In this document: positions 1 through 64,000 of the stretch, one piece after another | Layout of the letters: every line of letters starts with the position of its first letter | Numbering within the stretch: the first letter of the stretch is position 1 | From: a virus | Virus record (IMG/VR): IMGVR_UViG_3300014913_000006 | Length of the DNA stretch: 64,000 nt | Reading direction: 5' to 3' (one strand) | Position numbers and translations under genes: made by a program | The notes under the pieces: generated by a model | The model's input: only the letters and a program-made list of their open reading frames with translations | The model's database searches: none | Told to the model about the DNA's origin: nothing

Positions 1-461
1 ACTTGGGATGTGGAAACGACGTGAGACCCGGCTATGTCAATATAGACCGTTTACCACCCGGTCAGATACCGCCCGACCTGTACAAGCAGGGGGATATCCA
101 AACCCTCGATTGGCTGACCGAAGACGACAAGGTCGATGAAATTGTGGCGATCGACTGTATCGAGTATCTGCCGATGAATGCTGTCAAACAGGCTCTTGCC
201 AATTGGGCTCAAAAGCTGGTGGCTGGCGGGACGCTGAAGATTCTGATGCCAGACTGCCATGCGATCGCCCAATCATTTGCCCAAGGGCAGTTCGACCTCA
301 AAGAGTTTGCGCAGATGCTTCTGGGTACCCAAGAGGGGAACGACAACCGTTTGTCCGTAATGGATACGGCGACTCTGTTGAGCACTCTTCAAGAGGTCGG
401 TCTTAGCATCTCTCTCAAGAGATACGAGGGTGTTGCTATTTATGTTGAGGCAGTGAAATGA
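1..461 (+). CDS. Class I SAM-dependent methyltransferase (type 11-like), 5' partial
   Basis: LGCG..GYVNID SAM-binding start and VDEIVA..CIEY...L..W...L..GG.L.I..PD pattern; ORF is open at the window edge. Confidence 0.8.
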   Translation, partial: LGCGNDVRPGYVNIDRLPPGQIPPDLYKQGDIQTLDWLTEDDKVDEIVAIDCIEYLPMNAVKQALANWAQKLVAGGTLKILMPDCHAIAQSFAQGQFDLKEFAQMLLGTQEGNDNRLSVMDTATLLSTLQEVGLSISLKRYEGVAIYVEAVK

Positions 462-1222
462 TAACAACCGGTTGCGAAGGATGCTGTTTCCTACAAGAAA
501 ATGATGGCAGTAAGGGATGCGCTGCCCAACAGTTGTGTTGTCTTAAGGACGACAAAGTGTTGGCCCCCGGATATTGCCGAACATGTCGTAGCCATAGATG
601 GGCTAAGCGACAAAAGACAACGGATTTATCAGCACTTTACAAAGCTGTCGTAGAAGAACGCGCCTTGAAGTTCGATATGCTGCTCTTTTTTGATGAAGCA
701 ACCAACACAGTAGCAGACCTAGAACGGACACTGAATAGTGATTGGTATATCAGATATGCTCAAAAGATCATTATTATGGATGTGACTGGCTTTGGTGGCA
801 GAAAGAATCTGGCACTGCAATACCTCAAAAGTCGAGAACATCCAGTCCCGACAGTTGTAGACAGCAGTGCTGTCCATGAGTCAATCCATCAGCGAGAGGA
901 AACAATCAGACGACTTTCAAAACAAGTAACAGCACCGTTCTTCATGGCAATTCCTGCTGGTAATGCAGTGAAAAACTTCGATGTGTTTGCCGCAATGATT
1001 CAACACGTAACAAGTCGTGTTATTCATTGGTCATTCCCTTTCAGTATCGGTGGGACTACTCTTGTCCAGCAGCAGTTGCACTATGGACTATTTATTACGG
1101 CACCATACCGAGCACTAATGAAGTCGCCGGAAGCCGAGCCGTTCACGCAACAGCTACGACAAGAGGAACGAGAAACTGAAATGGGACTCTCGTGGTTCTG
1201 TTCGGATTGTTGGTTGGTATGA
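458..1222 (+). CDS. Hypothetical protein, Cys-rich N-terminus, possible degenerate glycosyltransferase fold
   Basis: 254-aa ORF with ATGA overlaps at both ends; DLERTLNS..KIIIMD resembles a GT-A N-terminus. Confidence 0.6.
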   Translation: MITTGCEGCCFLQENDGSKGCAAQQLCCLKDDKVLAPGYCRTCRSHRWAKRQKTTDLSALYKAVVEERALKFDMLLFFDEATNTVADLERTLNSDWYIRYAQKIIIMDVTGFGGRKNLALQYLKSREHPVPTVVDSSAVHESIHQREETIRRLSKQVTAPFFMAIPAGNAVKNFDVFAAMIQHVTSRVIHWSFPFSIGGTTLVQQQLHYGLFITAPYRALMKSPEAEPFTQQLRQEERETEMGLSWFCSDCWLV

Positions 1223-1989
1223 TGAAAGACAAAGAAAACGTAACCGTCATAATGGCCACGCACAACAATGCCAAAACTATTGAGCGAGCATTGCGGTCCG
1301 TGACCAGGGGTATCCGTCCTGCTAACCAAGTTATCATCGGTGATAACGATAGCACAGACGGCACCTATGATGTTCTGTGCAAGTTGCTCGGTGCTGAACA
1401 TGTAACGATTGACGAAAAGACTGGTATGCCTCCGCAGTTTGGTGGTGAACTAGATGGCACCCCGGTCAAAATCTTCCGCAAAAGACTCAGCACCATTGGC
1501 GACACACTAAATATTGCTATGCAAATGAAGTGGCAAGGTGTGACTGTGTTTGGTTTCATGGACCCCACAAGCTGGTATGCACCCGACAAGATTGCACAGG
1601 CTATCCGGGTTTTCGGTACTCATCAGTCAATTGCGTGTGTAGTCAGCGATTGTGATGACCACCATCCAGACGGCAGGGTTGAGAGAATCTTCCGCGATTC
1701 ATTCGACATGCAAAGACTGTTGAAGGGTTTCCCATACGATGGCAACTTTTTGATACGGCCACATGTGTTCCCCAAACTCAAAGGTGGGTTCAACCCACAA
1801 ATGCCGATTCGGCATGACTACGATCTTCTTTTGAGAGTTTCTGAGATTGGCCTTATCTACCACATACCAGCACCATTGCATCACAATGTTGTCTGTGCTG
1901 TGGATAGTGCTACACAACAGACCATAGCACAATGTGAGATGACAGCGAAGCAGTTGGCCTCACAACGTCGGAGTGCAACTAATGGCTAA
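1219..1989 (+). CDS. Glycosyltransferase family 2
   Basis: VTVIMATHNNAKTIERALRSV...QVIIGDNDSTDGT and HDYDLLLR motifs. Confidence 0.85.
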   Translation: MMKDKENVTVIMATHNNAKTIERALRSVTRGIRPANQVIIGDNDSTDGTYDVLCKLLGAEHVTIDEKTGMPPQFGGELDGTPVKIFRKRLSTIGDTLNIAMQMKWQGVTVFGFMDPTSWYAPDKIAQAIRVFGTHQSIACVVSDCDDHHPDGRVERIFRDSFDMQRLLKGFPYDGNFLIRPHVFPKLKGGFNPQMPIRHDYDLLLRVSEIGLIYHIPAPLHHNVVCAVDSATQQTIAQCEMTAKQLASQRRSATNG

Positions 1990-2572
1990 GAAGCAAAAAA
2001 ACCCCAAGCACAAGGAAGCAGTACGTAGAAAGGCAAACGCCGCAGCGGAAATGGCTAAACTGGGTCTCAAGCTCGACGACGATCAGTCTCTCATAGGATT
2101 TGTCTTCAGCCATCTTGCTGTGTCTCACTTAACGTATTTGGGGCTCGACTCCATCAACAAACTGTGCAAGACATTCGCTGGTATCGATGTCTGTCTGTTC
2201 ACACAGCACATCATTCCATCATGCATACCATCACTTTGTCCAGTTTTTGGTGTGTCCGACTTGGTAAGATGGCATGACTACCCATTGATAGCAACGAGCA
2301 TTGGGACAACAATCGAAGCTCTGGCTAGTAATGCCCCAATCGTCTACCACTATGCATTTGACCCAGAATTCATCAACAAACCACACATGGAATCATCAGA
2401 TATGCGGCCCGCTTTTTGTGATCCAAGGGTGCGAGTAGTGGTGAGACATGAGTCTCACAAGGAATTGATCGAAGCAGAATTCGGCATCCAGGTGTGTGAT
2501 ACCATCATACCCGATTGCGATGCCGAGGCGCTGGCGAAACTGGTACTAACGGAGATGAAGAATGCCGACTGA
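1982..2572 (+). CDS. Hypothetical protein (possible glycosyltransferase-associated domain)
   Basis: Coupled ORF in the same operon; LIATSIGT..YHYAFDPEF. Confidence 0.55.
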   Translation: MAKKQKNPKHKEAVRRKANAAAEMAKLGLKLDDDQSLIGFVFSHLAVSHLTYLGLDSINKLCKTFAGIDVCLFTQHIIPSCIPSLCPVFGVSDLVRWHDYPLIATSIGTTIEALASNAPIVYHYAFDPEFINKPHMESSDMRPAFCDPRVRVVVRHESHKELIEAEFGIQVCDTIIPDCDAEALAKLVLTEMKNAD

Positions 2573-3476
2573 CACAAAGCCTCCAACACGAATGGGTAAG
2601 AAGGAACTCCAGGATGCTCTACTGGCTCTCGGGTACACCAATGAACAGCTATTAGACGGTGAGGGCAAGAAACTCAAGCGACCCGCACTGCTTGAAAAGC
2701 TTCAGGCTCACAAGCAGGGAGAAGAAGGGCTGGCGGTTCTCTCGACTGTCCAGGAAGAAGACGACGACACGGGAGTAGTCGTTGGGCCAGACGCAAAAGA
2801 CCTAACCGACGACTTTGGGGAGCCACTGGTGGTGGAAGATACCGATCCTCCGACACCAAGCGATCCTGGGTGGACACAGTACGTGCTTGGGAAGTTCCTT
2901 GAGGACGAGGTGGACGGCCAGAATCCACGAGTGGAAGGGCTCAGACGTGTCGCTGGTGAACTGGTTGGGGAACTGATCGAGGAAGGGTGCGATCTCGTAG
3001 CCGCCCCGACCGAAGAGAATCGGTTCCGAGCATGTGCAAAAGCGTGGGGTGTATTTCTAACCCCCGAAGGCAGAGAGAAGAGATTTGAGGCTCTGGCGGA
3101 TGCGCACAGCGAGAACTGCTTCGAGGACTACGCTACATATCTGGTAGCCATGGCAGACACACGAGCCAAGGGCAGGATGTACCGTAACGCCCTCTGTCTG
3201 CGACGAGTGGTTGCCGCCGAAGAGGTCAGCAAGACCGTTGCTACTGCCGCTGACATCCAGCAGGGTGGACCTATCCACACCAGTCAGATCAGCATGATCC
3301 GCTTGATCTCAGATCGTCATGGTTTCAAAATCTCAGAAGTTTTGGATGGGCTTGCAATCACGTATGAACTCAACGATCAAACCGGAGATGTGAACCTGCA
3401 ATCGTTGTCCTATGAGGATGCGCTTGCCGCCGCGTCAGAAATGCGGAAGATGAAGGAACAGAAGGGAGACAAGTAA
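2562..3476 (+). CDS. Putative Rad52-like single-strand annealing protein
   Basis: AMADTRAKGRMYRNAL resembles the A.TRA..RA motif of Rad52-fold phage annealing proteins; next to an SSB-like gene. Confidence 0.5.
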   Translation: MPTDTKPPTRMGKKELQDALLALGYTNEQLLDGEGKKLKRPALLEKLQAHKQGEEGLAVLSTVQEEDDDTGVVVGPDAKDLTDDFGEPLVVEDTDPPTPSDPGWTQYVLGKFLEDEVDGQNPRVEGLRRVAGELVGELIEEGCDLVAAPTEENRFRACAKAWGVFLTPEGREKRFEALADAHSENCFEDYATYLVAMADTRAKGRMYRNALCLRRVVAAEEVSKTVATAADIQQGGPIHTSQISMIRLISDRHGFKISEVLDGLAITYELNDQTGDVNLQSLSYEDALAAASEMRKMKEQKGDK

Positions 3477-3949
3477 TGGCTGAGGAATTCAGCAAGGGCT
3501 TTGTGCTCTACAAGGCGAAGGGTGACGGGAACGGCGCTGCCTCTCAATGGAATCTGGGATCACAGAAGGACTGTGTCTTCCTGGAGATGGCGAACCAGAA
3601 GGGCAAGGACGACAAAGGGAACGCTCGGTTCGACTGGGACAACAAGATCCGCTTCAAGCTCGGCGAAGCCGACATCGGAGAGATTCTTGCGGTCTTGGTG
3701 GGACTCCAGGATGGTGTTGGGCCATTCGATACGGCCAAGAGCAAGCACAAGGGGCTCTTCCACTCAAACCAGAGTGGGAATGCGATCTTGTACTTTGGGA
3801 AGGATGAGCACGGAAGGTTCCGTATCTACCTGAGTGTCAAGAGGGGGGACGAGAAAACTGTCGTACAGCACGCAATGAGCAAGGGCGAGGCATGTGTCCT
3901 CAGCACCCTGTTGCGTCGGGCTGTCGAAGTCATGTACAGATGGTGCTAA
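3476..3949 (+). CDS. Whirly-like ssDNA/RNA-binding protein
   Basis: FDWDNKIRFKLGEADIGEIL...LFH...MSKGEACVLSTLL....YRW parallels Whirly YDW..K..F.L...E.G....FFH...EF.VL.......W. Confidence 0.65.
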   Translation: MAEEFSKGFVLYKAKGDGNGAASQWNLGSQKDCVFLEMANQKGKDDKGNARFDWDNKIRFKLGEADIGEILAVLVGLQDGVGPFDTAKSKHKGLFHSNQSGNAILYFGKDEHGRFRIYLSVKRGDEKTVVQHAMSKGEACVLSTLLRRAVEVMYRWC

Positions 3950-4302
3950 CCTGAATCCTTTCGGTTTTTCAGGTCTTCTTCCATGCGCTCCATCAGGGCT
4001 TTCAAAACTGAGACATCTGTTCGCAGCTCACCGACAGTAGTAGTTAGCAGAGAAATATTCGTTTGTAACTGAGTAATGTGGGCCGCTATGATCTCTGCAT
4101 AGCGGTCAATTTCTTGCGATACGCTGTCTTCGTGTTTCGCCTGCGACTCTTTCATCGTAGCAATTTCGGTTTTATTCACAATTAGGGCATCTTTGACCCG
4201 CTGTTGTTCGGCTCCCATCGAGAAAGCTGTGCCGATGGCCCCGCCGAAAACGCCTATGACAAGGCCAATCGCGCCATAAAGGGTCTGTTGCTTCTTTGTC
4301 AT
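3946..4302 (-). CDS. Membrane protein, single N-terminal TM helix plus coiled coil (holin-like candidate)
   Basis: YGAIGLVIGVFGGAIGTAF hydrophobic segment then heptad-like region; last gene of the late region. Confidence 0.5.
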   Translation of the reverse strand: MTKKQQTLYGAIGLVIGVFGGAIGTAFSMGAEQQRVKDALIVNKTEIATMKESQAKHEDSVSQEIDRYAEIIAAHITQLQTNISLLTTTVGELRTDVSVLKALMERMEEDLKNRKDSG

Positions 4303-4303
4303 T

Positions 4304-4621
4304 CTATCCCCTTAGCTCTATCTGCTCCAGCAAGTCTCGTTGCCAATTGTCTCGGGTAATGATCAAAAACTTCAACCCGTGTTTCTTATAGAACGCCTTT
4401 TTCCTCTCCAACTTGTTGTCCGCACGAACCTCCATCAGCCCATCGTATTCGACCCATAAGTCATATTCAGTTAGATAGAAATCGCAGATGCTACGGCTAG
4501 GTTTTGGTAGCCGTTTGTGTGGTACATACTCGATATCGTTTCCTAGAAGCCAATCAGCCACCTTGGCCTCCGATTGTGAGTCGTAAATCTCGCCATCCAG
4601 CCCTATTGTTTTCTTCCACAT
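4304..4621 (-). CDS. PD-(D/E)XK family endonuclease
   Basis: S..E..VA.WL....I.Y...DFYL....LWVEYDG. Confidence 0.75.
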   Translation of the reverse strand: MWKKTIGLDGEIYDSQSEAKVADWLLGNDIEYVPHKRLPKPSRSICDFYLTEYDLWVEYDGLMEVRADNKLERKKAFYKKHGLKFLIITRDNWQRDLLEQIELRG

Positions 4622-4728
4622 AAGTCACCTTGCAGTATTGTTACACATAGGTCAATATATTCATCTTCGCGGCCTATTGTTTTGTGGTGACATTGATTGC
4701 ATAATGTGATACCATTCTTAATGTCAAG
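4603..4728 (-). pseudogene. C-terminal remnant of an HNH endonuclease
   Basis: Startless frame LDIKNGITLCNQCHHKTIGREDEY directly after a terminator. Confidence 0.6.
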
Positions 4729-4746
4729 AAAATCTCCAAAAAAAGC

Positions 4747-4790
4747 AAAAAAACAGGGCTATGATCGCCGGGACAATCAACGCCCTGTTT
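4747..4790 (-). terminator. Intrinsic terminator
   Basis: AAACAGGGC...GCCCTGTTT followed by a T-run. Confidence 0.75.
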
Positions 4791-4812
4791 GTTATATTAG
4801 ATAAGAAATCGT

Positions 4813-5454
4813 TTACAAGTATTCCAACTGGACATAGAGTCCGAAGTTCTCCTTCGACCCGATACTCAACGGTGTTGACGAGATACAAACGTACCAGTCA
4901 TGCCGCGTATCCTGCGAATCCGTACCAGACGGACTCAGGCCACCACTAGCTGCACTGCTCAGCAATGGAACCGTGACGCCAGACCCAGACGGTGCTACCC
5001 ACCCAGGATGACTCCCCGGTGCCAACGGAGTACCGCTAGAGCTAACGCCAGAACCACCGTTGCACACCTGAAGCACCTGAGTCGTAACGCCCTCAGCGCC
5101 AGCCGTGATGGTTGTGCGGTCGAAGATGCGAAGCTCACAATTCTGAGTCTTCACCGCCGTATCAAACGTGAAACGGATGTTGAGCGTCCCAGAGTTGATC
5201 GCTACCGCTGACGGTACAATCGCCGCTGCGCCATCCACGATCACGCCAGATGTAACAGTGTCGTACTTGCAGTTCGTAGCTTCCGGCCCTGCTGGAGCAC
5301 TACCGTCACTCGCACTGATGTAGGTGCTATCCTGATACTCCCCGACTTGAACCGAAGTTCCAAACGATGCACCGAAAAAACCCAAACCAGACGAATTCAG
5401 GTCTACCCAAGTTCCGCCGCCTTGCCCTGCATAGAAGTTAATCGCTGCTGCCAT
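4813..5454 (-). CDS. Putative virion structural protein, paralog of 9109-9744
   Basis: Shares SSGLGFFG, NIRFT and HDWY...P...G.K.FG....LEYL with its paralog; SD GAGGGGGTG; promoter motif upstream. Confidence 0.65.
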   Translation of the reverse strand: MAAAINFYAGQGGGTWVDLNSSGLGFFGASFGTSVQVGEYQDSTYISASDGSAPAGPEATNCKYDTVTSGVIVDGAAAIVPSAVAINSGTLNIRFTFDTAVKTQNCELRIFDRTTITAGAEGVTTQVLQVCNGGSGVSSSGTPLAPGSHPGWVAPSGSGVTVPLLSSAASGGLSPSGTDSQDTRHDWYVCISSTPLSIGSKENFGLYVQLEYL

Positions 5455-5506
5455 GTCTTTCACCCCCTCTCATTAGTTTTTCCAGAATCCTACACTTCAT
5501 CCACTC

Positions 5507-5517
5507 TATTATACACC
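5507..5517 (-). promoter_or_regulatory. Class I (late-type) promoter GGTGTATAATA
   Basis: Motif recurs upstream of structural genes (see findings). Confidence 0.65.
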
Positions 5518-5556
5518 AACAACCCAAAAAGTGACTATTGAATCGCACTTTATTTC

Positions 5557-8500
5557 TTACACGTAGCCTGAACCCATCCACTTCTCGGGTTTCGGTCCGT
5601 CATTGGCGTCGTAGTATCGCCCGCCAGACGGATCATTGAAGAACGTGGATGCTCCGCTTTGCCATATCGCCTCAGCCTTGGTTAGATAGTCCTTGGCTAT
5701 ACCAAGAGGTAGCAAACCACTCTGCCACAGCATGATGTAATTGGCCAATTCGTCGTATCCGATCCGATGATCTTGATTGACATCCGCCGGATGATAAGCG
5801 GTCGATGAGCAAGCAGACGACATGTCCATGATGAAAAACGGCTCATCGAAGGCTGCGAAGTTTGACGTACCACCCAATGTTCCACCTGGGGACTTTGGTC
5901 CGGTCGTATTGCGAATCGAGGTGAACATAAACCTCACCTGTCGAGTCCCCGATGGAATCAGCACAGTTGTCTCGTTGACGTGCCACCCTGCTGTTCCGTC
6001 TGGCCCGAACGTATATCCAGAGATGAATGTGCTCGCACCAGGATTACCACTGTAGAAGTCAAATCGACCTTCGCCAGTATCATTGACCGCCTGATTGACA
6101 GTGGTCTGATAGAGGCCAATGTTTGCTTCATACAATCCGTGATCAATAGCGGCTTTTGGGACACCAAGCTTATCTGTGAGGTGAATGACCTGGGATACTG
6201 AGCCCGATGGCAAATCTGGTGCTCTGAAGTAATAGTCGTGCCCACTCCGAGAGACTGGGAAAGTATAGTCGATAGTCTCTTCTGGATGTGTTGCAGCATG
6301 GTTGACAACAGACGAAGGGCTGAATGGAGCAAAATAACTGTCTGGATCAATCAAAAAGTTGAATGTATTTTGTTCTTTATTGATGGTCCATGTAGTGCCA
6401 AGAGAACCACTGATACTTGGTTTAGTGTTAGGATGGGTCCAGTTGCGCAACATTTCATCTGGATCAAGCAGGGTAGCAACATTGTGCATGTGTAGTGGGA
6501 CAACATACAACGTTTGGTAATCATAGAGGATGTACGGATATCTGTTCAATGGAGAAAGACCTCCATCAGTTGGGTACTTTTTGGTGTTGTACTGAAGAAC
6601 AGGATAAGTCAAAAAGGTATAGTGATTGCCGTCACAGTCGGTAATAACCTCTCCACGCATAGGATGGCGTATTGGATTTGACGGAAGATAACCACTGATC
6701 GTATACACCCAAACTTCAGGAAAGTGTTCATCAAATCTACGGTAATTGACCCCTTGCACAATTTCCCCGTTAAGGTACCTTATGTAATAATCCCATTCGA
6801 TAGTACCGCTATATTGCGGTGAATAGATGACCGCCTGCCCATCCGCGCTTTGTCTATCTGATCTCTCAATGGCAAAAGGTGGACTAACATCCCATCGATT
6901 GTAGTAGGTATGACTGTCTCCAGGTTCGTACCATTGCCACCCAGGTTGATACATCGCCTTTTGTTGCATATGGAATGGAACTTCATCAGCAGTCTCCCAC
7001 TCCAATAGATTATTGCCCAAGATACCAACTTCGGGATTGATGGAACTTCCGTGTTCAACAACAAGCAGTACCGTATAAGTGAGAACATGATTGCCACCCG
7101 ACTGACTTTCATGAGATACACCGATCTGGATGTCGTCGAGATCATCCCACGTCCAAGGGTCGCCGGTAACCGGATTATATGGCCAATCAGACATAGAAGA
7201 ACCATTCATGATAGCGGCAATGCCGTTATGCCAAGCTCTGTAAGTGCGATCACCGCAACACTGACCATCCGAGATGTAATCTACATGCCCGCTTACTCCA
7301 GAAGGAACACGAATCAGGTGATGTTGTGTATCGCATGGGGATGTACTCCCAATCGAATGATCTTGTATACATGTCCAGATGCGATAGATAGGAGGCAGGA
7401 TGGTCTCACCCATATCGGTATTGATGTTCGGGACATAATCTTTTACTCCACCGAGACCGTAACCACCAGCCAATGGCTGTTCGCCAGACACAGAAAGAGG
7501 GCGCTTGAGGTAGAACAGAGACCTGCTACCAGAAACATCAGATCGCAATTGAGGGCAATCACTACTGGTTGACCACGGATTACTCTCATTGGGCTGCACA
7601 TGTTGGTAGGCATAATCCCTAGCGAGACCTGCTTGTGTGGCCAGATGATAATCAGTGTGCCAAGCCTCATTCCCGTGATGAACCACGTAGTCCTGTTGTT
7701 CACCATCCCAGTCAACATGAATAGTTGTAAGCTTTGTCCCATGTGGGATCATACCATCTGTCGGAGAACCATAGCGATTGGGAGCAGGTACACCATATGG
7801 CTCGCCGCTGGGAACTAGTGCGCCGCGAGGATTATCCGGCATCCAAGTATTATGTTTGCGTCCGTACACACCACCATAATAATCATCTCTCCAGTATTCA
7901 GGGTCCATTTCCATTGCTGTGAATTGCAAATTGTATCCAGGATTCCATTCCAAACTTGCATGAGATGAGAAGAGTGGATCGAAGATTTTGGATGGAACAG
8001 CACCAGATGGATCACGGCTGTCGTTCCAGATGATATTGTCGTAGAAGAAGCGACCACTATGGATGTTATCCTCTGTACTAGCATCAATACCGTACCCGAG
8101 ATACATCTTTTGCTGAGAGTATCCACCACCCCAGCCCTCACCAGTTTGTTCGTTAGACACATTGGTTGTGTGTTGAATATCGAGCTTACCATTGACCCAC
8201 ACATAGATCATGCCCAAATCTTCACCATAGAAATACTGGCCACTAGCAAAATTTTCGGGAGGCCATGCTGTTTGGTCTTGTCCAGGGAGCATAGCATTAG
8301 GAAACAATGGATGGCCATCGGCTGGCCATGGGTCCATCTGAAGAGGATATTCCTCTGTGCCTCCGAAGGCTTCTGATCCAGGTATGTATGGAGGTACTCC
8401 AGGAGATTCTTCATACGACTCGAAGAATGTCTTGAATGGTTCAACTGCATGATATCCCAAACCAACTGGTTTCGCACCAACTTCACTCACATCCCAACCA

Positions 8501-9096
8501 ATTTTTGGATTGATGAAAACCTGAATTTCGTGCCACTTATCTGGCTCCATGTAGATGAAACCCTGTCGTCCATCCGCTCTTGGAAGCCAAGCTGTTGGGA
8601 GATAACTAGGCGGATCGGTATCAGGTTGTGTAATGTGTTTACTGCCTTGCACATCCAAATAACCATTCCGTAGTGTTAGGGTTAAGTCTCTGGAAACATC
8701 ACCCGTCTTACTTCTCTGAAGAATAAGGACGCCACCACCAGTAGTATTGGTATACATGAAATCGAATTTGAGATAGAATGGTCGAACATCGTCAGGGTGT
8801 CCAGTGAATGGAAGATCACCCCATCCGCCAGTCCATAAGTGACAAGCATACTGATGCCAACCCTCTTCATGCTGCCAGACCTCTAGACAGTAATCTCCGT
8901 GTCCACCCTTGACACCATAACGATCATAAATTTCTTGATGAGACACAATCTGAGTATTCCGGCTACCGGCAAGTCCAACACCACCAGTACCATTTGCCCA
9001 GCCGGTAAACTCGGAAGGGAGATTTTGTCTGGCATAGTCAGAGAACATCTCCGTATGTTCTAGACCATGACCAAAATGTAGAGTGTACATCCTCAT
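5557..9096 (-). CDS. Large virion/receptor-binding protein: LamG-like N-terminal part, C-terminal dockerin/EF-hand-like module
   Basis: WHEIQV..VWVNGKL..FYDNI lectin-like motifs; YHPADVNQDHRIGYDEL at the C-terminus. Confidence 0.6.
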   Translation of the reverse strand: MRMYTLHFGHGLEHTEMFSDYARQNLPSEFTGWANGTGGVGLAGSRNTQIVSHQEIYDRYGVKGGHGDYCLEVWQHEEGWHQYACHLWTGGWGDLPFTGHPDDVRPFYLKFDFMYTNTTGGGVLILQRSKTGDVSRDLTLTLRNGYLDVQGSKHITQPDTDPPSYLPTAWLPRADGRQGFIYMEPDKWHEIQVFINPKIGWDVSEVGAKPVGLGYHAVEPFKTFFESYEESPGVPPYIPGSEAFGGTEEYPLQMDPWPADGHPLFPNAMLPGQDQTAWPPENFASGQYFYGEDLGMIYVWVNGKLDIQHTTNVSNEQTGEGWGGGYSQQKMYLGYGIDASTEDNIHSGRFFYDNIIWNDSRDPSGAVPSKIFDPLFSSHASLEWNPGYNLQFTAMEMDPEYWRDDYYGGVYGRKHNTWMPDNPRGALVPSGEPYGVPAPNRYGSPTDGMIPHGTKLTTIHVDWDGEQQDYVVHHGNEAWHTDYHLATQAGLARDYAYQHVQPNESNPWSTSSDCPQLRSDVSGSRSLFYLKRPLSVSGEQPLAGGYGLGGVKDYVPNINTDMGETILPPIYRIWTCIQDHSIGSTSPCDTQHHLIRVPSGVSGHVDYISDGQCCGDRTYRAWHNGIAAIMNGSSMSDWPYNPVTGDPWTWDDLDDIQIGVSHESQSGGNHVLTYTVLLVVEHGSSINPEVGILGNNLLEWETADEVPFHMQQKAMYQPGWQWYEPGDSHTYYNRWDVSPPFAIERSDRQSADGQAVIYSPQYSGTIEWDYYIRYLNGEIVQGVNYRRFDEHFPEVWVYTISGYLPSNPIRHPMRGEVITDCDGNHYTFLTYPVLQYNTKKYPTDGGLSPLNRYPYILYDYQTLYVVPLHMHNVATLLDPDEMLRNWTHPNTKPSISGSLGTTWTINKEQNTFNFLIDPDSYFAPFSPSSVVNHAATHPEETIDYTFPVSRSGHDYYFRAPDLPSGSVSQVIHLTDKLGVPKAAIDHGLYEANIGLYQTTVNQAVNDTGEGRFDFYSGNPGASTFISGYTFGPDGTAGWHVNETTVLIPSGTRQVRFMFTSIRNTTGPKSPGGTLGGTSNFAAFDEPFFIMDMSSACSSTAYHPADVNQDHRIGYDELANYIMLWQSGLLPLGIAKDYLTKAEAIWQSGASTFFNDPSGGRYYDANDGPKPEKWMGSGYV

Positions 9097-9108
9097 AACA
9101 ATCGACTC

Positions 9109-9744
9109 CTACAGGTACTCAAGTTCGAAGGTCATACCAAATTGCTTGTCACCCAACTGAGTTGGAGTGCATGTCAACGCAGCGTACCAATCATGTTGAG
9201 TGCTGAGTTCCTCGAAACCACCTTCTCTTGCCCCATTCAGACCTGGGGAATTGACCAGAGAAATGTAGTTAGAGCCCGATGCGCTAACGTCAGCCCACGA
9301 CGCATCGCTATAGACACTGGTGACAGCTTGCCTGTTGCTTTTGTGACGTATCTCAGCCGCATAAAACGTGAGATTTTCAGCGGGTATCTCTTTGTTCGCC
9401 ACACCACCGACGAAGCTTCCGTCGAACACCCAGAGCTTAGCCTGCTGGCAATACACAGCAGAACCATGAGTAAACCGCACATTGACAGTAGCAAGCTCAT
9501 TCGGTAATTGCCTCAAAGCGATACCTGAGCTTTCCTGTCCGTGGATCACGCCGGAAGCTCCGTTGTGCTTATTGTTGTTACACTCGAAACTCTCAACAGT
9601 GCCACTTGCATTTGTAACAAACGTGTGTCCGTTGTAGCCACCAATGGGTACGGCATCGTTGAAGCCGTCATCCCCGAAAAACCCTAAACCTGAACTAGCG
9701 GAGACCAAGGTGTCTTCGCCAGCGTACAACTCTAATGTTGCCAT
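9109..9744 (-). CDS. Putative virion structural protein, paralog of 4813-5454
   Basis: Same conserved blocks; SD AGGAAGG; promoter motif at 9766-9774. Confidence 0.65.
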   Translation of the reverse strand: MATLELYAGEDTLVSASSGLGFFGDDGFNDAVPIGGYNGHTFVTNASGTVESFECNNNKHNGASGVIHGQESSGIALRQLPNELATVNVRFTHGSAVYCQQAKLWVFDGSFVGGVANKEIPAENLTFYAAEIRHKSNRQAVTSVYSDASWADVSASGSNYISLVNSPGLNGAREGGFEELSTQHDWYAALTCTPTQLGDKQFGMTFELEYL

Positions 9745-9773
9745 AATCTTTTCCTTCCTTCCTTTTTATACAC

Positions 9774-11546
9774 CTAAATCGCCATTTGGTACGACAAAGG
9801 TTCCATCCGAGTTCCCGTAGCGGTGAAACTAACCTCGATATTCGGCGAAACCAGATCGCCTGGAACACTGTCTGGATTGCCCAAAGGTCCACTTGAGTTT
9901 ATGTAATACGATATAGACGGAGCCCACGAGTAAGGCCCCGGACCAAGTACATTGAAAAGTGGTCCTGGTTCCATCCCAATTTTGTGACGATTTTGAATAT
10001 ACGCTCTCATGCGAATAGCAGTACAACCAACACCCAAAGTAAACGTGTGTTCAAACGGCACCACCAAATCACTTTGGTCACAGGTGATAAAACCTACACC
10101 AGGAACTATCCCACCATTAATGGCGTTGTCCTCAAATGTCTCATCTGTATAATCATTTTCCACGACTTGCCCCCCGCCCAACCAAACTCCATCCCACCCA
10201 AACTTGTTTTTCATAGACATGGCGACCCTGACCGTTTTCTTCAGAGACTGACTACATCCATACTGCAAGTCACGAACTTCAACTGGGTCGTGTGGCGGAC
10301 ACAGAAGAGGTGCATAATACCATGTTACACTTTCTCCATAATAATAAGCTGTGGGGTCAGAGATTGGGCTTTTAACAGTCGCTTCTCCCGTAATGGTAAC
10401 CTCACCCGGCTCTGGATTGTCTGGATCAACCGGTATGTCCGACACATTGATCACAAAATCCAAAATCATATATGAAGCATATGTGAAATCGCGACCAGTT
10501 TCAGGCCCAACATAGGTATAATACCCACCACCCGGTGGGTATACCCCCACATAGCCCGTTCTGTCCGTCCAGTATTGGGCACCAATCATTTGTACTGGCA
10601 TCACATTGATGACGGCATTCAATTCTGTTAACGACCGATACTCATTCATCCCGTCTGCCCCGTTGTGATACTCATTCGATCCAGTGAGGGTCTTCAACGC
10701 CCTCTCCGGTGACAAGGATTTACACTCAACCCACATCTTTCCTTCGTTTGAACTGTCTACGGGGGAAGCAGGATCAAGGTTTTGGAACCAAAAGGATTCC
10801 CCACTATACCCATTGAAAGCTGCCGAATCCGTATCTGGAAGATCAAAGGGCAATTCTGCTTTCGACTCCATAGCCGCCGCCGCATCGGACAACACTTCGG
10901 TGACGGCCCTGAGATACTGGGGCATACCGAAGTAAGAAAGAACAGTCTTGTCACCAAATAAGTCGTTCAATTTTTCTTCATCAATTTCCGTAAACGCTGG
11001 ATAATGCACTGGAACAGAAACAAACAAGGACGCGGGTCTGGGATCAGGCTCCACATATCCATTCTGCAATATCTCAAAGCTGTTCGTCCAAGCCGCAGGA
11101 ACCTCAGAAATGGATGGATAAATGTCATCTAACCCAAGTGTTGTTGCCCCTTCTTCTGTCGTGCTGATGATTGGAATCTGAATATTAACCAGAGGACTTA
11201 TTTCTCCATCTATGTCCGAACCGGCATGAATCATCTGCCACATAGCCAATCCATATGACATTCGACCGAAAGTATCCAAGAGTCCAAGAACATGACCAGG
11301 ATTCGTGTAATCGATACCCGGAACACCAACGCCCAAACCGGTGTATGCTATATTTGGACCATAACAAGCGGGTGCTGGATTTACATACTGATATGGATTG
11401 AATCCGGGATACGTCAAGGTTGTCGGATTCGGATACAAAGGCCCTTGATAACCACCACACATTATACCCAAGTCGGGCTGAAAAGGAGTGTACCCATGCG
11501 CCGCAAGGCTCATTAGTTTGTTGTCACGAATATCGCCGATAGGCAT
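9774..11546 (-). CDS. Hypothetical tail/baseplate protein
   Basis: 590-aa ORF in the tail gene order. Confidence 0.55.
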   Translation of the reverse strand: MPIGDIRDNKLMSLAAHGYTPFQPDLGIMCGGYQGPLYPNPTTLTYPGFNPYQYVNPAPACYGPNIAYTGLGVGVPGIDYTNPGHVLGLLDTFGRMSYGLAMWQMIHAGSDIDGEISPLVNIQIPIISTTEEGATTLGLDDIYPSISEVPAAWTNSFEILQNGYVEPDPRPASLFVSVPVHYPAFTEIDEEKLNDLFGDKTVLSYFGMPQYLRAVTEVLSDAAAAMESKAELPFDLPDTDSAAFNGYSGESFWFQNLDPASPVDSSNEGKMWVECKSLSPERALKTLTGSNEYHNGADGMNEYRSLTELNAVINVMPVQMIGAQYWTDRTGYVGVYPPGGGYYTYVGPETGRDFTYASYMILDFVINVSDIPVDPDNPEPGEVTITGEATVKSPISDPTAYYYGESVTWYYAPLLCPPHDPVEVRDLQYGCSQSLKKTVRVAMSMKNKFGWDGVWLGGGQVVENDYTDETFEDNAINGGIVPGVGFITCDQSDLVVPFEHTFTLGVGCTAIRMRAYIQNRHKIGMEPGPLFNVLGPGPYSWAPSISYYINSSGPLGNPDSVPGDLVSPNIEVSFTATGTRMEPLSYQMAI

Positions 11547-11551
11547 TAGCC

Positions 11552-13945
11552 TTACCCTTCCTCAACCGGTGGTGTAAACACCTGCGGTGTCTGTTCCATG
11601 TAAGCAACATATGGTCCATGTTCACTCTTCGAAAAAATACTAACCGTAACCCGTGTTCCAACTGGAATTAAGCCTGGACTAGTGTCTGTTTCGGCCAAGT
11701 TCCGCACACCGGTCCACTCGGACAAAAAGTATGAGTTCGTGATATTCAAACCACCAGCAAACGTTTGTGGATCGATGTCCGCATAGTTGAGTCGCCTGAC
11801 AGCATAGAAGGGGCCACCTTCTTTGAAAGACACGACACCCAGACCACCCTCTGGTTTTTGATATGTGTACTCCATATTTTCCTGGGATGGGCCAGTGAGG
11901 GCTTCTTCTTCAGTCTCCGGTGCCGACTCTGGCTCTGGTGGAGATTCGAAATCATCCTTGTTCTCTGGGAAATCATCCTCTGGTTCTTTCTCGTCGTAGA
12001 TATCATCCTTTTCTCTCTCTTCTTGTTTCTTGCGTTTGAACTCACCGAGTTCCCGTGTGTAGAGATTCATCACATATCTGGTCATGACACCGTTAGTGTC
12101 AAATCGAATGAATATCTCTGTGACACTACCACCAAGACCAATAGATTGACCTATGTTGACCTGTGGCACATCTGCAACCTCTAATTGACCAGTATTGATG
12201 ACAGACAATCCTGGTAATGTGTCGATTTTCTGAGCAGCCAATTCTGTCAACCCGGCCATGGCGGTGGGGTTCAACATGCCACGAACACCAAAGGTCCACG
12301 GCACCAAATCCTTGTCGACAGACACCTCTGAAGACCCGGGAGATAGAACACGACTACGTACCATAGATGTATTGGACCACGGTCCGTAGTGGATACCACG
12401 ATCCATGATTGGGGTCCATGCTTTCGACAGCGTCCCATGACGAGTGGTACGGCTTGAATCCACCTCTCCCGTGTCTGGGTCCATATAGTATCGAGTCAAA
12501 GCTACTGGCAAAACCATGATGACATAACGACCATATTGCTCCAACGTACACTTCATGTACGATTCACTCTCGCGTGGTATAAGGTTATTCGAATTCTGAA
12601 CAACGGGTGCCCATTCAACATAGTGTGGCACCATAGGCGACTCAACAGTCCCAGAACCAGTCAAGAAAAGCTCTGACAAATGGACAAACGGCCCCCAACG
12701 ACCGTCTTCGGTAGTCAGCTTCAGTAGAACATCTGGATCGAACTGTCGTGCACCCTGTGGCGGTGTGCTGCCTTCCCACCATCCGGCAGGAATGATTTCT
12801 GGATAGTTTGGCAAATCCTGCCCTGTATCCGACATTGTGTTCTTGTTCAGTGCAAAATAGAATCTCTTACCCCAGAAGTCATCTATATATCGCTTGAGTG
12901 CGGCGAGTTGATCAGCATCCATAGACCCATCACGACTACCGTTAAGAACAGCTTCCATCTCTTCGATAGTTGTATCAAGTCTGCGATATTGTGGTTCATC
13001 AGGCATTGTATACGACGGAGTAGCCAGTGGTTGCCCAGCCTCATTGAACCCCCAAAATTGACTTATCTCAACGCCATGGACCTGATCCAGTTTTCGTTTC
13101 ACGCCACCCCAGATCACCTTGTGGGTAGTGGTATCAGAATTCTCGTATCCGTCTTTACGGCGAATGACACGATCGCCATGTAGCGCAGCAAGTTCATCCA
13201 TTTCCAATGCTGTGGGATTACCGATGCCATCCAGGCGTCGAACAGTTTTGATCGTGATAACAACAGTATCATCAACAACACTCTTTCGCTGGGACTCTAC
13301 CCACCACTCAGCGCCAACAGCATTGCAGAATTCTGTAATCGTTGACACCAAAGACCTAACTTCTCCCTCGATATAATATTGGCCAACACCTTCACCACGC
13401 CAGTTTTCAAGAGTTGCCAACTCACTCATATCGACTTCGAAAACATCATTCCCATAGCTTAGAGTAGCGGCCTCTACACGTTCCATGATGGTACTAAACA
13501 AAACACCTTTGTTTTCTTCCCTACTAGACCCCTCAGAAGCTTCGGTATCACCTCTCGAACCAATGTATACAACATTGCTGTCAACCAAAGCAACCTCGGA
13601 ATCGGGTTCGTCAATGTACACATTGGCGATATTGGCAGAATCGAGAACAGTACGACAATCGGTCAGCCTTACGACATAGATGCCGGTACCATTGGGGTCG
13701 GTAGTTGTTCTCTCCCAAGATTGTACGATACCAAGGATGCTTAGTTCACCAAATCCAACATACTGAGCAGAACGGACATCGTATTGATCCAGGGTAAAAT
13801 TCTGATCATCTTCCTCGACAACAGTAACCGTAAACACGATGGGCTGGCTATTGAAACCCATCTGCGCAGTGATACTCTTGAATGAACAACCGAAGACCTT
13901 GGTTGTTCTCGCACCCCACGTATCGTCATAAATTACTACAGCCAT
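11552..13945 (-). CDS. Putative baseplate hub / tail tip protein
   Basis: 797 aa; YVVRLTDCRTVL and LVSTITEFCNAVG..WWV hub-like pattern; position downstream of tape measure. Confidence 0.55.
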   Translation of the reverse strand: MAVVIYDDTWGARTTKVFGCSFKSITAQMGFNSQPIVFTVTVVEEDDQNFTLDQYDVRSAQYVGFGELSILGIVQSWERTTTDPNGTGIYVVRLTDCRTVLDSANIANVYIDEPDSEVALVDSNVVYIGSRGDTEASEGSSREENKGVLFSTIMERVEAATLSYGNDVFEVDMSELATLENWRGEGVGQYYIEGEVRSLVSTITEFCNAVGAEWWVESQRKSVVDDTVVITIKTVRRLDGIGNPTALEMDELAALHGDRVIRRKDGYENSDTTTHKVIWGGVKRKLDQVHGVEISQFWGFNEAGQPLATPSYTMPDEPQYRRLDTTIEEMEAVLNGSRDGSMDADQLAALKRYIDDFWGKRFYFALNKNTMSDTGQDLPNYPEIIPAGWWEGSTPPQGARQFDPDVLLKLTTEDGRWGPFVHLSELFLTGSGTVESPMVPHYVEWAPVVQNSNNLIPRESESYMKCTLEQYGRYVIMVLPVALTRYYMDPDTGEVDSSRTTRHGTLSKAWTPIMDRGIHYGPWSNTSMVRSRVLSPGSSEVSVDKDLVPWTFGVRGMLNPTAMAGLTELAAQKIDTLPGLSVINTGQLEVADVPQVNIGQSIGLGGSVTEIFIRFDTNGVMTRYVMNLYTRELGEFKRKKQEEREKDDIYDEKEPEDDFPENKDDFESPPEPESAPETEEEALTGPSQENMEYTYQKPEGGLGVVSFKEGGPFYAVRRLNYADIDPQTFAGGLNITNSYFLSEWTGVRNLAETDTSPGLIPVGTRVTVSIFSKSEHGPYVAYMEQTPQVFTPPVEEG

Positions 13946-15690
13946 TATGCTCCACTCTCCGTAACCGTATGAACCCTAGTGCGAGAATACTTGCCGGTCG
14001 TTGGATTCCAAACCTCATGGTCACTTTCCAGGATGTACGATCCTGGATACCACGGACTGATCATGGGGCCATACGGCACGCCCCCTGCATCATCCATAGT
14101 ATCAGCAACGGTATCAGTATCCGGCTTCGTCGATCCATGACCTTCAGAACGATAGCTAACGCTGACCTGCTGAGCCGTGGCAGTATTGATCCGCTGGATG
14201 ATTGGTCCAGCGATACGTCCTGGGATAAACAATTTTGCCGCCATAATCTGTGGATAGGCAATGTCAACAGTAATATCAACATTGTTCTCATCCTTGTCTG
14301 TCCATGTCCATGAAGTACGGGACGAACCTCTTGTCTCGTTCAACGCACTAGTCTTCGCCACATGGGTACCAACAAAGGTAACACCGGCAGGCTTTTGTGA
14401 GCCAATCAATGTCTGGGCTAATGCGCGTGCGTCTACATCTGACGGAATGTTGCTGCGAGCATTATTAAGCCTCTCTGTCTTGGTATCCCCTTTGCCCTCG
14501 ATGTCAACATTCAGGACCAGAGTATAGACCCCATCAGCAGCATTATACGTCAGAGTCGCTTCATTCCCCTGTACGTAATCTGCATCTTCACTGGCAGACC
14601 AGTTGAAGCCGAATGTGACAACAGCGTCCTTCTCGTTGATAGTGATATTCTTCTGAGTCGGAGATACAGGAATGACGTAGCCTTCAAGCAACGTGCCTAA
14701 CGCTGTTTCTGTCGCCGCCTTCGCCTCAACATTTGTCGGTATCTCAGCCTTCGCATTTGCAATAGCAGATGAACTACCAGTACGCGATTGATCTTGCAAA
14801 CCGTAGATAGTCCCGTTGTACGTCACGTCAACCGTTTCGTCCTCGGACCTGTGAATTACTGTAAAAGACTTCTCAGAATAGGTCGCGGACACCTCTCCAG
14901 GACCGGCCTCTCGGATCACCCACGTCTCGGTAACAGCGTAGCTGCCATCTCGTTCCGAAACATTCATACCCTTCGTGTAGCTGCCGTTGACCCAGTCCGC
15001 AAAGCTGGTCGCATAGGTCACGAACGAGCTATCAGGCACCCCCGCTATCCTTGAGTCGCACCAGCCCTTAGCGTTATCCCAGGCTTGTGTCTCAGTACCG
15101 GTCACCTCGTCGAAAGTGAGCAGCCCCTTGGCACTAACGATGTGATGAATCTCGTACACTTTACCGTCATGCCCAGCCACTTCGCTGAATTGCCATTCCT
15201 CTGACACATCCTGAAGACCTGAAGCATCGAAAATATCCTCATCGATGATGCCGGTCAGATACTCGGCTTCAAGTTCAACGCGATAATCGCAGCGGTCGGC
15301 CCACTGACCTTCTGGGAAAACAATAGATCGGACCTTGGGACGGCACTTGACCGGAGAACCAGCCCCGCCGTACCATTCCAACACCTTACCATCTTCCCTG
15401 AACAGCCATCTCAGGGCCTCTTGCTTGCGTTCTAAACGAACAAACGGCACGTCGCCGCCTGTGTACGTCTCATCCGGTGGATAGTCACCGAGAGTCCAGA
15501 AAGCGTCGGATGGGTCGCCCAGAGGGTAACTGCCACTTGGGGAACCTCGGAACGGCAGAATCGTCCCTGCCAACGAAATCTCGTATCCCACACCGTGCTT
15601 CCCGCCATCACCAGCAGTTCGGTACACCTTCGATACCGACACCAGTGGCGCTGGAATAATTGCTTTGTTATCGTATACAACCGAAGCCAT
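13945..15690 (-). CDS. Putative distal tail/baseplate protein with internal repeats
   Basis: 581 aa; repeated G.I.G...NA(K/R)..IP....NE..G....W units; SD GGGAGG. Confidence 0.55.
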   Translation of the reverse strand: MASVVYDNKAIIPAPLVSVSKVYRTAGDGGKHGVGYEISLAGTILPFRGSPSGSYPLGDPSDAFWTLGDYPPDETYTGGDVPFVRLERKQEALRWLFREDGKVLEWYGGAGSPVKCRPKVRSIVFPEGQWADRCDYRVELEAEYLTGIIDEDIFDASGLQDVSEEWQFSEVAGHDGKVYEIHHIVSAKGLLTFDEVTGTETQAWDNAKGWCDSRIAGVPDSSFVTYATSFADWVNGSYTKGMNVSERDGSYAVTETWVIREAGPGEVSATYSEKSFTVIHRSEDETVDVTYNGTIYGLQDQSRTGSSSAIANAKAEIPTNVEAKAATETALGTLLEGYVIPVSPTQKNITINEKDAVVTFGFNWSASEDADYVQGNEATLTYNAADGVYTLVLNVDIEGKGDTKTERLNNARSNIPSDVDARALAQTLIGSQKPAGVTFVGTHVAKTSALNETRGSSRTSWTWTDKDENNVDITVDIAYPQIMAAKLFIPGRIAGPIIQRINTATAQQVSVSYRSEGHGSTKPDTDTVADTMDDAGGVPYGPMISPWYPGSYILESDHEVWNPTTGKYSRTRVHTVTESGA

Positions 15691-15701
15691 CTTGTCCTCC
15701 C

Positions 15702-16421
15702 TTAATACCCGTTGTCCACGAAACCAGGCGGTATTTTGTCTCTTTTGACAAATCTATTGCATCTTGGACACAATAATGACAAATTTTCTAAACCAAACAA
15801 TGCTAACAATTCCGATTCGTTAGATGCCGAAGATGTCGGTACAATATGATCGATATCATAACCGACATCGTCATAGTCACTTTTGCACATAGGGCATCTA
15901 TTGTTTTGTTGTCGCCTTATGCCCTCCAGATGATCACACAGTTCTTCGCCGGAATACGGAAGATGTTTAGTGAAACCTTTTTGTCCGTTGAGACGATGAT
16001 GCAATGCACTCCTTAGTCTGTTTTGATATATATAAATTGGTTTCTGCAACCTATTTCTTTGTGTGTTTCTCCTTTTTTCTTTTGAAGACGAACGCGACGA
16101 CCATTTTCGAAACTGTTCGGATTCGCACTTATTGCATCTCAATCTACCCAACCCACATCTTGTTCTGTGAGAGTGTGTCGTGTTGCCGTGTCTCGGGCAA
16201 ATTGCAATTATCTTGTTATTCCCAATTTTTGAAACGATCAATCTTTTTTGTCCACCCTGCACTCCATAAGCTTTTAAGCCTAGTTGCTTAGCCCTGCTAA
16301 TAATAGCAGTGTAGGTACGATCGAGTTTGTCGCAGCAGCCTTTGTAACCACCATTCGGATAAGCATTTTTCAATATTTCAATTTCAATGTTTGTCCATTT
16401 AGGGTATTTTTTGCTATTCAT
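15702..16421 (-). CDS. HNH homing endonuclease, family A copy 1
   Basis: WT..E..IL...YP N-terminus; CPMC...DIDHIVP...NLSLLCPRCN; AT-rich. Confidence 0.85.
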   Translation of the reverse strand: MNSKKYPKWTNIEIEILKNAYPNGGYKGCCDKLDRTYTAIISRAKQLGLKAYGVQGGQKRLIVSKIGNNKIIAICPRHGNTTHSHRTRCGLGRLRCNKCESEQFRKWSSRSSSKEKRRNTQRNRLQKPIYIYQNRLRSALHHRLNGQKGFTKHLPYSGEELCDHLEGIRRQQNNRCPMCKSDYDDVGYDIDHIVPTSSASNESELLALFGLENLSLLCPRCNRFVKRDKIPPGFVDNGY

Positions 16422-16422
16422 T

Positions 16423-19400
16423 TTAATATCCATGCGAATACAGGTTCCCGCTGGTATTATACACAAGGGTACCAGCATCTAGGAACAGGTGGAGCCCACT
16501 AGGGCCGTTATTGAACATTCCAGAGACACCCATCAAGTAAAGTGGTAATGTATCCGTCTCTTGTTCAAAGAGTCCTTCTACAAACAGATTGCCAGACGCA
16601 GCAAGTACAATTGGGACTGCACCAGACATGTACAGCGTTGCGGTTCCGAACCAACCCGGATCACATCTCAAGAACAGGCTCCATGGATCGTCATGGGAAT
16701 CGTGTGGTTGGAATCCAATTCGAGTTGGGTCATCTGGGTTGACGCTGCAAATCAGACCAACAGAGCCAGTGATCTCAATGCCGTCCGGTGGTTGACCCGG
16801 AGCGTGACCACGGATGTACAGGCTGCAAGTTTTTGGTACAGTGAAATCAGCCTTCAAGAACATCGTCCAAGCTTCGTCGCTTGTCAGATTGCCCTCTTGC
16901 GCCTTCATGAACAGGGTCCATGCTTCTGTCCCGCCTGCCGTGTATGGGTAATCCGCGTCGGCAGCTTCGAGATACAGTTTCACATTATTAAACGCCCGAT
17001 TGATGCCAGATGAGCCGGATGGTAGTGTAAAGCCATTGATGAACAGATCGAGAGATTCGGTTTTGTCGTTGTCGTCAGTTTTCAGGTATAGAGTCCAGCC
17101 ACCCCATTGTCTTCCTGTGCCGATGAACAACGGACATGTACCGCTAGCTTGGTCATATCCATACGTATACAAGGTTGGGCTTGGATCGCCATATGGGTAT
17201 GTAAAGTCGTCTGGGTCACCTGGATACGAGAAGCTACCACTTGAACAGATGAACTCTGGTCCCTTAATGAATAGGTCGCAATTCCCGCTACTGCCATTAT
17301 GCCCGAGGATGTATAACGGTGGGCTAATACCATGTCCTGCACCACCACCAACACTAGTGAAAACACCAGCCATCGTGTATAGGTCTACGCCGCTTGAATG
17401 TGGCTGCGGACCAACGATAAACAAGGTGCCAGATTCGCCAATTTCTTCGTGACCATCACCTATTCTGAGTAGCATACCAGATGGATAATTACCGCTGGTA
17501 TCAACATGTCTGTGTCCCTGTATGTAGAAATCTACGTCATCAGCTACTGGACCAAAGATAACCAACGGACAGGTGTCCTCGTATTGGAGTGGTCCTCGCG
17601 TATACAATGGTGGACCATATTCAATTCCCGCCATCGATTCGATGGCAGCAGCACCATCAGCCGCAAAGATGAAGTCTGTCAACTCGGGTGTTCTAGGTGA
17701 TGTGCCGATGTAGGCACTAGTGAATGATTCCTGTGTACGGAGATACAGGTTGGCCGTCCCACTATTTTGTAATGGCCCCTGCATGTAAAGGTTGCACCCA
17801 CGGCTTGCTAAGCCACCGGTCAATCCACTTGTTGTGCCAGCAGTATCACCTGTGGTCTCGATAACAAAGATACCGCTACCAGTTGAACCACCAAAGAAGA
17901 CTCCACTACCAGTAAACGAAAAATCGTCAACACGAGGTACGCCGTGATAGTGAACCGGGAATAGATCGTAACTGTAGATACCAGTTGGGGTTGGTGAACG
18001 TCTCTGGTTAATTTCTGGATGATTGTCATGGTTGACCCATCTGATCGAGGCACCATAGGAATTAAGGTTGACTTCGTCGTTGTATGGCTGCAGCACGCCA
18101 CTCTGTGGATCGTGGAATATTTGTTCCCCACCATTTGGCCTAGGACCTTGGCTATGGTATGTTGTACTGGTGAACGGCTGGATGTTACCAATATAAAATC
18201 CAGACGGTGGTGTTTCTTCGAGCAAGTAGGCAGATGCATCTGCCCCGTAGGCACCTAAGCCAACTTCTATAGTGACACGAAGCCCTGAGCAAATCTCGCC
18301 CGGATTGTAGCCGACCCCTGGAATTGTTGGATCATATGCGAATGCCCCCACTGTTCGCTGGATATATGTTGACGGTGGAACTATGGTTGGTCGGTACTCA
18401 TCTAGTGGTCTATTATATGTATCAACGATACTGTATAGGTCTCTCAACTCGTCTGTTGTAAAGCGACCGGCGTCGGTCCATAACACATTCTCGGCTAAGA
18501 TTATGCTACCCTGTTTGACACCACCCATTTCAGCAGGTATGATGCCACCAGTGATATTAACGCCCTGCTGTCTTACACCAACACAGTTTTCGGCTCTCCT
18601 GTTTGTTGGGTCGCTGTAGCTATATAGAGAACTAGCGGGTGGGCCAGTCAGACCAGAGCCAACATAAGTCCATGGCTGGCCGTCAAGACTTAGGTAGACC
18701 TTCATGTGGTTTGGATGGCTACCATCTATCCCACTGGCTATGAAGTCAGCATGTAAGGCAACAAAGACAATAGGATCATGGTCAATATATGTTGTCGGCC
18801 ACTCTTCCTCCCAAGTTCTGTACAATCCTGTTACTTCTGTATTCCATTCCCAAGTGGAACCGCTCGGGGTGCCATAATGGGTAGTACCTCCCCACCACAG
18901 ACCGCCGCCGCTTGGCTGCTCATATGGTACGTCACGAACATTCGTGATAACAGTGATGCCACTTTCACTCTCAATACGAATACCAAGCGTATGTGAAGCA
19001 AGAGCAATGTCTAAATCTTCGGGAAGACTCTTGCGGAACCAGCCGACCTCAGCTACGTTTCCGGAAGTGTGGGCGCCAGACATCCAAAAGACTGTGGTAA
19101 AACTGCCCGAACCAGCATATCCATAGTTTTCTGTCTCACCACAGATATTCTGCTTATATCGTTCTGATTCGTAATATCCCATCTTTGTTGATTGCCAACC
19201 ACCACCGGGAGTACGATAGTCTGTATCCATCGCTTCGCGGTAATTATATCCACCCAAATCGTCATAGTGTGGATATGTTCCATCGCCGGGTGTTGGAACA
19301 AAAGGTTCGGCCAGAATCGAGTCAGCTACATGGGCGACTGTTTTACCGGATGTACCGATAAAGGGAGTGTGCTGGAACAAGGGGGCTGGAACGTACCACG

Positions 19401-22400
19401 CTTGATCTTGCACAAATTCCGTAATGTCTCCAGCAGCACCCTGTCCATCGTGATAGTATTTGAGATAGAATACAGCGTTGGGCTCTCGGATAAGACCCGG
19501 ACCTGGATCAACCGGATTGTAGACAAAGAGATTGAGTGACGCAGTTTGTGGCTCTATAGCCTTCAGGAACAGATCGCCCGACGAAACATGAGGGGCAATG
19601 CCGTGGGCGAATAGGTCTCCAGATGTTTTGATTGATTCGTATCCGCGAATGAAGAGATCGTGCCGATCATTGTGGGGGATAATCCCAGAGCCTTGCGAAT
19701 AGAGTTGAACACCAGATGGATAATTTGGGCAGTCATCAACATTGGTGGCGTAGCCGAAAACACCATGAGTGAACAGGTTGCCGGACACCTGATGTATGTC
19801 GAGGCCATGTGTGAACAAGTCTGCATTGGCAGTTTGTATTCCGTAGATATGTAGAGAGACACCAGATGGATATTGATTATTCGAATTAAACGATTGATGA
19901 CCACATGTGACCAGATCGCCAGATGTGGTGTAGGGTGCTACCCCGCCAACATATAGATTGCTACTACCTGCTAGGTCGAGCGGCGTATCGATGAAGTTAT
20001 CCCAGTAGCCGAATAGTGTGAAATTATCTCGATCACCTGTAGCGTCTTCTGAATATACTTCAATGTCAGAATTTGCGTTGACCTGCATGTCGGTCACGAC
20101 ATATCGCGTTGAAAGCGGGGCAGCGCTAACACCTATCTTTCGTTCCAGTTTAACTGCTTTAGATCGCACGCCGACAACACGACTGTCTTCGTTTTCGTTT
20201 GTTATTATTCCGATCGACGCAACAGCACCGGATGGTACGCCACTGAGACTGACAGATTCCCAGGTACTATCAACAGTAGGATTGGCCTCATTTTGTTGAT
20301 AAAGATCGGTATAATCTCCAGGCGGCTTCTTCCAATACCCAACAACAACGGTTGGCTGCCAAGTGTTAGTAAATTCATGATATTTTTGTATTGTAGCATT
20401 GGCTCCGCTCGTTTGGAGCATGGATGTCCAGAAAGAATATCGTTCGGAAGCGTGGTCACCCCCAATCCACTTAAATTTCCGATCGGCAGGGTTCCCCACT
20501 GATCGAACACCTTGAAGCTGATTGCCATAGCTTTGGCCCTCCAAAACTTCGACAATAGCGCCACTTGGTACCCCAGCAGAATCAAGGTCTAGACTGTTCC
20601 ATGTCGATGTCGGATCGGCTGGGAGTATTGTTGCTGCTAGTTCTTGATATTCAGCACCAACCCAATATCCCATCAGGTAGAAATTGACACCACTGGGAGC
20701 ATAACACTCTATCTTTGTTCCAGACAACTGTACGTGCATAGTAGCTGCATTGTAACCACCATATGTTGGCTCAGCGGGTGCAATACTAACTCTCCTGTCT
20801 AATAATGAACCAGCGGTCCTTACGCCTACTAGCGTATCTGCGTTGACTTCTCCACTGTTGCAGATCATGATTTCGGCTGTTATGTCGGAAACGTCTGGCA
20901 CCCAGGATGCCAAGTCTTGTGTTTCCCAGGTATCTTTTGATAATGGTGTCCAAGTTCTAAAGTCTTCGATGTAATGGCACACTGTTAACTGATCGAACAC
21001 TTTCGTGTACAGATTCATGCTATTCGAACAGGGCTCTCGCACTTTGATAAACAGATTACCATTGTCGGCGTACTGTTCTGGTCCGCTGATAAACAACGGC
21101 GAAGATGGCCCACCATCTTCGTGTGAAATACCTGGATACATACCGCTGATACCACTTGTGCCGACTAGATGTGGCCCACTAAGGAACATACTGCCGGACG
21201 ATAAACAAGATTCCGGGACTTGCAGGAACATGTTGCCATTTCCTTCAAATCTCCTTGGACCCATCGTGAATAAGGGACACTTGGCGACCGGAATTCCGTC
21301 GATGTACATTTGGAGACCGCTGGGATAATCTGCTTCTTCTAATACGTTGGGTGTCTTGTGACCATGGGTAAACAATCCAACAGTGCCGTTGTCTCGCAAT
21401 GGAATTCTGGAGAGGTTGTCCCAGTATCCTATGAGTCTATATGCATATGTGCTCGACGAATTGTCTTGGTAAAATTCCGCATATGTCCCACTAGTCATGT
21501 TGACATGAACACGCATCATGCTGGCTGCGGTATCAGCCGCCACATTGATGTCACGTTGTTCCAGATATTTGTCATCATAGCTGGAATAAACTTCTCTGAT
21601 CCCCATGTCAAGGTGGCTATTCGATCTGTTTTCTAGAACGATTTCACATACTGAACCTTCTGCCACGCCGACATCTAGTGGTTCCCATTGATCGCTCACC
21701 GTGCTAGGACCAACATCGGAGAAAGCTTCGTGATATGTCCCAGGCGAGAAATCCCAGTAACCAACAACAGTGAATTCTATGTCGTCGGCAATTTCGGCAT
21801 AAAGCTGAATAGTTCCGTCCGTTCCGCTCGCCCGCACTTGCATTGTAACATAATCTTTGCCGCCAGTATCCGACACTTTGTCAAACACATGATGACGATC
21901 GAGATTTGAACCCACTTGTCGAACGCCGCCACTCAGAGGTATCTGTGCGGTGGTGTCAGTATTTGCTACAACAACATCAACAATCTTGTTTGCGTATTGA
22001 GTACCTAAGTCATAACTTTCCCAACCCGCATCTCCGGTCGCGCTAATAATATCATTGGCTTCTACATAAGTAGCACCACACCAGAAACCGGCCACCTGAA
22101 ATTTGTTGTAGTCATCATTATCTGCGTACACTTCAATATTGCCACTGTCGTCAACGGGGACAAACAGGCTGAGGTGATCATTGCTATAGCCAACAGCTTC
22201 GTGTAGGCTAAATCTACGATCCAACGAAGACCCAACAGACCTGGCACCAACAAGGTAGGAAACCGTACCTCGCGAGTTCAATAAAACCAATTCGACGACA
22301 ACTGGATCGATGTCATTGGTTAATGGAACACCATAATCGTTTACGTTGAAAGTATTCCAAGTGTCGGCGGGTGTCGTTTCGATGTATGTCGTACTTAATT

Positions 22401-23517
22401 CTGTGTAATGAACATGCTGATTACGACCTTCGATAAAGCATGTTGCTGTTTGCACAGCAATGCCCGTGCAGCCAACAAAGTTGTCCCAGTATCCAAGGAG
22501 GCTGAAATAGGGTGTTTCGCTAACGTCTTCATAGAAAAACTCGATATCTGCTGACGCATTGATCGAAGCACACATGCGACAGGTATCAAAGCCCGTTGCT
22601 CCTGCATCTATTTCGTGCAACTCCAGGGCTCGACCAAGAGTTGAACCACTTTCTCTGACACCAACCCAATTCTCATCACTTGCGCAACCATTGCCCAAGG
22701 CGAATTCACCAACTGAGTTGGCTGGTATGCCAGATTCATTCAGAGATTTGCCGTACCATGTCCCCAAGGCTGGGCCATCTTCGCCACCATTGCCATCTGG
22801 AGCACCAATATCAATAAGCCGTTCGTGATACTCTCCTGGCGGTGAAGACCAATAACCAACCAGATAGAACTCGACACTGGGCACATCTTCAGCATAGACC
22901 TGAATAGCGGCAGTATCTCCGCTGGCAACAACCGACATAGTGATGCCATCTACGCCACCGGCTTCGGCTTCGTGAATATCAATGTGACGATCCAGCAATG
23001 ATCCGCTTGTTCTAATACCGATGTCCCGACTTAGGCCATTATCAGTATTGACACCAACAACTTCGGCTACCTGTCCACCACTGACGCCATATCCAGTCAG
23101 TGATTTGTTATCCCATGTCTCGTTTGTGTCAGCGACAAAAGTCTCGAACAACTCTGTGTATTCAACACCGAGCCAATATCCCAAAATATGGAACTGGATA
23201 TTTGGATCATCAGCGGAGCCATTTGATTCGCTAAAAAATTCGACCTTACCATGAGCGTCAACCTGCGTGCATAGTCCAATGCCATCTACGCCACCGGCTT
23301 CTGCTTCATGTATATCGATTATCCGATCAACCGCTGATCCAGATTTACGAACTCCAGCCCTGTGCTCGGCGACAGAGTCACAATTTATCAAAGCAATTTC
23401 GACGACAGAATTGGGAGGAACACCCAAAGAGACTAGGCTTTTGCTAACCCAAGTACCTTCTTCGTCGCCTATCAACGACAATGTATGGTATGTTTCCTCA
23501 TAATGTCGATAAATCAT
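16423..23517 (-). CDS. Giant modular tail fibre/adhesin (2364 aa)
   Basis: Tandem ~110-aa repeats ending GYW/GFW, SGxLFxxG linker repeats, LamG-like and cohesin-like domains; directly follows tape measure. Confidence 0.7.
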   Translation of the reverse strand: MIYRHYEETYHTLSLIGDEEGTWVSKSLVSLGVPPNSVVEIALINCDSVAEHRAGVRKSGSAVDRIIDIHEAEAGGVDGIGLCTQVDAHGKVEFFSESNGSADDPNIQFHILGYWLGVEYTELFETFVADTNETWDNKSLTGYGVSGGQVAEVVGVNTDNGLSRDIGIRTSGSLLDRHIDIHEAEAGGVDGITMSVVASGDTAAIQVYAEDVPSVEFYLVGYWSSPPGEYHERLIDIGAPDGNGGEDGPALGTWYGKSLNESGIPANSVGEFALGNGCASDENWVGVRESGSTLGRALELHEIDAGATGFDTCRMCASINASADIEFFYEDVSETPYFSLLGYWDNFVGCTGIAVQTATCFIEGRNQHVHYTELSTTYIETTPADTWNTFNVNDYGVPLTNDIDPVVVELVLLNSRGTVSYLVGARSVGSSLDRRFSLHEAVGYSNDHLSLFVPVDDSGNIEVYADNDDYNKFQVAGFWCGATYVEANDIISATGDAGWESYDLGTQYANKIVDVVVANTDTTAQIPLSGGVRQVGSNLDRHHVFDKVSDTGGKDYVTMQVRASGTDGTIQLYAEIADDIEFTVVGYWDFSPGTYHEAFSDVGPSTVSDQWEPLDVGVAEGSVCEIVLENRSNSHLDMGIREVYSSYDDKYLEQRDINVAADTAASMMRVHVNMTSGTYAEFYQDNSSSTYAYRLIGYWDNLSRIPLRDNGTVGLFTHGHKTPNVLEEADYPSGLQMYIDGIPVAKCPLFTMGPRRFEGNGNMFLQVPESCLSSGSMFLSGPHLVGTSGISGMYPGISHEDGGPSSPLFISGPEQYADNGNLFIKVREPCSNSMNLYTKVFDQLTVCHYIEDFRTWTPLSKDTWETQDLASWVPDVSDITAEIMICNSGEVNADTLVGVRTAGSLLDRRVSIAPAEPTYGGYNAATMHVQLSGTKIECYAPSGVNFYLMGYWVGAEYQELAATILPADPTSTWNSLDLDSAGVPSGAIVEVLEGQSYGNQLQGVRSVGNPADRKFKWIGGDHASERYSFWTSMLQTSGANATIQKYHEFTNTWQPTVVVGYWKKPPGDYTDLYQQNEANPTVDSTWESVSLSGVPSGAVASIGIITNENEDSRVVGVRSKAVKLERKIGVSAAPLSTRYVVTDMQVNANSDIEVYSEDATGDRDNFTLFGYWDNFIDTPLDLAGSSNLYVGGVAPYTTSGDLVTCGHQSFNSNNQYPSGVSLHIYGIQTANADLFTHGLDIHQVSGNLFTHGVFGYATNVDDCPNYPSGVQLYSQGSGIIPHNDRHDLFIRGYESIKTSGDLFAHGIAPHVSSGDLFLKAIEPQTASLNLFVYNPVDPGPGLIREPNAVFYLKYYHDGQGAAGDITEFVQDQAWYVPAPLFQHTPFIGTSGKTVAHVADSILAEPFVPTPGDGTYPHYDDLGGYNYREAMDTDYRTPGGGWQSTKMGYYESERYKQNICGETENYGYAGSGSFTTVFWMSGAHTSGNVAEVGWFRKSLPEDLDIALASHTLGIRIESESGITVITNVRDVPYEQPSGGGLWWGGTTHYGTPSGSTWEWNTEVTGLYRTWEEEWPTTYIDHDPIVFVALHADFIASGIDGSHPNHMKVYLSLDGQPWTYVGSGLTGPPASSLYSYSDPTNRRAENCVGVRQQGVNITGGIIPAEMGGVKQGSIILAENVLWTDAGRFTTDELRDLYSIVDTYNRPLDEYRPTIVPPSTYIQRTVGAFAYDPTIPGVGYNPGEICSGLRVTIEVGLGAYGADASAYLLEETPPSGFYIGNIQPFTSTTYHSQGPRPNGGEQIFHDPQSGVLQPYNDEVNLNSYGASIRWVNHDNHPEINQRRSPTPTGIYSYDLFPVHYHGVPRVDDFSFTGSGVFFGGSTGSGIFVIETTGDTAGTTSGLTGGLASRGCNLYMQGPLQNSGTANLYLRTQESFTSAYIGTSPRTPELTDFIFAADGAAAIESMAGIEYGPPLYTRGPLQYEDTCPLVIFGPVADDVDFYIQGHRHVDTSGNYPSGMLLRIGDGHEEIGESGTLFIVGPQPHSSGVDLYTMAGVFTSVGGGAGHGISPPLYILGHNGSSGNCDLFIKGPEFICSSGSFSYPGDPDDFTYPYGDPSPTLYTYGYDQASGTCPLFIGTGRQWGGWTLYLKTDDNDKTESLDLFINGFTLPSGSSGINRAFNNVKLYLEAADADYPYTAGGTEAWTLFMKAQEGNLTSDEAWTMFLKADFTVPKTCSLYIRGHAPGQPPDGIEITGSVGLICSVNPDDPTRIGFQPHDSHDDPWSLFLRCDPGWFGTATLYMSGAVPIVLAASGNLFVEGLFEQETDTLPLYLMGVSGMFNNGPSGLHLFLDAGTLVYNTSGNLYSHGY

Positions 23518-23527
23518 ATCTTACCGC

Positions 23528-26500
23528 CTAAGTTAACGCACTCTCAAAAGCGTTCGCCGCTTCTGAGCTACCAGCCGAACGAGCCAAATGCTGAAGAACA
23601 GCATTGATTTCGGCTTTAGCCACCCTTGTTGCAACAGCTTCGAAATCCGCTGTGAATTCTTTCGCCGCTGCTCCAACGCCGGAAACATCCACTTTGATAT
23701 CGCTCATAGTCTCGATGTCAATACCAATGCCCTCTTCCATCGCTCCCGCGACCCTGGCCATCCCCTCATTAAGATTGCCCATGCTCTCCTGAGATTTGTC
23801 TATGACTTCGTTGTTTGCAGCAATCGCCTCAGTATTGTCGTCCAACCCCAGAACTTCCAGTGGCTTCTTTTGTCCAGACGCAGCACGATCAGCTTCCTGT
23901 TGCGTCTGAGCTTCAATAGCCATAGCCACCGAATCAACTCTATCACCCAGGGCATTTACCGCCTCTGTGGTTTGCGAAATAGCCTCACGAGCACCCTCCC
24001 CGCCAGCGCCGCCAGCAGCAGCCTCTTGTTGTCCAGCCAACGCCTCTCTCTGTGCGTCAGCGATAGCCTGCATCTGCCCGACAGATTCGTTCATACCCTG
24101 ACTCGCCACGACCATGTCGGTTCCACCAGTACGCATATCTGTTGAAGCCGTCCGCATCTCTTCTGTGGATCGTGTTGTCGCGTCAGCAGCCATACGTGTC
24201 TCAGAAGCAGCCTGTTGGATATCTGCCGCCGATGCAGAAATATCTTCAAAGGCACGAGGTGCAGCCTCTTGTTCCCCCATCGGTTGCTGTGCGGCAGGGG
24301 TCAGACTGCGCAGATAATCCTGCATTGCTGGCGTTAACTGTGGCACGAGTTCCTCTGGTTGACGAGCCACCTCTGGGCGTTCGATCATTGACTGAAGACT
24401 ATTGCTAAGATCATTCAGACTGCGGTTCAAAGCACCAATATGCTCGACCTCTCTGATCCCAGGCTCTTGCGCCTGTGACCTTAGTGACTCAGCAGCAGCC
24501 TTGGCTACCTCTGCAGGGTCTAGTCCGCTGTCTTGGATCATCTTGGGAATATCGTAGATGAATCCTTTGAACTCACGGAAGCTCTCTGCCAATTCGATAT
24601 TGGCTGAAGCCTGATCTTGTTGACCACGATTCAGTTGACCGAGCACCTTGCTTTCAGCAGTTGAAGCAGCCGCCTGGAGCATTGTCTCCATGACCCTACC
24701 CATGTCGCCACCGAACAAGGCTGATTGTAGATTCCTCTGATCCATCGTTCTCTGCTGTTCTGTCCGACGAGCTTCTGGAACATGTCGCCTCTCCGTGTAA
24801 ACCCGACCCTCTGGCGTAACCTTAGTGTCAAGCGCACCAGCACCTCGCTCCAAATCTTGTTTGGTGAGAGATGAGGTAAACGCCTTGACCGCAGAAGCAC
24901 TTTCTCTCAAGGCTTGTGCAAAGATGTCAGCAGGCTCTTCGAAAGCTTGAGCCACGTCGATCGCAGCTTGAGCCTCGATAAATTGTCGCTGCCGACTGAT
25001 CAATTCACTCATTTGCTTACTACTACTTGCCAGATTCTCTGCTGCCTGAGCGGCCCATTCCTCATTGAAGTCATAGCCCAATCCACGTCGCTCTTCCTGT
25101 TGCTCAGATAAAGCCTGCGGTGCCATTTGTGCCATCTTCGCCAACTGCGCCAAAGCCACCTGCAAGTTCAAGACCTCAGTAGCAGAATCAATAGCTGCTT
25201 GTTGCAGACCCCGGCTTGCACCCTCACCGGTTTTCTGTGCTTCTGCAACCTTACGGTTCAGTTCAGCGTGCCTATTGTAACTCTCTTCATACTGCTTCAA
25301 GACTTCTCCGACGACATCTCCATTCTGTGCCAGATCAATCATCACGTCATTCGCATCCACAAACCCCATAGCGAATCCTGGTGGGAACTGGATATCCAAA
25401 CCAGCTAACTGCATGGCATTCTGGAAACTGCGGATAATGGTGTCACCCAACTCTGATGTACCAACATCTACCCCAGCCAAAAGCTCTTCGCCAGCCAGTG
25501 CTAGATTCAACTGTTGTGCCTGGGCATCCATCCAAGTCTTGAAAGTATCAATGGCCGCTTCGTAGAATGGTTGTTGTTTCCCAAGCACATCCTGGAACGC
25601 CTTCTGGATCGATTCTGAATCCATCACCACACCAGCCTGATCAACCAACATACCCTTCAGTTGTCCACCAAGATTTGCAGCAGCAGCCCTAAATGCCGCT
25701 TCGGCTTCAGGTGGAATTTGTTCTGGATATTCCTCTATGAACTTGTCGATGTAATCCTCCAGGACATCAAACGGGTCAACCTGTGGATCACCAAGCAGTG
25801 ATCTTAGTGAATCAGCATTGGCCTTGCTTTTGATCATAGACTTCATAAACTCTTCGAGAGCGGTCCCGACCCGAGCCATGTCTGTCGTAAACCCTTTTAG
25901 TTCTTCAAACTGACTCAGATCAAGGAAGTCACCCATTTTCCCTGTTCTGGCAATTTCTTCAACAGCCTCTCTTGTGTACTCGCCTCCAGGCTTAGCAACA
26001 CTAACATCTTGTCCAACCAACTGGCTCAGCTTGTCAAATGTCTCAACGTTGGTTTGAATCGATCTTGCCGCATTTCCAACAGCATCACTCAACAGACCAA
26101 GCTCATGACTGAGTTGCACTGGTACATGCAATCGCTCAAAGTCACTAGAAGCCTTTTCGATAGCGTTGGCCAACTTGGTTACCTTGACATCCATCTGAAC
26201 CTGATCGATACTCGCTGCGATTTTCTCAAGTCCACCAAGTTGAGTGATCATAGCCTGACGAACACGGGCTGCGGCTTCCGCATTACCACCAAAAGCTTCT
26301 GTCAATATCTGGTCGAAACCAGCTTCCAAACCACCGGCACCAAACTCTTCAACGGCACGTTGAAGAATCTCATTAAGCAATTCTGGATTCTTGCCAACGA
26401 TCGTCTCTAGTATCTCCTGGGCCTCGGTATCGCCAACGGTTACTAAACCTTCACCCTTAAACAAATTAGCCACACGAGGACCAATATTGGCAAAAACGTC

Positions 26501-28585
26501 ATACCAGTCGCCCTCCCATTTACTCGCTGCGTCTTGAATACCTTCGATAGCAGTGGTGCCAATATTAGCAACTTCTTCACCTAATTGTTCTGGTGTATCG
26601 AGTTTGATATCTTCGACCTTGATGTCCCCGATTTTGCCTGCGGCCTCTTCGATAGCTTTTTGCATATCAATATCGGCAGCTTTATAAGCAGCATAACTCA
26701 TCGCACCAAGTGCTAAGGTAATACCTGCTACAGCACCACCAAATGGACCCAATGCCGCAAAAGCGCCAACTATACTTTTGCCCGATAGAACAGAAATAGC
26801 GACAGCCATGATACCAGCAGCCTTTGCTGTTTCGGCAGCAAAAACTCCAGCAGAATTACCAGCCTCTTCCGCAGCTTCAGAGAAATGATCAGCAGCCAAA
26901 GCAACACCAGCAGCCACAGCCATCTGTGCCAGTGGCGAAGCAGCAGCACCTCTAAGTCCACCTGCAAGCCTACCTCCAACTCCACCAGCAGCAGCAGCAC
27001 CTCCAGCCCCTAAACCGACACCACCAGCCAAACGTCTCTGCACTCGTTCTCTGGCAGTAGCACCAGCTACGCCACCAGCACCGCCACCAGTCATCGCACC
27101 CATAACAGCGGGTATGCCACCACCAACGCTAACTGTACTCATGTAAGCCAAAGCCTTAGCGGTAGCACCAATTGAGACGGCAAGCAACTTGAATCCAGCA
27201 GCAAAACCGATGATTGTTGTGAGTGCTGGGATAACTGGTTTGATGAAATCGAGGAACGAGACGAACGCCTTGCCAGCGGTTGTCACACCACGAATGACCG
27301 GAACGAACAGTGGCTCAGCAAGTGTTTGTACCAGCTTGTTGAATTCCTGTACCAGAATATTCAGTTGTGCCTGGAGACCTTCTAGTCCCTGCTCAGCAAT
27401 CTTTCCGAATTTCCCACTGGAGGCACCGGCAGTTCTCAGGGCGTCATCTAGGACATCGATGTTGCTGATCAAAGCAAGCAAACGAGAAATCTGTCGTCTA
27501 CCACCAAGCTTGGTGCCGATTTCAATTCTATCTTGGATACTCGCAGTATCTCTAAGGGCGGCGGCAATGCGCTTGATGGCCTCAACAGGATTCCCGGCTT
27601 CGATTGCTTCAGATATACGAATACCCTTCCCCTCCAGGAAGCCTACGATCTTAGGATCGGCCAAACGAGAAGAAATGGTCTTCATAAAGGTGCCGACAGT
27701 CTCGGCACTTTCTCTTGTGGCTTGTCGAACCGTTGTAAACACAGATGCGAATTCTTTGAATGTTCCACCAATAGCTTCGAACGCAGCACCACCACGAGCA
27801 ACACCCTTGGCAATATCTTCCGAAGATGCAGCGAACTTGTTAGACAACGCTGTCATAACATCCAACACATCGGCTGTTGTCAAACCCTCAGTGTTAAATT
27901 GCTTTAGAGCGGCAATGGTACCTTCAATGGCGGCATCCATTGTTTCAAATGACGGTGTCAATGGAACCTTAGATAGTGCAGTCAGCGATTCTGTTAACTC
28001 GTCACCACGAAAACCAGCCTGAGACAACACCTTCCCAATACGAGCAATCTCACTTGCGGATGTACCAGTCGATGTAGCCAGACCAAGGATTGTATCTCGC
28101 ATCCCACCCATCTGCTGTTCTGTCTGGCCAGTGATCTGCCGCATCTTCAGCATCGCGGTGTCGAATTCAACTACCGCTGCGGTGGCCTTCGTGATACCAC
28201 CAAGTGCAGCAAACGGAACAACAGTAGCAGCCAAGAACGCAGCATATCGTTTACCAGCTATCTTTACCGATTCCCCAAAGCTGTCAGCCTTTGCTGCGGC
28301 AGCAGTCATGCCTGCGGCAGCTTTTTGTGTCGCACCGGCAGTCTTGCCCTGAGACGAAACGAGTTTGTTATTCGCCACAGTTACCTTGTCTGTTGCAGCA
28401 GCGAGTGTAGTAGCGGCGGCAGCTTGTGCCTTGACACCAGCGGCAATTCCACCCGCACCACCAGCGGCAGCGCCACCAGCGGCACCGGTAGTAACGGTAC
28501 CCTGCATTTTAGACAGAGCAGCCTCGACCTTTTGCAGGCCGAGAATGTCCTGAATTCTAAGATTAACGTCAAGTACAAATGCCAC
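23528..28585 (-). CDS. Tail tape measure protein (TP901-type core)
   Basis: 1685 aa, Ala-rich and helical; FDTAMLKMRQITG...LSNKFAASSEDIAKGV...SAETVGTFMKTISSRL. Confidence 0.92.
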   Translation of the reverse strand: MAFVLDVNLRIQDILGLQKVEAALSKMQGTVTTGAAGGAAAGGAGGIAAGVKAQAAAATTLAAATDKVTVANNKLVSSQGKTAGATQKAAAGMTAAAAKADSFGESVKIAGKRYAAFLAATVVPFAALGGITKATAAVVEFDTAMLKMRQITGQTEQQMGGMRDTILGLATSTGTSASEIARIGKVLSQAGFRGDELTESLTALSKVPLTPSFETMDAAIEGTIAALKQFNTEGLTTADVLDVMTALSNKFAASSEDIAKGVARGGAAFEAIGGTFKEFASVFTTVRQATRESAETVGTFMKTISSRLADPKIVGFLEGKGIRISEAIEAGNPVEAIKRIAAALRDTASIQDRIEIGTKLGGRRQISRLLALISNIDVLDDALRTAGASSGKFGKIAEQGLEGLQAQLNILVQEFNKLVQTLAEPLFVPVIRGVTTAGKAFVSFLDFIKPVIPALTTIIGFAAGFKLLAVSIGATAKALAYMSTVSVGGGIPAVMGAMTGGGAGGVAGATARERVQRRLAGGVGLGAGGAAAAGGVGGRLAGGLRGAAASPLAQMAVAAGVALAADHFSEAAEEAGNSAGVFAAETAKAAGIMAVAISVLSGKSIVGAFAALGPFGGAVAGITLALGAMSYAAYKAADIDMQKAIEEAAGKIGDIKVEDIKLDTPEQLGEEVANIGTTAIEGIQDAASKWEGDWYDVFANIGPRVANLFKGEGLVTVGDTEAQEILETIVGKNPELLNEILQRAVEEFGAGGLEAGFDQILTEAFGGNAEAAARVRQAMITQLGGLEKIAASIDQVQMDVKVTKLANAIEKASSDFERLHVPVQLSHELGLLSDAVGNAARSIQTNVETFDKLSQLVGQDVSVAKPGGEYTREAVEEIARTGKMGDFLDLSQFEELKGFTTDMARVGTALEEFMKSMIKSKANADSLRSLLGDPQVDPFDVLEDYIDKFIEEYPEQIPPEAEAAFRAAAANLGGQLKGMLVDQAGVVMDSESIQKAFQDVLGKQQPFYEAAIDTFKTWMDAQAQQLNLALAGEELLAGVDVGTSELGDTIIRSFQNAMQLAGLDIQFPPGFAMGFVDANDVMIDLAQNGDVVGEVLKQYEESYNRHAELNRKVAEAQKTGEGASRGLQQAAIDSATEVLNLQVALAQLAKMAQMAPQALSEQQEERRGLGYDFNEEWAAQAAENLASSSKQMSELISRQRQFIEAQAAIDVAQAFEEPADIFAQALRESASAVKAFTSSLTKQDLERGAGALDTKVTPEGRVYTERRHVPEARRTEQQRTMDQRNLQSALFGGDMGRVMETMLQAAASTAESKVLGQLNRGQQDQASANIELAESFREFKGFIYDIPKMIQDSGLDPAEVAKAAAESLRSQAQEPGIREVEHIGALNRSLNDLSNSLQSMIERPEVARQPEELVPQLTPAMQDYLRSLTPAAQQPMGEQEAAPRAFEDISASAADIQQAASETRMAADATTRSTEEMRTASTDMRTGGTDMVVASQGMNESVGQMQAIADAQREALAGQQEAAAGGAGGEGAREAISQTTEAVNALGDRVDSVAMAIEAQTQQEADRAASGQKKPLEVLGLDDNTEAIAANNEVIDKSQESMGNLNEGMARVAGAMEEGIGIDIETMSDIKVDVSGVGAAAKEFTADFEAVATRVAKAEINAVLQHLARSAGSSEAANAFESALT

Positions 28586-28598
28586 TTACATCACGCTC

Positions 28599-29537
28599 CT
28601 AACCCTTTTGCTTTGCAGTGATCTTCTTCCTGGTTCCTTTCTTGGTAGAAGCCCTCTTCTTCTTAGCCTTCGGCTTCGTCTGCTTCCTTGGCTTTCCCCC
28701 TATCTCACCAATGACGATTGGGTCTCCGGTCTCATCATCGATAAACGGTTGTGAAACATCTACCAATAGATTGCCATGTTCATCAACCGGACGACCAAAA
28801 GTGTCTACCATCTGACCCTCTTTGTTGATGTAACGTCCATCCTTATTGACCAATCGACCATATCTGTCTGTGGTAACTCCATCTGCCCCGATATATCGCC
28901 CATCGTCGTCGATCATCTTGGCGTCCTTGAGCCACTGCATCTCGAACATGTTCTTATGTACATTGCCCTCAAGGCCATATACCATGTTGGCAAGAGTCTT
29001 CGCACAAGCGGTCACAGCCACCTCGTCTTGACGATCAACATATTCTGAATGGTTCTTGAAGAAAGGGGCACCAGTATCGGCAAATACGCAACACTTTACC
29101 AGCAGGAACTCAAAGCGAAAGTTCTCAGCCTGAGATTCTACTGTCGCAGAATCAAACTGTTGCCGCTTCGCGTGTTTCTCCATAATCAACTGTCGCTTCT
29201 CGGCCATCTGAAGAGCTATTGCCCTTCCTTCAGAAACTTTGATACCACCCTTTTTGAGCATCAACTCGTGAGCACGAATTTCCAACGCCAACTTCTCTAC
29301 TTCGATAGCGTCGTCCATCGTCCAAACACCTAGCTTAGCCAGATACTCTTCGAGTTCAGCCCTGAGCATCAATCGCTTAGCAGGGTTCTGAGCCCCCTGA
29401 CGCATCAATGCGGCCATCCGTAGATTGTAGGCCATATTAGCTTCCTGGCCGATCTTGTTTGTTGGACGAATCACTGCCAACTTGAGTGGCTTGTCCTCAA
29501 CATCTACCGTATCGACAACTGTCCTTTTACTGTCCAT
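28599..29537 (-). CDS. Putative tail assembly chaperone with DxxG repeats
   Basis: Precedes tape measure; SD GGAGG before ATG 29537; DDDGRY..DRYGR..KDGRY..DTFGR..DEHGN. Confidence 0.6.
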   Translation of the reverse strand: MDSKRTVVDTVDVEDKPLKLAVIRPTNKIGQEANMAYNLRMAALMRQGAQNPAKRLMLRAELEEYLAKLGVWTMDDAIEVEKLALEIRAHELMLKKGGIKVSEGRAIALQMAEKRQLIMEKHAKRQQFDSATVESQAENFRFEFLLVKCCVFADTGAPFFKNHSEYVDRQDEVAVTACAKTLANMVYGLEGNVHKNMFEMQWLKDAKMIDDDGRYIGADGVTTDRYGRLVNKDGRYINKEGQMVDTFGRPVDEHGNLLVDVSQPFIDDETGDPIVIGEIGGKPRKQTKPKAKKKRASTKKGTRKKITAKQKG

Positions 29538-29895
29538 CGGTTGTTCCTCCAAAACCCATCCGGTATCCTTCGAACTCGACCTTATGCAGATCGATTTCCA
29601 TCCCCAGGGCACGCGCCTGGGCATTTCCCTTGTCGAGAATGTTCTTGCGAACTTGCTCCCAACGTATCCTATTGGCTTTTTGTTCTGGGGTAAGCTTCTC
29701 TTCTGGTAGGTTGTGACCCCAAACATCAAAACCAAACGTATTCTCGAACTCAGCCAAAGCAGAAATAAAGCAAGTCCTAAACTTCTTACTTGCAATTCTC
29801 TTGAGACGATCTCGTGAATCTTGAGCGATCCGTCCACGATGCGCCTCTTTCTGCCTTCGCCGCAGTGCTGCTAATTCTTCCTCTTTCCTAGACAT
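29527..29895 (-). CDS. Hypothetical protein (tail assembly region)
   Basis: Coupled ORF with SD. Confidence 0.6.
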   Translation of the reverse strand: MSRKEEELAALRRRQKEAHRGRIAQDSRDRLKRIASKKFRTCFISALAEFENTFGFDVWGHNLPEEKLTPEQKANRIRWEQVRKNILDKGNAQARALGMEIDLHKVEFEGYRMGFGGTTDGQ

Positions 29896-29905
29896 TCCTA
29901 TCCCC

Positions 29906-30988
29906 TTACTTGCGACTAATGTCCTTGACATGCTTCCTCTGCCTCTCCATTAGTTGCTGCCTCATCTCACCTTGGCTGTCTGGCATATCTTGTTCCCGAA
30001 CGACACCCTTATTGGCGATGATCTTTTGCTTTGCCTTTAACTGAGCACGAGTCGCAGGATTATTCATGTTGTAAACTCGCTGAGCACCTTCTCTGTCTGC
30101 CATAATGAACTCTTCGTTACGACCGGGCTTCAGCGATTTCGGAGCCATACCTGCCTGTGTCTTACCTTCGATCTTTTCACCTTGGCGGATAAACCAAGAA
30201 TCCAACAGATCATCATCTGCAATGATATCCTTGGCTGGTCGCTCGAAAGCCCCGTGGACTGAGTCATAAATGGTAGACCAGTAGGCCAATTCTCGTTGGT
30301 TCAAAGACCAGCTTGCGACCGGCCCATCGAACAATTCATTGGTTGCCTTAGCAACCTCCCAATAAGCCCTCCACTGAACAGACCGTGCCACCTCACGAAT
30401 GACACTTACAGAGATACGAGACCTATGGAAAAACAGTTCGCATAGCTGTGTTATCATGGCGTTGTCGTTACAATCTTCGAAACTCTTCTCTGTCGGCCAC
30501 ACCGGCTCACCATCTTCGGTTTCCGTAATCCTACCTACTAAGTAGCGTTGTTGACAAACTTCGGCAGTGGCTTCGGCGCTGTTCTGTAGTAGGTTGTGTT
30601 TCTGATTGAGGCGACTGACGAAAGCTTTCTCTGCCCGACGCAAAAGAGAGCGTGCTGCTTCCAGCTTCGTTCTGTTGAACAAGAAATCCAACAACCCCCT
30701 ACGGATCGTGTGGATGTCTTTCTCAAGCCCTGCCATCTCTTCATCGGTTTCAACATTCCATTGTCCGAGAGAAATAAGGCTTTCAAGTATTTCGTTTTCA
30801 GGAGGTAGGCCAACCAGAGCAGCGCGTTGACGCTCGGCCTCGTAGACCATAGCGGCTTTTGCCTGTTCTTTGGGCGTGGGGGGTCGCAGCAGAAATGAGA
30901 CCAATTGGTCATCCTGGGTGCTGACAGCCGCTGGGGTGTACCCCCAACTTATTCTTGCAATAAGCCGTTCTATTGCGGCTGAATCCAT
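29906..30988 (-). CDS. Putative tail assembly chaperone-like protein
   Basis: YWSTIYDSV...P...IIADDDLLDSW; first gene after the promoter at 31061. Confidence 0.55.
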   Translation of the reverse strand: MDSAAIERLIARISWGYTPAAVSTQDDQLVSFLLRPPTPKEQAKAAMVYEAERQRAALVGLPPENEILESLISLGQWNVETDEEMAGLEKDIHTIRRGLLDFLFNRTKLEAARSLLRRAEKAFVSRLNQKHNLLQNSAEATAEVCQQRYLVGRITETEDGEPVWPTEKSFEDCNDNAMITQLCELFFHRSRISVSVIREVARSVQWRAYWEVAKATNELFDGPVASWSLNQRELAYWSTIYDSVHGAFERPAKDIIADDDLLDSWFIRQGEKIEGKTQAGMAPKSLKPGRNEEFIMADREGAQRVYNMNNPATRAQLKAKQKIIANKGVVREQDMPDSQGEMRQQLMERQRKHVKDISRK

Positions 30989-31060
30989 CTCGCACCTTCC
31001 CAGTCCCAAAAATTTCAGTGGCACTGTCTGTCCAGACCTAAGTCGATCCTATCCTACCAA

Positions 31061-31071
31061 TATTATACACC
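31061..31071 (-). promoter_or_regulatory. Class I promoter GGTGTATAATA for the chaperone-tape measure operon
   Basis: Exact motif copy. Confidence 0.7.
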
Positions 31072-31155
31072 AGATTGATGGGGACAGATACCACCGTTGC
31101 TGTGTTTACCGATATTACAATTATAGCACAACGTCTGACGCCCCCCCCCTCCGGG
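31063..31155 (-). pseudogene. HNH endonuclease C-terminal remnant
   Basis: PEG[G9 frameshift]QTLCYNCNIGKHSNGGICPHQSGV*, similar to YPEGFQVLCFNCN of 40974-41702. Confidence 0.7.
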
Positions 31156-31201
31156 GCCAAACCGAATTCCAGACCATTCAGCGGCTCACTCCAATGCGCA
31201 C

Positions 31202-31236
31202 AAAAAAACCGGACAGCCTTGTTGGACCATCCGGTT
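31202..31236 (-). terminator. Intrinsic terminator ending the tRNA/RNA ligase operon
   Basis: AACCGGATGGTC..GGCTGTCCGGTT stem followed by a T-run. Confidence 0.8.
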
Positions 31237-31245
31237 CTGTGTTCC

Positions 31246-31309
31246 CGTGTACCTGAATCTACACAGTCCACCCCAAGACACGCGCTCTCACCGACTGAGC
31301 TACCGACCC
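31246..31309 (-). pseudogene. 5' half of a tRNA (Pro-TGG-like) with no T arm or 3' acceptor strand
   Basis: GGGTCGG TA GCTC AGTCGGTGA GAGC G CGTGT CT TGG GG, then sequence diverges. Confidence 0.65.
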
Positions 31310-31725
31310 TCTTCTCGCTCGTGGTGATGCCTCAATATATGACAATTGGCACATCTTACATCACACTTAGCCATCTCTTCAAACAGAGTCTTCAAACTAA
31401 GGCCCTGTGTTGCCATCCTGGAAATATCACCATCCTTGGTTCCACGAACATGATCAAATTGTAGAACCACCGGATTCGCTTCTTCACAATCAACACAAGG
31501 ATGCGATTGCAGATACTTCAGTACCTCTTCGTGGTTGATCCTCCGCTGTCTATCCGAAAACACCCTGGCACGATTCTTGTAGGCCCCCTTGTTCTTTGCA
31601 TAGTGATCCCGGCTCATCGTGTTCGTACACTCTCTGCGTCTCTTGTGACGAATCCTCTTTGCCCTATTCGCAAAGTTGAACTCTCTGGCCGGTTTTGCCT
31701 TACCGCATTTTTGACAGATTTTCAT
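31300..31725 (-). CDS. HNH endonuclease
   Basis: CQKC...HPCVDC...LQFDHVRG...KCDVRCANCH. Confidence 0.85.
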   Translation of the reverse strand: MKICQKCGKAKPAREFNFANRAKRIRHKRRRECTNTMSRDHYAKNKGAYKNRARVFSDRQRRINHEEVLKYLQSHPCVDCEEANPVVLQFDHVRGTKDGDISRMATQGLSLKTLFEEMAKCDVRCANCHILRHHHEREEGR

Positions 31726-31726
31726 A

Positions 31727-32776
31727 TCAGCCCTCGATCACATTCTTGTGAGGACGAATCCGCTTCATGACATACGCATCCAGCCACCCATATTGTCCGT
31801 CCAGCATAGCAAACATTGCTGGTTGATGGAACATCTTCTGTGCTCGCTGCGCGAAAGCCGCCCGGTCTGGTTGATCCCCTATCCGACCAAACTGCTCTTG
31901 GACCTCAGACAAAACATCCTGATACTGTTGAGATAAAGCAGCAGCAATAGCATCTAGGACGCAATGGTAATCGACATCCACAATACTCCACACCTCTTCG
32001 GGCACCCTCCCGTCAACCATCGTATTCCAAATCGCCAACGGCGTCAGGTTCATCAACAGGTCGCTGCGTCGGAAGTAATCCTCCGACTTGATCTTGACCC
32101 GTAGGCCATTATCGAATCGGATGACAAAACCTTCAAGCTCAGCCCCAGAAACCGTCTTGATCTGCCCCCGACAGTACCTCAGCCATTCCTTGTCATACGA
32201 CTCGGCAAGTGTGAAACCGAACTCCCGACTCCACTCTTCGACCTGTCCCCAGTCATACTCTTCGCCTGTATGGCGGTTGTAAGCCGCCAGGAGCACTAGG
32301 TCTTCCAGGTCACCGTAGTCTACGACGATACGGGTCGCAGGACAGATAAGTTCAAACACCAAGGTCACCTCATCGGGTAGCCCAGTCAGATCGTACCTCT
32401 TCAGGAACTCTGTAGCCCAGACGGCACCCGTGCTCTTGAATGACCCTCTTGTGGCAATCCGATGCTGCCCCTCATGACGATAAAGGATACCAAGCCACCC
32501 GTCGTATTTCTTGAAGATACGGAATCCATCATGCCAGGGAAGCGCCCACTCCTGGGTGTCTCTTCGCTGGTTCATGTTGAAGAACTTAGGAAATGGCCGT
32601 GCCACTACCTTTCCTGTCTTGCGATCGAAGATGATCCCCCGGCTATTCAGCGTGAGATCATTCCAAGTCTTACACCAGTTGGTGTAGCTGTAGATGCGCA
32701 TATCGCCCAGATCGTCGCACCGAAGCAATCGCTCAGCTACAAGCTTGTTTCGATCTTCTATGAAATCATACTTCAT
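31727..32776 (-). CDS. RNA ligase 1 (T4 Rnl1-like)
   Basis: SRGIIF..VVARPFPKFFN, KYDG (motif I), ATRGSF, FEL, EGFVI, RVKIK. Confidence 0.9.
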   Translation of the reverse strand: MKYDFIEDRNKLVAERLLRCDDLGDMRIYSYTNWCKTWNDLTLNSRGIIFDRKTGKVVARPFPKFFNMNQRRDTQEWALPWHDGFRIFKKYDGWLGILYRHEGQHRIATRGSFKSTGAVWATEFLKRYDLTGLPDEVTLVFELICPATRIVVDYGDLEDLVLLAAYNRHTGEEYDWGQVEEWSREFGFTLAESYDKEWLRYCRGQIKTVSGAELEGFVIRFDNGLRVKIKSEDYFRRSDLLMNLTPLAIWNTMVDGRVPEEVWSIVDVDYHCVLDAIAAALSQQYQDVLSEVQEQFGRIGDQPDRAAFAQRAQKMFHQPAMFAMLDGQYGWLDAYVMKRIRPHKNVIEG

Positions 32777-33753
32777 ACCGTCACCTCAACTGGGTGTGCG
32801 GCACTGGCTGTATCATTATAAGCAACACACACATCAAGACAGTTTTTTGCACAGATTGGATCAGCACCGCTATCGTGCTCTAGAATCCAACGTAGCCGAT
32901 CCGCTCTCATGTTCGGCCCAACCTCTCCGATTGGGTCTCCACCTTCGCGTAGGTGGATAATGCACGGGAAGTGCCACTTGCCAGCGACAGCCATGTCGTC
33001 CAGGGCCAGCCAACACTTGCGACAGTTCCCGTCACAAATACCACGTACATTCTGACCAGCGTTGAGATTGCCAATCCGGTACTTCAGGATAGGATACTTG
33101 TCGAGAATCTCATTTGGCAAATCAGCAAGATTCGTCAGAGCCTTGTTGTACTGTGCTGCTGGGATGACGCGGATGTCAGAAACCCCTAGACTGTCTACGA
33201 ACAGAACCGCCTCAACACACTGATCAACGTTGGCCTCCGTGAATACCATTCCAACCGTCACATAAGTGATCTTGCTCAAAGTGCGAATCGATTCAACAGC
33301 TTTCGCCCATGCGCCCTTCACACCACCAGCCATGTCTGTGCCGACAGCGCAGCATCCACCGTCAAGGCTAATAGAAAAGTCGTTTACACCGGCCCCTACC
33401 AATGCCAAGTATGTCTCAAGTTTTGCTGTTCCGTTGGTAGAGATTGCAATGCGTTCAACCCCGCCTCCGCGGCATCGATCGACCAACTTGCCAAGCCCCT
33501 TGTATAGAGTAGGTTCTCCACCAGAGAACCGAACGTTCTTTAGCCCTTGGGCGATCCAGAGGTCAACTGTTTTGAGCGCCTGTTTGAACGGCATATCTCC
33601 ACGAATCTCCGGTCTTACACCACGGCAATACGGGCACCGTAGGTTACAGCGATCAGTAAGGATCAACTCACATCGCTGCAACGGAGAGGTGTCGCTAGCG
33701 TTCATCGCACGCTTGTCAGATAGCGTATAGAATCCAATGTCTTCAAGCTTCAT
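32773..33753 (-). CDS. Radical SAM protein with C-terminal Cys cluster (SPASM/twitch-like)
   Basis: CNLRCPYC, FSGGEPT, ISTNG, SISLDG; true start MKLED with SD AAGGAGG (the longer called ORF overlaps tRNA-Tyr). Confidence 0.88.
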   Translation of the reverse strand: MKLEDIGFYTLSDKRAMNASDTSPLQRCELILTDRCNLRCPYCRGVRPEIRGDMPFKQALKTVDLWIAQGLKNVRFSGGEPTLYKGLGKLVDRCRGGGVERIAISTNGTAKLETYLALVGAGVNDFSISLDGGCCAVGTDMAGGVKGAWAKAVESIRTLSKITYVTVGMVFTEANVDQCVEAVLFVDSLGVSDIRVIPAAQYNKALTNLADLPNEILDKYPILKYRIGNLNAGQNVRGICDGNCRKCWLALDDMAVAGKWHFPCIIHLREGGDPIGEVGPNMRADRLRWILEHDSGADPICAKNCLDVCVAYNDTASAAHPVEVTV

Positions 33754-33771
33754 GACAACCTCCTTCACTAC

Positions 33772-33855
33772 TGGGCTGGGCGGGACTCGAACCTGCACGC
33801 CCCCGAAGGGAACCGCGTTTACAGCGCGGCGGGCCACCAATTGCCCAACCTACCC
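33772..33855 (-). tRNA. tRNA-Tyr(GTA)
   Basis: Cloverleaf CCGCG-CTGTAAA-CGCGG, long variable arm, TTCGAGT; CCA not encoded. Confidence 0.85.
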
Positions 33856-33908
33856 TACTGCAACTTCCTTTTTCTTCCGATCCTAGTTTACCCTGCCTAT
33901 GTTTTCAA

Positions 33909-33992
33909 TGGCCTCGGCTGGATTCGAACCAGCACGCCCTTTCGGACACGGACATTTGAAATCCGCACGTCTACCATTTCCGTCACGAGGCC
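33909..33992 (-). tRNA. tRNA-Leu(CAA)
   Basis: GGCCTCG/CGAGGCC acceptor, CGGAT-TTCAAAT-GTCCG, long variable arm. Confidence 0.9.
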
Positions 33993-33994
33993 AA

Positions 33995-34067
33995 CGGGCT
34001 GGGAAGGATTCGAACCCTCAACTTTCGGCTTTGGAAACCGACGCTCTTCCAATTGAACTACCGACCC
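33995..34067 (-). tRNA. tRNA-Trp(CCA)
   Basis: TCGGT-TTCCAAA-GCCGA, GAGGG-TTCGAAT-CCTTC, discriminator G. Confidence 0.85.
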
Positions 34068-34071
34068 ACAA

Positions 34072-34153
34072 TGCCCCAGGCAGGAGTCGAACCTGCAACC
34101 CTTTCGAGACTGGTTTCTAGGACCAGCGCGTCTGCCAGTTCCGCCACTGGGGC
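34072..34153 (-). tRNA. tRNA-Leu(TAG) with atypical C33
   Basis: GCCCCAG/CTGGGGC, CTGGT-CCTAGAA-ACCAG, long variable arm. Confidence 0.8.
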
Positions 34154-34164
34154 TTTTGTCGAGA

Positions 34165-34719
34165 TTATGGTGTTCGTACAGTACCACCCCCGCCGTGTCG
34201 CAAAATAAATCCCGCAAGCTCGTCAGAGAGTCTTCGTAGCTCGTTTGCCGTAGTAGAAAACGAGGTTGTGTGTCGCTTAGATCGTAGGATGATCGTCACA
34301 TCCGAATCTGACGACAACACGGTAATCTCTCCATTGCCAATAGACATAGTATGTCCGAACCGAACAGTAGCCTGATCCATTCCAACAGCCAATGCCTCAT
34401 GTAGCTCGGCAAACATCGCCGGGGAATCCAACATACGACAAAGGACAGGACCAACAACAGGGGAAGCCACAACGCCAGTCGATCGATCCCGAGACACAAG
34501 CAACACGAACATGTCGTTGATAGAATGGATGCTGAAAGTTGCACTCTTGGAATCAATGTGGCCTATTTCTACCCCCTCTCCCGCAATTACGCTTTCTACA
34601 TCCTGCGCAAGCGGTAAGAACCGGTCTACTGATTGTATGGCTGTTGGGCTAGCCAATACCACAAACATCAAACTCAAACTGATCCAAGATGCCCCACTGC
34701 CAATCTTTTCTTTCGACAT
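34165..34719 (-). CDS. Hypothetical exported/membrane-anchored protein
   Basis: N-terminal hydrophobic segment; SD AAGGA; lies between tRNA genes. Confidence 0.55.
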   Translation of the reverse strand: MSKEKIGSGASWISLSLMFVVLASPTAIQSVDRFLPLAQDVESVIAGEGVEIGHIDSKSATFSIHSINDMFVLLVSRDRSTGVVASPVVGPVLCRMLDSPAMFAELHEALAVGMDQATVRFGHTMSIGNGEITVLSSDSDVTIILRSKRHTTSFSTTANELRRLSDELAGFILRHGGGGTVRTP

Positions 34720-34733
34720 TTCCTTACCCCTAA

Positions 34734-34816
34734 TACCCCTGGTAGGATTCGAACCTACAAGCCCTTTCGGACAGCGGAGCTTAAACCCGCCACGTCGCCA
34801 GTTGCGTCACAGGGGC
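34734..34816 (-). tRNA. tRNA-Leu(TAA)
   Basis: GCCCCTG/CAGGGGT, GCGGG-TTTAAGC-TCCGC, long variable arm. Confidence 0.88.
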
Positions 34817-34842
34817 TACAATCTCCCAAGCTGTTTTTCTAA

Positions 34843-34917
34843 CTTACTCGAAGGGACTCAAACCCCCGACTTCCTGGTCCCAGGCCAGGCGCTCCGGCCA
34901 GACTGAGCTATACACTG
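34843..34917 (-). pseudogene. Pseudo tRNA-Pro
   Basis: D arm and CCTGG-CCTGGGA-CCAGG are intact; T loop TTTGAGT; 3' acceptor strand does not pair with CAGTGTA. Confidence 0.7.
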
Positions 34918-34946
34918 TTGCTTCGTTGTTCTGCTTAGTATATATC

Positions 34947-35585
34947 CTACGTAGAATGGCCTATCACTTCAACTTCGATTCCACGCTTCCTTGCTTCACC
35001 GACTATATGCTTAGTACCCTTCGACTGGGATAGATCATCGTGGAAAGCAATAAGAAGGTGGGGCTTAGTATCTAGCATCTTGATGTTTCTTCTTATCCCT
35101 GCTGATTTCCCATACTTCCTCCATGCTGCCGGAAACTCAACCACCTCAAGGCCAAGGTCCAACGCCGTCTCCCGAGCTATCAAGTCAGCACCTTTACAGC
35201 CACCCTCGATGATTATGCTGTCAGATGGAAGATCGAACAATCGTTTGAAGATTGCTTGGCCATTACTCCAATCCCGACCACCACAAACTAGCACCTTCAT
35301 GGGTTTCTCCAAATACTCGACGATCACATCTCCATGACACGCCTTTGGCTTACAGAAACACCCCAGCCTCTTACCCCTCAACTCTTCCACTCGTGCGGCA
35401 AACTCCTGGTCAACCCGCAACCGCTTCAGGAAATACTCCCGGTACAACGCGATTGCCCGCTCACGACCACCATCCCGCGTTACGCTATATGGGTTACCCC
35501 AATAGCCATCGTGGCCATGTCCCTCCCGACCGACGTACACATCGTATTCGTGTGTCCGAATGTTTACTACTGTGGTCTCAGCCAT
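34947..35585 (-). CDS. Fusion of DUF4326-like and DUF2493/SLOG-like domains
   Basis: YDVYVGR...WGNPY...LRGKRLGCFCKPKACHGDV joined to KVLVCGGRDW...GGCKGAD...AGIRRN..ML...SKGTKH. Confidence 0.8.
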   Translation of the reverse strand: MAETTVVNIRTHEYDVYVGREGHGHDGYWGNPYSVTRDGGRERAIALYREYFLKRLRVDQEFAARVEELRGKRLGCFCKPKACHGDVIVEYLEKPMKVLVCGGRDWSNGQAIFKRLFDLPSDSIIIEGGCKGADLIARETALDLGLEVVEFPAAWRKYGKSAGIRRNIKMLDTKPHLLIAFHDDLSQSKGTKHIVGEARKRGIEVEVIGHST

Positions 35586-35731
35586 GTCTCAGCCTGTTCC
35601 TTAGCCTCATCCCACACTGGCTTAAACGCCTCAGCCGACCAATGGAACTCCCCGGTCTCTCGCCTCTCTTGGGTGACCATCACAGCCAGCATGTTCGAGA
35701 TGACCTTCTTTGCGTCTGGCTTAACCTCCAT
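35567..35731 (-). CDS. Small hypothetical protein (54 aa)
   Basis: GGAG SD before ATG; MEVKPDAKK...WLRPQ; overlaps the next start. Confidence 0.5.
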   Translation of the reverse strand: MEVKPDAKKVISNMLAVMVTQERRETGEFHWSAEAFKPVWDEAKEQAETWLRPQ

Positions 35732-35773
35732 CGGGGCTCCCGACCGAGCCTTATACGCTGATGCTGATGCTTG

Positions 35774-35956
35774 CTATCCAGCAAGCTGAATCGCAACATG
35801 AGCCTCGGCTATATCATAATGCTGTGCCAATTCTGCTGCCCAGGCGGGTATCTCCCACATCCCTGTTTCGGAAAGCTGGATCAAGTTTCCACAAACCTGA
35901 TCGGCCTCTTCTTCTGTCAACAGTTCCCGCTTGATGATCTTCTGCCCAGTCGTCAT
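35774..35956 (-). CDS. Small hypothetical protein
   Basis: First ORF after the attenuator; SD GGAG. Confidence 0.5.
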   Translation of the reverse strand: MTTGQKIIKRELLTEEEADQVCGNLIQLSETGMWEIPAWAAELAQHYDIAEAHVAIQLAG

Positions 35957-35971
35957 GGTCCGATACTCCAC

Positions 35972-36125
35972 AAAAAAAAGCCTGCGATTTCTCGCAGGCT
36001 AAGGTCTCCATCAAAAAAACAGACAGACCCTAGCCCGCATCACCACCCAATGCGCGTGGATTGCGTGCGGCGACTAAATTGGCGGGCTTATACTGTCTAT
36101 GTTTCATCTTCATCGTTCTTCCTCC
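35972..36125 (-). promoter_or_regulatory. Leader-peptide transcription attenuator
   Basis: AGGAGG + 27-codon ORF (36113-36030); alternative 1:2, 2:3 and 3:4 pairings; terminator AGCCTGCGA-GAAA-TCGCAGGCT + T-run. Confidence 0.75.
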
Positions 36126-36134
36126 TGCTATATC

Positions 36135-36163
36135 ATTATACCCCAAACTCCGGTGTTTGTTCC
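36135..36163 (-). promoter_or_regulatory. Class II promoter GGAAC-N17-GTATAAT
   Basis: One of four copies with identical spacing. Confidence 0.7.
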
Positions 36164-36173
36164 ACAAAAAGTG

Positions 36174-36208
36174 AAAAAATCTGGTGCCGCCCCTTATGGG
36201 ACGACACC
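36174..36208 (-). terminator. Intrinsic terminator
   Basis: GGTGTCGTCCC-ATAA-GGGGCGGCACC then AGATTTTTT. Confidence 0.65.
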
Positions 36209-36236
36209 GTTACTCCACCCACACATGGTGGGCAAG

Positions 36237-36353
36237 CTAGAGCAAAGCCAGCAACAACCACACAAGGCCGCCACCGACGCCAACGGCCACAATGTATCGC
36301 CACATAGCGACAACCCAAAAAATCGGCTTAAACCACCACGGAAAATCAAACAT
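36237..36353 (-). CDS. Small membrane protein (38 aa), below the ORF-track cutoff
   Basis: SD GGAG; MFDFPWWFKPIFWVVAMWRYIVAVGVGGGLVWLLLALL. Confidence 0.55.
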   Translation of the reverse strand: MFDFPWWFKPIFWVVAMWRYIVAVGVGGGLVWLLLALL

Positions 36354-36567
36354 CTGTCTCTCCACCTTTCATGTGCTTGAACTTCTCCATCTGTCCAAGC
36401 CTTTTCTCAGCCTGCTTGCGAGTCGGATAGCATCCGAACTTGCGACCTGTCTTCTCGCTGTACACACAGTAGGGCTTACTCTTCGGACCGTCCTTGCGAA
36501 TCACAGCCGTCGCAGCCTCCATCGCACGTTCCGCTGCCCTCTTGACTTCTTTATCCCAGTCTGTCAT
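36346..36567 (-). CDS. Small conserved-type phage protein
   Basis: YCVYSEKTGRKFGCYPTRKQAEKRLGQMEKFKH, a motif I recognise from phage hypothetical proteins. Confidence 0.65.
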   Translation of the reverse strand: MTDWDKEVKRAAERAMEAATAVIRKDGPKSKPYCVYSEKTGRKFGCYPTRKQAEKRLGQMEKFKHMKGGETDV

Positions 36568-36719
36568 CCTGATCCTCGCCCCCCCCCACTCTCAATACAG
36601 CACGATCCAGCATGAAAATCACCTCGATGCCTAAAGCGTGCATACGGCGCCTCCTGGGTTTGGGGGTCTCACGACCCCAGCGAGACACGAAAAGGCAGCA
36701 GCGGCCACTACAGGCGTTT

Positions 36720-37195
36720 CTAGGCTACCTCTGGTCGTTCGTCACCAAATCCGTCAGCCGTATAATACTCACGCTCTCTTGCTGTCTTCTTCGCGTGACA
36801 ATTGGCGCAACGGACTACACATTTGTCGATTTCTTTCAGCACAGACGCCCACGGGTGGGTGGTTAGCATTGTTGTTATGCCTCTCGTCTTTACCCCCCCC
36901 GCACATGGTCAAATTCAAGCGTAGCTGGATGTTTTTCTTTGCAGTCAACTCACGGATGCGACTTCAAGTATTCCAGCATGAGTGGCCTATTGATAGCGGC
37001 GGTACGTTCGTAATTCGATCGAGACCTGCTGATAGCACGCCTCCGAATATCGGGTTGGTTGGCATATCGTTTCTTCTCGTATGCTCTGTGACACAATTTG
37101 CACCACGAACAATAGCCATCCTTCCGACTTTTCCGTTTGCGAAATTCGGATACTGGCTTTTCTACTCTACATTGTGAGCACGTCTTTAATCTCAC
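36720..37195 (-). pseudogene. HNH endonuclease pseudogene, paralog of 31300-31725
   Basis: KSHP*VDC...LEFDHVRG, a frameshift in a G8 run, then KCVVRCANCH. Confidence 0.8.
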
Positions 37196-37404
37196 GGCAA
37201 ACTATCCATCGCTGCAACAAAGCCATCTTCGAACTTATCGGCGTTGTCGAAAAAAAGTTCCCAACAGACTCCAAGGCCGTCCACACAAGCTGAGATATCC
37301 CACCCTTGAACATCGCTTGCAGCCCCCTCAAGGAGATTGCAACCACTACACATGACTAAACATGTAAGAAAAACCACCAAAGAAATCTTACTTCGCAACA
37401 TCAT
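37192..37404 (-). CDS. Small lipoprotein, entericidin-like
   Basis: Signal peptide + lipobox-like CSGC, then NLLEGAASDVQ; SD GGAGG. Confidence 0.55.
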   Translation of the reverse strand: MMLRSKISLVVFLTCLVMCSGCNLLEGAASDVQGWDISACVDGLGVCWELFFDNADKFEDGFVAAMDSLP

Positions 37405-37792
37405 TCCACACACCTCCGAGTTCGTCCCACTTTGATATCGGAAATTACCTTCCGCTGTACTCCAAACATTACCGCGATCTCTTGTTGTGTTCTAGTCCCG
37501 AGTTTAAGCAATTGACGGATTACTGGTATGTCAAGGTTGGTCGACTTAGCGGCACCGCACTTTTCCCCATTATTGTCTGGCTGAAAGTGATTACCATGTC
37601 GCATTTTATCAGTCATATTGTTAGCATGGGTATCATATCTCAAGTTGATCAAACAATTATTGGCTTTGTCGCCGTCATTGTGACACACCTCAGTATTTTT
37701 GGGCTGATCTGGACGAGTCGTCTCACTCTACCATGTGTAGAAATCTGATACACGCTCTCAAAACCATGGATATCTTTCCACTGTTCAAGCAT
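37401..37792 (-). pseudogene. NUMOD4-HNH endonuclease pseudogene
   Basis: EQWKDIHGFESVYQISTHGRVR in one frame and CHNDGDKANNCLINLRY in another; middle section missing. Confidence 0.8.
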
Positions 37793-38042
37793 TGTCTCCC
37801 CATCCAGAACCACTACCCCTTTTTCCAACATTGGGGGGTTTCCGCATCGGCGGAAACCTACGATAGATTTCCCCAGCCGGTACTTTGCGGAGTTCTTGCA
37901 ACCAAGCATCTTCGGCTTCTGGTGTCCAGGCGTTTGGACTACCTATAGAGTCAAGCACCTCTTGGTTTGGCGGGTCTCTTTTGACCCGCTCCCGCTCCTG
38001 AACTCGCCGTTGTTTCTTTTTCTTCTTGCTGCTCTGGCCCAT
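37785..38042 (-). CDS. Small basic hypothetical protein
   Basis: SD GAGG; coupled to the next gene. Confidence 0.45.
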   Translation of the reverse strand: MGQSSKKKKKQRRVQERERVKRDPPNQEVLDSIGSPNAWTPEAEDAWLQELRKVPAGEIYRRFPPMRKPPNVGKRGSGSGWGDNA

Positions 38043-38288
38043 CGTTTATGTATCCTCGTTTCGGAGCATTTTCGCCAACATCTTTTGCCACATCGGCCCA
38101 ATATCATTATGCGCACAACCCTTGATCCATCGTCCCATGACGAAAGCGGCATAGCATTGTGTGGCTACGCCCATCTCTTTTTGCAATGAGCACAGAATTT
38201 TGGATCAGCAGCATACGCAGTTAAAAACCGCTTTCTCTGTGTCTCATGCCCACGGCGAGCAGCGGCTCGCATCGCATCTTTACCAGTA

Positions 38289-38360
38289 AGCCCACTGTCA
38301 GACATGCACTGACCTCTCCTGTTTACAAGACAGGCGCATCGCTATCTATGCTTAGCGGGC
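38289..38360 (-). tRNA. tRNA-Thr(TGT), atypical (A8, T loop TGCATGT)
   Basis: GCCCGCT/AGTGGGC, GCAT/ATGC D stem, CCTGT-CTTGTAA-ACAGG, GTCAG/CTGAC. Confidence 0.75.
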
Positions 38361-38366
38361 GCAAAT

Positions 38367-38606
38367 TCATTTCGTCACCTCTTGTACAACTTCCGCTAAG
38401 TCATCAAGACCCCTACGGGATACCACCACAACCTGTTTTTCTTTGTTGTCTGGGTGTGTGTAATCATTTGCGATCAATAGGTTCTTGGCCCAACCAATCA
38501 AATTCTCTCGTTCGTTCCAGATACACCGTGGACATCGCCAGCCATTCATATGCCGATAGAGGCCAACGACCGCTCCACAACGATCACACTTTATTTTTTT
38601 TGACAT
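38367..38606 (-). CDS. Small zinc-ribbon protein
   Basis: CDRC...CPRC. Confidence 0.55.
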   Translation of the reverse strand: MSKKIKCDRCGAVVGLYRHMNGWRCPRCIWNERENLIGWAKNLLIANDYTHPDNKEKQVVVVSRRGLDDLAEVVQEVTK

Positions 38607-38630
38607 CTTCTGGATTCATACCATCGTATC

Positions 38631-38930
38631 CTAAAAGCCCATCTGAACTTCATACTCTCTCCATACAGCCGCTCGAAATTCTTTCGAGAGTGGATGGACG
38701 GCGTAGGCCATCGCCTTCTTCCTACCCGTCGCACGGCAGAAGTTGTCGCCGGGATGACAAACTGCCAGTCCACGACCAACCATCTTTCCGTTCAGATTGA
38801 CCGTAGCCAACGAACACCTACGATTTTCATCAACGCAGATACCTGTCAGACCCTCGATCTCGTCTGGCGCACAGAACTTGTGGTCAAACCGTACTTCAAC
38901 TTCGTCGGAACCTAATGCTACTCTCAACAT
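38631..38930 (-). CDS. Hypothetical phage protein
   Basis: G.AVCHPGDNFCRATGRKKA motif; SD AAGGAG. Confidence 0.7.
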   Translation of the reverse strand: MLRVALGSDEVEVRFDHKFCAPDEIEGLTGICVDENRRCSLATVNLNGKMVGRGLAVCHPGDNFCRATGRKKAMAYAVHPLSKEFRAAVWREYEVQMGF

Positions 38931-38962
38931 CTATTTTCTCCTTTTGTGTCGAACCTACTCAA

Positions 38963-39100
38963 TGGCGAGCGCTGGATTCGAACCAGCAGTCCTCTTCCTT
39001 CACCCCTTGGTCCCAGAAAATGGGGACGGTGGATTACAGGACGCCCCACCAAGCTTGCTCCAACAATACACTCCCTAACAAGTAGTGCGTTAAACTCGCC
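38963..39100 (-). ncRNA. tRNA-like RNA (138 nt): acceptor stem + T arm around a large structured insert
   Basis: GGCGAGT...GCTGG-TTCGAAT-CCAGC-GCTCGCC-A; starts 2 nt after tRNA-Glu. Confidence 0.6.
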
Positions 39101-39102
39101 AC

Positions 39103-39175
39103 TACCCCCAGCGAGATTCGAACTCGCGTCATCGGACTGAGAATCCGATATCCTCTGCCACTAGAAGATGGGGGC
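39103..39175 (-). tRNA. tRNA-Glu(CTC)
   Basis: GCCCCCA/TGGGGGT, TCGGA-TTCTCAG-TCCGA, GCGAG-TTCGAAT-CTCGC. Confidence 0.9.
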
Positions 39176-39179
39176 CTCA

Positions 39180-39435
39180 TCGGGCCTCGCACCCGTTCGG
39201 CGGTCACTATTCCGGCGTTCACCGCTAACTACCGCGACATCGGTTTCGGCACAGTTTCTTGACCCGGAACAGCGTACAGTAGGTTGCCTTCGTTCGCATC
39301 TGACCCGGCAACGGCAGTGATGCTTACCCACCCGTAAGTGCTACTGTCCTCCGATTATCGCTGTCCACGACGGCCTCATGCTCTCTCTTGTGTCGCCAAG
39401 AGTTAGATTCATGTCCGGGAACCAGTCCCGGCTAC
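39180..39435 (-). ncRNA. Candidate structured ncRNA
   Basis: Several nested helices and no convincing ORF. Confidence 0.4.
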
Positions 39436-39597
39436 TCTCTTCTTTGCCGGATACTCGTTCATATATAACCTCTGTGCATTACAGCAGTCGTCACACCTAC
39501 ATACCCAATGTGATCGATAACCACCACGATTTTCTGATCGTTCAACAACGAGCAGTTTTCCGAAACGAATATTAGTAAGATCGATAAAGCTAGACAT
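39409..39597 (-). pseudogene. N-terminal fragment of an AP2/HNH-type endonuclease
   Basis: FIDLTNIRFGKLLVVER...WVCRCD, then truncated. Confidence 0.7.
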
Positions 39598-39599
39598 TG

Positions 39600-39917
39600 T
39601 TACTCTGCGTCTCCTGCATTCCCTTCTCTTCGTCTCGACGGCAATACGCTCGGGTTGGGCGATGGAAATTTCGGCTGGCCCGTTGGAGGCGGCGATATCG
39701 GCGGTAGCTCAAACGGCTCTGGCCGATCCGCATCAAGCTCTAGGTCTTCCGGTAATCGCTTCGGAAGTATGGTGACTGGCGGTGATTGGATTCGTTCGAT
39801 CTCGTTGAGTAGAAACTGCACCACACCACACAACTCGCTGACCAACACCTTCGGGTGCTTGGTTGCTGTAGACCGACTAATGTCGGCAACTTTCGCTTTT
39901 GCTTGTTCGAGATTCAT
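39600..39917 (-). CDS. Hypothetical protein with Pro-rich tail
   Basis: SD GGAG; downstream of a class II promoter. Confidence 0.55.
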   Translation of the reverse strand: MNLEQAKAKVADISRSTATKHPKVLVSELCGVVQFLLNEIERIQSPPVTILPKRLPEDLELDADRPEPFELPPISPPPTGQPKFPSPNPSVLPSRRREGNAGDAE

Positions 39918-39962
39918 CTCTTTTTCTCCAAGGCCCAAAACTGAACTTATCTGCTACATACC

Positions 39963-39991
39963 ATTATACATGCAACTCAGGAGATTGTTCC
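39963..39991 (-). promoter_or_regulatory. Class II promoter GGAAC-N17-GTATAAT
   Basis: Motif copy. Confidence 0.7.
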
Positions 39992-40013
39992 CGAAAAAAC
40001 AGAAAATCATATT

Positions 40014-40154
40014 TTATTTTTTATTTTGGCGTGAATACATCAAAGCCCTTTTGATCGACCATCCATTGTTCAATCTCCATATTATAAGACTTGCAGCTAT
40101 TCCGGTTTCTTCTGGCCAAGCAGCAATACACTTAGTTTGCCCATTTAACGTTCC
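40014..40154 (-). pseudogene. C-terminal HTH remnant of an HNH/AP2 endonuclease
   Basis: Startless TLNGQTKCIAAWPEETGI...WRLNNGWSIKRAL. Confidence 0.65.
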
Positions 40155-40472
40155 CTACAACAGATACAAATACAATAACCACCAACCGACAAGAATCACA
40201 CATCCGACAATTCCAAATACTGAAACGGCGACCCTCCAGGGCCGCTTCTTGTGCCGCAACACCCAACCCATGGTGGTGCAAGACAGCAAAGTGATAGTCA
40301 GCTTGAATACGACCAAGCCGCCGTCTCCGAAATTCTCCCAGACATGCAGGGCTATGGGATTCGCTTCCTGGAAATCACTGCATGTTCGGTCGAAGTACAG
40401 TGTCGTTCCGAGATCACCACACGACACAAGGAACACGATAGTCGGCATGATTATGCGCCACCATTTGGCCAT
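40155..40472 (-). CDS. DUF5658-like membrane protein
   Basis: D..TT.......EANP......G...LVVFK with three TM segments. Confidence 0.7.
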   Translation of the reverse strand: MAKWWRIIMPTIVFLVSCGDLGTTLYFDRTCSDFQEANPIALHVWENFGDGGLVVFKLTITLLSCTTMGWVLRHKKRPWRVAVSVFGIVGCVILVGWWLLYLYLL

Positions 40473-40594
40473 GTATTCTCCAATAGAAAAGCGGGGGCCA
40501 TGTTGCAGGCCCCCGGTCACTAAGGTAGCGAACGACGCGCAAGGATGGCATACTTTGACGCCTGCCCACCGTTCCGTTCATAGGTATTATACAC

Positions 40595-40972
40595 CTACGA
40601 CCTCACTTTTGCTTTGGATTCCTTCAGAATTTGGTTTCTTGTTTTTGCTCTTGGCATGGTTCGCCGGGACTGAGAGCCAATATGGATGGTCCTATGGCGT
40701 GGCGCAACAGCAGCTTTTGGCTTGGGCGAAGCCTTCTTTGTCGCAACCTTCGGGGCTTGGACAACGATGATGATCTGGCGTGGAGGATGCGGTATGTGGC
40801 TGTATCGTCTACTGTATCGCTTTAACCGGTAAGGGCGGCAGTGCGGATTGTGATGCCCCATATTTACATGGACTGTTCGCTTTGGTTTGCTGCTGGGACC
40901 ACGAAGTTTCTGGGTTCCGCCATATGGTGCGATTGTCAAGAAAAATGAAAGCAATACAACCGTTATGTTCAT
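40595..40972 (-). CDS. Basic hypothetical protein with signal peptide
   Basis: SD GGAGG; hydrophobic N-terminus. Confidence 0.5.
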   Translation of the reverse strand: MNITVVLLSFFLTIAPYGGTQKLRGPSSKPKRTVHVNMGHHNPHCRPYRLKRYSRRYSHIPHPPRQIIIVVQAPKVATKKASPKPKAAVAPRHRTIHIGSQSRRTMPRAKTRNQILKESKAKVRS

Positions 40973-40973
40973 C

Positions 40974-41702
40974 TCAACCTCCAGTCAGATATTTTTTCAT
41001 ATTGCAGTTAAAACATAATACTTGAAATCCTTCAGGATAATTATTTTTGACCAACCAGCGATATAGGGTCGTCCCTTGTCTGAGAAGCTGGTTTCGATGT
41101 CGCGTTCCACCACCATCTATGTGGTCGATAGATAACACAGCCATATCCATCGCATCGCAAAGCTTACATTTCCCACCATAATGCTGAAGAACTGTTAGTT
41201 TCTGTTTAATTCTATTATCCTTACCGACAATCGCATTTTTCTTTTTACAGACCAAACATAAAGTCTCATTTTCGATTGGTGGATACTTACGGCAATGGAC
41301 ACATAATCCATCATTTTTAACTTTGTGATAGTGTGCTTTATTTTTACTTTTCATGTATTCTGTGCAAGTATCGCAATGCACAGAAAAGTTATCGGTGGGC
41401 TTACTACATCTGACACATACTCCAGAGGATCGCCTTTGATAATAAATATCCATCTTTGCCGCATTATATTGATCCTTATTGTCATCAACGCAAATGGAAC
41501 ACTGTGTTTTCCCTGGTCGTGGTGGTCTTTGGCCGCATCTAACACAAACATTTTTATTCTTTCGACGTTCTCTCTTCTTTTTTTCTTTCAATCTAGTTTC
41601 TTCAAGATGTCGAACGCACATTTTTCTGTCTGGGACAACAGGTCCACCACATCTGGTACAGAGTTTATTGTCTATCCGATATTGTACGGTTTCCTTTTTC
41701 AT
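40974..41702 (-). CDS. HNH endonuclease with four Cys-rich (CxxC..C) repeats
   Basis: CTRC/CVRC/CVRC/CVHC repeats; LSIDHIDGGG...FQVLCFNCN; AT-rich. Confidence 0.85.
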   Translation of the reverse strand: MKKETVQYRIDNKLCTRCGGPVVPDRKMCVRHLEETRLKEKKKRERRKNKNVCVRCGQRPPRPGKTQCSICVDDNKDQYNAAKMDIYYQRRSSGVCVRCSKPTDNFSVHCDTCTEYMKSKNKAHYHKVKNDGLCVHCRKYPPIENETLCLVCKKKNAIVGKDNRIKQKLTVLQHYGGKCKLCDAMDMAVLSIDHIDGGGTRHRNQLLRQGTTLYRWLVKNNYPEGFQVLCFNCNMKKYLTGG

Positions 41703-41722
41703 ACATCAATTCCTCCAATGTT

Positions 41723-41751
41723 ATTATACGTACAACTCAAGAGTTTGTTGC
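41723..41751 (-). promoter_or_regulatory. Class II promoter GCAAC-N17-GTATAAT
   Basis: Motif copy. Confidence 0.7.
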
Positions 41752-41760
41752 ACGAAAAAT

Positions 41761-41793
41761 AAAAAAAATCGGGTGATTTCCATCACCCGATTT
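41761..41793 (-). terminator. Terminator after the tail tube gene
   Basis: AAATCGGGTGAT/ATCACCCGATTT perfect stem + T-run. Confidence 0.85.
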
Positions 41794-41816
41794 ATTTCTG
41801 ATGTATTTAATGTTTG

Positions 41817-42914
41817 TTAAAGTGTCAATCCGGCAGGGTCTTGTGTATGAATTACAGTAAGACTGTTAAAGTTGCTATAGTTGAAAGTCACAACAACATT
41901 GCCACCACCAGCATCTCCACCGCCGTAAGTCACCGACGCCAACTTGTTCTTGGCACCAAGATTGATCCGAGTACCTTCCTCAACCCAGACGAAAATCTTC
42001 TGGTCGGTGATGTTGCTACCACCCACAGGATCGGCCAGGGCGTCAATCAAGTCACCCTCAGACGATGTAGTATCGATAGAACAGGTCACCTCAGTTGGGA
42101 ACGATACGAACCGATGGTACGGACCACGCCGACCAAGCTCAAACAGTTCCTCACGACCCAGGTCACTCGCAATAGTGACGGTCTGGAGGTGAGCGCTGTA
42201 AGAACCTGCCGATTCTAGGTTCCACCCATTTGCATCGATGCCGTCGATCTCTGTCGGCCACAAACTGCCGCTCGTACCCGTAATGACACCAGCACCGTTC
42301 ATCGTTACGCCAGACCCCATCAGGATGTTCTCCCGCTGTGCAACGCCACCAGATGCAGCAAGAGACAGGGGCTCATCAGAACCGTCGAATACGGACGGGG
42401 CAAAGTGAGTCAATCCGCTCGCTACCCATTCCTTGTTGTTTCCGACGATCGTAACATCTTCTGTCGAACTGCCTTCGACGTTCAGCGTGTATGTCAACGC
42501 CGAAACGTACATTCCAGACATACCCACCGATTGCAGCGGTGTACCCGATGCGTTGTCAAACGTATCTGGGTAGATGTTGAGGGCCGCGAAGCAGCGTTCG
42601 TTGGAACGTCCAACCAACGTCGCCGACGTAGCTGCTGGCGTAGCAAGGTGATACAGCAACGGATAACCGTCGAGCACCTTCTGAGCCGTTAGCTCGATAT
42701 CAGGAATACCCTCGATATTCTCGTAAAGCTCCAACTGACCTAGTTCGAACACCTGCTCAAGATTGAACGTAGTATTCAAACCCACACTCTGCACACCATG
42801 TGCAGTCCTAAATCCAGACGGCTCGAACAAACTGGTAGCACCAGACCCGGTTACCTCGTGCTCAGCGAACCCAAGCGCCTGAATGGCGTAGAAGATGCGC
42901 GCGTTATTGGACAT
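41817..42914 (-). CDS. Major tail (tube) protein
   Basis: Own promoter and strong terminator; duplicated EQVFELGQ / EELFELGR halves; follows the neck genes. Confidence 0.7.
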   Translation of the reverse strand: MSNNARIFYAIQALGFAEHEVTGSGATSLFEPSGFRTAHGVQSVGLNTTFNLEQVFELGQLELYENIEGIPDIELTAQKVLDGYPLLYHLATPAATSATLVGRSNERCFAALNIYPDTFDNASGTPLQSVGMSGMYVSALTYTLNVEGSSTEDVTIVGNNKEWVASGLTHFAPSVFDGSDEPLSLAASGGVAQRENILMGSGVTMNGAGVITGTSGSLWPTEIDGIDANGWNLESAGSYSAHLQTVTIASDLGREELFELGRRGPYHRFVSFPTEVTCSIDTTSSEGDLIDALADPVGGSNITDQKIFVWVEEGTRINLGAKNKLASVTYGGGDAGGGNVVVTFNYSNFNSLTVIHTQDPAGLTL

Positions 42915-42970
42915 TATGTTATCACCCTAACCTTTCTTTTTTGGACTACCCAAGTAACTATCCACAACAG

Positions 42971-42981
42971 TATTATACACC
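42971..42981 (-). promoter_or_regulatory. Class I promoter GGTGTATAATA
   Basis: Exact copy; contains the LAGLIDADG stop codon. Confidence 0.7.
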
Positions 42982-43752
42982 ATAAATCAAAAATTTCTTT
43001 CGGTCCAAAGCAATATGACTATCCCTATAAAGAGTGCCAAAAATATATCGTACATACATTGCAGAATAATTAATTTCCCAACAACATTCGGTTTTTTGAT
43101 GTGGATTCACTTTTGAAACAACATGCGGTATTGAACAAACAAATTCGTTGAAACCCGATACAATATCGAAGGTTCCACACAAACCTACTAGATTATGATT
43201 TACCCACCCATCCCCATCAATCATTCCTCGCCAAAAATGTCGATTATTTTTAAGCTGTTCTGGCACTTTAGCGATTTTGCTTTTTCGAGGGACAATACCG
43301 TGTTCGGCAAGTTTCTCAACAATTCGATTAGAATAAAAACTGACAAAAACTCCACCTTTATTATAATACAAAGACTTATCCGAACCAATAAATTTCTTAA
43401 ATTTCTCTAGATGCTCCCAATCCTTTTCAGCCAATCCAATATTAAGTTGTTTCGATCTTTTGGGTGGGTAATACACATTTCCGTCAGCGAGCAAAAATCC
43501 AATCCAATAAGCACTCTCTTCTGTAATGGTGTCAAAAACATCTTCTTTAATCTGATTAGTTCTTTTAGCGTTACTGCGATTTCTTACGAAAACATCCCGT
43601 CTTTTTAATAAAGATGTGATTGTAACATCAGCAACTCCATATTCAAATCCCAATTGCCTAGCCGACGTTCCTCCTTCATACTTTCCAACTATTTCCTTCG
43701 CAATAGCCTCTTCTGGATTCCATTGATCCGACCTTGCTTTTCTGTCCCGCAT
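42973..43752 (-). CDS. LAGLIDADG homing endonuclease with N-terminal HTH
   Basis: AYWIGFLLADG and HFWRGMIDGDG motifs. Confidence 0.9.
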   Translation of the reverse strand: MRDRKARSDQWNPEEAIAKEIVGKYEGGTSARQLGFEYGVADVTITSLLKRRDVFVRNRSNAKRTNQIKEDVFDTITEESAYWIGFLLADGNVYYPPKRSKQLNIGLAEKDWEHLEKFKKFIGSDKSLYYNKGGVFVSFYSNRIVEKLAEHGIVPRKSKIAKVPEQLKNNRHFWRGMIDGDGWVNHNLVGLCGTFDIVSGFNEFVCSIPHVVSKVNPHQKTECCWEINYSAMYVRYIFGTLYRDSHIALDRKKFLIYGV

Positions 43753-43821
43753 AAGCTTCACCTCCCTGTATAACTTATACACCAATTCTATGCAATTCAG
43801 GCCCTAAATCTAACCAAAATA

Positions 43822-44751
43822 TTAAATGCCTGCCATATCTACTTCCACTTCCCAGGTCACACGAGCCCTAAACAACTGAGAATTTAATGAGTTGATTGTC
43901 GCTGGAGTGCTGTCTATGACCCTCAAACGCTTCCACGGATGGGCAGACACCATATTCGGCCAATTCGTCACGCCATCCACGATATCCCCATGTTCGTCGA
44001 ACGGGAATGTGATATTGTTCAGATCAGCCATCCAGAACGTGCTGCGACTCTGGTAATCCACCCAGTCCATCAACAGGTTCCGGTCCGCTGGATTGTCTGC
44101 GAAAATGTGAAAAGTCACGTACCTTGTTTTTATCTGCCCGCCCCCAAGTTGCCAGCCACGCTGCTTGCCTGTCCCGACCTCGATGAAGATGCTAGGTAGC
44201 CAAATCTGGTGTTCCCTTGCAGGGGTGCCAGACGTAGAAGAGTCGGTCAAGAATTCCTCGACAGCGTTCAGCATCAGATTGCGGAAATCTGTGTCGTCTG
44301 CGAATCCAACGTGGACTGATCGACGGGTGTACTCGGCCCTGATATCGTCATCGGCGCTCTTCGGCTCATCGAATACGATCCGACCATTCAGGTAGTCGGT
44401 GTGATGCGCGTAGATACCTGCGGCATCGCTAGCGTAGAAGTCACCATCGATGTACACTCCCGAGACACGGAATGGATCGACGGCTCCGCTACCTAACGAA
44501 ACTCCACTCTCCCACACCCATTCGCGTCCTGCCCCTTCCCAGACACGACCTTGTTCGTACCTTTCATCAGGGACAACATGTAGTCGAGCCTCGTCGTCGT
44601 CATACCAGCTTTCAGAGTCGTATTCGTAGATGCTGTAGGCACCACGATTCAAGAGGCCCCAATCAAGGAACCACTTCAAATTGTACTGAAGCTGATCGGT
44701 CAACTCATAGCCGCCAAAACCTCCTTCGTTTGTTCCTTTGAAGTTAAGCAT
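43822..44751 (-). CDS. Putative tail terminator/neck protein
   Basis: LPSIFIE..QLGGG..VTFHIFA; just upstream of the tail tube gene. Confidence 0.55.
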   Translation of the reverse strand: MLNFKGTNEGGFGGYELTDQLQYNLKWFLDWGLLNRGAYSIYEYDSESWYDDDEARLHVVPDERYEQGRVWEGAGREWVWESGVSLGSGAVDPFRVSGVYIDGDFYASDAAGIYAHHTDYLNGRIVFDEPKSADDDIRAEYTRRSVHVGFADDTDFRNLMLNAVEEFLTDSSTSGTPAREHQIWLPSIFIEVGTGKQRGWQLGGGQIKTRYVTFHIFADNPADRNLLMDWVDYQSRSTFWMADLNNITFPFDEHGDIVDGVTNWPNMVSAHPWKRLRVIDSTPATINSLNSQLFRARVTWEVEVDMAGI

Positions 44752-45433
44752 ATTGCACCCCAACTTTCGAACCCTTTTTCAAATTACATGTAGGGCATAG
44801 TAGTGACAAATTTTCCAAATCAAACAAATCCAAAATCTCTTGTTTATTCGTTGCTGTCGATAATGGAGTAATGTGGTCGATATGAAACCCTACTTTTTCG
44901 TATGATTGACCACATTTCGGACATCTATCATCCTGGATACAACGAATGAACTCCAAATGATCCCGTAACTGTTGTGGTGAATACGGCAAATGTCTAAAAC
45001 AACCTTTATCTCGACCTAGAAATCCACGCAAATAGACACGTAATCTACTCGTATATCTACCCAATGGAGTTAATCTATATCGCCGCTGTTTGTCTCTGTC
45101 ATATTGTTGTCTTTTTTCTGTTTTGGGTTTGTGTTTATTTGACAGACGGACGCATTCTACGCATCCTGTAATTTTGCCCCTAGAGGTATAATGAGAATGC
45201 AGACCATGTAATTTACATTTGGCCAATACTTTTAGGCCATCTAATTGATCGATAGCCGCTTTTTGTGGTCTACCACTGGACGAAATACATGTAGAAATCC
45301 TCAGTCTGCTAGCTTTCTTTTTTATTGATTCGGCAGATCGATCCATAATGTCACAACAGTATTGAGCACCCTTTTGAGGATAATGTTTCCGAATCAAATT
45401 GCATTCATGGCGAGTCCAATGACGATTATTCAT
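44744..45433 (-). CDS. HNH homing endonuclease, family A copy 2
   Basis: WT..E...YP..G..C...DRS; RHLPYS..L.DHLE; HIDHITPL..NLSLLCPTCN. Confidence 0.85.
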   Translation of the reverse strand: MNNRHWTRHECNLIRKHYPQKGAQYCCDIMDRSAESIKKKASRLRISTCISSSGRPQKAAIDQLDGLKVLAKCKLHGLHSHYTSRGKITGCVECVRLSNKHKPKTEKRQQYDRDKQRRYRLTPLGRYTSRLRVYLRGFLGRDKGCFRHLPYSPQQLRDHLEFIRCIQDDRCPKCGQSYEKVGFHIDHITPLSTATNKQEILDLFDLENLSLLCPTCNLKKGSKVGVQYA

Positions 45434-46131
45434 TATCTCACCTTCTTCATCAGTATTGTCGCAGCTTCCACAGCAACGTTTGGTTGTCTCAGTGCGTATT
45501 CAATAAAGTTCTGGCCACCTTGTCCAGATATGATACTCGGTAACACATAACCTCCGCTGCCACCCAATGCCTTCAAGGACACCATAATTGCTCGCCCACT
45601 ACGAGATACCTTCTGTATCCTCACGTCGAACTTCTCGTCTTCCCCTTTGAACACAATATCATACGCTGCTTGACCAATATCGATACTTGGGTCTATCAGA
45701 AGCCATCTGGCTACTGGGATTGTGATATTGGATGGATGTGATACGTACTGAGCACCCGGCAGACCAAGGTAATCACTCCAGTTGTCTTCGACAGCTTGAA
45801 TCTTGATTGACACAGAATCTCCAGCACCACGACTCAGAATATGGACGGACGACTGTATTAGCTTTGCCATTCCATCAGCCAAAGCGTGTGCTGTGCCGTC
45901 ATCCAGTCCAAGGTGTGCTGGCAAATCATTCGCCCCTTGTCCCCTAAGAGCTTTTGCTACGTCTGTGTTGTCGAAAGTCTTAACCAGCATTGTACCTATC
46001 TCTTTACTAACACTAGACGCTCTGGCCAAAACACGCCTTGCCCACAGTCTAGACCCTTCTTGTTTGACACCCTTTATCAGTTGGGCCATAGTCTTGGCGG
46101 TTGGTTGTACGACGAACCTTATCTTTGCCAT
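45433..46131 (-). CDS. Putative neck/tail completion protein
   Basis: Position in the head-tail module; SRSGRAIM. Confidence 0.5.
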   Translation of the reverse strand: MAKIRFVVQPTAKTMAQLIKGVKQEGSRLWARRVLARASSVSKEIGTMLVKTFDNTDVAKALRGQGANDLPAHLGLDDGTAHALADGMAKLIQSSVHILSRGAGDSVSIKIQAVEDNWSDYLGLPGAQYVSHPSNITIPVARWLLIDPSIDIGQAAYDIVFKGEDEKFDVRIQKVSRSGRAIMVSLKALGGSGGYVLPSIISGQGGQNFIEYALRQPNVAVEAATILMKKVR

Positions 46132-46132
46132 C

Positions 46133-47317
46133 TTAGATTCTCACCCCATCAGCATTCCAGCTTGTTGCGAACTTCGCAAAAGGACGCCCAATGACCAAAT
46201 CACAAGTACCAAATGTTGATCCAGTCCCTAACGGTGGGTCTAGATCAACGACAACGGCTTTTCCGTAATTGCTATCGTCCGTATCTTCGTAAGCCACCAT
46301 GCAATAACGATCGTTGAAAAGTTGGGCCTTGTGTACGAATGCCGTACCGCCACCATGTATGACAAGTGGGCTGTCGGGGAACGAGAACACTGTTCCACTC
46401 ACCGTACCCTGCAAGATTTTCAACTTGGAGGCGTCGTCTGTATCGATATACACAATGTCGATGTTGTTGTCGCCGTACACGACAGAGCTAACGCATTTGA
46501 CAGTTCCGCTATTCCATATTTGAATATCCCCATAAGCGGCTGTATCACCACTTCTTGAAGCATGAACGATTTGTCCAGTATAGCCGTCGTCCTGATCGAC
46601 AAAAGTGACTACGAACTCTTCTGCGTCGTGAAGCGGTGTTACGTTGAGATAATAGGGATCAACCGGACTGGCGACAAAGTTGCTCTCAGTCTTGTTTGTC
46701 ATCGAATCGCCAACAACTGTCATGTTTCTAGTTTTGCCTTCCGGTGTATTCTTTCTAGCAAAGATTAAAACCCGTCCACTATCACAAACGCCAATCGAAT
46801 GGAAAGCATAGCTTCCCCAAAAAGTACGGAACCTAGCTGTCTGACTGTCTATTGTTGTCCCGGTCACATTCGTCACCCTGCTATACTCTCTTTGTGAACA
46901 GAAAATCCTAGAGCCAGATGTTAGGGTAGCTGGGTCACCATAGCAATCATCACCAGCTTGGGCGTATTGTTCTACGTCACCAAGCGAGACCGTTGTACCC
47001 GAGATAGAAGCCAAACCCAACCAGCCAAATGGGCCAGTATCATCGTTGAACTTAACACACACTTGGTCAGTATCGTATTGACATATACCCAATGCACTGT
47101 AATTGTCATTATTCTGATAGTTGCCACTTCTAACCAAAACACCACTGCCCAAAGTCAGATCAGTGCCATCTCTTGTTGCTGCCAATAGGTACACAGGGTA
47201 TCCGCTGTCATCCTTCTGATAGAAAACAGCACATGTATTTTCATCAACAGGCATAACCACTTGGCCACGAACGTCGCCAGTGCAGAATGTATGCTCTTCT
47301 CCAACAAGAATAGACAT
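46133..47317 (-). CDS. Beta-propeller-like virion protein
   Basis: ~50-aa repeats (V.Y.D.DD....G.....SGT....G) shared with 47916 and 49755. Confidence 0.6.
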   Translation of the reverse strand: MSILVGEEHTFCTGDVRGQVVMPVDENTCAVFYQKDDSGYPVYLLAATRDGTDLTLGSGVLVRSGNYQNNDNYSALGICQYDTDQVCVKFNDDTGPFGWLGLASISGTTVSLGDVEQYAQAGDDCYGDPATLTSGSRIFCSQREYSRVTNVTGTTIDSQTARFRTFWGSYAFHSIGVCDSGRVLIFARKNTPEGKTRNMTVVGDSMTNKTESNFVASPVDPYYLNVTPLHDAEEFVVTFVDQDDGYTGQIVHASRSGDTAAYGDIQIWNSGTVKCVSSVVYGDNNIDIVYIDTDDASKLKILQGTVSGTVFSFPDSPLVIHGGGTAFVHKAQLFNDRYCMVAYEDTDDSNYGKAVVVDLDPPLGTGSTFGTCDLVIGRPFAKFATSWNADGVRI

Positions 47318-47907
47318 TAGATCAACTCCCAAAAACTGATACAGTACCGATCTTCTCGCAACCCAACGGGGATCGGCCCCTGGACCAACTTCACCGTTAG
47401 CTTCATCTGACCAACGATATCGTGATTGACTATCACCGTCTTTGCCCTCGACAGATCATCCGCCTCGGTCAGATATGTCTTGAGCCGCACAATTCCACCA
47501 ACCTTGGAAACAGCGATGCCGAAATTCTTGGCATCTTCTGGATTCCACTTGATAAGACACTTGATACACTTGTTGACTGGTGTCTCGGTGAAACCACGCC
47601 CCTTGCAATACGGACACTTTCGACCACGAGCGAACGGTCTCGGTCCACCTGCTTTATACACCCCTGTCGAACGCTTACGCATAGTGTCGTATTCACAGTT
47701 TGGGCACGGCTCACGAATCGGATTGAACTCCAAGTAGACGTTTTTCCCAAGCTGATTGATCAAGGCGTCGATCCTCTGCTGATAGATGGTAATCAGCGAG
47801 TCTTTAATCTGTATCGACGCGGTGGGATCGAGCGTAGGACAAGCAAGCGATGGCTTCGGCTCGTAGCCATTGATGAAGAATCCAAGATTTCCACTTTCAC
47901 TTGTCAT
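47317..47907 (-). CDS. Putative head closure/stopper protein with zinc-binding motifs
   Basis: CPNC...CPYC.GRG; PIPVGL....Y....W. Confidence 0.55.
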   Translation of the reverse strand: MTSESGNLGFFINGYEPKPSLACPTLDPTASIQIKDSLITIYQQRIDALINQLGKNVYLEFNPIREPCPNCEYDTMRKRSTGVYKAGGPRPFARGRKCPYCKGRGFTETPVNKCIKCLIKWNPEDAKNFGIAVSKVGGIVRLKTYLTEADDLSRAKTVIVNHDIVGQMKLTVKLVQGPIPVGLREDRYCISFWELI

Positions 47908-47915
47908 GACTACTC

Positions 47916-49751
47916 CTAACGAATGTACGTGCTTCTATCATCTGGATGCTTCCATCTTTGATCCTCTGTGACAAACATAGCCTGCCCCCAGAAGATTTCT
48001 CCCGCATCTGAGTTCATCTGGTAGTAGAGGTGCCCACTGTAATGCGTTGGCAGGTGTTCTGTTGACCAACCCCAGTAGTTGGTGTCACCGATCTGGTAGC
48101 AACCACTCGACGCTAACGCAAGGGCTGTGTTTACCCCGTTGGTGATGTCCCACACCTGAACCGTAACGAGTGTCGCTGCCGTATCAAACGATCCGACGAA
48201 CTGTGGATCATAATCTGGTGTCTTCTCTAGCCAATCAAACGCCTGTCCCGACGCCGCCGCTCCACCCGATGCCGCCACTGTACCTCTGGTGAATAGGTCG
48301 CACGAACCTGTTGTCGCCCCTGTCGCACCATTGGTGTACAGATCACCGGAAGCCCCGATGTCTGTTAGCCCCTTGATAAATAGGTCTCCAGAACCAAGGT
48401 GATTATCATATCCACCCACAAACATGTCACTAGATGCTTGTGTGGTTTTCAGGCCGTTGACAAACAGATCGCCGGAAGCCGACCACGGTGTCGATGACAA
48501 ACCTTCGATGAACAAATCGCCGGAAGCAGATATCTCACCAATGTTCGCAATATACAGTGGACTCGTACCAGAGAATGGGATCGGACCCTGAATGTAGAGA
48601 CCGATCTGGGCGTCAACGGGTAGTTGGATAATACGAGCAGTACCGTAGTTACTATTCGCCGTATCCCTATAAGCAACCACAGCGAATGGATATGTTAGAA
48701 GCGTAGCGTGGTGATCAGCCGAACTAGCCTCATGCCATATTTCGGCATCACTGTATGCCTGTGTATCGCCTGTAATCTTACCACGAGCAATCTTGCCATA
48801 ACTACTATCGCTTCGGTCTACATAGAGAATATCAAATTCATCCTCGTCTTTGGCCACAGAGGCCCCGAGATAGATACTATTCGTAGTAAGCAGAGCATTA
48901 TCCTCAACGGCAATGACACGCGATGCACCACTGGTCGAGATGTATGTGGCACGAAGATCATCTGCCCAGTTGTGTGCTATAGCCAGTTTCGCAACTGTAC
49001 CAGAAGACAACAAAACTGGTTCGTTTTCTCGCGGCTCCCATGCCGCAGCAGGAGCAGTGTATATATTTTTAGACGCACCACGAGTAAGAACCGTGCCGCT
49101 TCTTGTGTATATGGCACCTCTTAGATATTTGGTGGCCCAAAGTCGTTGGCGACTCCAGGTCATCAAAGCGCGGTCTTCGTCAATAATGGTGACTCTTGGA
49201 TGATCTACATAACTTTCATTTATGGCCGATTCCACCCCGAGAGATATTGTTGTGCCAGTAATACTAGCAATCTTAGACCTTAAATATTGACCATTCCAGG
49301 TATTCTCATAGTCTAGAGTCCACATCACCTTATCGTTTGTGAAAGCAGCACAAGCAACACTTTTTGTCTTATTTGCCAATCCGGCGCTGTGGTGATACGT
49401 GGCACCAGATGTCAGCACGTCGCCACTTACGGTACACACAAGACCATAGGAGTAAAAATCTGTTAGAACATATGCCACAAAAATACTGTCTTCATCAAGA
49501 ACAGCAACATCATGTGTTTGGCGAGCATAATCGTAGTGCGCCCCCGCATTCAACACGCCTGGAGTAAAAGTAAGAGTTGGCCCATATGTGATATCGGTGC
49601 CACTCCTGGTACCAACACATATCTTACCCTTATCGCTATCTGCGGCATCTCTCCAGGCGACTACGAATTTGTCGTCGGAAAGTGCGCGGACAACGGGGAC
49701 TTCCGTTGAACCACTCGCAAAAACAAATTCACTCCCAAGTGTTATAGCCAC
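47916..49751 (-). CDS. Modular virion fibre: propeller repeats, SGDLF linkers, conserved C-terminal module
   Basis: Internal repeats; C-terminal LASSGCYQIGDT..WGWST block. Confidence 0.65.
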   Translation of the reverse strand: MAITLGSEFVFASGSTEVPVVRALSDDKFVVAWRDAADSDKGKICVGTRSGTDITYGPTLTFTPGVLNAGAHYDYARQTHDVAVLDEDSIFVAYVLTDFYSYGLVCTVSGDVLTSGATYHHSAGLANKTKSVACAAFTNDKVMWTLDYENTWNGQYLRSKIASITGTTISLGVESAINESYVDHPRVTIIDEDRALMTWSRQRLWATKYLRGAIYTRSGTVLTRGASKNIYTAPAAAWEPRENEPVLLSSGTVAKLAIAHNWADDLRATYISTSGASRVIAVEDNALLTTNSIYLGASVAKDEDEFDILYVDRSDSSYGKIARGKITGDTQAYSDAEIWHEASSADHHATLLTYPFAVVAYRDTANSNYGTARIIQLPVDAQIGLYIQGPIPFSGTSPLYIANIGEISASGDLFIEGLSSTPWSASGDLFVNGLKTTQASSDMFVGGYDNHLGSGDLFIKGLTDIGASGDLYTNGATGATTGSCDLFTRGTVAASGGAAASGQAFDWLEKTPDYDPQFVGSFDTAATLVTVQVWDITNGVNTALALASSGCYQIGDTNYWGWSTEHLPTHYSGHLYYQMNSDAGEIFWGQAMFVTEDQRWKHPDDRSTYIR

Positions 49752-49754
49752 AGC

Positions 49755-52505
49755 TTACACCAAATAATCCCCTCTATCGCTAGGGTGAATCCATTTTGCA
49801 CCTTCTGGTACATCCATGATGAATTGTCCGTCAAACGTTTCGCTCGCGTCGGAAGTCATGAGATAGAAATATTGCCCTGCATGTCCATCGGGTGTTGGTA
49901 GATTGGCGGTAGACCAGCCCCATCTGCCAGTATCACCTATTTGGTAACAACCACTGCTTGCCAAAACCATCGCTGTGTTTGATCCGTCCGTCACATCCCA
50001 TACTTGAATATTCACGAAGTTGGCCGCTGTCTCGAACGTACCAATGATCTGCGGATGATGATCTGATGCCCTTAGAAGCCAATCAATTGGTCGTGCCAAA
50101 TCGCCAGACTCAGGTGGGGCGGTTGTGATACCACGGATAAAAATGTCTGCATCACCAGATGATGGTCGTGGGCTGCTCATGAACAGATCGACGTTGTCGG
50201 ACGCTGCGTAGATACCATGGGTGAACAGGTCGCCAGACGCAACAGAGTCGTTGTCAGCCAGTACGAACATGTCGCATGAATCAGATGATACCGCATGTCC
50301 CTGGATGTACAACCGTAGATTGTCGTGGCCATAGATGAACAGGTTACACTGCCCTGTTTGGTCTGTGTGCCCACGAGTAGATAGGTCGCCGGATGCCTCT
50401 GTGTTTTCATGTCCATCGATAAACAAATCACCGGAGGCAGCGAATTCTGTGACGAGTTCGACTCCACAAATGTACAACGGCAGATTCTTGCCACCGGCTA
50501 TGAAGCAATCACACGTCCCCGTGTCTTCTGCATAGCCTTGTATGAAGAGATTACACGAACCAGAATCAGTGCCACCATATTGGTCGTACTGATCCATCGT
50601 AGCACCATGATTCTTACCTAGCTCGTATAGCCTGCTGACCTGGAAGTCATCAAATGGGCCAGCCAGTTCTGTCCAACAAACCACTTCGTCCACAACAAGT
50701 GGCGGTGAAAATCCGTTCAAATCTGTCATGTAGACCGAATTGTATCGTTGACCAGACATCGCCGTAGTCATGGCAGAATCATCTAGTAGATAGGTCAGCG
50801 GTTCACCATCGATGCTTCCATAGACATGCCAGTTGCCGCCAGACATTTCAGCATACAGCACCACAAAATGCCAGTCTTCGTCGTCTGGCACTGAACCAAA
50901 CGTGGCATCATCACCTTGAACATCATCAACAGCAAGAGTCGCTTTGCCAGCAGTACCCCACAATGTGAATCCGTTGAAATCATTCGGAGATGTGCTGGTC
51001 AAACTATTGCCAATGTATAGAACGGAATCTCGGCTGCTAGAAAAGAATCCCTTGGTCCAACAGGCGACGGCTATGCTAGTAGCATTTTCAAATGAAGGAT
51101 AACTACCAGCTTGATTGTCGTAAGATATTTCAGCTTCAGTATCGACATCAATAATGGCACCATTAGCTAATATCCCACCAGAAAATGGGAAATATTGTTC
51201 GTCCCAATCAGCTTGTAATGTGTGCTCTGTCACGTCATCAAGGGGGTGATAGAAAACAACACTCTCGGGATGCTTCATTCCGAACGTATCTCGGGCTTCC
51301 AAGAAGAGGTTGCCAGAACCAGAGAATTCCGTTGGTGTTGGAGCACCTCCCTCTCCCAAATCAACAATCATCGTGTATCCACTGGCACTATCGAACACGT
51401 TGTAGGAGATAGCAATGGCATCATCTGTTAGGGCGGCACACTGGGCACTACCGAGAGTATCATTGTGTACCTCGTCGTCACAGAAAACCCCCGACTGGGT
51501 GTAGGTAATGGCCGTCCCCGAAACTTCCCCGACCATCCACGTTCCCTTGCCTGAATTGCCCTGATCGGAGAAGGTGAACACAAATTTGTTGTCGCCAATT
51601 CGCTGTTGACTAATATATGGGACACTGTTGCCAGAAGCAAAACCATATCTTTGGCCGAAGGTAATCGTTGTTCCACTAACTTCACCAACAACCATATACC
51701 CACTCGGAGTACCTTCGTTGGTGCTGTACCCGAGCACAAACTTTTCTGTATTCAACACACATGTTCGTAGGCCATATGCGTATATTGAAGCGACACCAGG
51801 ATCATGAAAGGTTGTGGCGATACCAGCGCTCGGCGCTCCAGAATCATTGTAGTCGAGGATGCGAGCTTTGGCTCGGTATATCCCCCCAGTCAAGTGGCGA
51901 TAAGTCACAACTGCATGGCCAGCGGCGGGGTTGATGACCTGACATTGATTGTACGTCATATCTGGCGTACTTTCAGAGACTACTTCGGCTCTAACGGAGA
52001 TACTTTTGTCTCCAGCGACATCAGCCGAGAAACTTCTCATCCGGTTACCAGACAAATAACGGAAGTTACATCCGACGTGACCCGAACTCAGAGCAGAAAC
52101 ACTCATCAGGTTTTGATTAGAGCTATCCGACCATTCTGTCGCTGTTCCCCATGAAATGGTTTGTCCACTGACACTACCGCATTTGTGGATACCCTCAGCG
52201 GTAGATACTTCTACACCGTCCACGTCTTTAGAATAGACATAGATGCGATCGGCGTCACCGGAAGGCCACAACTCTCCACTCGGGAGAGCATCCATATCCA
52301 GCCACCAACCAGCACCGTCGAAAACATTATAGCCAGACCCAACAGATACCTCAGTTCCGATGCGATCACAAATCACAACACGGCATCTGTCGGTACCAGT
52401 GGTGGTTCTGTATCCAATGGCATATTTGTCATCGGTCAACCGGCACATAGCGCCATTGTTGTGACGACCATCATTGAACAGGACCGGTGTTCCGCTGGTA
52501 GCCAT
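49755..52505 (-). CDS. Modular virion fibre: propeller + LamG-like + SGDLF linkers + conserved C-terminal module
   Basis: FYHPLDD...WHFVV...DEVVCW; same C-terminal block as 47916. Confidence 0.65.
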   Translation of the reverse strand: MATSGTPVLFNDGRHNNGAMCRLTDDKYAIGYRTTTGTDRCRVVICDRIGTEVSVGSGYNVFDGAGWWLDMDALPSGELWPSGDADRIYVYSKDVDGVEVSTAEGIHKCGSVSGQTISWGTATEWSDSSNQNLMSVSALSSGHVGCNFRYLSGNRMRSFSADVAGDKSISVRAEVVSESTPDMTYNQCQVINPAAGHAVVTYRHLTGGIYRAKARILDYNDSGAPSAGIATTFHDPGVASIYAYGLRTCVLNTEKFVLGYSTNEGTPSGYMVVGEVSGTTITFGQRYGFASGNSVPYISQQRIGDNKFVFTFSDQGNSGKGTWMVGEVSGTAITYTQSGVFCDDEVHNDTLGSAQCAALTDDAIAISYNVFDSASGYTMIVDLGEGGAPTPTEFSGSGNLFLEARDTFGMKHPESVVFYHPLDDVTEHTLQADWDEQYFPFSGGILANGAIIDVDTEAEISYDNQAGSYPSFENATSIAVACWTKGFFSSSRDSVLYIGNSLTSTSPNDFNGFTLWGTAGKATLAVDDVQGDDATFGSVPDDEDWHFVVLYAEMSGGNWHVYGSIDGEPLTYLLDDSAMTTAMSGQRYNSVYMTDLNGFSPPLVVDEVVCWTELAGPFDDFQVSRLYELGKNHGATMDQYDQYGGTDSGSCNLFIQGYAEDTGTCDCFIAGGKNLPLYICGVELVTEFAASGDLFIDGHENTEASGDLSTRGHTDQTGQCNLFIYGHDNLRLYIQGHAVSSDSCDMFVLADNDSVASGDLFTHGIYAASDNVDLFMSSPRPSSGDADIFIRGITTAPPESGDLARPIDWLLRASDHHPQIIGTFETAANFVNIQVWDVTDGSNTAMVLASSGCYQIGDTGRWGWSTANLPTPDGHAGQYFYLMTSDASETFDGQFIMDVPEGAKWIHPSDRGDYLV

Positions 52506-52963
52506 TAGCCCTCTATCTCCTTACGAAGAGCGTCTATGCCGACAGTATCTTTAGCCACATCCACGGTTGGATCGCCGATTAGATTCATACCCTCGTTCAG
52601 TGTTTCGGCAGAATGGTTCTTCATAGTCACACCCTGTTCAGCAAAGTGAATAAAGCACGCCATACTAATATGTCCACCACCCCACTCAATGAGACCGCAA
52701 TCGTTGGTGTCAGCAATTTCAACAGTCTCAGCACAAACACTTGGTTCATCTGGGCAAAGAATCTTATTCTTCTCGGCCAAAAGACGAGCCATTTCCGCTT
52801 TTGTTCTGTCTGTCAATTCTTTGGAAACTATCTGACTGGCTGACAAGTCATTGAATGCGTCTAGAAGTTCCCCGCATAGAGTACCTTGTAGGTACCCTTC
52901 ATACGTCCACTTTTCGGTGTAACCGAGGTCGCTAGCTTGAGTTTCGAAGTCTTGTTGTTCCAT
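52505..52963 (-). CDS. Hypothetical protein
   Basis: SD GAGG; coupled to the next gene. Confidence 0.55.
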   Translation of the reverse strand: MEQQDFETQASDLGYTEKWTYEGYLQGTLCGELLDAFNDLSASQIVSKELTDRTKAEMARLLAEKNKILCPDEPSVCAETVEIADTNDCGLIEWGGGHISMACFIHFAEQGVTMKNHSAETLNEGMNLIGDPTVDVAKDTVGIDALRKEIEG

Positions 52964-53008
52964 ATTCGCCTACCTCTCACGCGGATGGACGGGGAAAACA
53001 ACCAATGT

Positions 53009-53314
53009 CTACTCGCCATCTGGTTCGACCACCACCGCACATGGTGCATCGATGCGAAAACGATCCCCCTCAATTCCAATCGGCATCGCCGAGAGAATCC
53101 AGCCAATAGATGCAAACGGAACGGTCATTGATAGCTCTTGATCCTTACTATTTGTCCAGACAAAGATGTGATCTTGATCTCGTGTCCAGGTGCGAAAACT
53201 CTGAACCGCATCCGTCATAATCTGAGATGGAACAGGATGGTTTTCGTTCACCTTAATCTTTATATTGGTGCCAGAAGCTCCAATTTGTGCCACAGTAATG
53301 ATCGTTGCTGCCAT
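53009..53314 (-). CDS. Hypothetical protein
   Basis: SD AGGGGGT. Confidence 0.55.
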   Translation of the reverse strand: MAATIITVAQIGASGTNIKIKVNENHPVPSQIMTDAVQSFRTWTRDQDHIFVWTNSKDQELSMTVPFASIGWILSAMPIGIEGDRFRIDAPCAVVVEPDGE

Positions 53315-53329
53315 TTCTCTTACCCCCTT

Positions 53330-53878
53330 CTAAGAACGGTCTCTTCGACCTGTTTCGCCCGTGGCAAACTGATCGTAATACCACGAGATAGTGTCCAACG
53401 CATTGCCTCCCGGTGTCCTATACGGACCCAGAACAGCCTTACCAACCCCAGCACCGCCTTCGGCAGCGCCAGACGCCAACAGGGACCACTTCAGCTTCTC
53501 ATACGCTGCACACGGCCCCATCTCCAGAATGTCACGGTAGCCCCTGAAACTGACACTCGTGTCAATCGCACTGTCTCCGTCCCGCACCTTGATCCCCTGC
53601 CCCAACGCCTGCTTGAACTCACCCTGCGTCAAAATACACGCAGCCTTCAGTGGCACTAGGGCCATGAAGATGTTGTCCGAGCTTGTCACGGGGTCGGGAG
53701 CAATCGTCAGGACACTGATATCGTAGGCGTAGTCATAGCTGAACGGGAACTCGGCGTCAACCATGATCCCAGCGGTAATCAGCACCCGCTCAAGATACTC
53801 ATCGGTGTAGGTCTGTGGCAACGAGATGTCGCTCACCAGAACCCTCACCATCAAAACCAAATCAGTGTCCCAAGCCAT
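53330..53878 (-). CDS. Putative head-tail adaptor
   Basis: MVRVLVSD....TYTDE.L adaptor-like helical start; SD AGGAGG. Confidence 0.6.
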   Translation of the reverse strand: MAWDTDLVLMVRVLVSDISLPQTYTDEYLERVLITAGIMVDAEFPFSYDYAYDISVLTIAPDPVTSSDNIFMALVPLKAACILTQGEFKQALGQGIKVRDGDSAIDTSVSFRGYRDILEMGPCAAYEKLKWSLLASGAAEGGAGVGKAVLGPYRTPGGNALDTISWYYDQFATGETGRRDRS

Positions 53879-53887
53879 TTTTTCCTC

Positions 53888-54446
53888 CTAATCGGGGGAC
53901 GACCATCGTCCACGTTCCGGTACAACAATGAAGAACTCACCGTAATCATATTCACCTTCATTTGAAGTCATCCCGACTTCCACTGATATGTACGGTAGCT
54001 ATGTCAGACGAGAGATTGGATCGCCACATGGTGTAGGTCATATCGCCGGCACTATCGTAGGCGCCAAGCGTCATGTTGCCAGCATCGTCGTCTACAGTTA
54101 CAACCCTACCAAGCACCTTGCCGTTGGTGGATGCAAAAACAGTAATGAAACGGTTGTCATCACCAGATATCGGCAAATATTCCAATACCATTTGTCCATT
54201 GTGATTCAAGTCTGTATGTTCGTTTGCAACGGCAGCAACCGTTGGTCCACCAAGCGTAGCAGAACCAATACCACTACTGATAATGGCATTATCAAAACCA
54301 GCAGAACCAAGCCATGCGTCACTCTGGACACCTTCGTCATAATTGTCAAGTGGATGATAGTAAATTACGTCACCAGAACGCAAGAATCCACTAGCCGCCA
54401 TGGTCCCGGCAATGAATATATTTCCACTTCCAAAAAACGAAGCCAT
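53888..54446 (-). pseudogene. Internally deleted modular fibre gene
   Basis: N-terminus (YYHPLDN) in one frame; MTSNEGEYDYGEFFIVVPERGRWSSPD* (53971-53888) in another frame matches the paralog C-termini. Confidence 0.65.
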
Positions 54447-54458
54447 GGCTCTTTCCCC

Positions 54459-54806
54459 TTAGTTCCGTATGATGTACGAGTCTTTGTCATTCAACGACGG
54501 CATACCACCATCGCGGTTTTCATGAGAGATGAGGGCAAAGTCTCCCTCATCGGTGTTGGTCCCATCCGACATGCGCCAGTGGAATTGCTGTCGACTGGCT
54601 GTCAGCGTTGGGATACCACTCGTAGACCAACTGTACCGCCCGGTAGTGTTGATCTCAGTGCAACCACTCGCTGTAACTGCAACCCCAGAACCATCTTCCC
54701 ACAATTCGATATTGACGGTTTGACCCGTCACCAGTTCGCCCACTATGGCAGGTGGCGAATCTGGAAAGAAATCAAATTCAGCAATTGTTTGACCTATCAG
54801 AGCCAT
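54459..54806 (-). CDS. Stand-alone copy of the conserved fibre C-terminal module
   Basis: VNIELWE..TASGCTEINTTGRYSWST..IPT...FHWRMSD. Confidence 0.65.
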   Translation of the reverse strand: MALIGQTIAEFDFFPDSPPAIVGELVTGQTVNIELWEDGSGVAVTASGCTEINTTGRYSWSTSGIPTLTASRQQFHWRMSDGTNTDEGDFALISHENRDGGMPSLNDKDSYIIRN

Positions 54807-54817
54807 TTCGTTCCCCC

Positions 54818-55738
54818 TTACTTTATTCGCTTATCCCAGTTACCAGAATGCCACATTGTGGACATCGCCTGATGACCACCAATGGTTGACAACAACAACG
54901 GCCTATTTGGTATACCATATTGATCGTTATAGGCATCCAATGGCCGACCGTAACCACTACCCAAATCGTATATCTTTGTCAAGACCCCAGACGGGAAAGA
55001 TGTATCGCCCCAAAAGCCAACCTCATCAACGGCTGGACAAAATCCAGACCCCTCTACTGTTGGCCGCACGTATATCTGCGGATACAGATTCGTCGTAATT
55101 ACAGGACATCCAGTTGGGGCCATTGATCCTGAATACACGATCGGATACAATGGTAGCCACTCTCCACCATCATAATTAACTTGACACTGCCAATGGCCAG
55201 AAGCATTACCGCTTTCAACATGATGCGATACAGCAATAGAAGAAAGATGCCAATCATTCAAATCGCCCTCGCCAGACGGCAAAGGAAAGTCAGAAGCATC
55301 GCCAAACACATCAGAGCCACTACTCCAAACAGCTTCCACTTGTCCAGAAACCAATAGCCTAACTTCATCATTACCAAACAGAATACCATTCTGCTCGTCA
55401 CCAGAAGCGTCTGACAGGCCAACCCATCCACTAACCCCACCAGCATCTACACCATAGAAGCCACTGGTCCAAAATACTGTGGACAGACACAATACACTAT
55501 CTGCCCCTGGAGAAATCGCTCCGCTCGCCCGAATGTGATCGCCCAAACTGCTCCCATAAATACCACTGCCAACAACCCCATCACCAAAGGACATTCCGTA
55601 ATTGACCCAACTGTCACCAGTTGTATGTTCTTCTAGATCGTCAACCGGATGATAGAAAAGTACGAACTCTTCTCCTGGCAATCCACTTGGGACTACGTCG
55701 CGTAACCAATAACTAGGACATGTGCTGATAAAACTCAT
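54818..55738 (-). CDS. LamG-like virion protein
   Basis: FYHPVDD..DWHL..VNYDG..VDEVGFW. Confidence 0.6.
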   Translation of the reverse strand: MSFISTCPSYWLRDVVPSGLPGEEFVLFYHPVDDLEEHTTGDSWVNYGMSFGDGVVGSGIYGSSLGDHIRASGAISPGADSVLCLSTVFWTSGFYGVDAGGVSGWVGLSDASGDEQNGILFGNDEVRLLVSGQVEAVWSSGSDVFGDASDFPLPSGEGDLNDWHLSSIAVSHHVESGNASGHWQCQVNYDGGEWLPLYPIVYSGSMAPTGCPVITTNLYPQIYVRPTVEGSGFCPAVDEVGFWGDTSFPSGVLTKIYDLGSGYGRPLDAYNDQYGIPNRPLLLSTIGGHQAMSTMWHSGNWDKRIK

Positions 55739-55741
55739 AAC

Positions 55742-56893
55742 CTACCCACCTACAGGTGTCTCGTTCTCCAGGCCACGACGGTAAAGTGCCTGCGTTTCTG
55801 CATGATTGAACAAACCATTCCCAAGCGAATGTTGGTGGCCCCATTTCTGCATGACCCAATCATTTGTACGACCAGACCATAATGCAACCTGTCTGATAGA
55901 TGGTGGTGTCTTAGACTCATCCGCATTCCACAAATGAATTTGAAGATATGATCCTATAGTTTGTGGAGTAAAACGACCGCAAAATGCCTCGACTCTTCTC
56001 ATTGGACCACCATCAATGCTATAAGCAATCCAACATCTGCCAGACAATTTTTCTTCATCAATGCAAGACTGGTCAAAATAGGCATCAAGAATTACAAAAT
56101 GCCAACACTTCCCATCCTGAGCATCATTCAATACCGTGTGTATATCAGATAATCCTGTAGGACTATGAACCCATCCGAAGCCATCAGAACCGTTGACGGA
56201 ACCATGGATGCACCACTGATTCTCACCCCATGTCATACCAAGACCATCGGTAAGCCCCAGACCAGAACCACCACCCCATCCAATAGCAATCGCCGAACCA
56301 GGATTTCCAAAAAAATCCTTAATCCAAAATGCAGTAGTGTAATGCACGCGACCATAACCTGGACACCATCGGCTATTCCATCGATCAGACGAACCACCCA
56401 TCTCGTAGTATCGGCTTCCATAAGTCTGCAAACAAATCCCAGAAGCCGATCGAACATCTCCCAGTTCTTCTTCTGGAGAACCTCTATCTATAAAGTCCGC
56501 AGCGTATGCTACAAGTTCTGGCCCCGTAATGCTAAAATCTCCGTTCGAATCAGCGGGATGAGTTATCTGTCCATCATGAATCCCTTGTGCTCCACCATCA
56601 TACAACCTGTCTCTTTCGCCCGCCCCTGGCGGATCATAGTATTGCAAACCGGTCCACATTTCATGAGTACCTCGAAGTGCGTATAGTCCGATGAACCGAG
56701 GAAACGACGGAGACTGTGGAACAGAGTTTACGCCATCTAGCTGCGCACCGCCAGTAAGGGTCCACTCGGCACCATGTAATCCTTCTTCCGTAGTAACAGG
56801 GAACGGTCCTAGAGTTTCATGGTCCCAAAACAGCGGGACACCATTGAGCTTCTGGTAGAAAGCTAAAAAATGTTGTTCCCACAATTGACTCAT
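55742..56893 (-). CDS. LamG-like virion protein with inserted dockerin-like module
   Basis: HPADSNGDFSITGPEL; WHFVIL..YSIDG..QVALW. Confidence 0.6.
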   Translation of the reverse strand: MSQLWEQHFLAFYQKLNGVPLFWDHETLGPFPVTTEEGLHGAEWTLTGGAQLDGVNSVPQSPSFPRFIGLYALRGTHEMWTGLQYYDPPGAGERDRLYDGGAQGIHDGQITHPADSNGDFSITGPELVAYAADFIDRGSPEEELGDVRSASGICLQTYGSRYYEMGGSSDRWNSRWCPGYGRVHYTTAFWIKDFFGNPGSAIAIGWGGGSGLGLTDGLGMTWGENQWCIHGSVNGSDGFGWVHSPTGLSDIHTVLNDAQDGKCWHFVILDAYFDQSCIDEEKLSGRCWIAYSIDGGPMRRVEAFCGRFTPQTIGSYLQIHLWNADESKTPPSIRQVALWSGRTNDWVMQKWGHQHSLGNGLFNHAETQALYRRGLENETPVGG

Positions 56894-57279
56894 TATTCAC
56901 CCACCATTTCCATCAAGCGATCTAGGACATCCGGTACCATGAAATGTCGTCTAAACTCTTTATCACTGTAACGAATCCGACAGGCTACGCCGCGAGGCCG
57001 CAAAGGGAACTTGACGGTGTGTAATCGTTTCATGACAGTTGAAGGGTCAACCCCCAAAAGCCTCCCGATCTGAGAAGCGGAGAGACCCAGGTTGTAAAGT
57101 GATATGAAAATAGAGTCGGGGAAAATCTGGTTTGCTTCCGACCGACTCCGTATGGCAACCCCGAGCGATTTAAGCCGATTATACATGGCTGTTTCGCTGC
57201 ATCCGTCAAGGCGGGCAACATCTGCGCAACTTTTCCCCTGATTGTATAATTGTGTAACTTGTGTGTCAGGCAGAGACAT
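56893..57279 (-). CDS. Tandem HTH protein
   Basis: Two LYN.G.S...(V/I).RL...S....RL repeats. Confidence 0.7.
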   Translation of the reverse strand: MSLPDTQVTQLYNQGKSCADVARLDGCSETAMYNRLKSLGVAIRSRSEANQIFPDSIFISLYNLGLSASQIGRLLGVDPSTVMKRLHTVKFPLRPRGVACRIRYSDKEFRRHFMVPDVLDRLMEMVGE

Positions 57280-57317
57280 AGCACCCCCAGGAAAAAAGAC
57301 CTTTCATCAGCTACTAG

Positions 57318-57327
57318 ATTATACACC
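57318..57327 (-). promoter_or_regulatory. Class I promoter GGTGTATAAT
   Basis: Motif copy right after the terminator hairpin at 57335-57371. Confidence 0.65.
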
Positions 57328-57403
57328 AGAATGTAAAATAAAAGGCTGGGAACCACAATGTGCCCCAGCCTAGCTGAATATTGTTCTGTAAACGACGTGT
57401 TGG

Positions 57404-58654
57404 TTATTTAAGGATATTCCGTATAGTGGTATCGCTGACCTCGTACATTCTAGACAGTTCGGAAACGGTCACCCCAACAGTAGCCAACCTTCGTACCCTA
57501 TCCCTTTCTTGTCTAGCCTTACTCTCAACAGATTTCTTCCGGTTGCCTGGCGTAACGTTATTCTCTCGCAGGATTTTGTATAAAGTGCTACTGGCAATTC
57601 CATATCTATCGCATATTACCCTAATTGTTTCTCCACGTATATATGCCCCCAAAACACCGGACTTAGTTTCCTCGGGAATTTCAAATCTCTCTTTGTTGTA
57701 GAAGCTCGTGCTCCTCCTAGCTTGACCTATTGCCAGAAACCTAGCACGGACAAAGGACAACGATTTACCGAAATGCTTGGAAATGCGTTGACATGACCAC
57801 CCCCGATCGTGTAGGGCTAATAATTCCTCATCCCTAATCCCGTTATGCATATGTAACCTCTTGTGTATGTCTGCTGTTACGGTCATCCCGTTGTCAATGT
57901 CCCAAAACTGCTCGAACGATTGCGACAGTTCGAACAATTGATCACAATCAACTATAGGATTAAGTTCCGAATATCCCTTTAAGAATGTGTTGAAAATCTT
58001 GGAAAAACCAGCAGGATAATGGTGTACTTCCAGCCTTCCAGTATCTCCGGTAACCCTACACTTATAATCGTCTCTCTCCATACACGCCCTGCGCCAATAT
58101 TCAGCCTTCTCACAATGGCGAATTCTCTCGTGCAACCTAGTAATACCACCCTTATATGATTTAACCCTTGCACCCTTATGCTCCGGGGCGATGCCATTTT
58201 TCTTCAGGATGTCGGCTATCGTAGTTTTATGCACCCTATAATCCCTAGCAATATCTGCACAACTCTCGTTTTTATTAGCCTGGTAGCGGTCGCAAATGAC
58301 TTGATGATCTGATACAGGAATCTTACGGACAGCCTTGGCTACTTCAGTTTTTCTGTCTCGCATTTGAACACCATTCTTAGACAATCTTCCCCACACCGAT
58401 GGCGAACTCATTCCGTGTTTTTGGGCGATATCGGAAATAGACATTTCCAAGTCTTCGTATTCGTGTCGTATCGTTTCAAAATCGATTTTTTGATGAGATT
58501 CCCCACACGACCTAATAATCACTCCAGCTTCTCTTAGACGAGTTATTAGTGTTTGAACTGAACACCCTACTGCTTTAGACACTTCTGGAGTTCCTTTGCT
58601 TTCGTCCCTATAAAGTCTGATAGCCTTTTCTATGTCAATTTGCTTCTTCGCCAT
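57404..58654 (-). CDS. Multi-HTH HNH endonuclease
   Basis: About six HTH repeats around ERDDYKC...LEVHH...WDIDNGMT...H. Confidence 0.75.
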   Translation of the reverse strand: MAKKQIDIEKAIRLYRDESKGTPEVSKAVGCSVQTLITRLREAGVIIRSCGESHQKIDFETIRHEYEDLEMSISDIAQKHGMSSPSVWGRLSKNGVQMRDRKTEVAKAVRKIPVSDHQVICDRYQANKNESCADIARDYRVHKTTIADILKKNGIAPEHKGARVKSYKGGITRLHERIRHCEKAEYWRRACMERDDYKCRVTGDTGRLEVHHYPAGFSKIFNTFLKGYSELNPIVDCDQLFELSQSFEQFWDIDNGMTVTADIHKRLHMHNGIRDEELLALHDRGWSCQRISKHFGKSLSFVRARFLAIGQARRSTSFYNKERFEIPEETKSGVLGAYIRGETIRVICDRYGIASSTLYKILRENNVTPGNRKKSVESKARQERDRVRRLATVGVTVSELSRMYEVSDTTIRNILK

Positions 58655-58674
58655 GGTTCGTCTCCTTCTATTTT

Positions 58675-58703
58675 ATTATACGTCGCAAAGGATGTTTTGT
58701 TTC
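58675..58703 (-). promoter_or_regulatory. Class II promoter GAAAC-N17-GTATAAT
   Basis: Motif copy. Confidence 0.65.
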
Positions 58704-58732
58704 ATGGAAAAAATAATTTTCTTTAGTCCAAG

Positions 58733-58763
58733 AAAAACAGGGCTGACAAATTGCCAACCCTGA
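58733..58763 (-). terminator. Terminator after the major capsid gene
   Basis: CAGGGTTGGCAA/TTGTCAGCCCTG + T-run. Confidence 0.8.
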
Positions 58764-58782
58764 TTTTGTTATTAGAAACTTC

Positions 58783-59808
58783 CTAAAAGCTCGCCAAAAG
58801 TACGCGGCGGCCATCTAACGCAGCAAAACCATGTTCTTGCCACCCGTAAAAACCGGCTTTCTGCCGCCTGTGGAGCATGTCATCTTCGAAGATGGCAAGT
58901 TCCCGCTTGACCGGCATCACAAACGAGTCGCCGTGCGACAGATCGAGACCCACGACGATTTCCTCGTCGCTCGCGCCCATGCTGACACCCAGCGTTGCGA
59001 AGTACGTCTGGAACTCCTGGCCCACGCCAAGCTCGTCCAGCGGATGCAGATTGACGCCGTAGATGCGAGCCATCGGGCCACCATCGTCACCAGCGGTGAA
59101 GATTTCCCGACGAGTCAGGTCGTCAACCTCATCACTATCCCACTCACGAATGTCTTCGAGAGCCTCTGGACTGATGAACAGGTCAGTCAGACGACCGCGA
59201 TTGGCCGTTGCACTGTTGCCACCAGCAAGACGAGCCATAGTCGTCTTCATCAGAGACACGAGACGCTTTGTGAACTGACCAGCAGTTGCAGCACTGTCGT
59301 ACACCAGCGGAGCCCCGCCAGAGTAGTCGGTACGCCCTGCACCAGCCGCGATGATGACACGCCAACCGTCCGTGTTCATCTTCTTCACGAAACCGGCCTC
59401 AAGCACTTCCATCGCACGAGCAACAATGTTCCAACGTGCAGATGTAGCATACTTCAGCGGCCAGTCGATCGCGTTACCCACGTCGTAGGTGTTGATCGTC
59501 ACTGCGTCACCTGTGATGGTACGCTGTGGCAAAGCACCCTCGGATGGGATCATATACGCCACATAGTCATTTTCCTGTGCAGTCTGGTAGAAATCCAGCG
59601 GATACTCGGCAGTTGCACTTGGGTCCAGAACTTCAGGTGCGAAGATTCCGCCCAAGATGTCGCCGTCAAGCAGCGCTGAACGTAGAGGAACTTGTAGAGC
59701 CTGAGCGAGAGAATGCATCGCCTCCAGGGCCTCGGTCTTGTTTGCCGACCCAGTGCGCCGTAGAAGTTCAACCTGCTCAGGTGTTGGTTTTCTGATATTA
59801 CGCTTCAT
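58783..59808 (-). CDS. Major capsid protein (HK97-like)
   Basis: 341 aa; order protease-decoration-MCP-terminator; C-terminal GFYGWQEHGFAALD. Confidence 0.8.
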   Translation of the reverse strand: MKRNIRKPTPEQVELLRRTGSANKTEALEAMHSLAQALQVPLRSALLDGDILGGIFAPEVLDPSATAEYPLDFYQTAQENDYVAYMIPSEGALPQRTITGDAVTINTYDVGNAIDWPLKYATSARWNIVARAMEVLEAGFVKKMNTDGWRVIIAAGAGRTDYSGGAPLVYDSAATAGQFTKRLVSLMKTTMARLAGGNSATANRGRLTDLFISPEALEDIREWDSDEVDDLTRREIFTAGDDGGPMARIYGVNLHPLDELGVGQEFQTYFATLGVSMGASDEEIVVGLDLSHGDSFVMPVKRELAIFEDDMLHRRQKAGFYGWQEHGFAALDGRRVLLASF

Positions 59809-59822
59809 TCTTCTTCACCCCC

Positions 59823-60299
59823 TTACGTTATGTCAATCGAGACCCGCGCAAAGCCAGCCGCATCGACAGTCGTCTCGAAACGACCAATCTGCGGAGCACC
59901 AGCAGCCTGCGTCTTACTGATTAGTCCACTTGCAGCCAGATAAGCAGCGTCCCCAACACTTGGTGTAGTGCCGGTGATCATATCTGTAACCACAAACCCC
60001 TTCTTGACTAGAGTACACTTGTCCCCAGGACGAATCTCCCCGTTCTCAAAGTTCGGGAAGTCCCGAGTTGCACTCATAGCCGCTGCTACCGTCTGGAGCA
60101 AGACGCCCTTGGCAATCACGCCGGATGGGTCTGCCACATAGCCCACAACGTTTGGCTCATCGACGATGTTCACGCCGATAGCCGCGCCAGAACCTTGTGT
60201 GACGACACCAGCGCAGCCACCCCTCTCAGCCGCAACTGTAGTCCAGAAGTTGGTAATGTCGGTAACCTCATTGTACTCACGATCTGGTTTCAAAGCCAT
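59823..60299 (-). CDS. Capsid decoration/cement protein
   Basis: GFVVTD...P.VGD.AYL..SG....IGRF...D..GFARV; lies between scaffold and MCP. Confidence 0.7.
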   Translation of the reverse strand: MALKPDREYNEVTDITNFWTTVAAERGGCAGVVTQGSGAAIGVNIVDEPNVVGYVADPSGVIAKGVLLQTVAAAMSATRDFPNFENGEIRPGDKCTLVKKGFVVTDMITGTTPSVGDAAYLAASGLISKTQAAGAPQIGRFETTVDAAGFARVSIDIT

Positions 60300-60301
60300 C
60301 C

Positions 60302-61822
60302 CTATTCACCCCCTTCGTCTTTCTCATCTTTGCGCCCACATAGCGCGCCTGCCACTGACAACCATTGATCAGCCTCCGTCTTCGCCACATCCTCCGATGC
60401 GTTGAACTCGGCGCTATCGTCTTCTTCTACGTCGTTTAGAGCAGCCTCCGCTTGCTCTGCTTCCTTCTCCCGTGCCGTTGCGTCATCCGTCTTGGTCTCT
60501 GTTGCGTCAGTCTTCTCTTCCGACTCTCCGTCAACAACCTCTTCGGACTTGGCTTCGCCAGCATACTTCAGAACCGCTTCGAATGTCTCGTCGGTCATAC
60601 CACGAAGTTCGGCTAGCGTTGCCTCTTCGTCATCAACCTTCTTAACCTCCGATAGCTTCACCAGGCGATCACGAGCCGTCTCGTTCTGGCGGATTTCGTC
60701 TAGCTCCGCATCACTCTTCTCGGCACGCTGTGTCACCTCATCGAGTTGCTTCTGAAGCTCGGCCTTTGCGGCCTCAACAGCTTCCATCTTCTCAGACGCC
60801 TCCGTCACACTGGCAGTCAGTTCCTCGACCTTGGTATTCAGAGCAGCAAGCTGCCCCTCGTAGTCCTTAGCCTGAACCTCTTCCGCTGCCTTCTGCAACT
60901 CAGCGACCTCCTTGGCTTTGCTCTCTAGACCCGCCTGAGCCTCTTCAAGCTTCGCCTGAAGTTCCTGCAATTGTTTTTCATCCACGTCTTCTACACCCCC
61001 TTCCGACAAGTCACTCAATTCAGCAGTTACAAAACTCCGCGAAGCGGCCATTTTACCTGCCGCGACCTTAATCACCGATTCGGGATTCGCTGGGGTATCA
61101 ACAAACCCCTGCGCACCGAAAATAATGTCCTTCAACACACGACCGACCTTGTAGCCCTGGTATTCCCCGCTGCCACCGTAAATCCGCAAGTGCTTAGTGA
61201 GAAACGCGGTTTTCTCAGTACGCTCGATCAATTTGACCTCACCGGTCGCGGAATCGATCAAGCCATAACCGAAATCAGGGAACCAAGCCTCCATCGAAAC
61301 GAACATCTCGCCAGCTTTCGCTTTTGTGATAATTTCGTCGATTCGCTCGGACAACTCTGGGAATGCCCGGTATAGCACACCGGCCACTTCAATATCAAAC
61401 TCGGTTGGGGGAGAGTCGCCTTCAGCTACCTCAACCTCATCACCAGATTTATCCAATGCCCTAGTCTGAACGATATGGCCCAGGATTCTCTCGGCTTGGT
61501 GGTTGTCGTTCATTGGCTTGTGAAGCGGCGACGACCGAGCCTTCCAGACCTCTTCTGGTGTGAAAACATCATCGTTCAAATTCCAGCCTGTGCTGACCAG
61601 AATTGCGACAACCAGGGCTAAATCCGGTTGTTCCTGACCGAGAAGCTCTTCCACGCTCTGTACAGTAGGGGTGGCTTTCACCAAATCGGCGACAGACATG
61701 CCATCGAAATGCTTTTCGATATTGCCAACCTGTACCCGTGCCGTGACAAATGAAGAAGAACTTCCGGCTTTGTTCATCTGGAAATCGATTCCAGCATCTT
61801 TTTCAGCTTGATAAACGCGCAC
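60302..61822 (-). CDS. Prohead protease with C-terminal coiled-coil scaffold
   Basis: N.NDD.F..E, NDNH..ILGH, VSME, F.A.GFV..PANPES; acidic coiled-coil tail. Confidence 0.8.
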   Translation of the reverse strand: MRVYQAEKDAGIDFQMNKAGSSSSFVTARVQVGNIEKHFDGMSVADLVKATPTVQSVEELLGQEQPDLALVVAILVSTGWNLNDDVFTPEEVWKARSSPLHKPMNDNHQAERILGHIVQTRALDKSGDEVEVAEGDSPPTEFDIEVAGVLYRAFPELSERIDEIITKAKAGEMFVSMEAWFPDFGYGLIDSATGEVKLIERTEKTAFLTKHLRIYGGSGEYQGYKVGRVLKDIIFGAQGFVDTPANPESVIKVAAGKMAASRSFVTAELSDLSEGGVEDVDEKQLQELQAKLEEAQAGLESKAKEVAELQKAAEEVQAKDYEGQLAALNTKVEELTASVTEASEKMEAVEAAKAELQKQLDEVTQRAEKSDAELDEIRQNETARDRLVKLSEVKKVDDEEATLAELRGMTDETFEAVLKYAGEAKSEEVVDGESEEKTDATETKTDDATAREKEAEQAEAALNDVEEDDSAEFNASEDVAKTEADQWLSVAGALCGRKDEKDEGGE

Positions 61823-61843
61823 GAGCACCTCCCGTCATATGGC

Positions 61844-62587
61844 TTATACACAACCATCGATCGAAAGTACACTACAACTCACCGGATAAAAAGACCTTTC
61901 ACCGACAGAGTCGCCTTTATCACCATTGCACCGTGGGCACAACAAGGATAAATTCGACAAATTAAAGAGAGACCACACCTCTTCGTCGGATTTGGCAATA
62001 GCCAATGGTTGCACATGGTCAATCTGATAGCCTACCTCATCGTAATCCGAACTACACACAGGGCACCTATTCTGTTGGACAAAACGTATATGCTCAAGAT
62101 GGTCGTGTAGCTCAATTGGCGAAAATGGAAGATATCGAAAACAACCAGAAGGTGTAACCGAAGCCCCAATTTTTTTGTAGTAATTCAACCGACTTCGCAA
62201 ACGATTAGCATAGTTGACTACCATGCTTTGTCGTCGCATCGTGTCATATCGCCTACGAACGACCTTCCCGCCTGTCGATTGTCTCCACTTTTGAGTGCTG
62301 ACTCTTGTACATTCAGCACATTGAAGCGATTGCCCACTGTATCCATAATAATGCAGTACATCTCCGCGAGACGGACATTCAGCTATCACCTTGTTTTTGC
62401 CGAGATGAGCAACAATACGTCTCCGTAATTTGGGCCGAGGATTGGAAGTAGTAAGACCAAGGGTATATGCCTTGCGAGTCACACTCATCCTGGAACGATC
62501 CAGACGTTGCATACAAAAGGCGATGCCATCACAATCATAATGATTGCGCAAAACGTCTGTTTCATCTATAGTCCATCGTTTGCCCAT
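61844..62587 (-). CDS. HNH homing endonuclease, family A copy 3
   Basis: WT.DE...; RYLPFS..L.DHLE; QIDHVQPL..NLSLLCPRCN. Confidence 0.85.
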   Translation of the reverse strand: MGKRWTIDETDVLRNHYDCDGIAFCMQRLDRSRMSVTRKAYTLGLTTSNPRPKLRRRIVAHLGKNKVIAECPSRGDVLHYYGYSGQSLQCAECTRVSTQKWRQSTGGKVVRRRYDTMRRQSMVVNYANRLRSRLNYYKKIGASVTPSGCFRYLPFSPIELHDHLEHIRFVQQNRCPVCSSDYDEVGYQIDHVQPLAIAKSDEEVWSLFNLSNLSLLCPRCNGDKGDSVGERSFYPVSCSVLSIDGCV

Positions 62588-62592
62588 TATTG

Positions 62593-62916
62593 CTATTTAC
62601 GGTCACGCTTGAAGAAATCAATCACATCAGCCTTGGCCTTCTCGTCATCGTGAAGAATCTTGGACGCGAATCCTTCCTCGTCAAGCCCGGCGTGTGCTTC
62701 TGTCGCAAGCCCTTCGGGGGGCGGAAGATAAAACTGCCGCCTTTCCTTCATGCCATTGGCATTCACAGATTCGATCGTATAACCGAATCTAACCATAGCC
62801 TCGCCACCGTAGACATACCTCTCCACGAAAATGTCATCCGCAAGGACCAGCACGCCGTTGACAGTAAGAACCACCTGCCGACTACCGGTATCCAATGAAA
62901 CGTTCACAATCGCCAT
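62593..62916 (-). CDS. Hypothetical protein
   Basis: SD GGGAGG. Confidence 0.6.
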   Translation of the reverse strand: MAIVNVSLDTGSRQVVLTVNGVLVLADDIFVERYVYGGEAMVRFGYTIESVNANGMKERRQFYLPPPEGLATEAHAGLDEEGFASKILHDDEKAKADVIDFFKRDRK

Positions 62917-62918
62917 AA

Positions 62919-63578
62919 CTACCTCCCAGTAGGTTCGAGACCCTTATTCACAAACAGATGGCAGGGCCAATCATTCTGTTCCTCCACCACCCAGAAAAAC
63001 TCAGACATCCTTCGCACCATCTCCACAGTTTCATCCTGTGGATAAATACGACCACCATGAAAAGAGACACAAAGTTGACCCAATCTATCCCGCAATTCGG
63101 GTTTGGCCAAGACCTCGTTCAGTATGGGGATTTCTGCCCCCTCACAGTTCAAGAAAAGCAGATCGATACGTTGGCAATCATTCTCGTCCATGATGGTATC
63201 CAGGCTAACAGACCGGATATTGCTAGTACGACGTAGACGCCTTCCCTCACCCTGATGTCGTGGATAAACACTATTAGACGACTCTTCCACAAACTCGTAG
63301 AACTCCGCAGTACCATCAAACCCGGTAACCACAGCACGGTGAGCAGTGATAGGAGCACCTGCCTTTTCAATCCCAACGACCAAACTGTCGTGATTTTCCT
63401 TGCCAGCCTCGTAGGCTATCATGGTCAAGGCATTATCGAGTTTCTTGCACAGCTTGATACCATGCGCACCATGGATAGAACCCACTTCAACTATCACCGG
63501 GTCCGCTGGCAACATGTTAGATGCAAAGTACATGTACGTGTCACAACGATCAAACGTGAATGGAGGTGACTCCACCAT
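62919..63578 (-). CDS. FkbM-family methyltransferase
   Basis: IVEVGS..G, AYEA...N, SLD......IDLL.LNCEGAE..IL, QLCVSFH. Confidence 0.85.
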   Translation of the reverse strand: MVESPPFTFDRCDTYMYFASNMLPADPVIVEVGSIHGAHGIKLCKKLDNALTMIAYEAGKENHDSLVVGIEKAGAPITAHRAVVTGFDGTAEFYEFVEESSNSVYPRHQGEGRRLRRTSNIRSVSLDTIMDENDCQRIDLLFLNCEGAEIPILNEVLAKPELRDRLGQLCVSFHGGRIYPQDETVEMVRRMSEFFWVVEEQNDWPCHLFVNKGLEPTGR

Positions 63579-63580
63579 AC

Positions 63581-64000
63581 CTAGTCTCCTGTGGGCAACA
63601 CAGCCGCCCAAGCCAAAGATGCCAGTGTTCTTCGTTCCTTAGAGTTGGGCGCCTTTTTGGTTGACAGGGTAAAGTCGGCCACCAAGTCGCAGAAACGAGC
63701 CTCCATACGACGAGCACCCTTTCCTGCGGTGGGTAATCTATCTGCGATAAGTTCCTTGGTCACAGTGTCCCCTGGACGCAAGACGGACAAGATACCACGC
63801 TTGGTTCTCTCCAACTCGGTACGCTGAGCCTTGGTGAGAGATCGCAGGTTCTTGACCTCCTGTTGTTCCAAATAGGTGCTATCCACCAATTGATCAATAC
63901 GATCCATAAGCCCATCGGCTACGACACTCAGAACTGAGAGCGTCTTTGGTGTTCGTTCGTCCCTTGGCGCAGTATCCTTCGTTGACGGTGGTCGCCCAGG
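63581..64000 (-). CDS. Probable portal protein, C-terminal part (partial)
   Basis: Frame open to the window edge with PGRPP low-complexity motif; upstream of the protease in head gene order. Confidence 0.5.
   Translation of the reverse strand, partial: PGRPPSTKDTAPRDERTPKTLSVLSVVADGLMDRIDQLVDSTYLEQQEVKNLRSLTKAQRTELERTKRGILSVLRPGDTVTKELIADRLPTAGKGARRMEARFCDLVADFTLSTKKAPNSKERRTLASLAWAAVLPTGD

Follow-up and report, generated by a model that had tools for sequence, protein, structure and literature searches.

The window, i.e. the whole stretch of 64,000 nucleotides that was analysed, contains three minus-strand open reading frames of 1179, 2364 and 383 aa, termed P0001, P0002 and P0003. A first-pass annotation had noticed dockerin-like modules in P0001 and P0003 and a cohesin-like module in P0002, and all three segments were found at the positions it had given. 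The relevant features are as follows.

4813-5463, minus strand: 216-aa gene downstream of P0001, a paralogue of 9109-9744
5557-9096, minus strand: P0001, a 1179-aa tail-module protein with a C-terminal HPAD module (ORF and translation)
5560-5814, minus strand: HPAD module of P0001 (residues 1095-1179; HPAD from nt 5793; loop at nt 5749-5784)
9109-9744, minus strand: 211-aa gene at one flank of P0001, a paralogue of 4813-5463
9774-15690, minus strand: three conserved tail/baseplate genes (590, 797 and 581 aa) between the fibre gene and P0001
16423-23517, minus strand: P0002, a 2364-aa fibre-like protein encoded directly downstream of the tape measure gene
17548-19500, minus strand: central cassette of P0002 (residues ~1340-1990), a LamG-like region plus the beta module
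17836-18372, minus strand: beta module of P0002, the 'socket' candidate (residues ~1716-1894), with an AY..EE..PPSGF motif
23528-28585, minus strand: tape measure protein, 1685 aa (PHROG tape-measure families, best E 2.5e-30)
55742-56893, minus strand: P0003, a 383-aa ORFan; its HPAD copy is internal and precedes a C-terminal half that is LamG-like
56378-56578, minus strand: HPAD copy of P0003 (residues 106-172; HPAD from nt 56560)

Since a tape measure gene is present at 23528-28585, the region is assigned to the tail module. P0002 consists of N-terminal ~120-aa repeats, fibre repeats that are also present in the genes at 47916-52505, the central cassette and a conserved C-terminal part. LamG-like regions can also be read from the sequence of P0001, and the two genes flanking P0001 share 28% identity over 219 residues (blastp, E 3e-19). 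As had been proposed, the two halves of the suspected pair reside on different tail proteins, one in the tail of P0001 and the other in the cassette of P0002. A head-proximal block contains the gene for P0003, at a distance of 37 kb from the fibre gene. The source phage is uncultured and measures 160 kb.

In P0001, the HPAD prefix is followed by a 12-residue EF-hand-like loop, a helix running to WQSG, a second helix again running to WQSG and a Y-Y-D ... P..W tail. The HPAD tetrapeptide occurs four times in the six-frame translation, and a D-x-N-x-D-x-x-I-x-x-x-E loop follows only the two occurrences in long ORFs. A DNA pattern comprising HPAD and the loop was run against a genome collection of 185,579 species and retrieved at least 120 stretches, compared to ~26 expected by chance in the whole collection under the assumption of uniform base composition. 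Among the 123 in-frame matches listed, 76 display family hallmarks that the pattern does not demand. The matches listed include Verrucomicrobiota, Planctomycetota, Lentisphaerae, Hydrogenedentota, Acidobacteriota, Desulfobacterota and Patescibacteria as well as the archaeal Woesearchaeota and Nanoarchaeota. Hence, the co-occurrence of both modules in PVC-group bacteria and some archaea, which the first-pass annotation had stated, is borne out by the pattern matches.

An HMM built from bacterial modules only scored the P0001 tail with 49 bits and the P0003 copy with 26 bits (profile positions 2-36), and no further copy was detected within the window. A second HMM covers only the part after the loop and therefore provides a non-circular test. 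Out of 853 ORFs, P0001 received the top rank in this test (14.8 bits, E 8.5e-4), with the match precisely where it was expected, whereas P0003 was not detected. In an alignment of the phage HPAD modules with 49 bacterial ones (A5), the loop and first helix of P0003 are clear, its second helix is divergent and the identity to the P0001 module is 21%. The family was defined from a further alignment (A8) by the HPAD prefix and loop, a Tyr with a Trp three residues on, a second helix with I-W-x-x-G, Y-x-Y-D and P-x-x-W. P0001 possesses every one of these elements and its tail is, on this profile and alignment evidence, a full-length member of a module family that is widespread in bacteria and archaea. 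P0003 possesses the prefix, the loop and the Tyr only; consequently, its membership is probable but weak. The tag comprises ~65-85 residues with one loop and two helices, is usually found at the extreme C-terminus of secreted proteins and is represented by no Pfam or NCBIfam model. An AF2 model of the P0001 tail shows two helices at low confidence (pLDDT 47.6). No full HPAD module was found outside this phage clade in 2.9 million viral contigs, and the modules are clearly of cellular origin.

The ligand positions 1, 3, 5 and 12 of an EF-hand and its hydrophobic position 8 are present in the loops of P0001 (residues 1105-1116) and P0003 (from residue 115). The HPAD profile matches EF-hand loops of solved calcium-binding proteins in the PDB (best E 7e-7), whereas Pfam EF-hand models gave only sub-threshold matches, to at most 6 of 57 family members. 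Like canonical EF-hands (calmodulin, polcalcins, Entamoeba CaBP), the module has D, N/D and D/N at positions 1, 3 and 5, Ile at 8 and Glu at 12, followed by a helix. The loop probably binds calcium. It differs from EF-hand proteins in its single loop, no paired EF-hands being present in alignment A5. Moreover, loop position 6, usually Gly in an EF-hand, is occupied by a bulky residue, namely His in P0001, Phe in P0003 and an aromatic or aliphatic residue in most bacterial modules. HPAD modules also share an invariant His-Pro-Ala prefix, and both this prefix and their conserved second helix and tail are absent from EF-hand proteins. A type I dockerin (PF00404) was considered and rejected, since neither P0001 and P0003 nor their segments gave a Pfam match. 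Among the 57 family members a single one matched Dockerin_1, with an E of 0.045 and far below the cut-off. One D-x-N-x-D loop is present in A5 and no second acidic loop precedes the second helix, although the helix ends repeat (WQSG twice in P0001). The dockerin label has thus to be dropped for a tag with a single loop in place of the duplicated dockerin pair, although one dockerin-type trait is present: within a single genome, numerous secreted proteins that are unrelated to each other carry the tag at the C-terminus.

The profile alignment of the P0002 segment with the bacterial beta module preceding HPAD extends from end to end (hhalign probability 95.7%, E 9.6e-9, 88 columns), and on this basis the segment is homologous to the beta-sandwich located directly before HPAD in bacterial proteins. 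The bacterial module of ~110 residues resembles a DUF11/CLIPPER beta-sandwich; the phage module contains an insertion of ~35 residues relative to it, and a single-sequence search with the phage segment found homologues in phage relatives only. Its AF2 model is a sandwich of ~9 strands with low confidence (pLDDT 49, pTM 0.55). Fold matches of this low-confidence model include CnaA-type adhesins and pilins (Z 8.3-9.6), cohesins (Z 7.5-8.2) and CLIPPER (crystal structure 9IFR, Z 7.9). The cohesins score level with or lower than the CnaA-type adhesins, and such Z values are common. The CLIPPER match covers 118 of 123 residues at 14% identity, the highest in the list. Because the AF2 models of both modules are of low confidence, the fold assignments are weak.

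By sequence, Cohesin (PF00963) was rejected as the identity of this segment: neither it nor the whole of P0002 gave any Pfam match, even at E up to 10, and none of 24 phage and bacterial beta modules matched Cohesin at E up to 1. The former cohesin label is therefore replaced by the nearest family, DUF11/CLIPPER (PF01345), a surface-protein domain of bacteria and archaea. DUF11 matched 7 of the 24 sequences in alignment A6 (best E 2.6e-5), the phage segment not being one of them. In a full-length scan all matches were bacterial, with 19.8-25.3 bits against a curated cut-off of 24.6 and one match above it. Protein-atlas leads for the phage segment, which are leads only, point to DUF11 clusters (scores 0.84). 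Judged by these profile matches, the beta module is a divergent DUF11/CLIPPER-like domain, and the phage copy departs from that family by its insertion and by the missing Pfam match. In many DUF11/CLIPPER members, but not all, a Lys-Asn isopeptide bond is formed with a catalytic Asp. The sole invariant lysine of the bacterial beta alignment is an arginine in the phages (A6 and A7), which makes a CLIPPER-like isopeptide bond doubtful. The bond is also missing from some DUF11 domains (bioRxiv 10.1101/2025.04.25.650565).

In bacteria, a beta module is found directly upstream of HPAD in 13 of the 51 distinct HPAD modules among the matches listed, in several phyla. The AY..EE motif then precedes HPAD by 81-90 residues (mostly 82-85), and the order is often beta-HPAD-beta. 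The remaining 38 of these 51 modules have no adjoining beta module. Three Hydrogenedentota genomes contain 60 HPAD and 5 beta modules (G008), 51 and 3 (G009), and 16 with no beta module detected (G010, genome completeness not given). In these genomes the beta-module proteins lack HPAD, and those examined possess a hydrophobic segment that is either signal-like and N-terminal, with a possible lipobox in one protein, or C-terminal, together with GE-rich linkers (ORF reading). The bodies of HPAD-tailed proteins are unrelated and include trypsin-like peptidase, beta-helix, FGE-sulfatase, PKD and InlB repeats, and among the matches listed the distance to the ORF end is no more than 90 residues for 41 of 76 tags. 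With many tags, few apparently membrane-anchored beta modules and fusions in other phyla, the arrangement looks like a docking system.

Eleven related phages have both sites covered; seven of them possess the cassette together with P0001, four possess neither and none has one alone. The independent occurrence across relatives that would have spoken against a pair was thus not seen for P0001 and the fibre cassette. In the phages L030, L031, L159 and L164, the P0002 homologues skip roughly the central cassette (tblastn maps). P0001 is missing from four phages of the same group, and in L030, L031 and L164 the homologues of its flanking genes adjoin. The tail genes between P0002 and P0001 are conserved in every relative, irrespective of whether the modules are present. 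Homologues of P0001 occur in six relatives with 58-87% identity, and from these comparisons P0001 is a lineage-specific gene between two paralogous genes. The best phage tree implies three changes of cassette and P0001 presence. A single clade of the four lacking phages is not rejected by the AU test (p 0.27), and the joint presence and absence may therefore rest on one event. For P0003, a search at near lengths among 5.8 billion proteins found no homologue, and five related genomes gave no match. The place of P0003 and most of the gene 54818-55738 is taken by only 12 nt in G004, and P0003 is, by these searches, a strain-specific ORFan.

A docking pair reused inside the virion is, in our opinion, the best reading of these data, albeit a tentative one with somewhat less than even chances. 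The phage would have acquired the two components of a cell-surface module pair that is present in bacteria and archaea but so far uncatalogued. In cells, the HPAD tag, with its two amphipathic helices, would plug into the beta-sandwich, and many secreted proteins would thereby be held on few membrane-anchored carriers. Since the candidate socket is located in mid-fibre and the plug ends P0001, P0001 would hang on the P0002 fibre by its C-terminal tag, with its LamG-like, lectin-like domains facing the host. P0003 may be a second, strain-specific passenger on the fibre. The binding of tag and socket is inferred here, and so is the location of P0001 and P0003 in the virion. In favour of this pair are the homology of the P0001 tail and the fibre segment to the bacterial modules, the fusions at fixed spacing and the apparent use in trans in G008, G009 and G010. 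Both halves being encoded on separate tail-module proteins and jointly present or absent in 11 phages, the EF-hand profile match of the loop and the unrelated bodies of the tagged proteins count in the same direction. On the other side are the single event permitted by the AU test, the low-confidence AF2 models, the loop without Gly at position 6 and the 16 tags of G010 with no beta module detected. The P0003 match, limited to loop and first helix and encoded far from the fibre gene, also counts against it. Of the earlier docking interpretation, two real modules, homologous to a pair found together in surface proteins of bacteria and archaea, are retained, while membership in Cohesin and Dockerin_1 is not.

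Phage fibres normally attach by the N-terminus and bind the receptor with the C-terminus, an orientation that would suit a receptor-binding role of the tag and argues against a docking pair within the virion. The tag of P0001 might accordingly plug into a beta-module carrier or an envelope polymer of the host and represent a receptor-binding tip, with the fibre beta module capturing tagged host proteins or being structural. We consider this rather unlikely, even though the tag is placed at the extreme C-terminus of the last large tail protein and receptor-binding parts of phages are usually found at the C-terminus of tail proteins. Bacteria with the system would offer many tagged proteins and membrane-anchored beta modules as accessible receptors, the modules are of cellular origin with the full HPAD restricted to this phage clade, and variable lineage-specific tail genes are typical host-range determinants. 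However, this explanation presupposes an HPAD/beta system in the host, and plugging into host sockets would need the tag alone. As both halves are carried, gained or lost together, mutual binding is the simpler explanation. Moreover, with 44-81% identity among relatives the tag is about as conserved as the whole of P0001 and not hypervariable like many receptor tips.

Finally, the modules may not pair at all. The beta module would then be an Ig-like fibre decoration for stability or weak carbohydrate binding and HPAD a calcium-stabilised cap or glycan-binding end, both acquired separately by domain shuffling and jointly present through shared ancestry. Ig-like domains are common on phage structural proteins, the single origin permitted by the AU test and the bacterial HPAD modules standing apart from a beta module suit this explanation, and DUF11/CLIPPER has been described as a stalk domain of fibrillar adhesins rather than a receptor (bioRxiv 10.1101/2025.04.25.650565). 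Nevertheless, we regard it as quite improbable, because the fixed-spacing fusions in several phyla and the many tags per socket in Hydrogenedentota suggest a functional link, a mere stabilising cap would hardly be found on 50-60 unrelated proteins per genome, and, with ~8 kb and conserved genes lying between P0001 and the cassette, a single recombination would not introduce or delete both.

The docking pair can be extended to a broader proposal, which remains speculative and is more doubtful. HPAD tag and DUF11-like beta module would form an undescribed calcium-dependent plug-and-socket of separate origin from dockerin-cohesin, by which at least eight bacterial and archaeal phyla would present dozens of enzymes and binding proteins on each cell. 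Both halves would have been captured by one clade of large phages, where they would serve to attach exchangeable adhesins to the tail fibre. If the modules bind, they represent a second, independent solution to the cohesin-dockerin problem, one that is distributed across many poorly studied phyla and escapes current domain libraries. This would explain how organisms such as Hydrogenedentota organise 50-60 secreted proteins on their surface, and the phage would possess the first tail fibre that recruits accessory adhesins via a module pair borrowed from cells. Exchange of the tagged passenger would then offer an easy way to alter host range, and the pair could serve as a small, natural protein-protein connector in engineering. 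Even without binding, an uncatalogued family of C-terminal tags has been defined and the labels cohesin and dockerin do not apply to these modules.

The closest parallel is type I cohesin-dockerin, together with non-cellulosomal cohesin- and dockerin-like modules (PF00963/PF00404). There, too, a small tag with a calcium loop and helix is attached C-terminally to unrelated secreted proteins after a low-complexity linker, a beta-sandwich of ~110-150 residues, sometimes in tandem, is located on few anchored proteins, and tags outnumber sockets many to few within a genome. Cohesin structures are also among the fold matches of the low-confidence beta model. In contrast, HPAD and the beta module match neither Pfam family in sequence, the beta module being nearest to DUF11. 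Instead of two duplicated loops, HPAD contains a single one, in which Glu occupies position 12 and position 6 is not Gly. Furthermore, HPAD and the beta module are often fused in one chain, and their pairing is a candidate derived from sequence. Among phages, P0001 as proposed resembles branched or adaptor-mediated receptor-binding systems, in which an accessory adhesin sits on the primary fibre rather than on the baseplate and the accessory genes vary between close relatives. Multi-tailspike and branched receptor-binding protein systems use N-terminal anchor domains of phage origin, whereas the proposed anchor of P0001 would be a C-terminal calcium-loop tag of cellular origin.

On sequence evidence, the HPAD module, a tag made of an EF-hand-like loop and two helices, is a real and widespread family. 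One copy ends the phage protein P0001 and a weaker, probable copy lies within P0003; the fibre-like protein P0002 carries a predicted beta-sandwich with an AY..EE motif (the beta module), a candidate socket. Translation of the three proteins confirmed the positions that the first-pass annotation had assigned to all three segments.

5557-9096 (-): P0001, 1179 aa, with the C-terminal HPAD tag
16423-23517 (-): P0002, 2364 aa, fibre-like, with the beta module
23528-28585 (-): tape measure gene, 1685 aa (PHROG match, E 2.5e-30)
55742-56893 (-): P0003, 383 aa, with the internal HPAD copy

The window, which contains six tRNA genes, comes from an uncultured tailed phage of about 160 kb (160,364-bp contig). 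Downstream of the tape measure gene, the minus strand encodes P0002, an HNH endonuclease and conserved tail proteins of 581, 797 and 590 aa, followed by a 211-aa gene, P0001 and a 216-aa paralogue of the 211-aa gene. P0003 is located 37 kb off, among fibre-like and head-proximal genes. Scans of Pfam, PHROGs and NCBIfam with P0001, P0002, P0003 and the excised segments gave no useful match.

Three HNH or homing-endonuclease-like genes are scattered among the structural genes (15702-16478 (-), 57404-58654 (-) and 61844-62587 (-)). The first shares 56 nt with the end of the fibre gene, and in the maps of four related loci (L030, L031, L159, L164) the fibre and 581-aa genes lie too close together to accommodate it. 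The N-terminal third of P0002 (20900-23517 (-), about residues 1–870) apparently consists of tandem repeats of about 120 residues in which the motif G-V-R-x-S-G-S ... D-R ... H-E recurs; these repeats have no Pfam or PHROG match and are retained in relatives without the central cassette. Proteins of 611 and 916 aa (47916-52505 (-)) have fibre-repeat regions in common with P0002, and their last 100 or so residues reappear in a stand-alone gene of 115 aa. The 306-aa protein encoded next to P0003 is similar to the middle of the 916-aa protein. The regions 47916-52505 (-) and 54459-55738 (-) make up a mosaic of fibre or decoration genes, and this block differs among close relatives.

After HPAD, both P0001 and P0003 have a loop whose positions 1, 3, 5, 8 and 12, the EF-hand ligand positions, are occupied by Asp, Asn, Asp, Ile and Glu; this motif does not vary across six related phages. 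A degenerate DNA pattern for HPAD plus loop matched at least 120 stretches in a collection of species-representative genomes, where by our own arithmetic about 26 are expected by chance in the whole collection. The matches listed are concentrated in Hydrogenedentota, Verrucomicrobiota, Planctomycetota, Lentisphaerae, Acidobacteriota, Desulfobacterota, Patescibacteria and DPANN archaea. Hallmarks that the pattern does not demand are present in 76 of the 123 in-frame matches listed (alignment A8): a Tyr in the first helix with a Trp three residues on, a second helix with I-W-x-x-G, and a Tyr-rich tail. Among these listed hallmark matches, 41 of 76 have the tag within 90 residues of the ORF end.

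The P0001 tail aligns with the family over its full length, including the final P-x-x-W, with a single ten-residue insertion (alignment A5), and scores 49 bits with an HMM built from bacterial modules only. Since the bacterial set had been fished with a phage-derived pattern, a second HMM was built from the part of the family after the loop, excluding the loop itself. This tail-only HMM ranked P0001 top of 853 ORFs, at precisely the expected position (14.8 bits, E 8.5e-4). A single-sequence search of 5.8 billion proteins with the HPAD tail returned phage relatives and no others, and neither Pfam nor NCBIfam holds a model of the family. A chance motif was rejected on the hallmarks beyond the pattern together with the correct position.

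Compact versions of the tag, about 45 residues long, occur at the extreme C-terminus in Patescibacteria, Woesearchaeota and Nanoarchaeota (loci L057, L100, L111); here the loop is followed by two helices, each ending in W-x-x-G. The same pattern also caught a separate family of small proteins from Phenylobacterium and other Proteobacteria (loci L040, L069, L070, L094, L108, L127, L147), in which an HPAD-prefixed EF-hand precedes a second canonical EF-hand loop.

By single-sequence search of 1.84 billion representatives, the fibre beta segment has relatives in only about 14 phage proteins. One distant relative, the phage protein of locus L021, is devoid of an insertion of about 35 residues and scores 28.8 bits with an HMM of bacterial beta modules. 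Those bacterial modules were found immediately upstream of HPAD: in 13 of the 51 distinct bacterial HPAD modules among the matches listed, a conserved module of about 110 residues carries the same AY..EE..P.GW motif 81–90 residues (mostly 82–85) ahead of HPAD, and the order beta-HPAD-beta is frequent in the fusions. Profile-profile comparison of the phage and bacterial alignments covered the entire module (probability 95.7%, E 9.6e-9, 88 columns), and the joint alignment A6 is consistent from the first strand through the final G-D.

In Pfam the bacterial beta modules match DUF11 weakly (19.8–25.3 bits at a cut-off of 24.6); in A6, 7 of the 24 members have a DUF11 match (best E 2.6e-5), and none of the 24 matches Cohesin. 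The DUF11 family now goes by the name CLIPPER, and its fold was shown to be a CnaA-like sandwich that belongs to fibrillar adhesins (bioRxiv 10.1101/2025.04.25.650565). For the phage segment, AF2 gave a model with about nine strands and of poor quality (pLDDT 49, pTM 0.55). With this poor model, CnaA-type pilins and adhesins (Z 8.3–9.6), cohesins (Z 7.5–8.2) and CLIPPER 9IFR (Z 7.9, nearly full length) are effectively tied. Given these tied fold matches and the Pfam placement, the term beta-sandwich probably holds and the term cohesin family does not, although the topology may be cohesin-like. True cohesin membership was rejected as no HMM match was obtained; by sequence the nearest named family is DUF11. 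PDB searches with single sequences and beta-module profiles gave nothing significant, and a protein atlas pointed to DUF11 clusters (score 0.84, a weak lead only).

P0003 is probably a weaker member of the HPAD family: its copy reaches 26 bits in the whole-module HMM, where the match covers just the loop and first helix, and the tail-only HMM misses it. No homologue was found in five related genomes, nor at comparable length in the 5.8-billion-protein collection, and in the closest complete relative 12 nt replace P0003 and most of its neighbour. P0003 is a strain-specific accessory gene and not a conserved part of the virion.

Three Hydrogenedentota genomes encode 60, 51 and 16 HPAD modules versus 5, 3 and 0 beta modules, respectively, and their beta-module proteins contain no HPAD. 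By our reading of the sequences, the beta-module proteins examined have a hydrophobic signal-like start, in one instance with a possible lipobox, or a C-terminal hydrophobic segment; linkers are GE-rich, and two proteins, one of them a small putative lipoprotein, have two beta modules each. The bodies of HPAD-tagged proteins are unrelated (trypsin-like peptidase with PKD, beta-helix, FGE-sulfatase domain, InlB repeats, CLIPPER_2). In Acidobacteriota and others, both modules are fused instead. A docking pair would be expected to show such a pattern of numerous plugs, few anchored sockets and fusions in other lineages; this is suggestive and not proof.

Two beta-module proteins of one Hydrogenedentota genome (L152, L154; G008) carry long Cys-rich C-D-D-x-x-x-C-T-x-D-x-C-D-P arrays and (G/E)-rich linkers. 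The same Cys-rich repeats, which match Pfam Dicty_CTDC, also stand before the HPAD tag of other proteins in the Hydrogenedentota genomes.

We tentatively favor a joint reading in which the HPAD tag would bind the beta module, the pair would serve internally by attaching the C-terminus of P0001 to the fibre cassette, and P0003 would be a second, optional passenger. For the fibre beta module with the P0001 tag and calcium, complex prediction returned scores of 0.13, 0.60 and 0.18, the mark being 0.32, and weighs neither way on binding. The main rival, according to which the tag is a receptor-binding tip that plugs into the host's own docking sites, appears somewhat unlikely.

With the exact pattern, the full HPAD module is confined to this phage clade among 2.9 million viral contigs. 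Relatives were gathered via the conserved 581-aa tail protein and then scanned with the HMMs. Seven phages, including that of the window, have both the beta module and the tagged P0001, four of similar closeness (58–77% identity in the 581-aa protein) have neither, and none of these eleven, in which both sites are covered, has one without the other. In these four, the P0002 homologue is missing roughly residues 1340–1990, and the two paralogous small genes flanking P0001 are directly adjacent. Mapped on a tree built from four conserved tail genes, this distribution requires three changes. Since a single clade of the phages lacking both remains acceptable in the AU test (p 0.27), the coupling of cassette and P0001 is suggestive, not proven. 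That the two modules are unrelated decorations is unlikely.

A further group of small phage proteins (about 100–165 aa), unrelated to the tag family outside the loop, combines the HPAD prefix and an EF-hand-like loop with a helix rich in charge and then a membrane-like hydrophobic stretch (IMG/VR loci L171, L172, L174, L175, L180, L181, L184, L185, L188, L190, L192, L194, L196).

The searchable literature yielded no account of the tag family or of a connection between it and a DUF11-like module, and searches for the motif, for dockerins in phages and for dockerins in Hydrogenedentes returned nothing relevant. The AF2 model of the HPAD tail has two helices at low confidence (pLDDT 47.6), and Foldseek with this model gave no match at E <6. 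In the protein atlas, a cluster with 24% Dockerin_1 members is a weak lead only (score 0.82). In Pfam, at most 6 of 57 family members have EF-hand matches, all sub-threshold, and one has a Dockerin_1 match (E 0.045). True dockerin membership was rejected for lack of a family HMM match and because of the single loop. The HPAD profile does match solved calcium-binding proteins at their EF-hand loops (best E 7e-7), and the match is limited to the loop and the next helix. Unlike an EF-hand, the tag has a bulky residue and not Gly at loop position 6, and unlike a dockerin it has one loop and not two. Hence, by sequence and repeat structure, the HPAD tag is distinct from dockerins.

Follow-up and report, generated by a model that had tools for sequence, protein, structure and literature searches.

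We analysed a 64,000-nucleotide stretch of viral DNA (IMG/VR record IMGVR_UViG_3300014913_000006), referred to here as the window. On its minus strand, a short regulatory cassette lies ahead of an operon of tRNA, RNA-repair and nucleotide-processing genes. A sequence-only reading had proposed that the cassette is a leader-peptide attenuator consisting of a promoter, an AGGAGG ribosome-binding site, a 27-codon leader, a 14-bp antiterminator helix between segments 2 and 3 (helix 2:3) and a terminator with a GAAA loop. When we inspected the sequence base for base, every element that it had listed was found exactly where it had been placed. The cassette is laid out as follows.

36175-36208, minus strand: upstream intrinsic terminator with an 11-bp stem, an ATAA loop and a T-run, found by terminator scan
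36135-36163, minus strand: sigma-70-like promoter, GGAACA, 17 nt, TATAAT, from the sequence
36121-36126, minus strand: Shine-Dalgarno sequence AGGAGG, 7 nt 5' of the leader ATG, from the sequence
36030-36113, minus strand: leader ORF of 27 codons plus TAG, encoding the peptide MKMKHRQYKPANLVAARNPRALGGDAG; open in all 15 homologues
36067-36099, minus strand: segment 1, TAGACAG ... AAGCCCGC ... TTTAGTCGCCGC, leader codons 5-16; pairs with segment 2 and its flanks in the fold of the window
36025-36038, minus strand: segment 2, the antiterminator 5' strand, GCGGGCTAGGGTCT (GCGGGC-TAG-GGTCT), which holds the leader stop
35994-36007, minus strand: segment 3, the antiterminator 3' strand, AGACCTTAGCCTGC, sharing 7 nt with the terminator 5' arm
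35972-36000, minus strand: intrinsic terminator, segments 3:4, AGCCTGCGA, GAAA loop, TCGCAGGCT, with a 9-bp stem and a U8 tract
35954-35969, minus strand: conserved junction GGAGTATCGGACC-ATG, where the first gene past the attenuator has its ribosome-binding region and start

The promoter belongs to the motif TTGnnACAAAC...TTTGGGGTATAAT, which is kept in 11 relatives, and TTTGGGGTATAAT occurs once in the 64-kb window. A search for second copies of the promoter or the attenuator turned up none, either in the window or in a complete relative of 179.5 kb, where the attenuator is likewise single-copy. The upstream terminator would shield the cassette from transcription arriving from upstream, and one relative, L002, carries a compensated equivalent 5' of its promoter. 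The ribosome-binding motif (T)AGGAGGAA is kept in 12 of 15 homologues. We conclude that the cassette is a real, conserved, single-copy regulatory element. Elsewhere, another promoter class, (T)GGTGTATAAT, recurs ahead of blocks of structural genes, both in the window (57330, 42984, 31074 and 5520, all minus strand) and in relatives (L007 at 1655, L019 at 5848). Promoters of this TGGTGTATAAT type drive other units and are distinct from the single TTTGGGGTATAAT promoter of the attenuator.

Behind the junction lies the operon that the cassette would gate.

35774-35956, minus strand: first downstream ORF, 60 aa, without a family assignment; in most relatives the DUF4326-SLOG gene takes this place
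34947-35585, minus strand: DUF4326 plus YAcAr/SLOG protein, 212 aa (Pfam E-values 4.7e-24 and 5.6e-12)
33772-34816, minus strand: tRNA block of Leu-TAA, a 184-aa ORF, Leu-TAG, Trp-CCA, Leu-CAA and Tyr-GTA (ARAGORN and Rfam)
31727-33750, minus strand: radical SAM enzyme, then an Rnl1-type RNA ligase (Pfam, PHROG, NCBIfam)
31300-31725, minus strand: HNH endonuclease gene (PHROG 2255, E-value 5e-29)
about 31203-31232, minus strand: operon-end hairpin and T-run, with a TGGTGTATAAT-type promoter next at 31074

Searches with ARAGORN, Rfam, Pfam, PHROG and NCBIfam confirmed the DUF4326-SLOG gene, five tRNAs, radical SAM enzyme and Rnl1 ligase that the sequence-only reading had named downstream. Missing from that account were two small ORFs, of 60 and 54 aa, between the attenuator and the DUF4326-SLOG gene, and the HNH endonuclease gene, which sits behind the RNA ligase and closes the operon. 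The terminator that it had placed at the operon's end is there as well and probably ends the transcription unit; a simple terminator scan had missed this hairpin because of its long loop. Weak internal promoter-like sites are present in the operon, and none of its annotated genes is a polynucleotide kinase/phosphatase partner for Rnl1. DUF4326 proteins are predicted to be rhodanese-phosphatase-like, to act on ADP-ribose-derived molecules and often to be fused to SLOG (PMC9503650, PMC7824862), a prediction that agrees with a counter-defence role for the gated block.

Two further stretches of the operon resemble tRNAs; the first was likewise missing from the sequence-only account. Directly 3' of the DUF4326-SLOG gene, where relatives have tRNA-Pro and tRNA-Asn, positions 34851-34910 (minus strand) match the Rfam tRNA model at 31.1 bits over model positions 8-63 and are uncalled by ARAGORN; they are probably a decayed tRNA. 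Between the HNH endonuclease gene and the operon-end hairpin, positions 31265-31310 (minus strand) resemble the 5' half of a tRNA (GGGTCGGTAGCTCAGTCGGTGAGAGCGCG), and neither ARAGORN nor Rfam calls a tRNA there.

Searching GenBank phages with 6.5 kb of the locus returned nothing by megablast and only tRNA matches by blastn. Relatives were instead found by searching IMG/VR and JGI metagenome contigs, mostly from sediment samples, with the DUF4326-SLOG protein. About 15 distinct sequences of uncultured phages, 70-85% identical to the window, carry the cassette, and a further IMG/VR locus, L090, has the same covariance-model score as L026. Most relatives have the cassette directly 5' of the DUF4326-SLOG gene, which it would gate directly, followed by tRNA-Pro, tRNA-Asn and then a larger tRNA island. 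The window, L009, L022 and L028 have other small genes after the GGAGTATCGGACC-ATG junction. Among 185,579 bacterial species genomes, a pattern scan combined with a covariance model revealed no copy of the attenuator, in prophages or otherwise, and gave no pointer to the host; two pattern matches that the covariance model did not confirm are chance matches.

The element also falls outside known RNA families. With 10 kb of the locus and with the 241-nt region as queries, the cassette reached the threshold of no Rfam family. Sub-threshold matches to MicX, OmrA-B and Trp_leader were rejected as memberships, the last of these (RF00513) scoring 19.7 bits, short of its gathering score of 41. A T-box is equally absent: the 241-nt region has no match to RF00230 at E <= 10, and it has neither a Stem I nor a specifier loop.

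The leader behaves as a translated reading frame whose peptide is of little consequence. Across 15 homologues, stop codons number 26 and 29 in the two alternative frames but are absent from the leader frame, which is retained in all of them through lengths of 18, 21, 27, 29 and 46 codons. Translation would begin at an ATG or GTG at constant spacing from (T)AGGAGGAA, and in each of the 15 the stop, TAG or TAA, occupies nucleotides 7-9 of the antiterminator 5' strand. The peptide's N-terminal half is freely variable. At the C-terminal GGDAG, codon changes are non-synonymous yet neutral for pairing: GAT to GGT (D to G) and GCG to GTG (A to V, the C-to-U change lying opposite a G). Selection therefore appears to act on translation and on the RNA, not on peptide sequence. 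Pfam recognizes no family in the leader peptides, except for a marginal TacA1-like match in the atypical 46-aa ORF of L002. As the sequence-only reading had noted, the leader lacks a run of codons for any single amino acid.

The terminator (3:4) folds in 14 of 14 homologues tested, with energies of -5.9 to -19.5 kcal/mol. Five of its nine pairs have changed on both sides, and none of 500 shuffles reached the observed covariation score; by this comparative measure, helix 3:4 is proven. When the full-length RNA is folded at equilibrium, the terminator dominates the ensemble of nearly every homologue. Shuffling the upstream ORF, which we tried as a test of this dominance, was set aside as non-discriminating, since the terminator together with the inner pairs of helix 2:3 usually prevails whatever the ORF sequence.

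Helix 2:3 would compete directly with this terminator. All 14 positions of GCGGGCTAGGGTCT pair with AGACCTTAGCCTGC, two of them as G-U, and the window antiterminator alone folds at -27.9 kcal/mol, compared to -11.6 +/- 2.6 for shuffles, none of which (0/300) did as well. The helix, whose conservation the sequence-only reading had made a point of, folds in 14 of 14 homologues (-15.5 to -29.9 kcal/mol) and is usually stronger than the terminator, with z-scores of -2.3 to -6.8 (mean -4.5) against shuffles of its 5' part. Its alignment cells are 97% paired, compared to 20-54% with slid partners, and pairing is 90.6% on a covariance-model alignment of 17 sequences. Across homologues the antiterminator consumes 6-8 nt of the terminator 5' arm, making the two helices mutually exclusive. 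Subgroups whose inner helices differ still form it (AGUCU/AGACU, GGUC/GACC, GAGUCGA/UUGACUU); MAFFT and covariance-model alignments misregister the inner helix of the L001 subgroup, for which per-sequence folds are the better evidence. Variation is nearly all one-sided, from G-C to G-U, with a single double-sided pair change, and the shuffle control for covariation is not significant. Overall, helix 2:3 is strongly supported by these comparisons. The anatomy of the cassette, its conservation, its kept reading frame and its mutually exclusive helices are all shown by the analysis.

Pairing between segments 1 and 2 is plausible. The minimum-free-energy fold of the 171-nt RNA consists of segment 1:2 plus the terminator (-57.6 kcal/mol, z -2.9). 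Seven same-length homologues share a consensus fold of 23 pairs, comprising the helices GCAGAC/GUCUGU, UUAGCC/GGCUAA, CCGCGC/GAUGCGG and CCAC/GUGG, which are 92% paired compared to 35-45% with slid partners and show no significant covariation. The register differs among subgroups: the L001 subgroup uses another segment 1, AGCUUGCA, at codons 3-5. Of the signs that the sequence-only reading had advised looking for in relatives, the analysis found covariation in the terminator and a conserved leader frame, with mostly wobble changes in helix 2:3 and no significant covariation in 1:2.

To model the effect of translation, the transcript, cut at the end of segment 3, was folded once for every codon position of a ribosome, whose 29-nt footprint was masked. 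For the window, the simulation yields three classical states. With no ribosome, the probability of the antiterminator is 0; with the A-site at codons 6-16 it rises to 0.57-1.00; and it returns to 0 once the ribosome occupies the final codons or the stop. These values agree with the earlier prediction that stalling on segment 1 would free the antiterminator. Among many of the relatives, the antiterminator is favored at equilibrium even without a ribosome, 1:2 being too weak to block it, indicating that termination of an untranslated leader is not a trait of the family. The feature predicted family-wide is that a ribosome on the last five or so codons or on the stop blocks antitermination. Fast translation of the leader would therefore terminate transcription, and a lagging or stalled ribosome would allow read-through.

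Taken together, the comparative and folding analyses make it likely, in our judgment, that the cassette is a ribosome-mediated transcription attenuator of trp geometry that lacks a codon run and gates an accessory operon of the phage. The trp/his-type geometry had been claimed from the window's letters, and about 15 diverged relatives uphold it by keeping the ORF, the stop in segment 2, the antiterminator and the terminator. Transcripts from a host-type promoter would open with a 27-codon ORF that is well initiated and has its stop codon inside the 5' strand of a strong antiterminator, which shares 6-8 nt with the terminator 5' arm. A ribosome keeping pace would sit on the last codons or the stop while the polymerase makes segments 3 and 4, covering segment 2 and allowing termination. 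A ribosome lagging or stalled at approximately codons 3-20 would instead cover segment 1, leaving segment 2 to pair with segment 3 and the polymerase to read through into the island. An untranslated leader would terminate too in the window, where segment 1:2 outcompetes 2:3, but not in all relatives. The phage thus probably opens the gene block when ribosomes slow. Both the switching in vivo and the signal to which it responds are inferred; the likeliest signal is how fast the leader as a whole is translated, as set by the supply of tRNA or aminoacyl-tRNA or by general stalling, and not any one amino acid.

Could the leader instead sense particular tRNAs? The island's own tRNAs might read the leader codons (UUA by Leu-UAA, AAU-CCA by Asn and Pro, AGA by Arg-UCU), so that the island would be transcribed only while those tRNAs are scarce and shut off as they accumulate. 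We regard such feedback as unlikely, although relatives with fuller islands lend it some force. Their leader residues match the amino acids of their tRNAs above background (21/23 in L001, p 0.003; 17/21 in L026, p 0.0007; L009, p 0.003), this amino-acid-level enrichment spans p 0.0007-0.07 in relatives, and frame 0 beats frames +1 and +2 and shuffles. TTA accounts for 7% of the phage's Leu codons yet occurs in 13 of 15 leaders, and Leu-TAA is found in each relative with sufficient downstream sequence. AAT-CCA is conserved, and Pro-TGG and Asn-GTT are the first downstream tRNAs in most relatives. Against this, enrichment for strict codon matches is weak in those same relatives (p 0.05-0.17), and in the window only 3 of 21 leader codons are cognate to operon tRNAs, compared to a background of 0.11-0.13 (p 0.40-0.53). 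Being homologous, the leaders count as no more than one or two independent cases. Conserved 1:2 helices include TTA, AGA and CCA (UUAGCC/GGCUAA, CAGAC/GUCUG and CCAC/GUGG), and a GC-rich helix favors codons for Ala, Arg and Pro regardless. With AGA (codon 6), TTA (codon 13 or 14) and AAT-CCA in or beside these helices, the identity of the codons is inseparable from RNA pairing. Finally, the window leader is 85% identical to that of L026, whereas the window's island lacks Pro, Asn, Ala, Arg, His and Lys tRNAs, so the leader does not track tRNA content. Codon matching between leader and island tRNAs was rejected for the window and is weak and confounded by pairing in the relatives.

The sequence-only reading suggested another stimulus, in which anticodon nucleases cut Lys, Tyr, His, Gln or Arg tRNAs and the stalled ribosome induces tRNA replacement and Rnl1 repair. 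As the dedicated signal this is improbable. Its Lys, His, Gln and Tyr positions vary freely among homologues, so conservation does not support it, and the AGA that it also invoked is conserved, together with TTA, within 1:2 helices, where pairing explains both. Nor does the annotated part of the operon contain a polynucleotide kinase/phosphatase, and nothing ties the stall to nuclease action over any other slowdown. The gated genes are nonetheless all of counter-defence type (replacement tRNAs, Rnl1 ligase and, from its predicted activity in PMC9503650, DUF4326-SLOG), and in simulation the switch opens wherever within codons 3-20 the ribosome stalls; anticodon-nuclease damage is a possible trigger, among others, of a general sensor of translation slowdown. 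The remaining alternative dispenses with switching altogether: a small gene or small RNA would be followed by a terminator of fixed leakiness that sets a low, constant level of island transcription, or the short transcript would itself be the product. Promoter and terminator do delimit a discrete RNA of roughly 165 nt, the terminator dominates at equilibrium as noted above, and there is the weak sub-threshold likeness to small-RNA models. This reading, which we consider very improbable, leaves unexplained a hairpin of -15 to -30 kcal/mol that consumes the terminator 5' arm and is kept in all homologues, the retention of frame through five length changes, the stop codon fixed within the antiterminator hairpin, and a peptide that is unconserved where RNA pairing makes no demand. 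A translation-speed attenuator accordingly remains our preferred reading.

Such an attenuator has well-known relatives in bacteria. The Escherichia coli trpL leader and those of his, leu, thr, ilv and pheA are leader-peptide attenuators. Like them, the phage cassette has a promoter-proximal short ORF, alternative segments 2:3 and 3:4 with a putative 1:2, a stop at or in segment 2 and a terminator before the first gene, and the window shares with trpL the predicted termination of an untranslated leader. Unlike them, it lacks a run of codons for one amino acid and would gate phage tRNAs, RNA-repair and nucleotide-processing genes rather than biosynthesis; several phage relatives, moreover, favor the antiterminator without translation, and the element has no Rfam membership. 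Closer in its target is pheM, the E. coli pheST leader, in which a run of Phe codons gates a tRNA synthetase gene. There too, leader-peptide attenuation controls a component of the translation apparatus through tRNA charging, but the phage leader has no codon run and the tRNA genes themselves would be gated.

Leaders without a codon run are represented by vmlR, bmrCD, lmo0919 and Tn916 tet(M), which respond to antibiotics and gate ABCF, efflux and ribosome-protection genes in bacteria. They share with the cassette a short upstream ORF, a terminator/antiterminator choice and the lack of a codon run (compare PMC8546547, PMC12421871). By analogy, general stalling would open the switch and the gated genes would relieve translational stress, and some of these leaders reside on mobile elements. 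The present element differs in belonging to a lytic-type phage, and we liken it to them by architecture alone, not by inducer. T-box riboswitches also place a terminator/antiterminator decision that reports tRNA status before translation-related genes; they bind tRNA directly through a Stem I and specifier loop, whereas here a translated ORF would be the sensor.

Full-text literature searches returned no description of a leader-peptide attenuator ahead of phage tRNA or RNA-repair genes. The roles of phage tRNA islands and RNA-repair genes, and the timing of their expression, are debated; among the views are compensation for codon usage and evasion of tRNA-targeting defenses (for instance PMC11464382, PMC12482277). 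If the attenuator works as proposed, the phage would gauge translation speed and couple supply to demand, a feedback loop undescribed, in the literature searched, for tRNA genes or phage counter-defense genes. Going further, the cassette could be a translation-stress sensor that makes a counter-defense island inducible, opening when host defenses that cleave or deplete tRNAs, or the codon demand of the phage itself, slow the ribosomes. We offer this only tentatively and hold it to be doubtful. Were it true, the phage would make its replacement tRNAs on demand, along with the ligase for RNA repair and the enzyme whose predicted substrates are ADP-ribose-derived signals, and production would cease once translation recovers. 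Because the promoter, Shine-Dalgarno sequence and terminator are of ordinary bacterial type, the approximately 200-nt cassette should be directly usable as a reporter, and it could act as a compact sensor of translation stress.

Two relatives carry unusual versions of the leader. The variant cassette at L024:560-700 has an 18-codon leader whose ATG lies 8 nt past the TATAAT without a Shine-Dalgarno sequence, and its stop is still inside segment 2; the mRNA translated here is probably leaderless or nearly so. At L002:3783-3923, the leader has 46 codons, its N-terminal part giving a marginal match to the Pfam TacA1 antitoxin-like family (22.5 bits against a cut-off of 21), and a tRNA-Ala sits between the promoter and the ORF. 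The 5' part of the L002 leader appears to have been replaced by recombination, with the frame to the conserved stop preserved.

While comparing relatives, we observed another conserved element, consisting of two hairpins (TCTGCCAGGGGCAGG, GGAAYCCATRAAGG, CCACGGAGCCGTATCTGTGG), at L001:1968-2030, L002:3710-3770, L027:520-575 and L006:3975-4000. The window lacks this element, and Rfam has no match for it. L001 carries a compensated change (CCGCUGAG...CAGCGG). In relatives, the element adjoins tRNAs or directly precedes the leader ORF, and in L006 it abuts a DUF4326-SLOG gene cut to its last 44 codons, as if marking a recombination junction.
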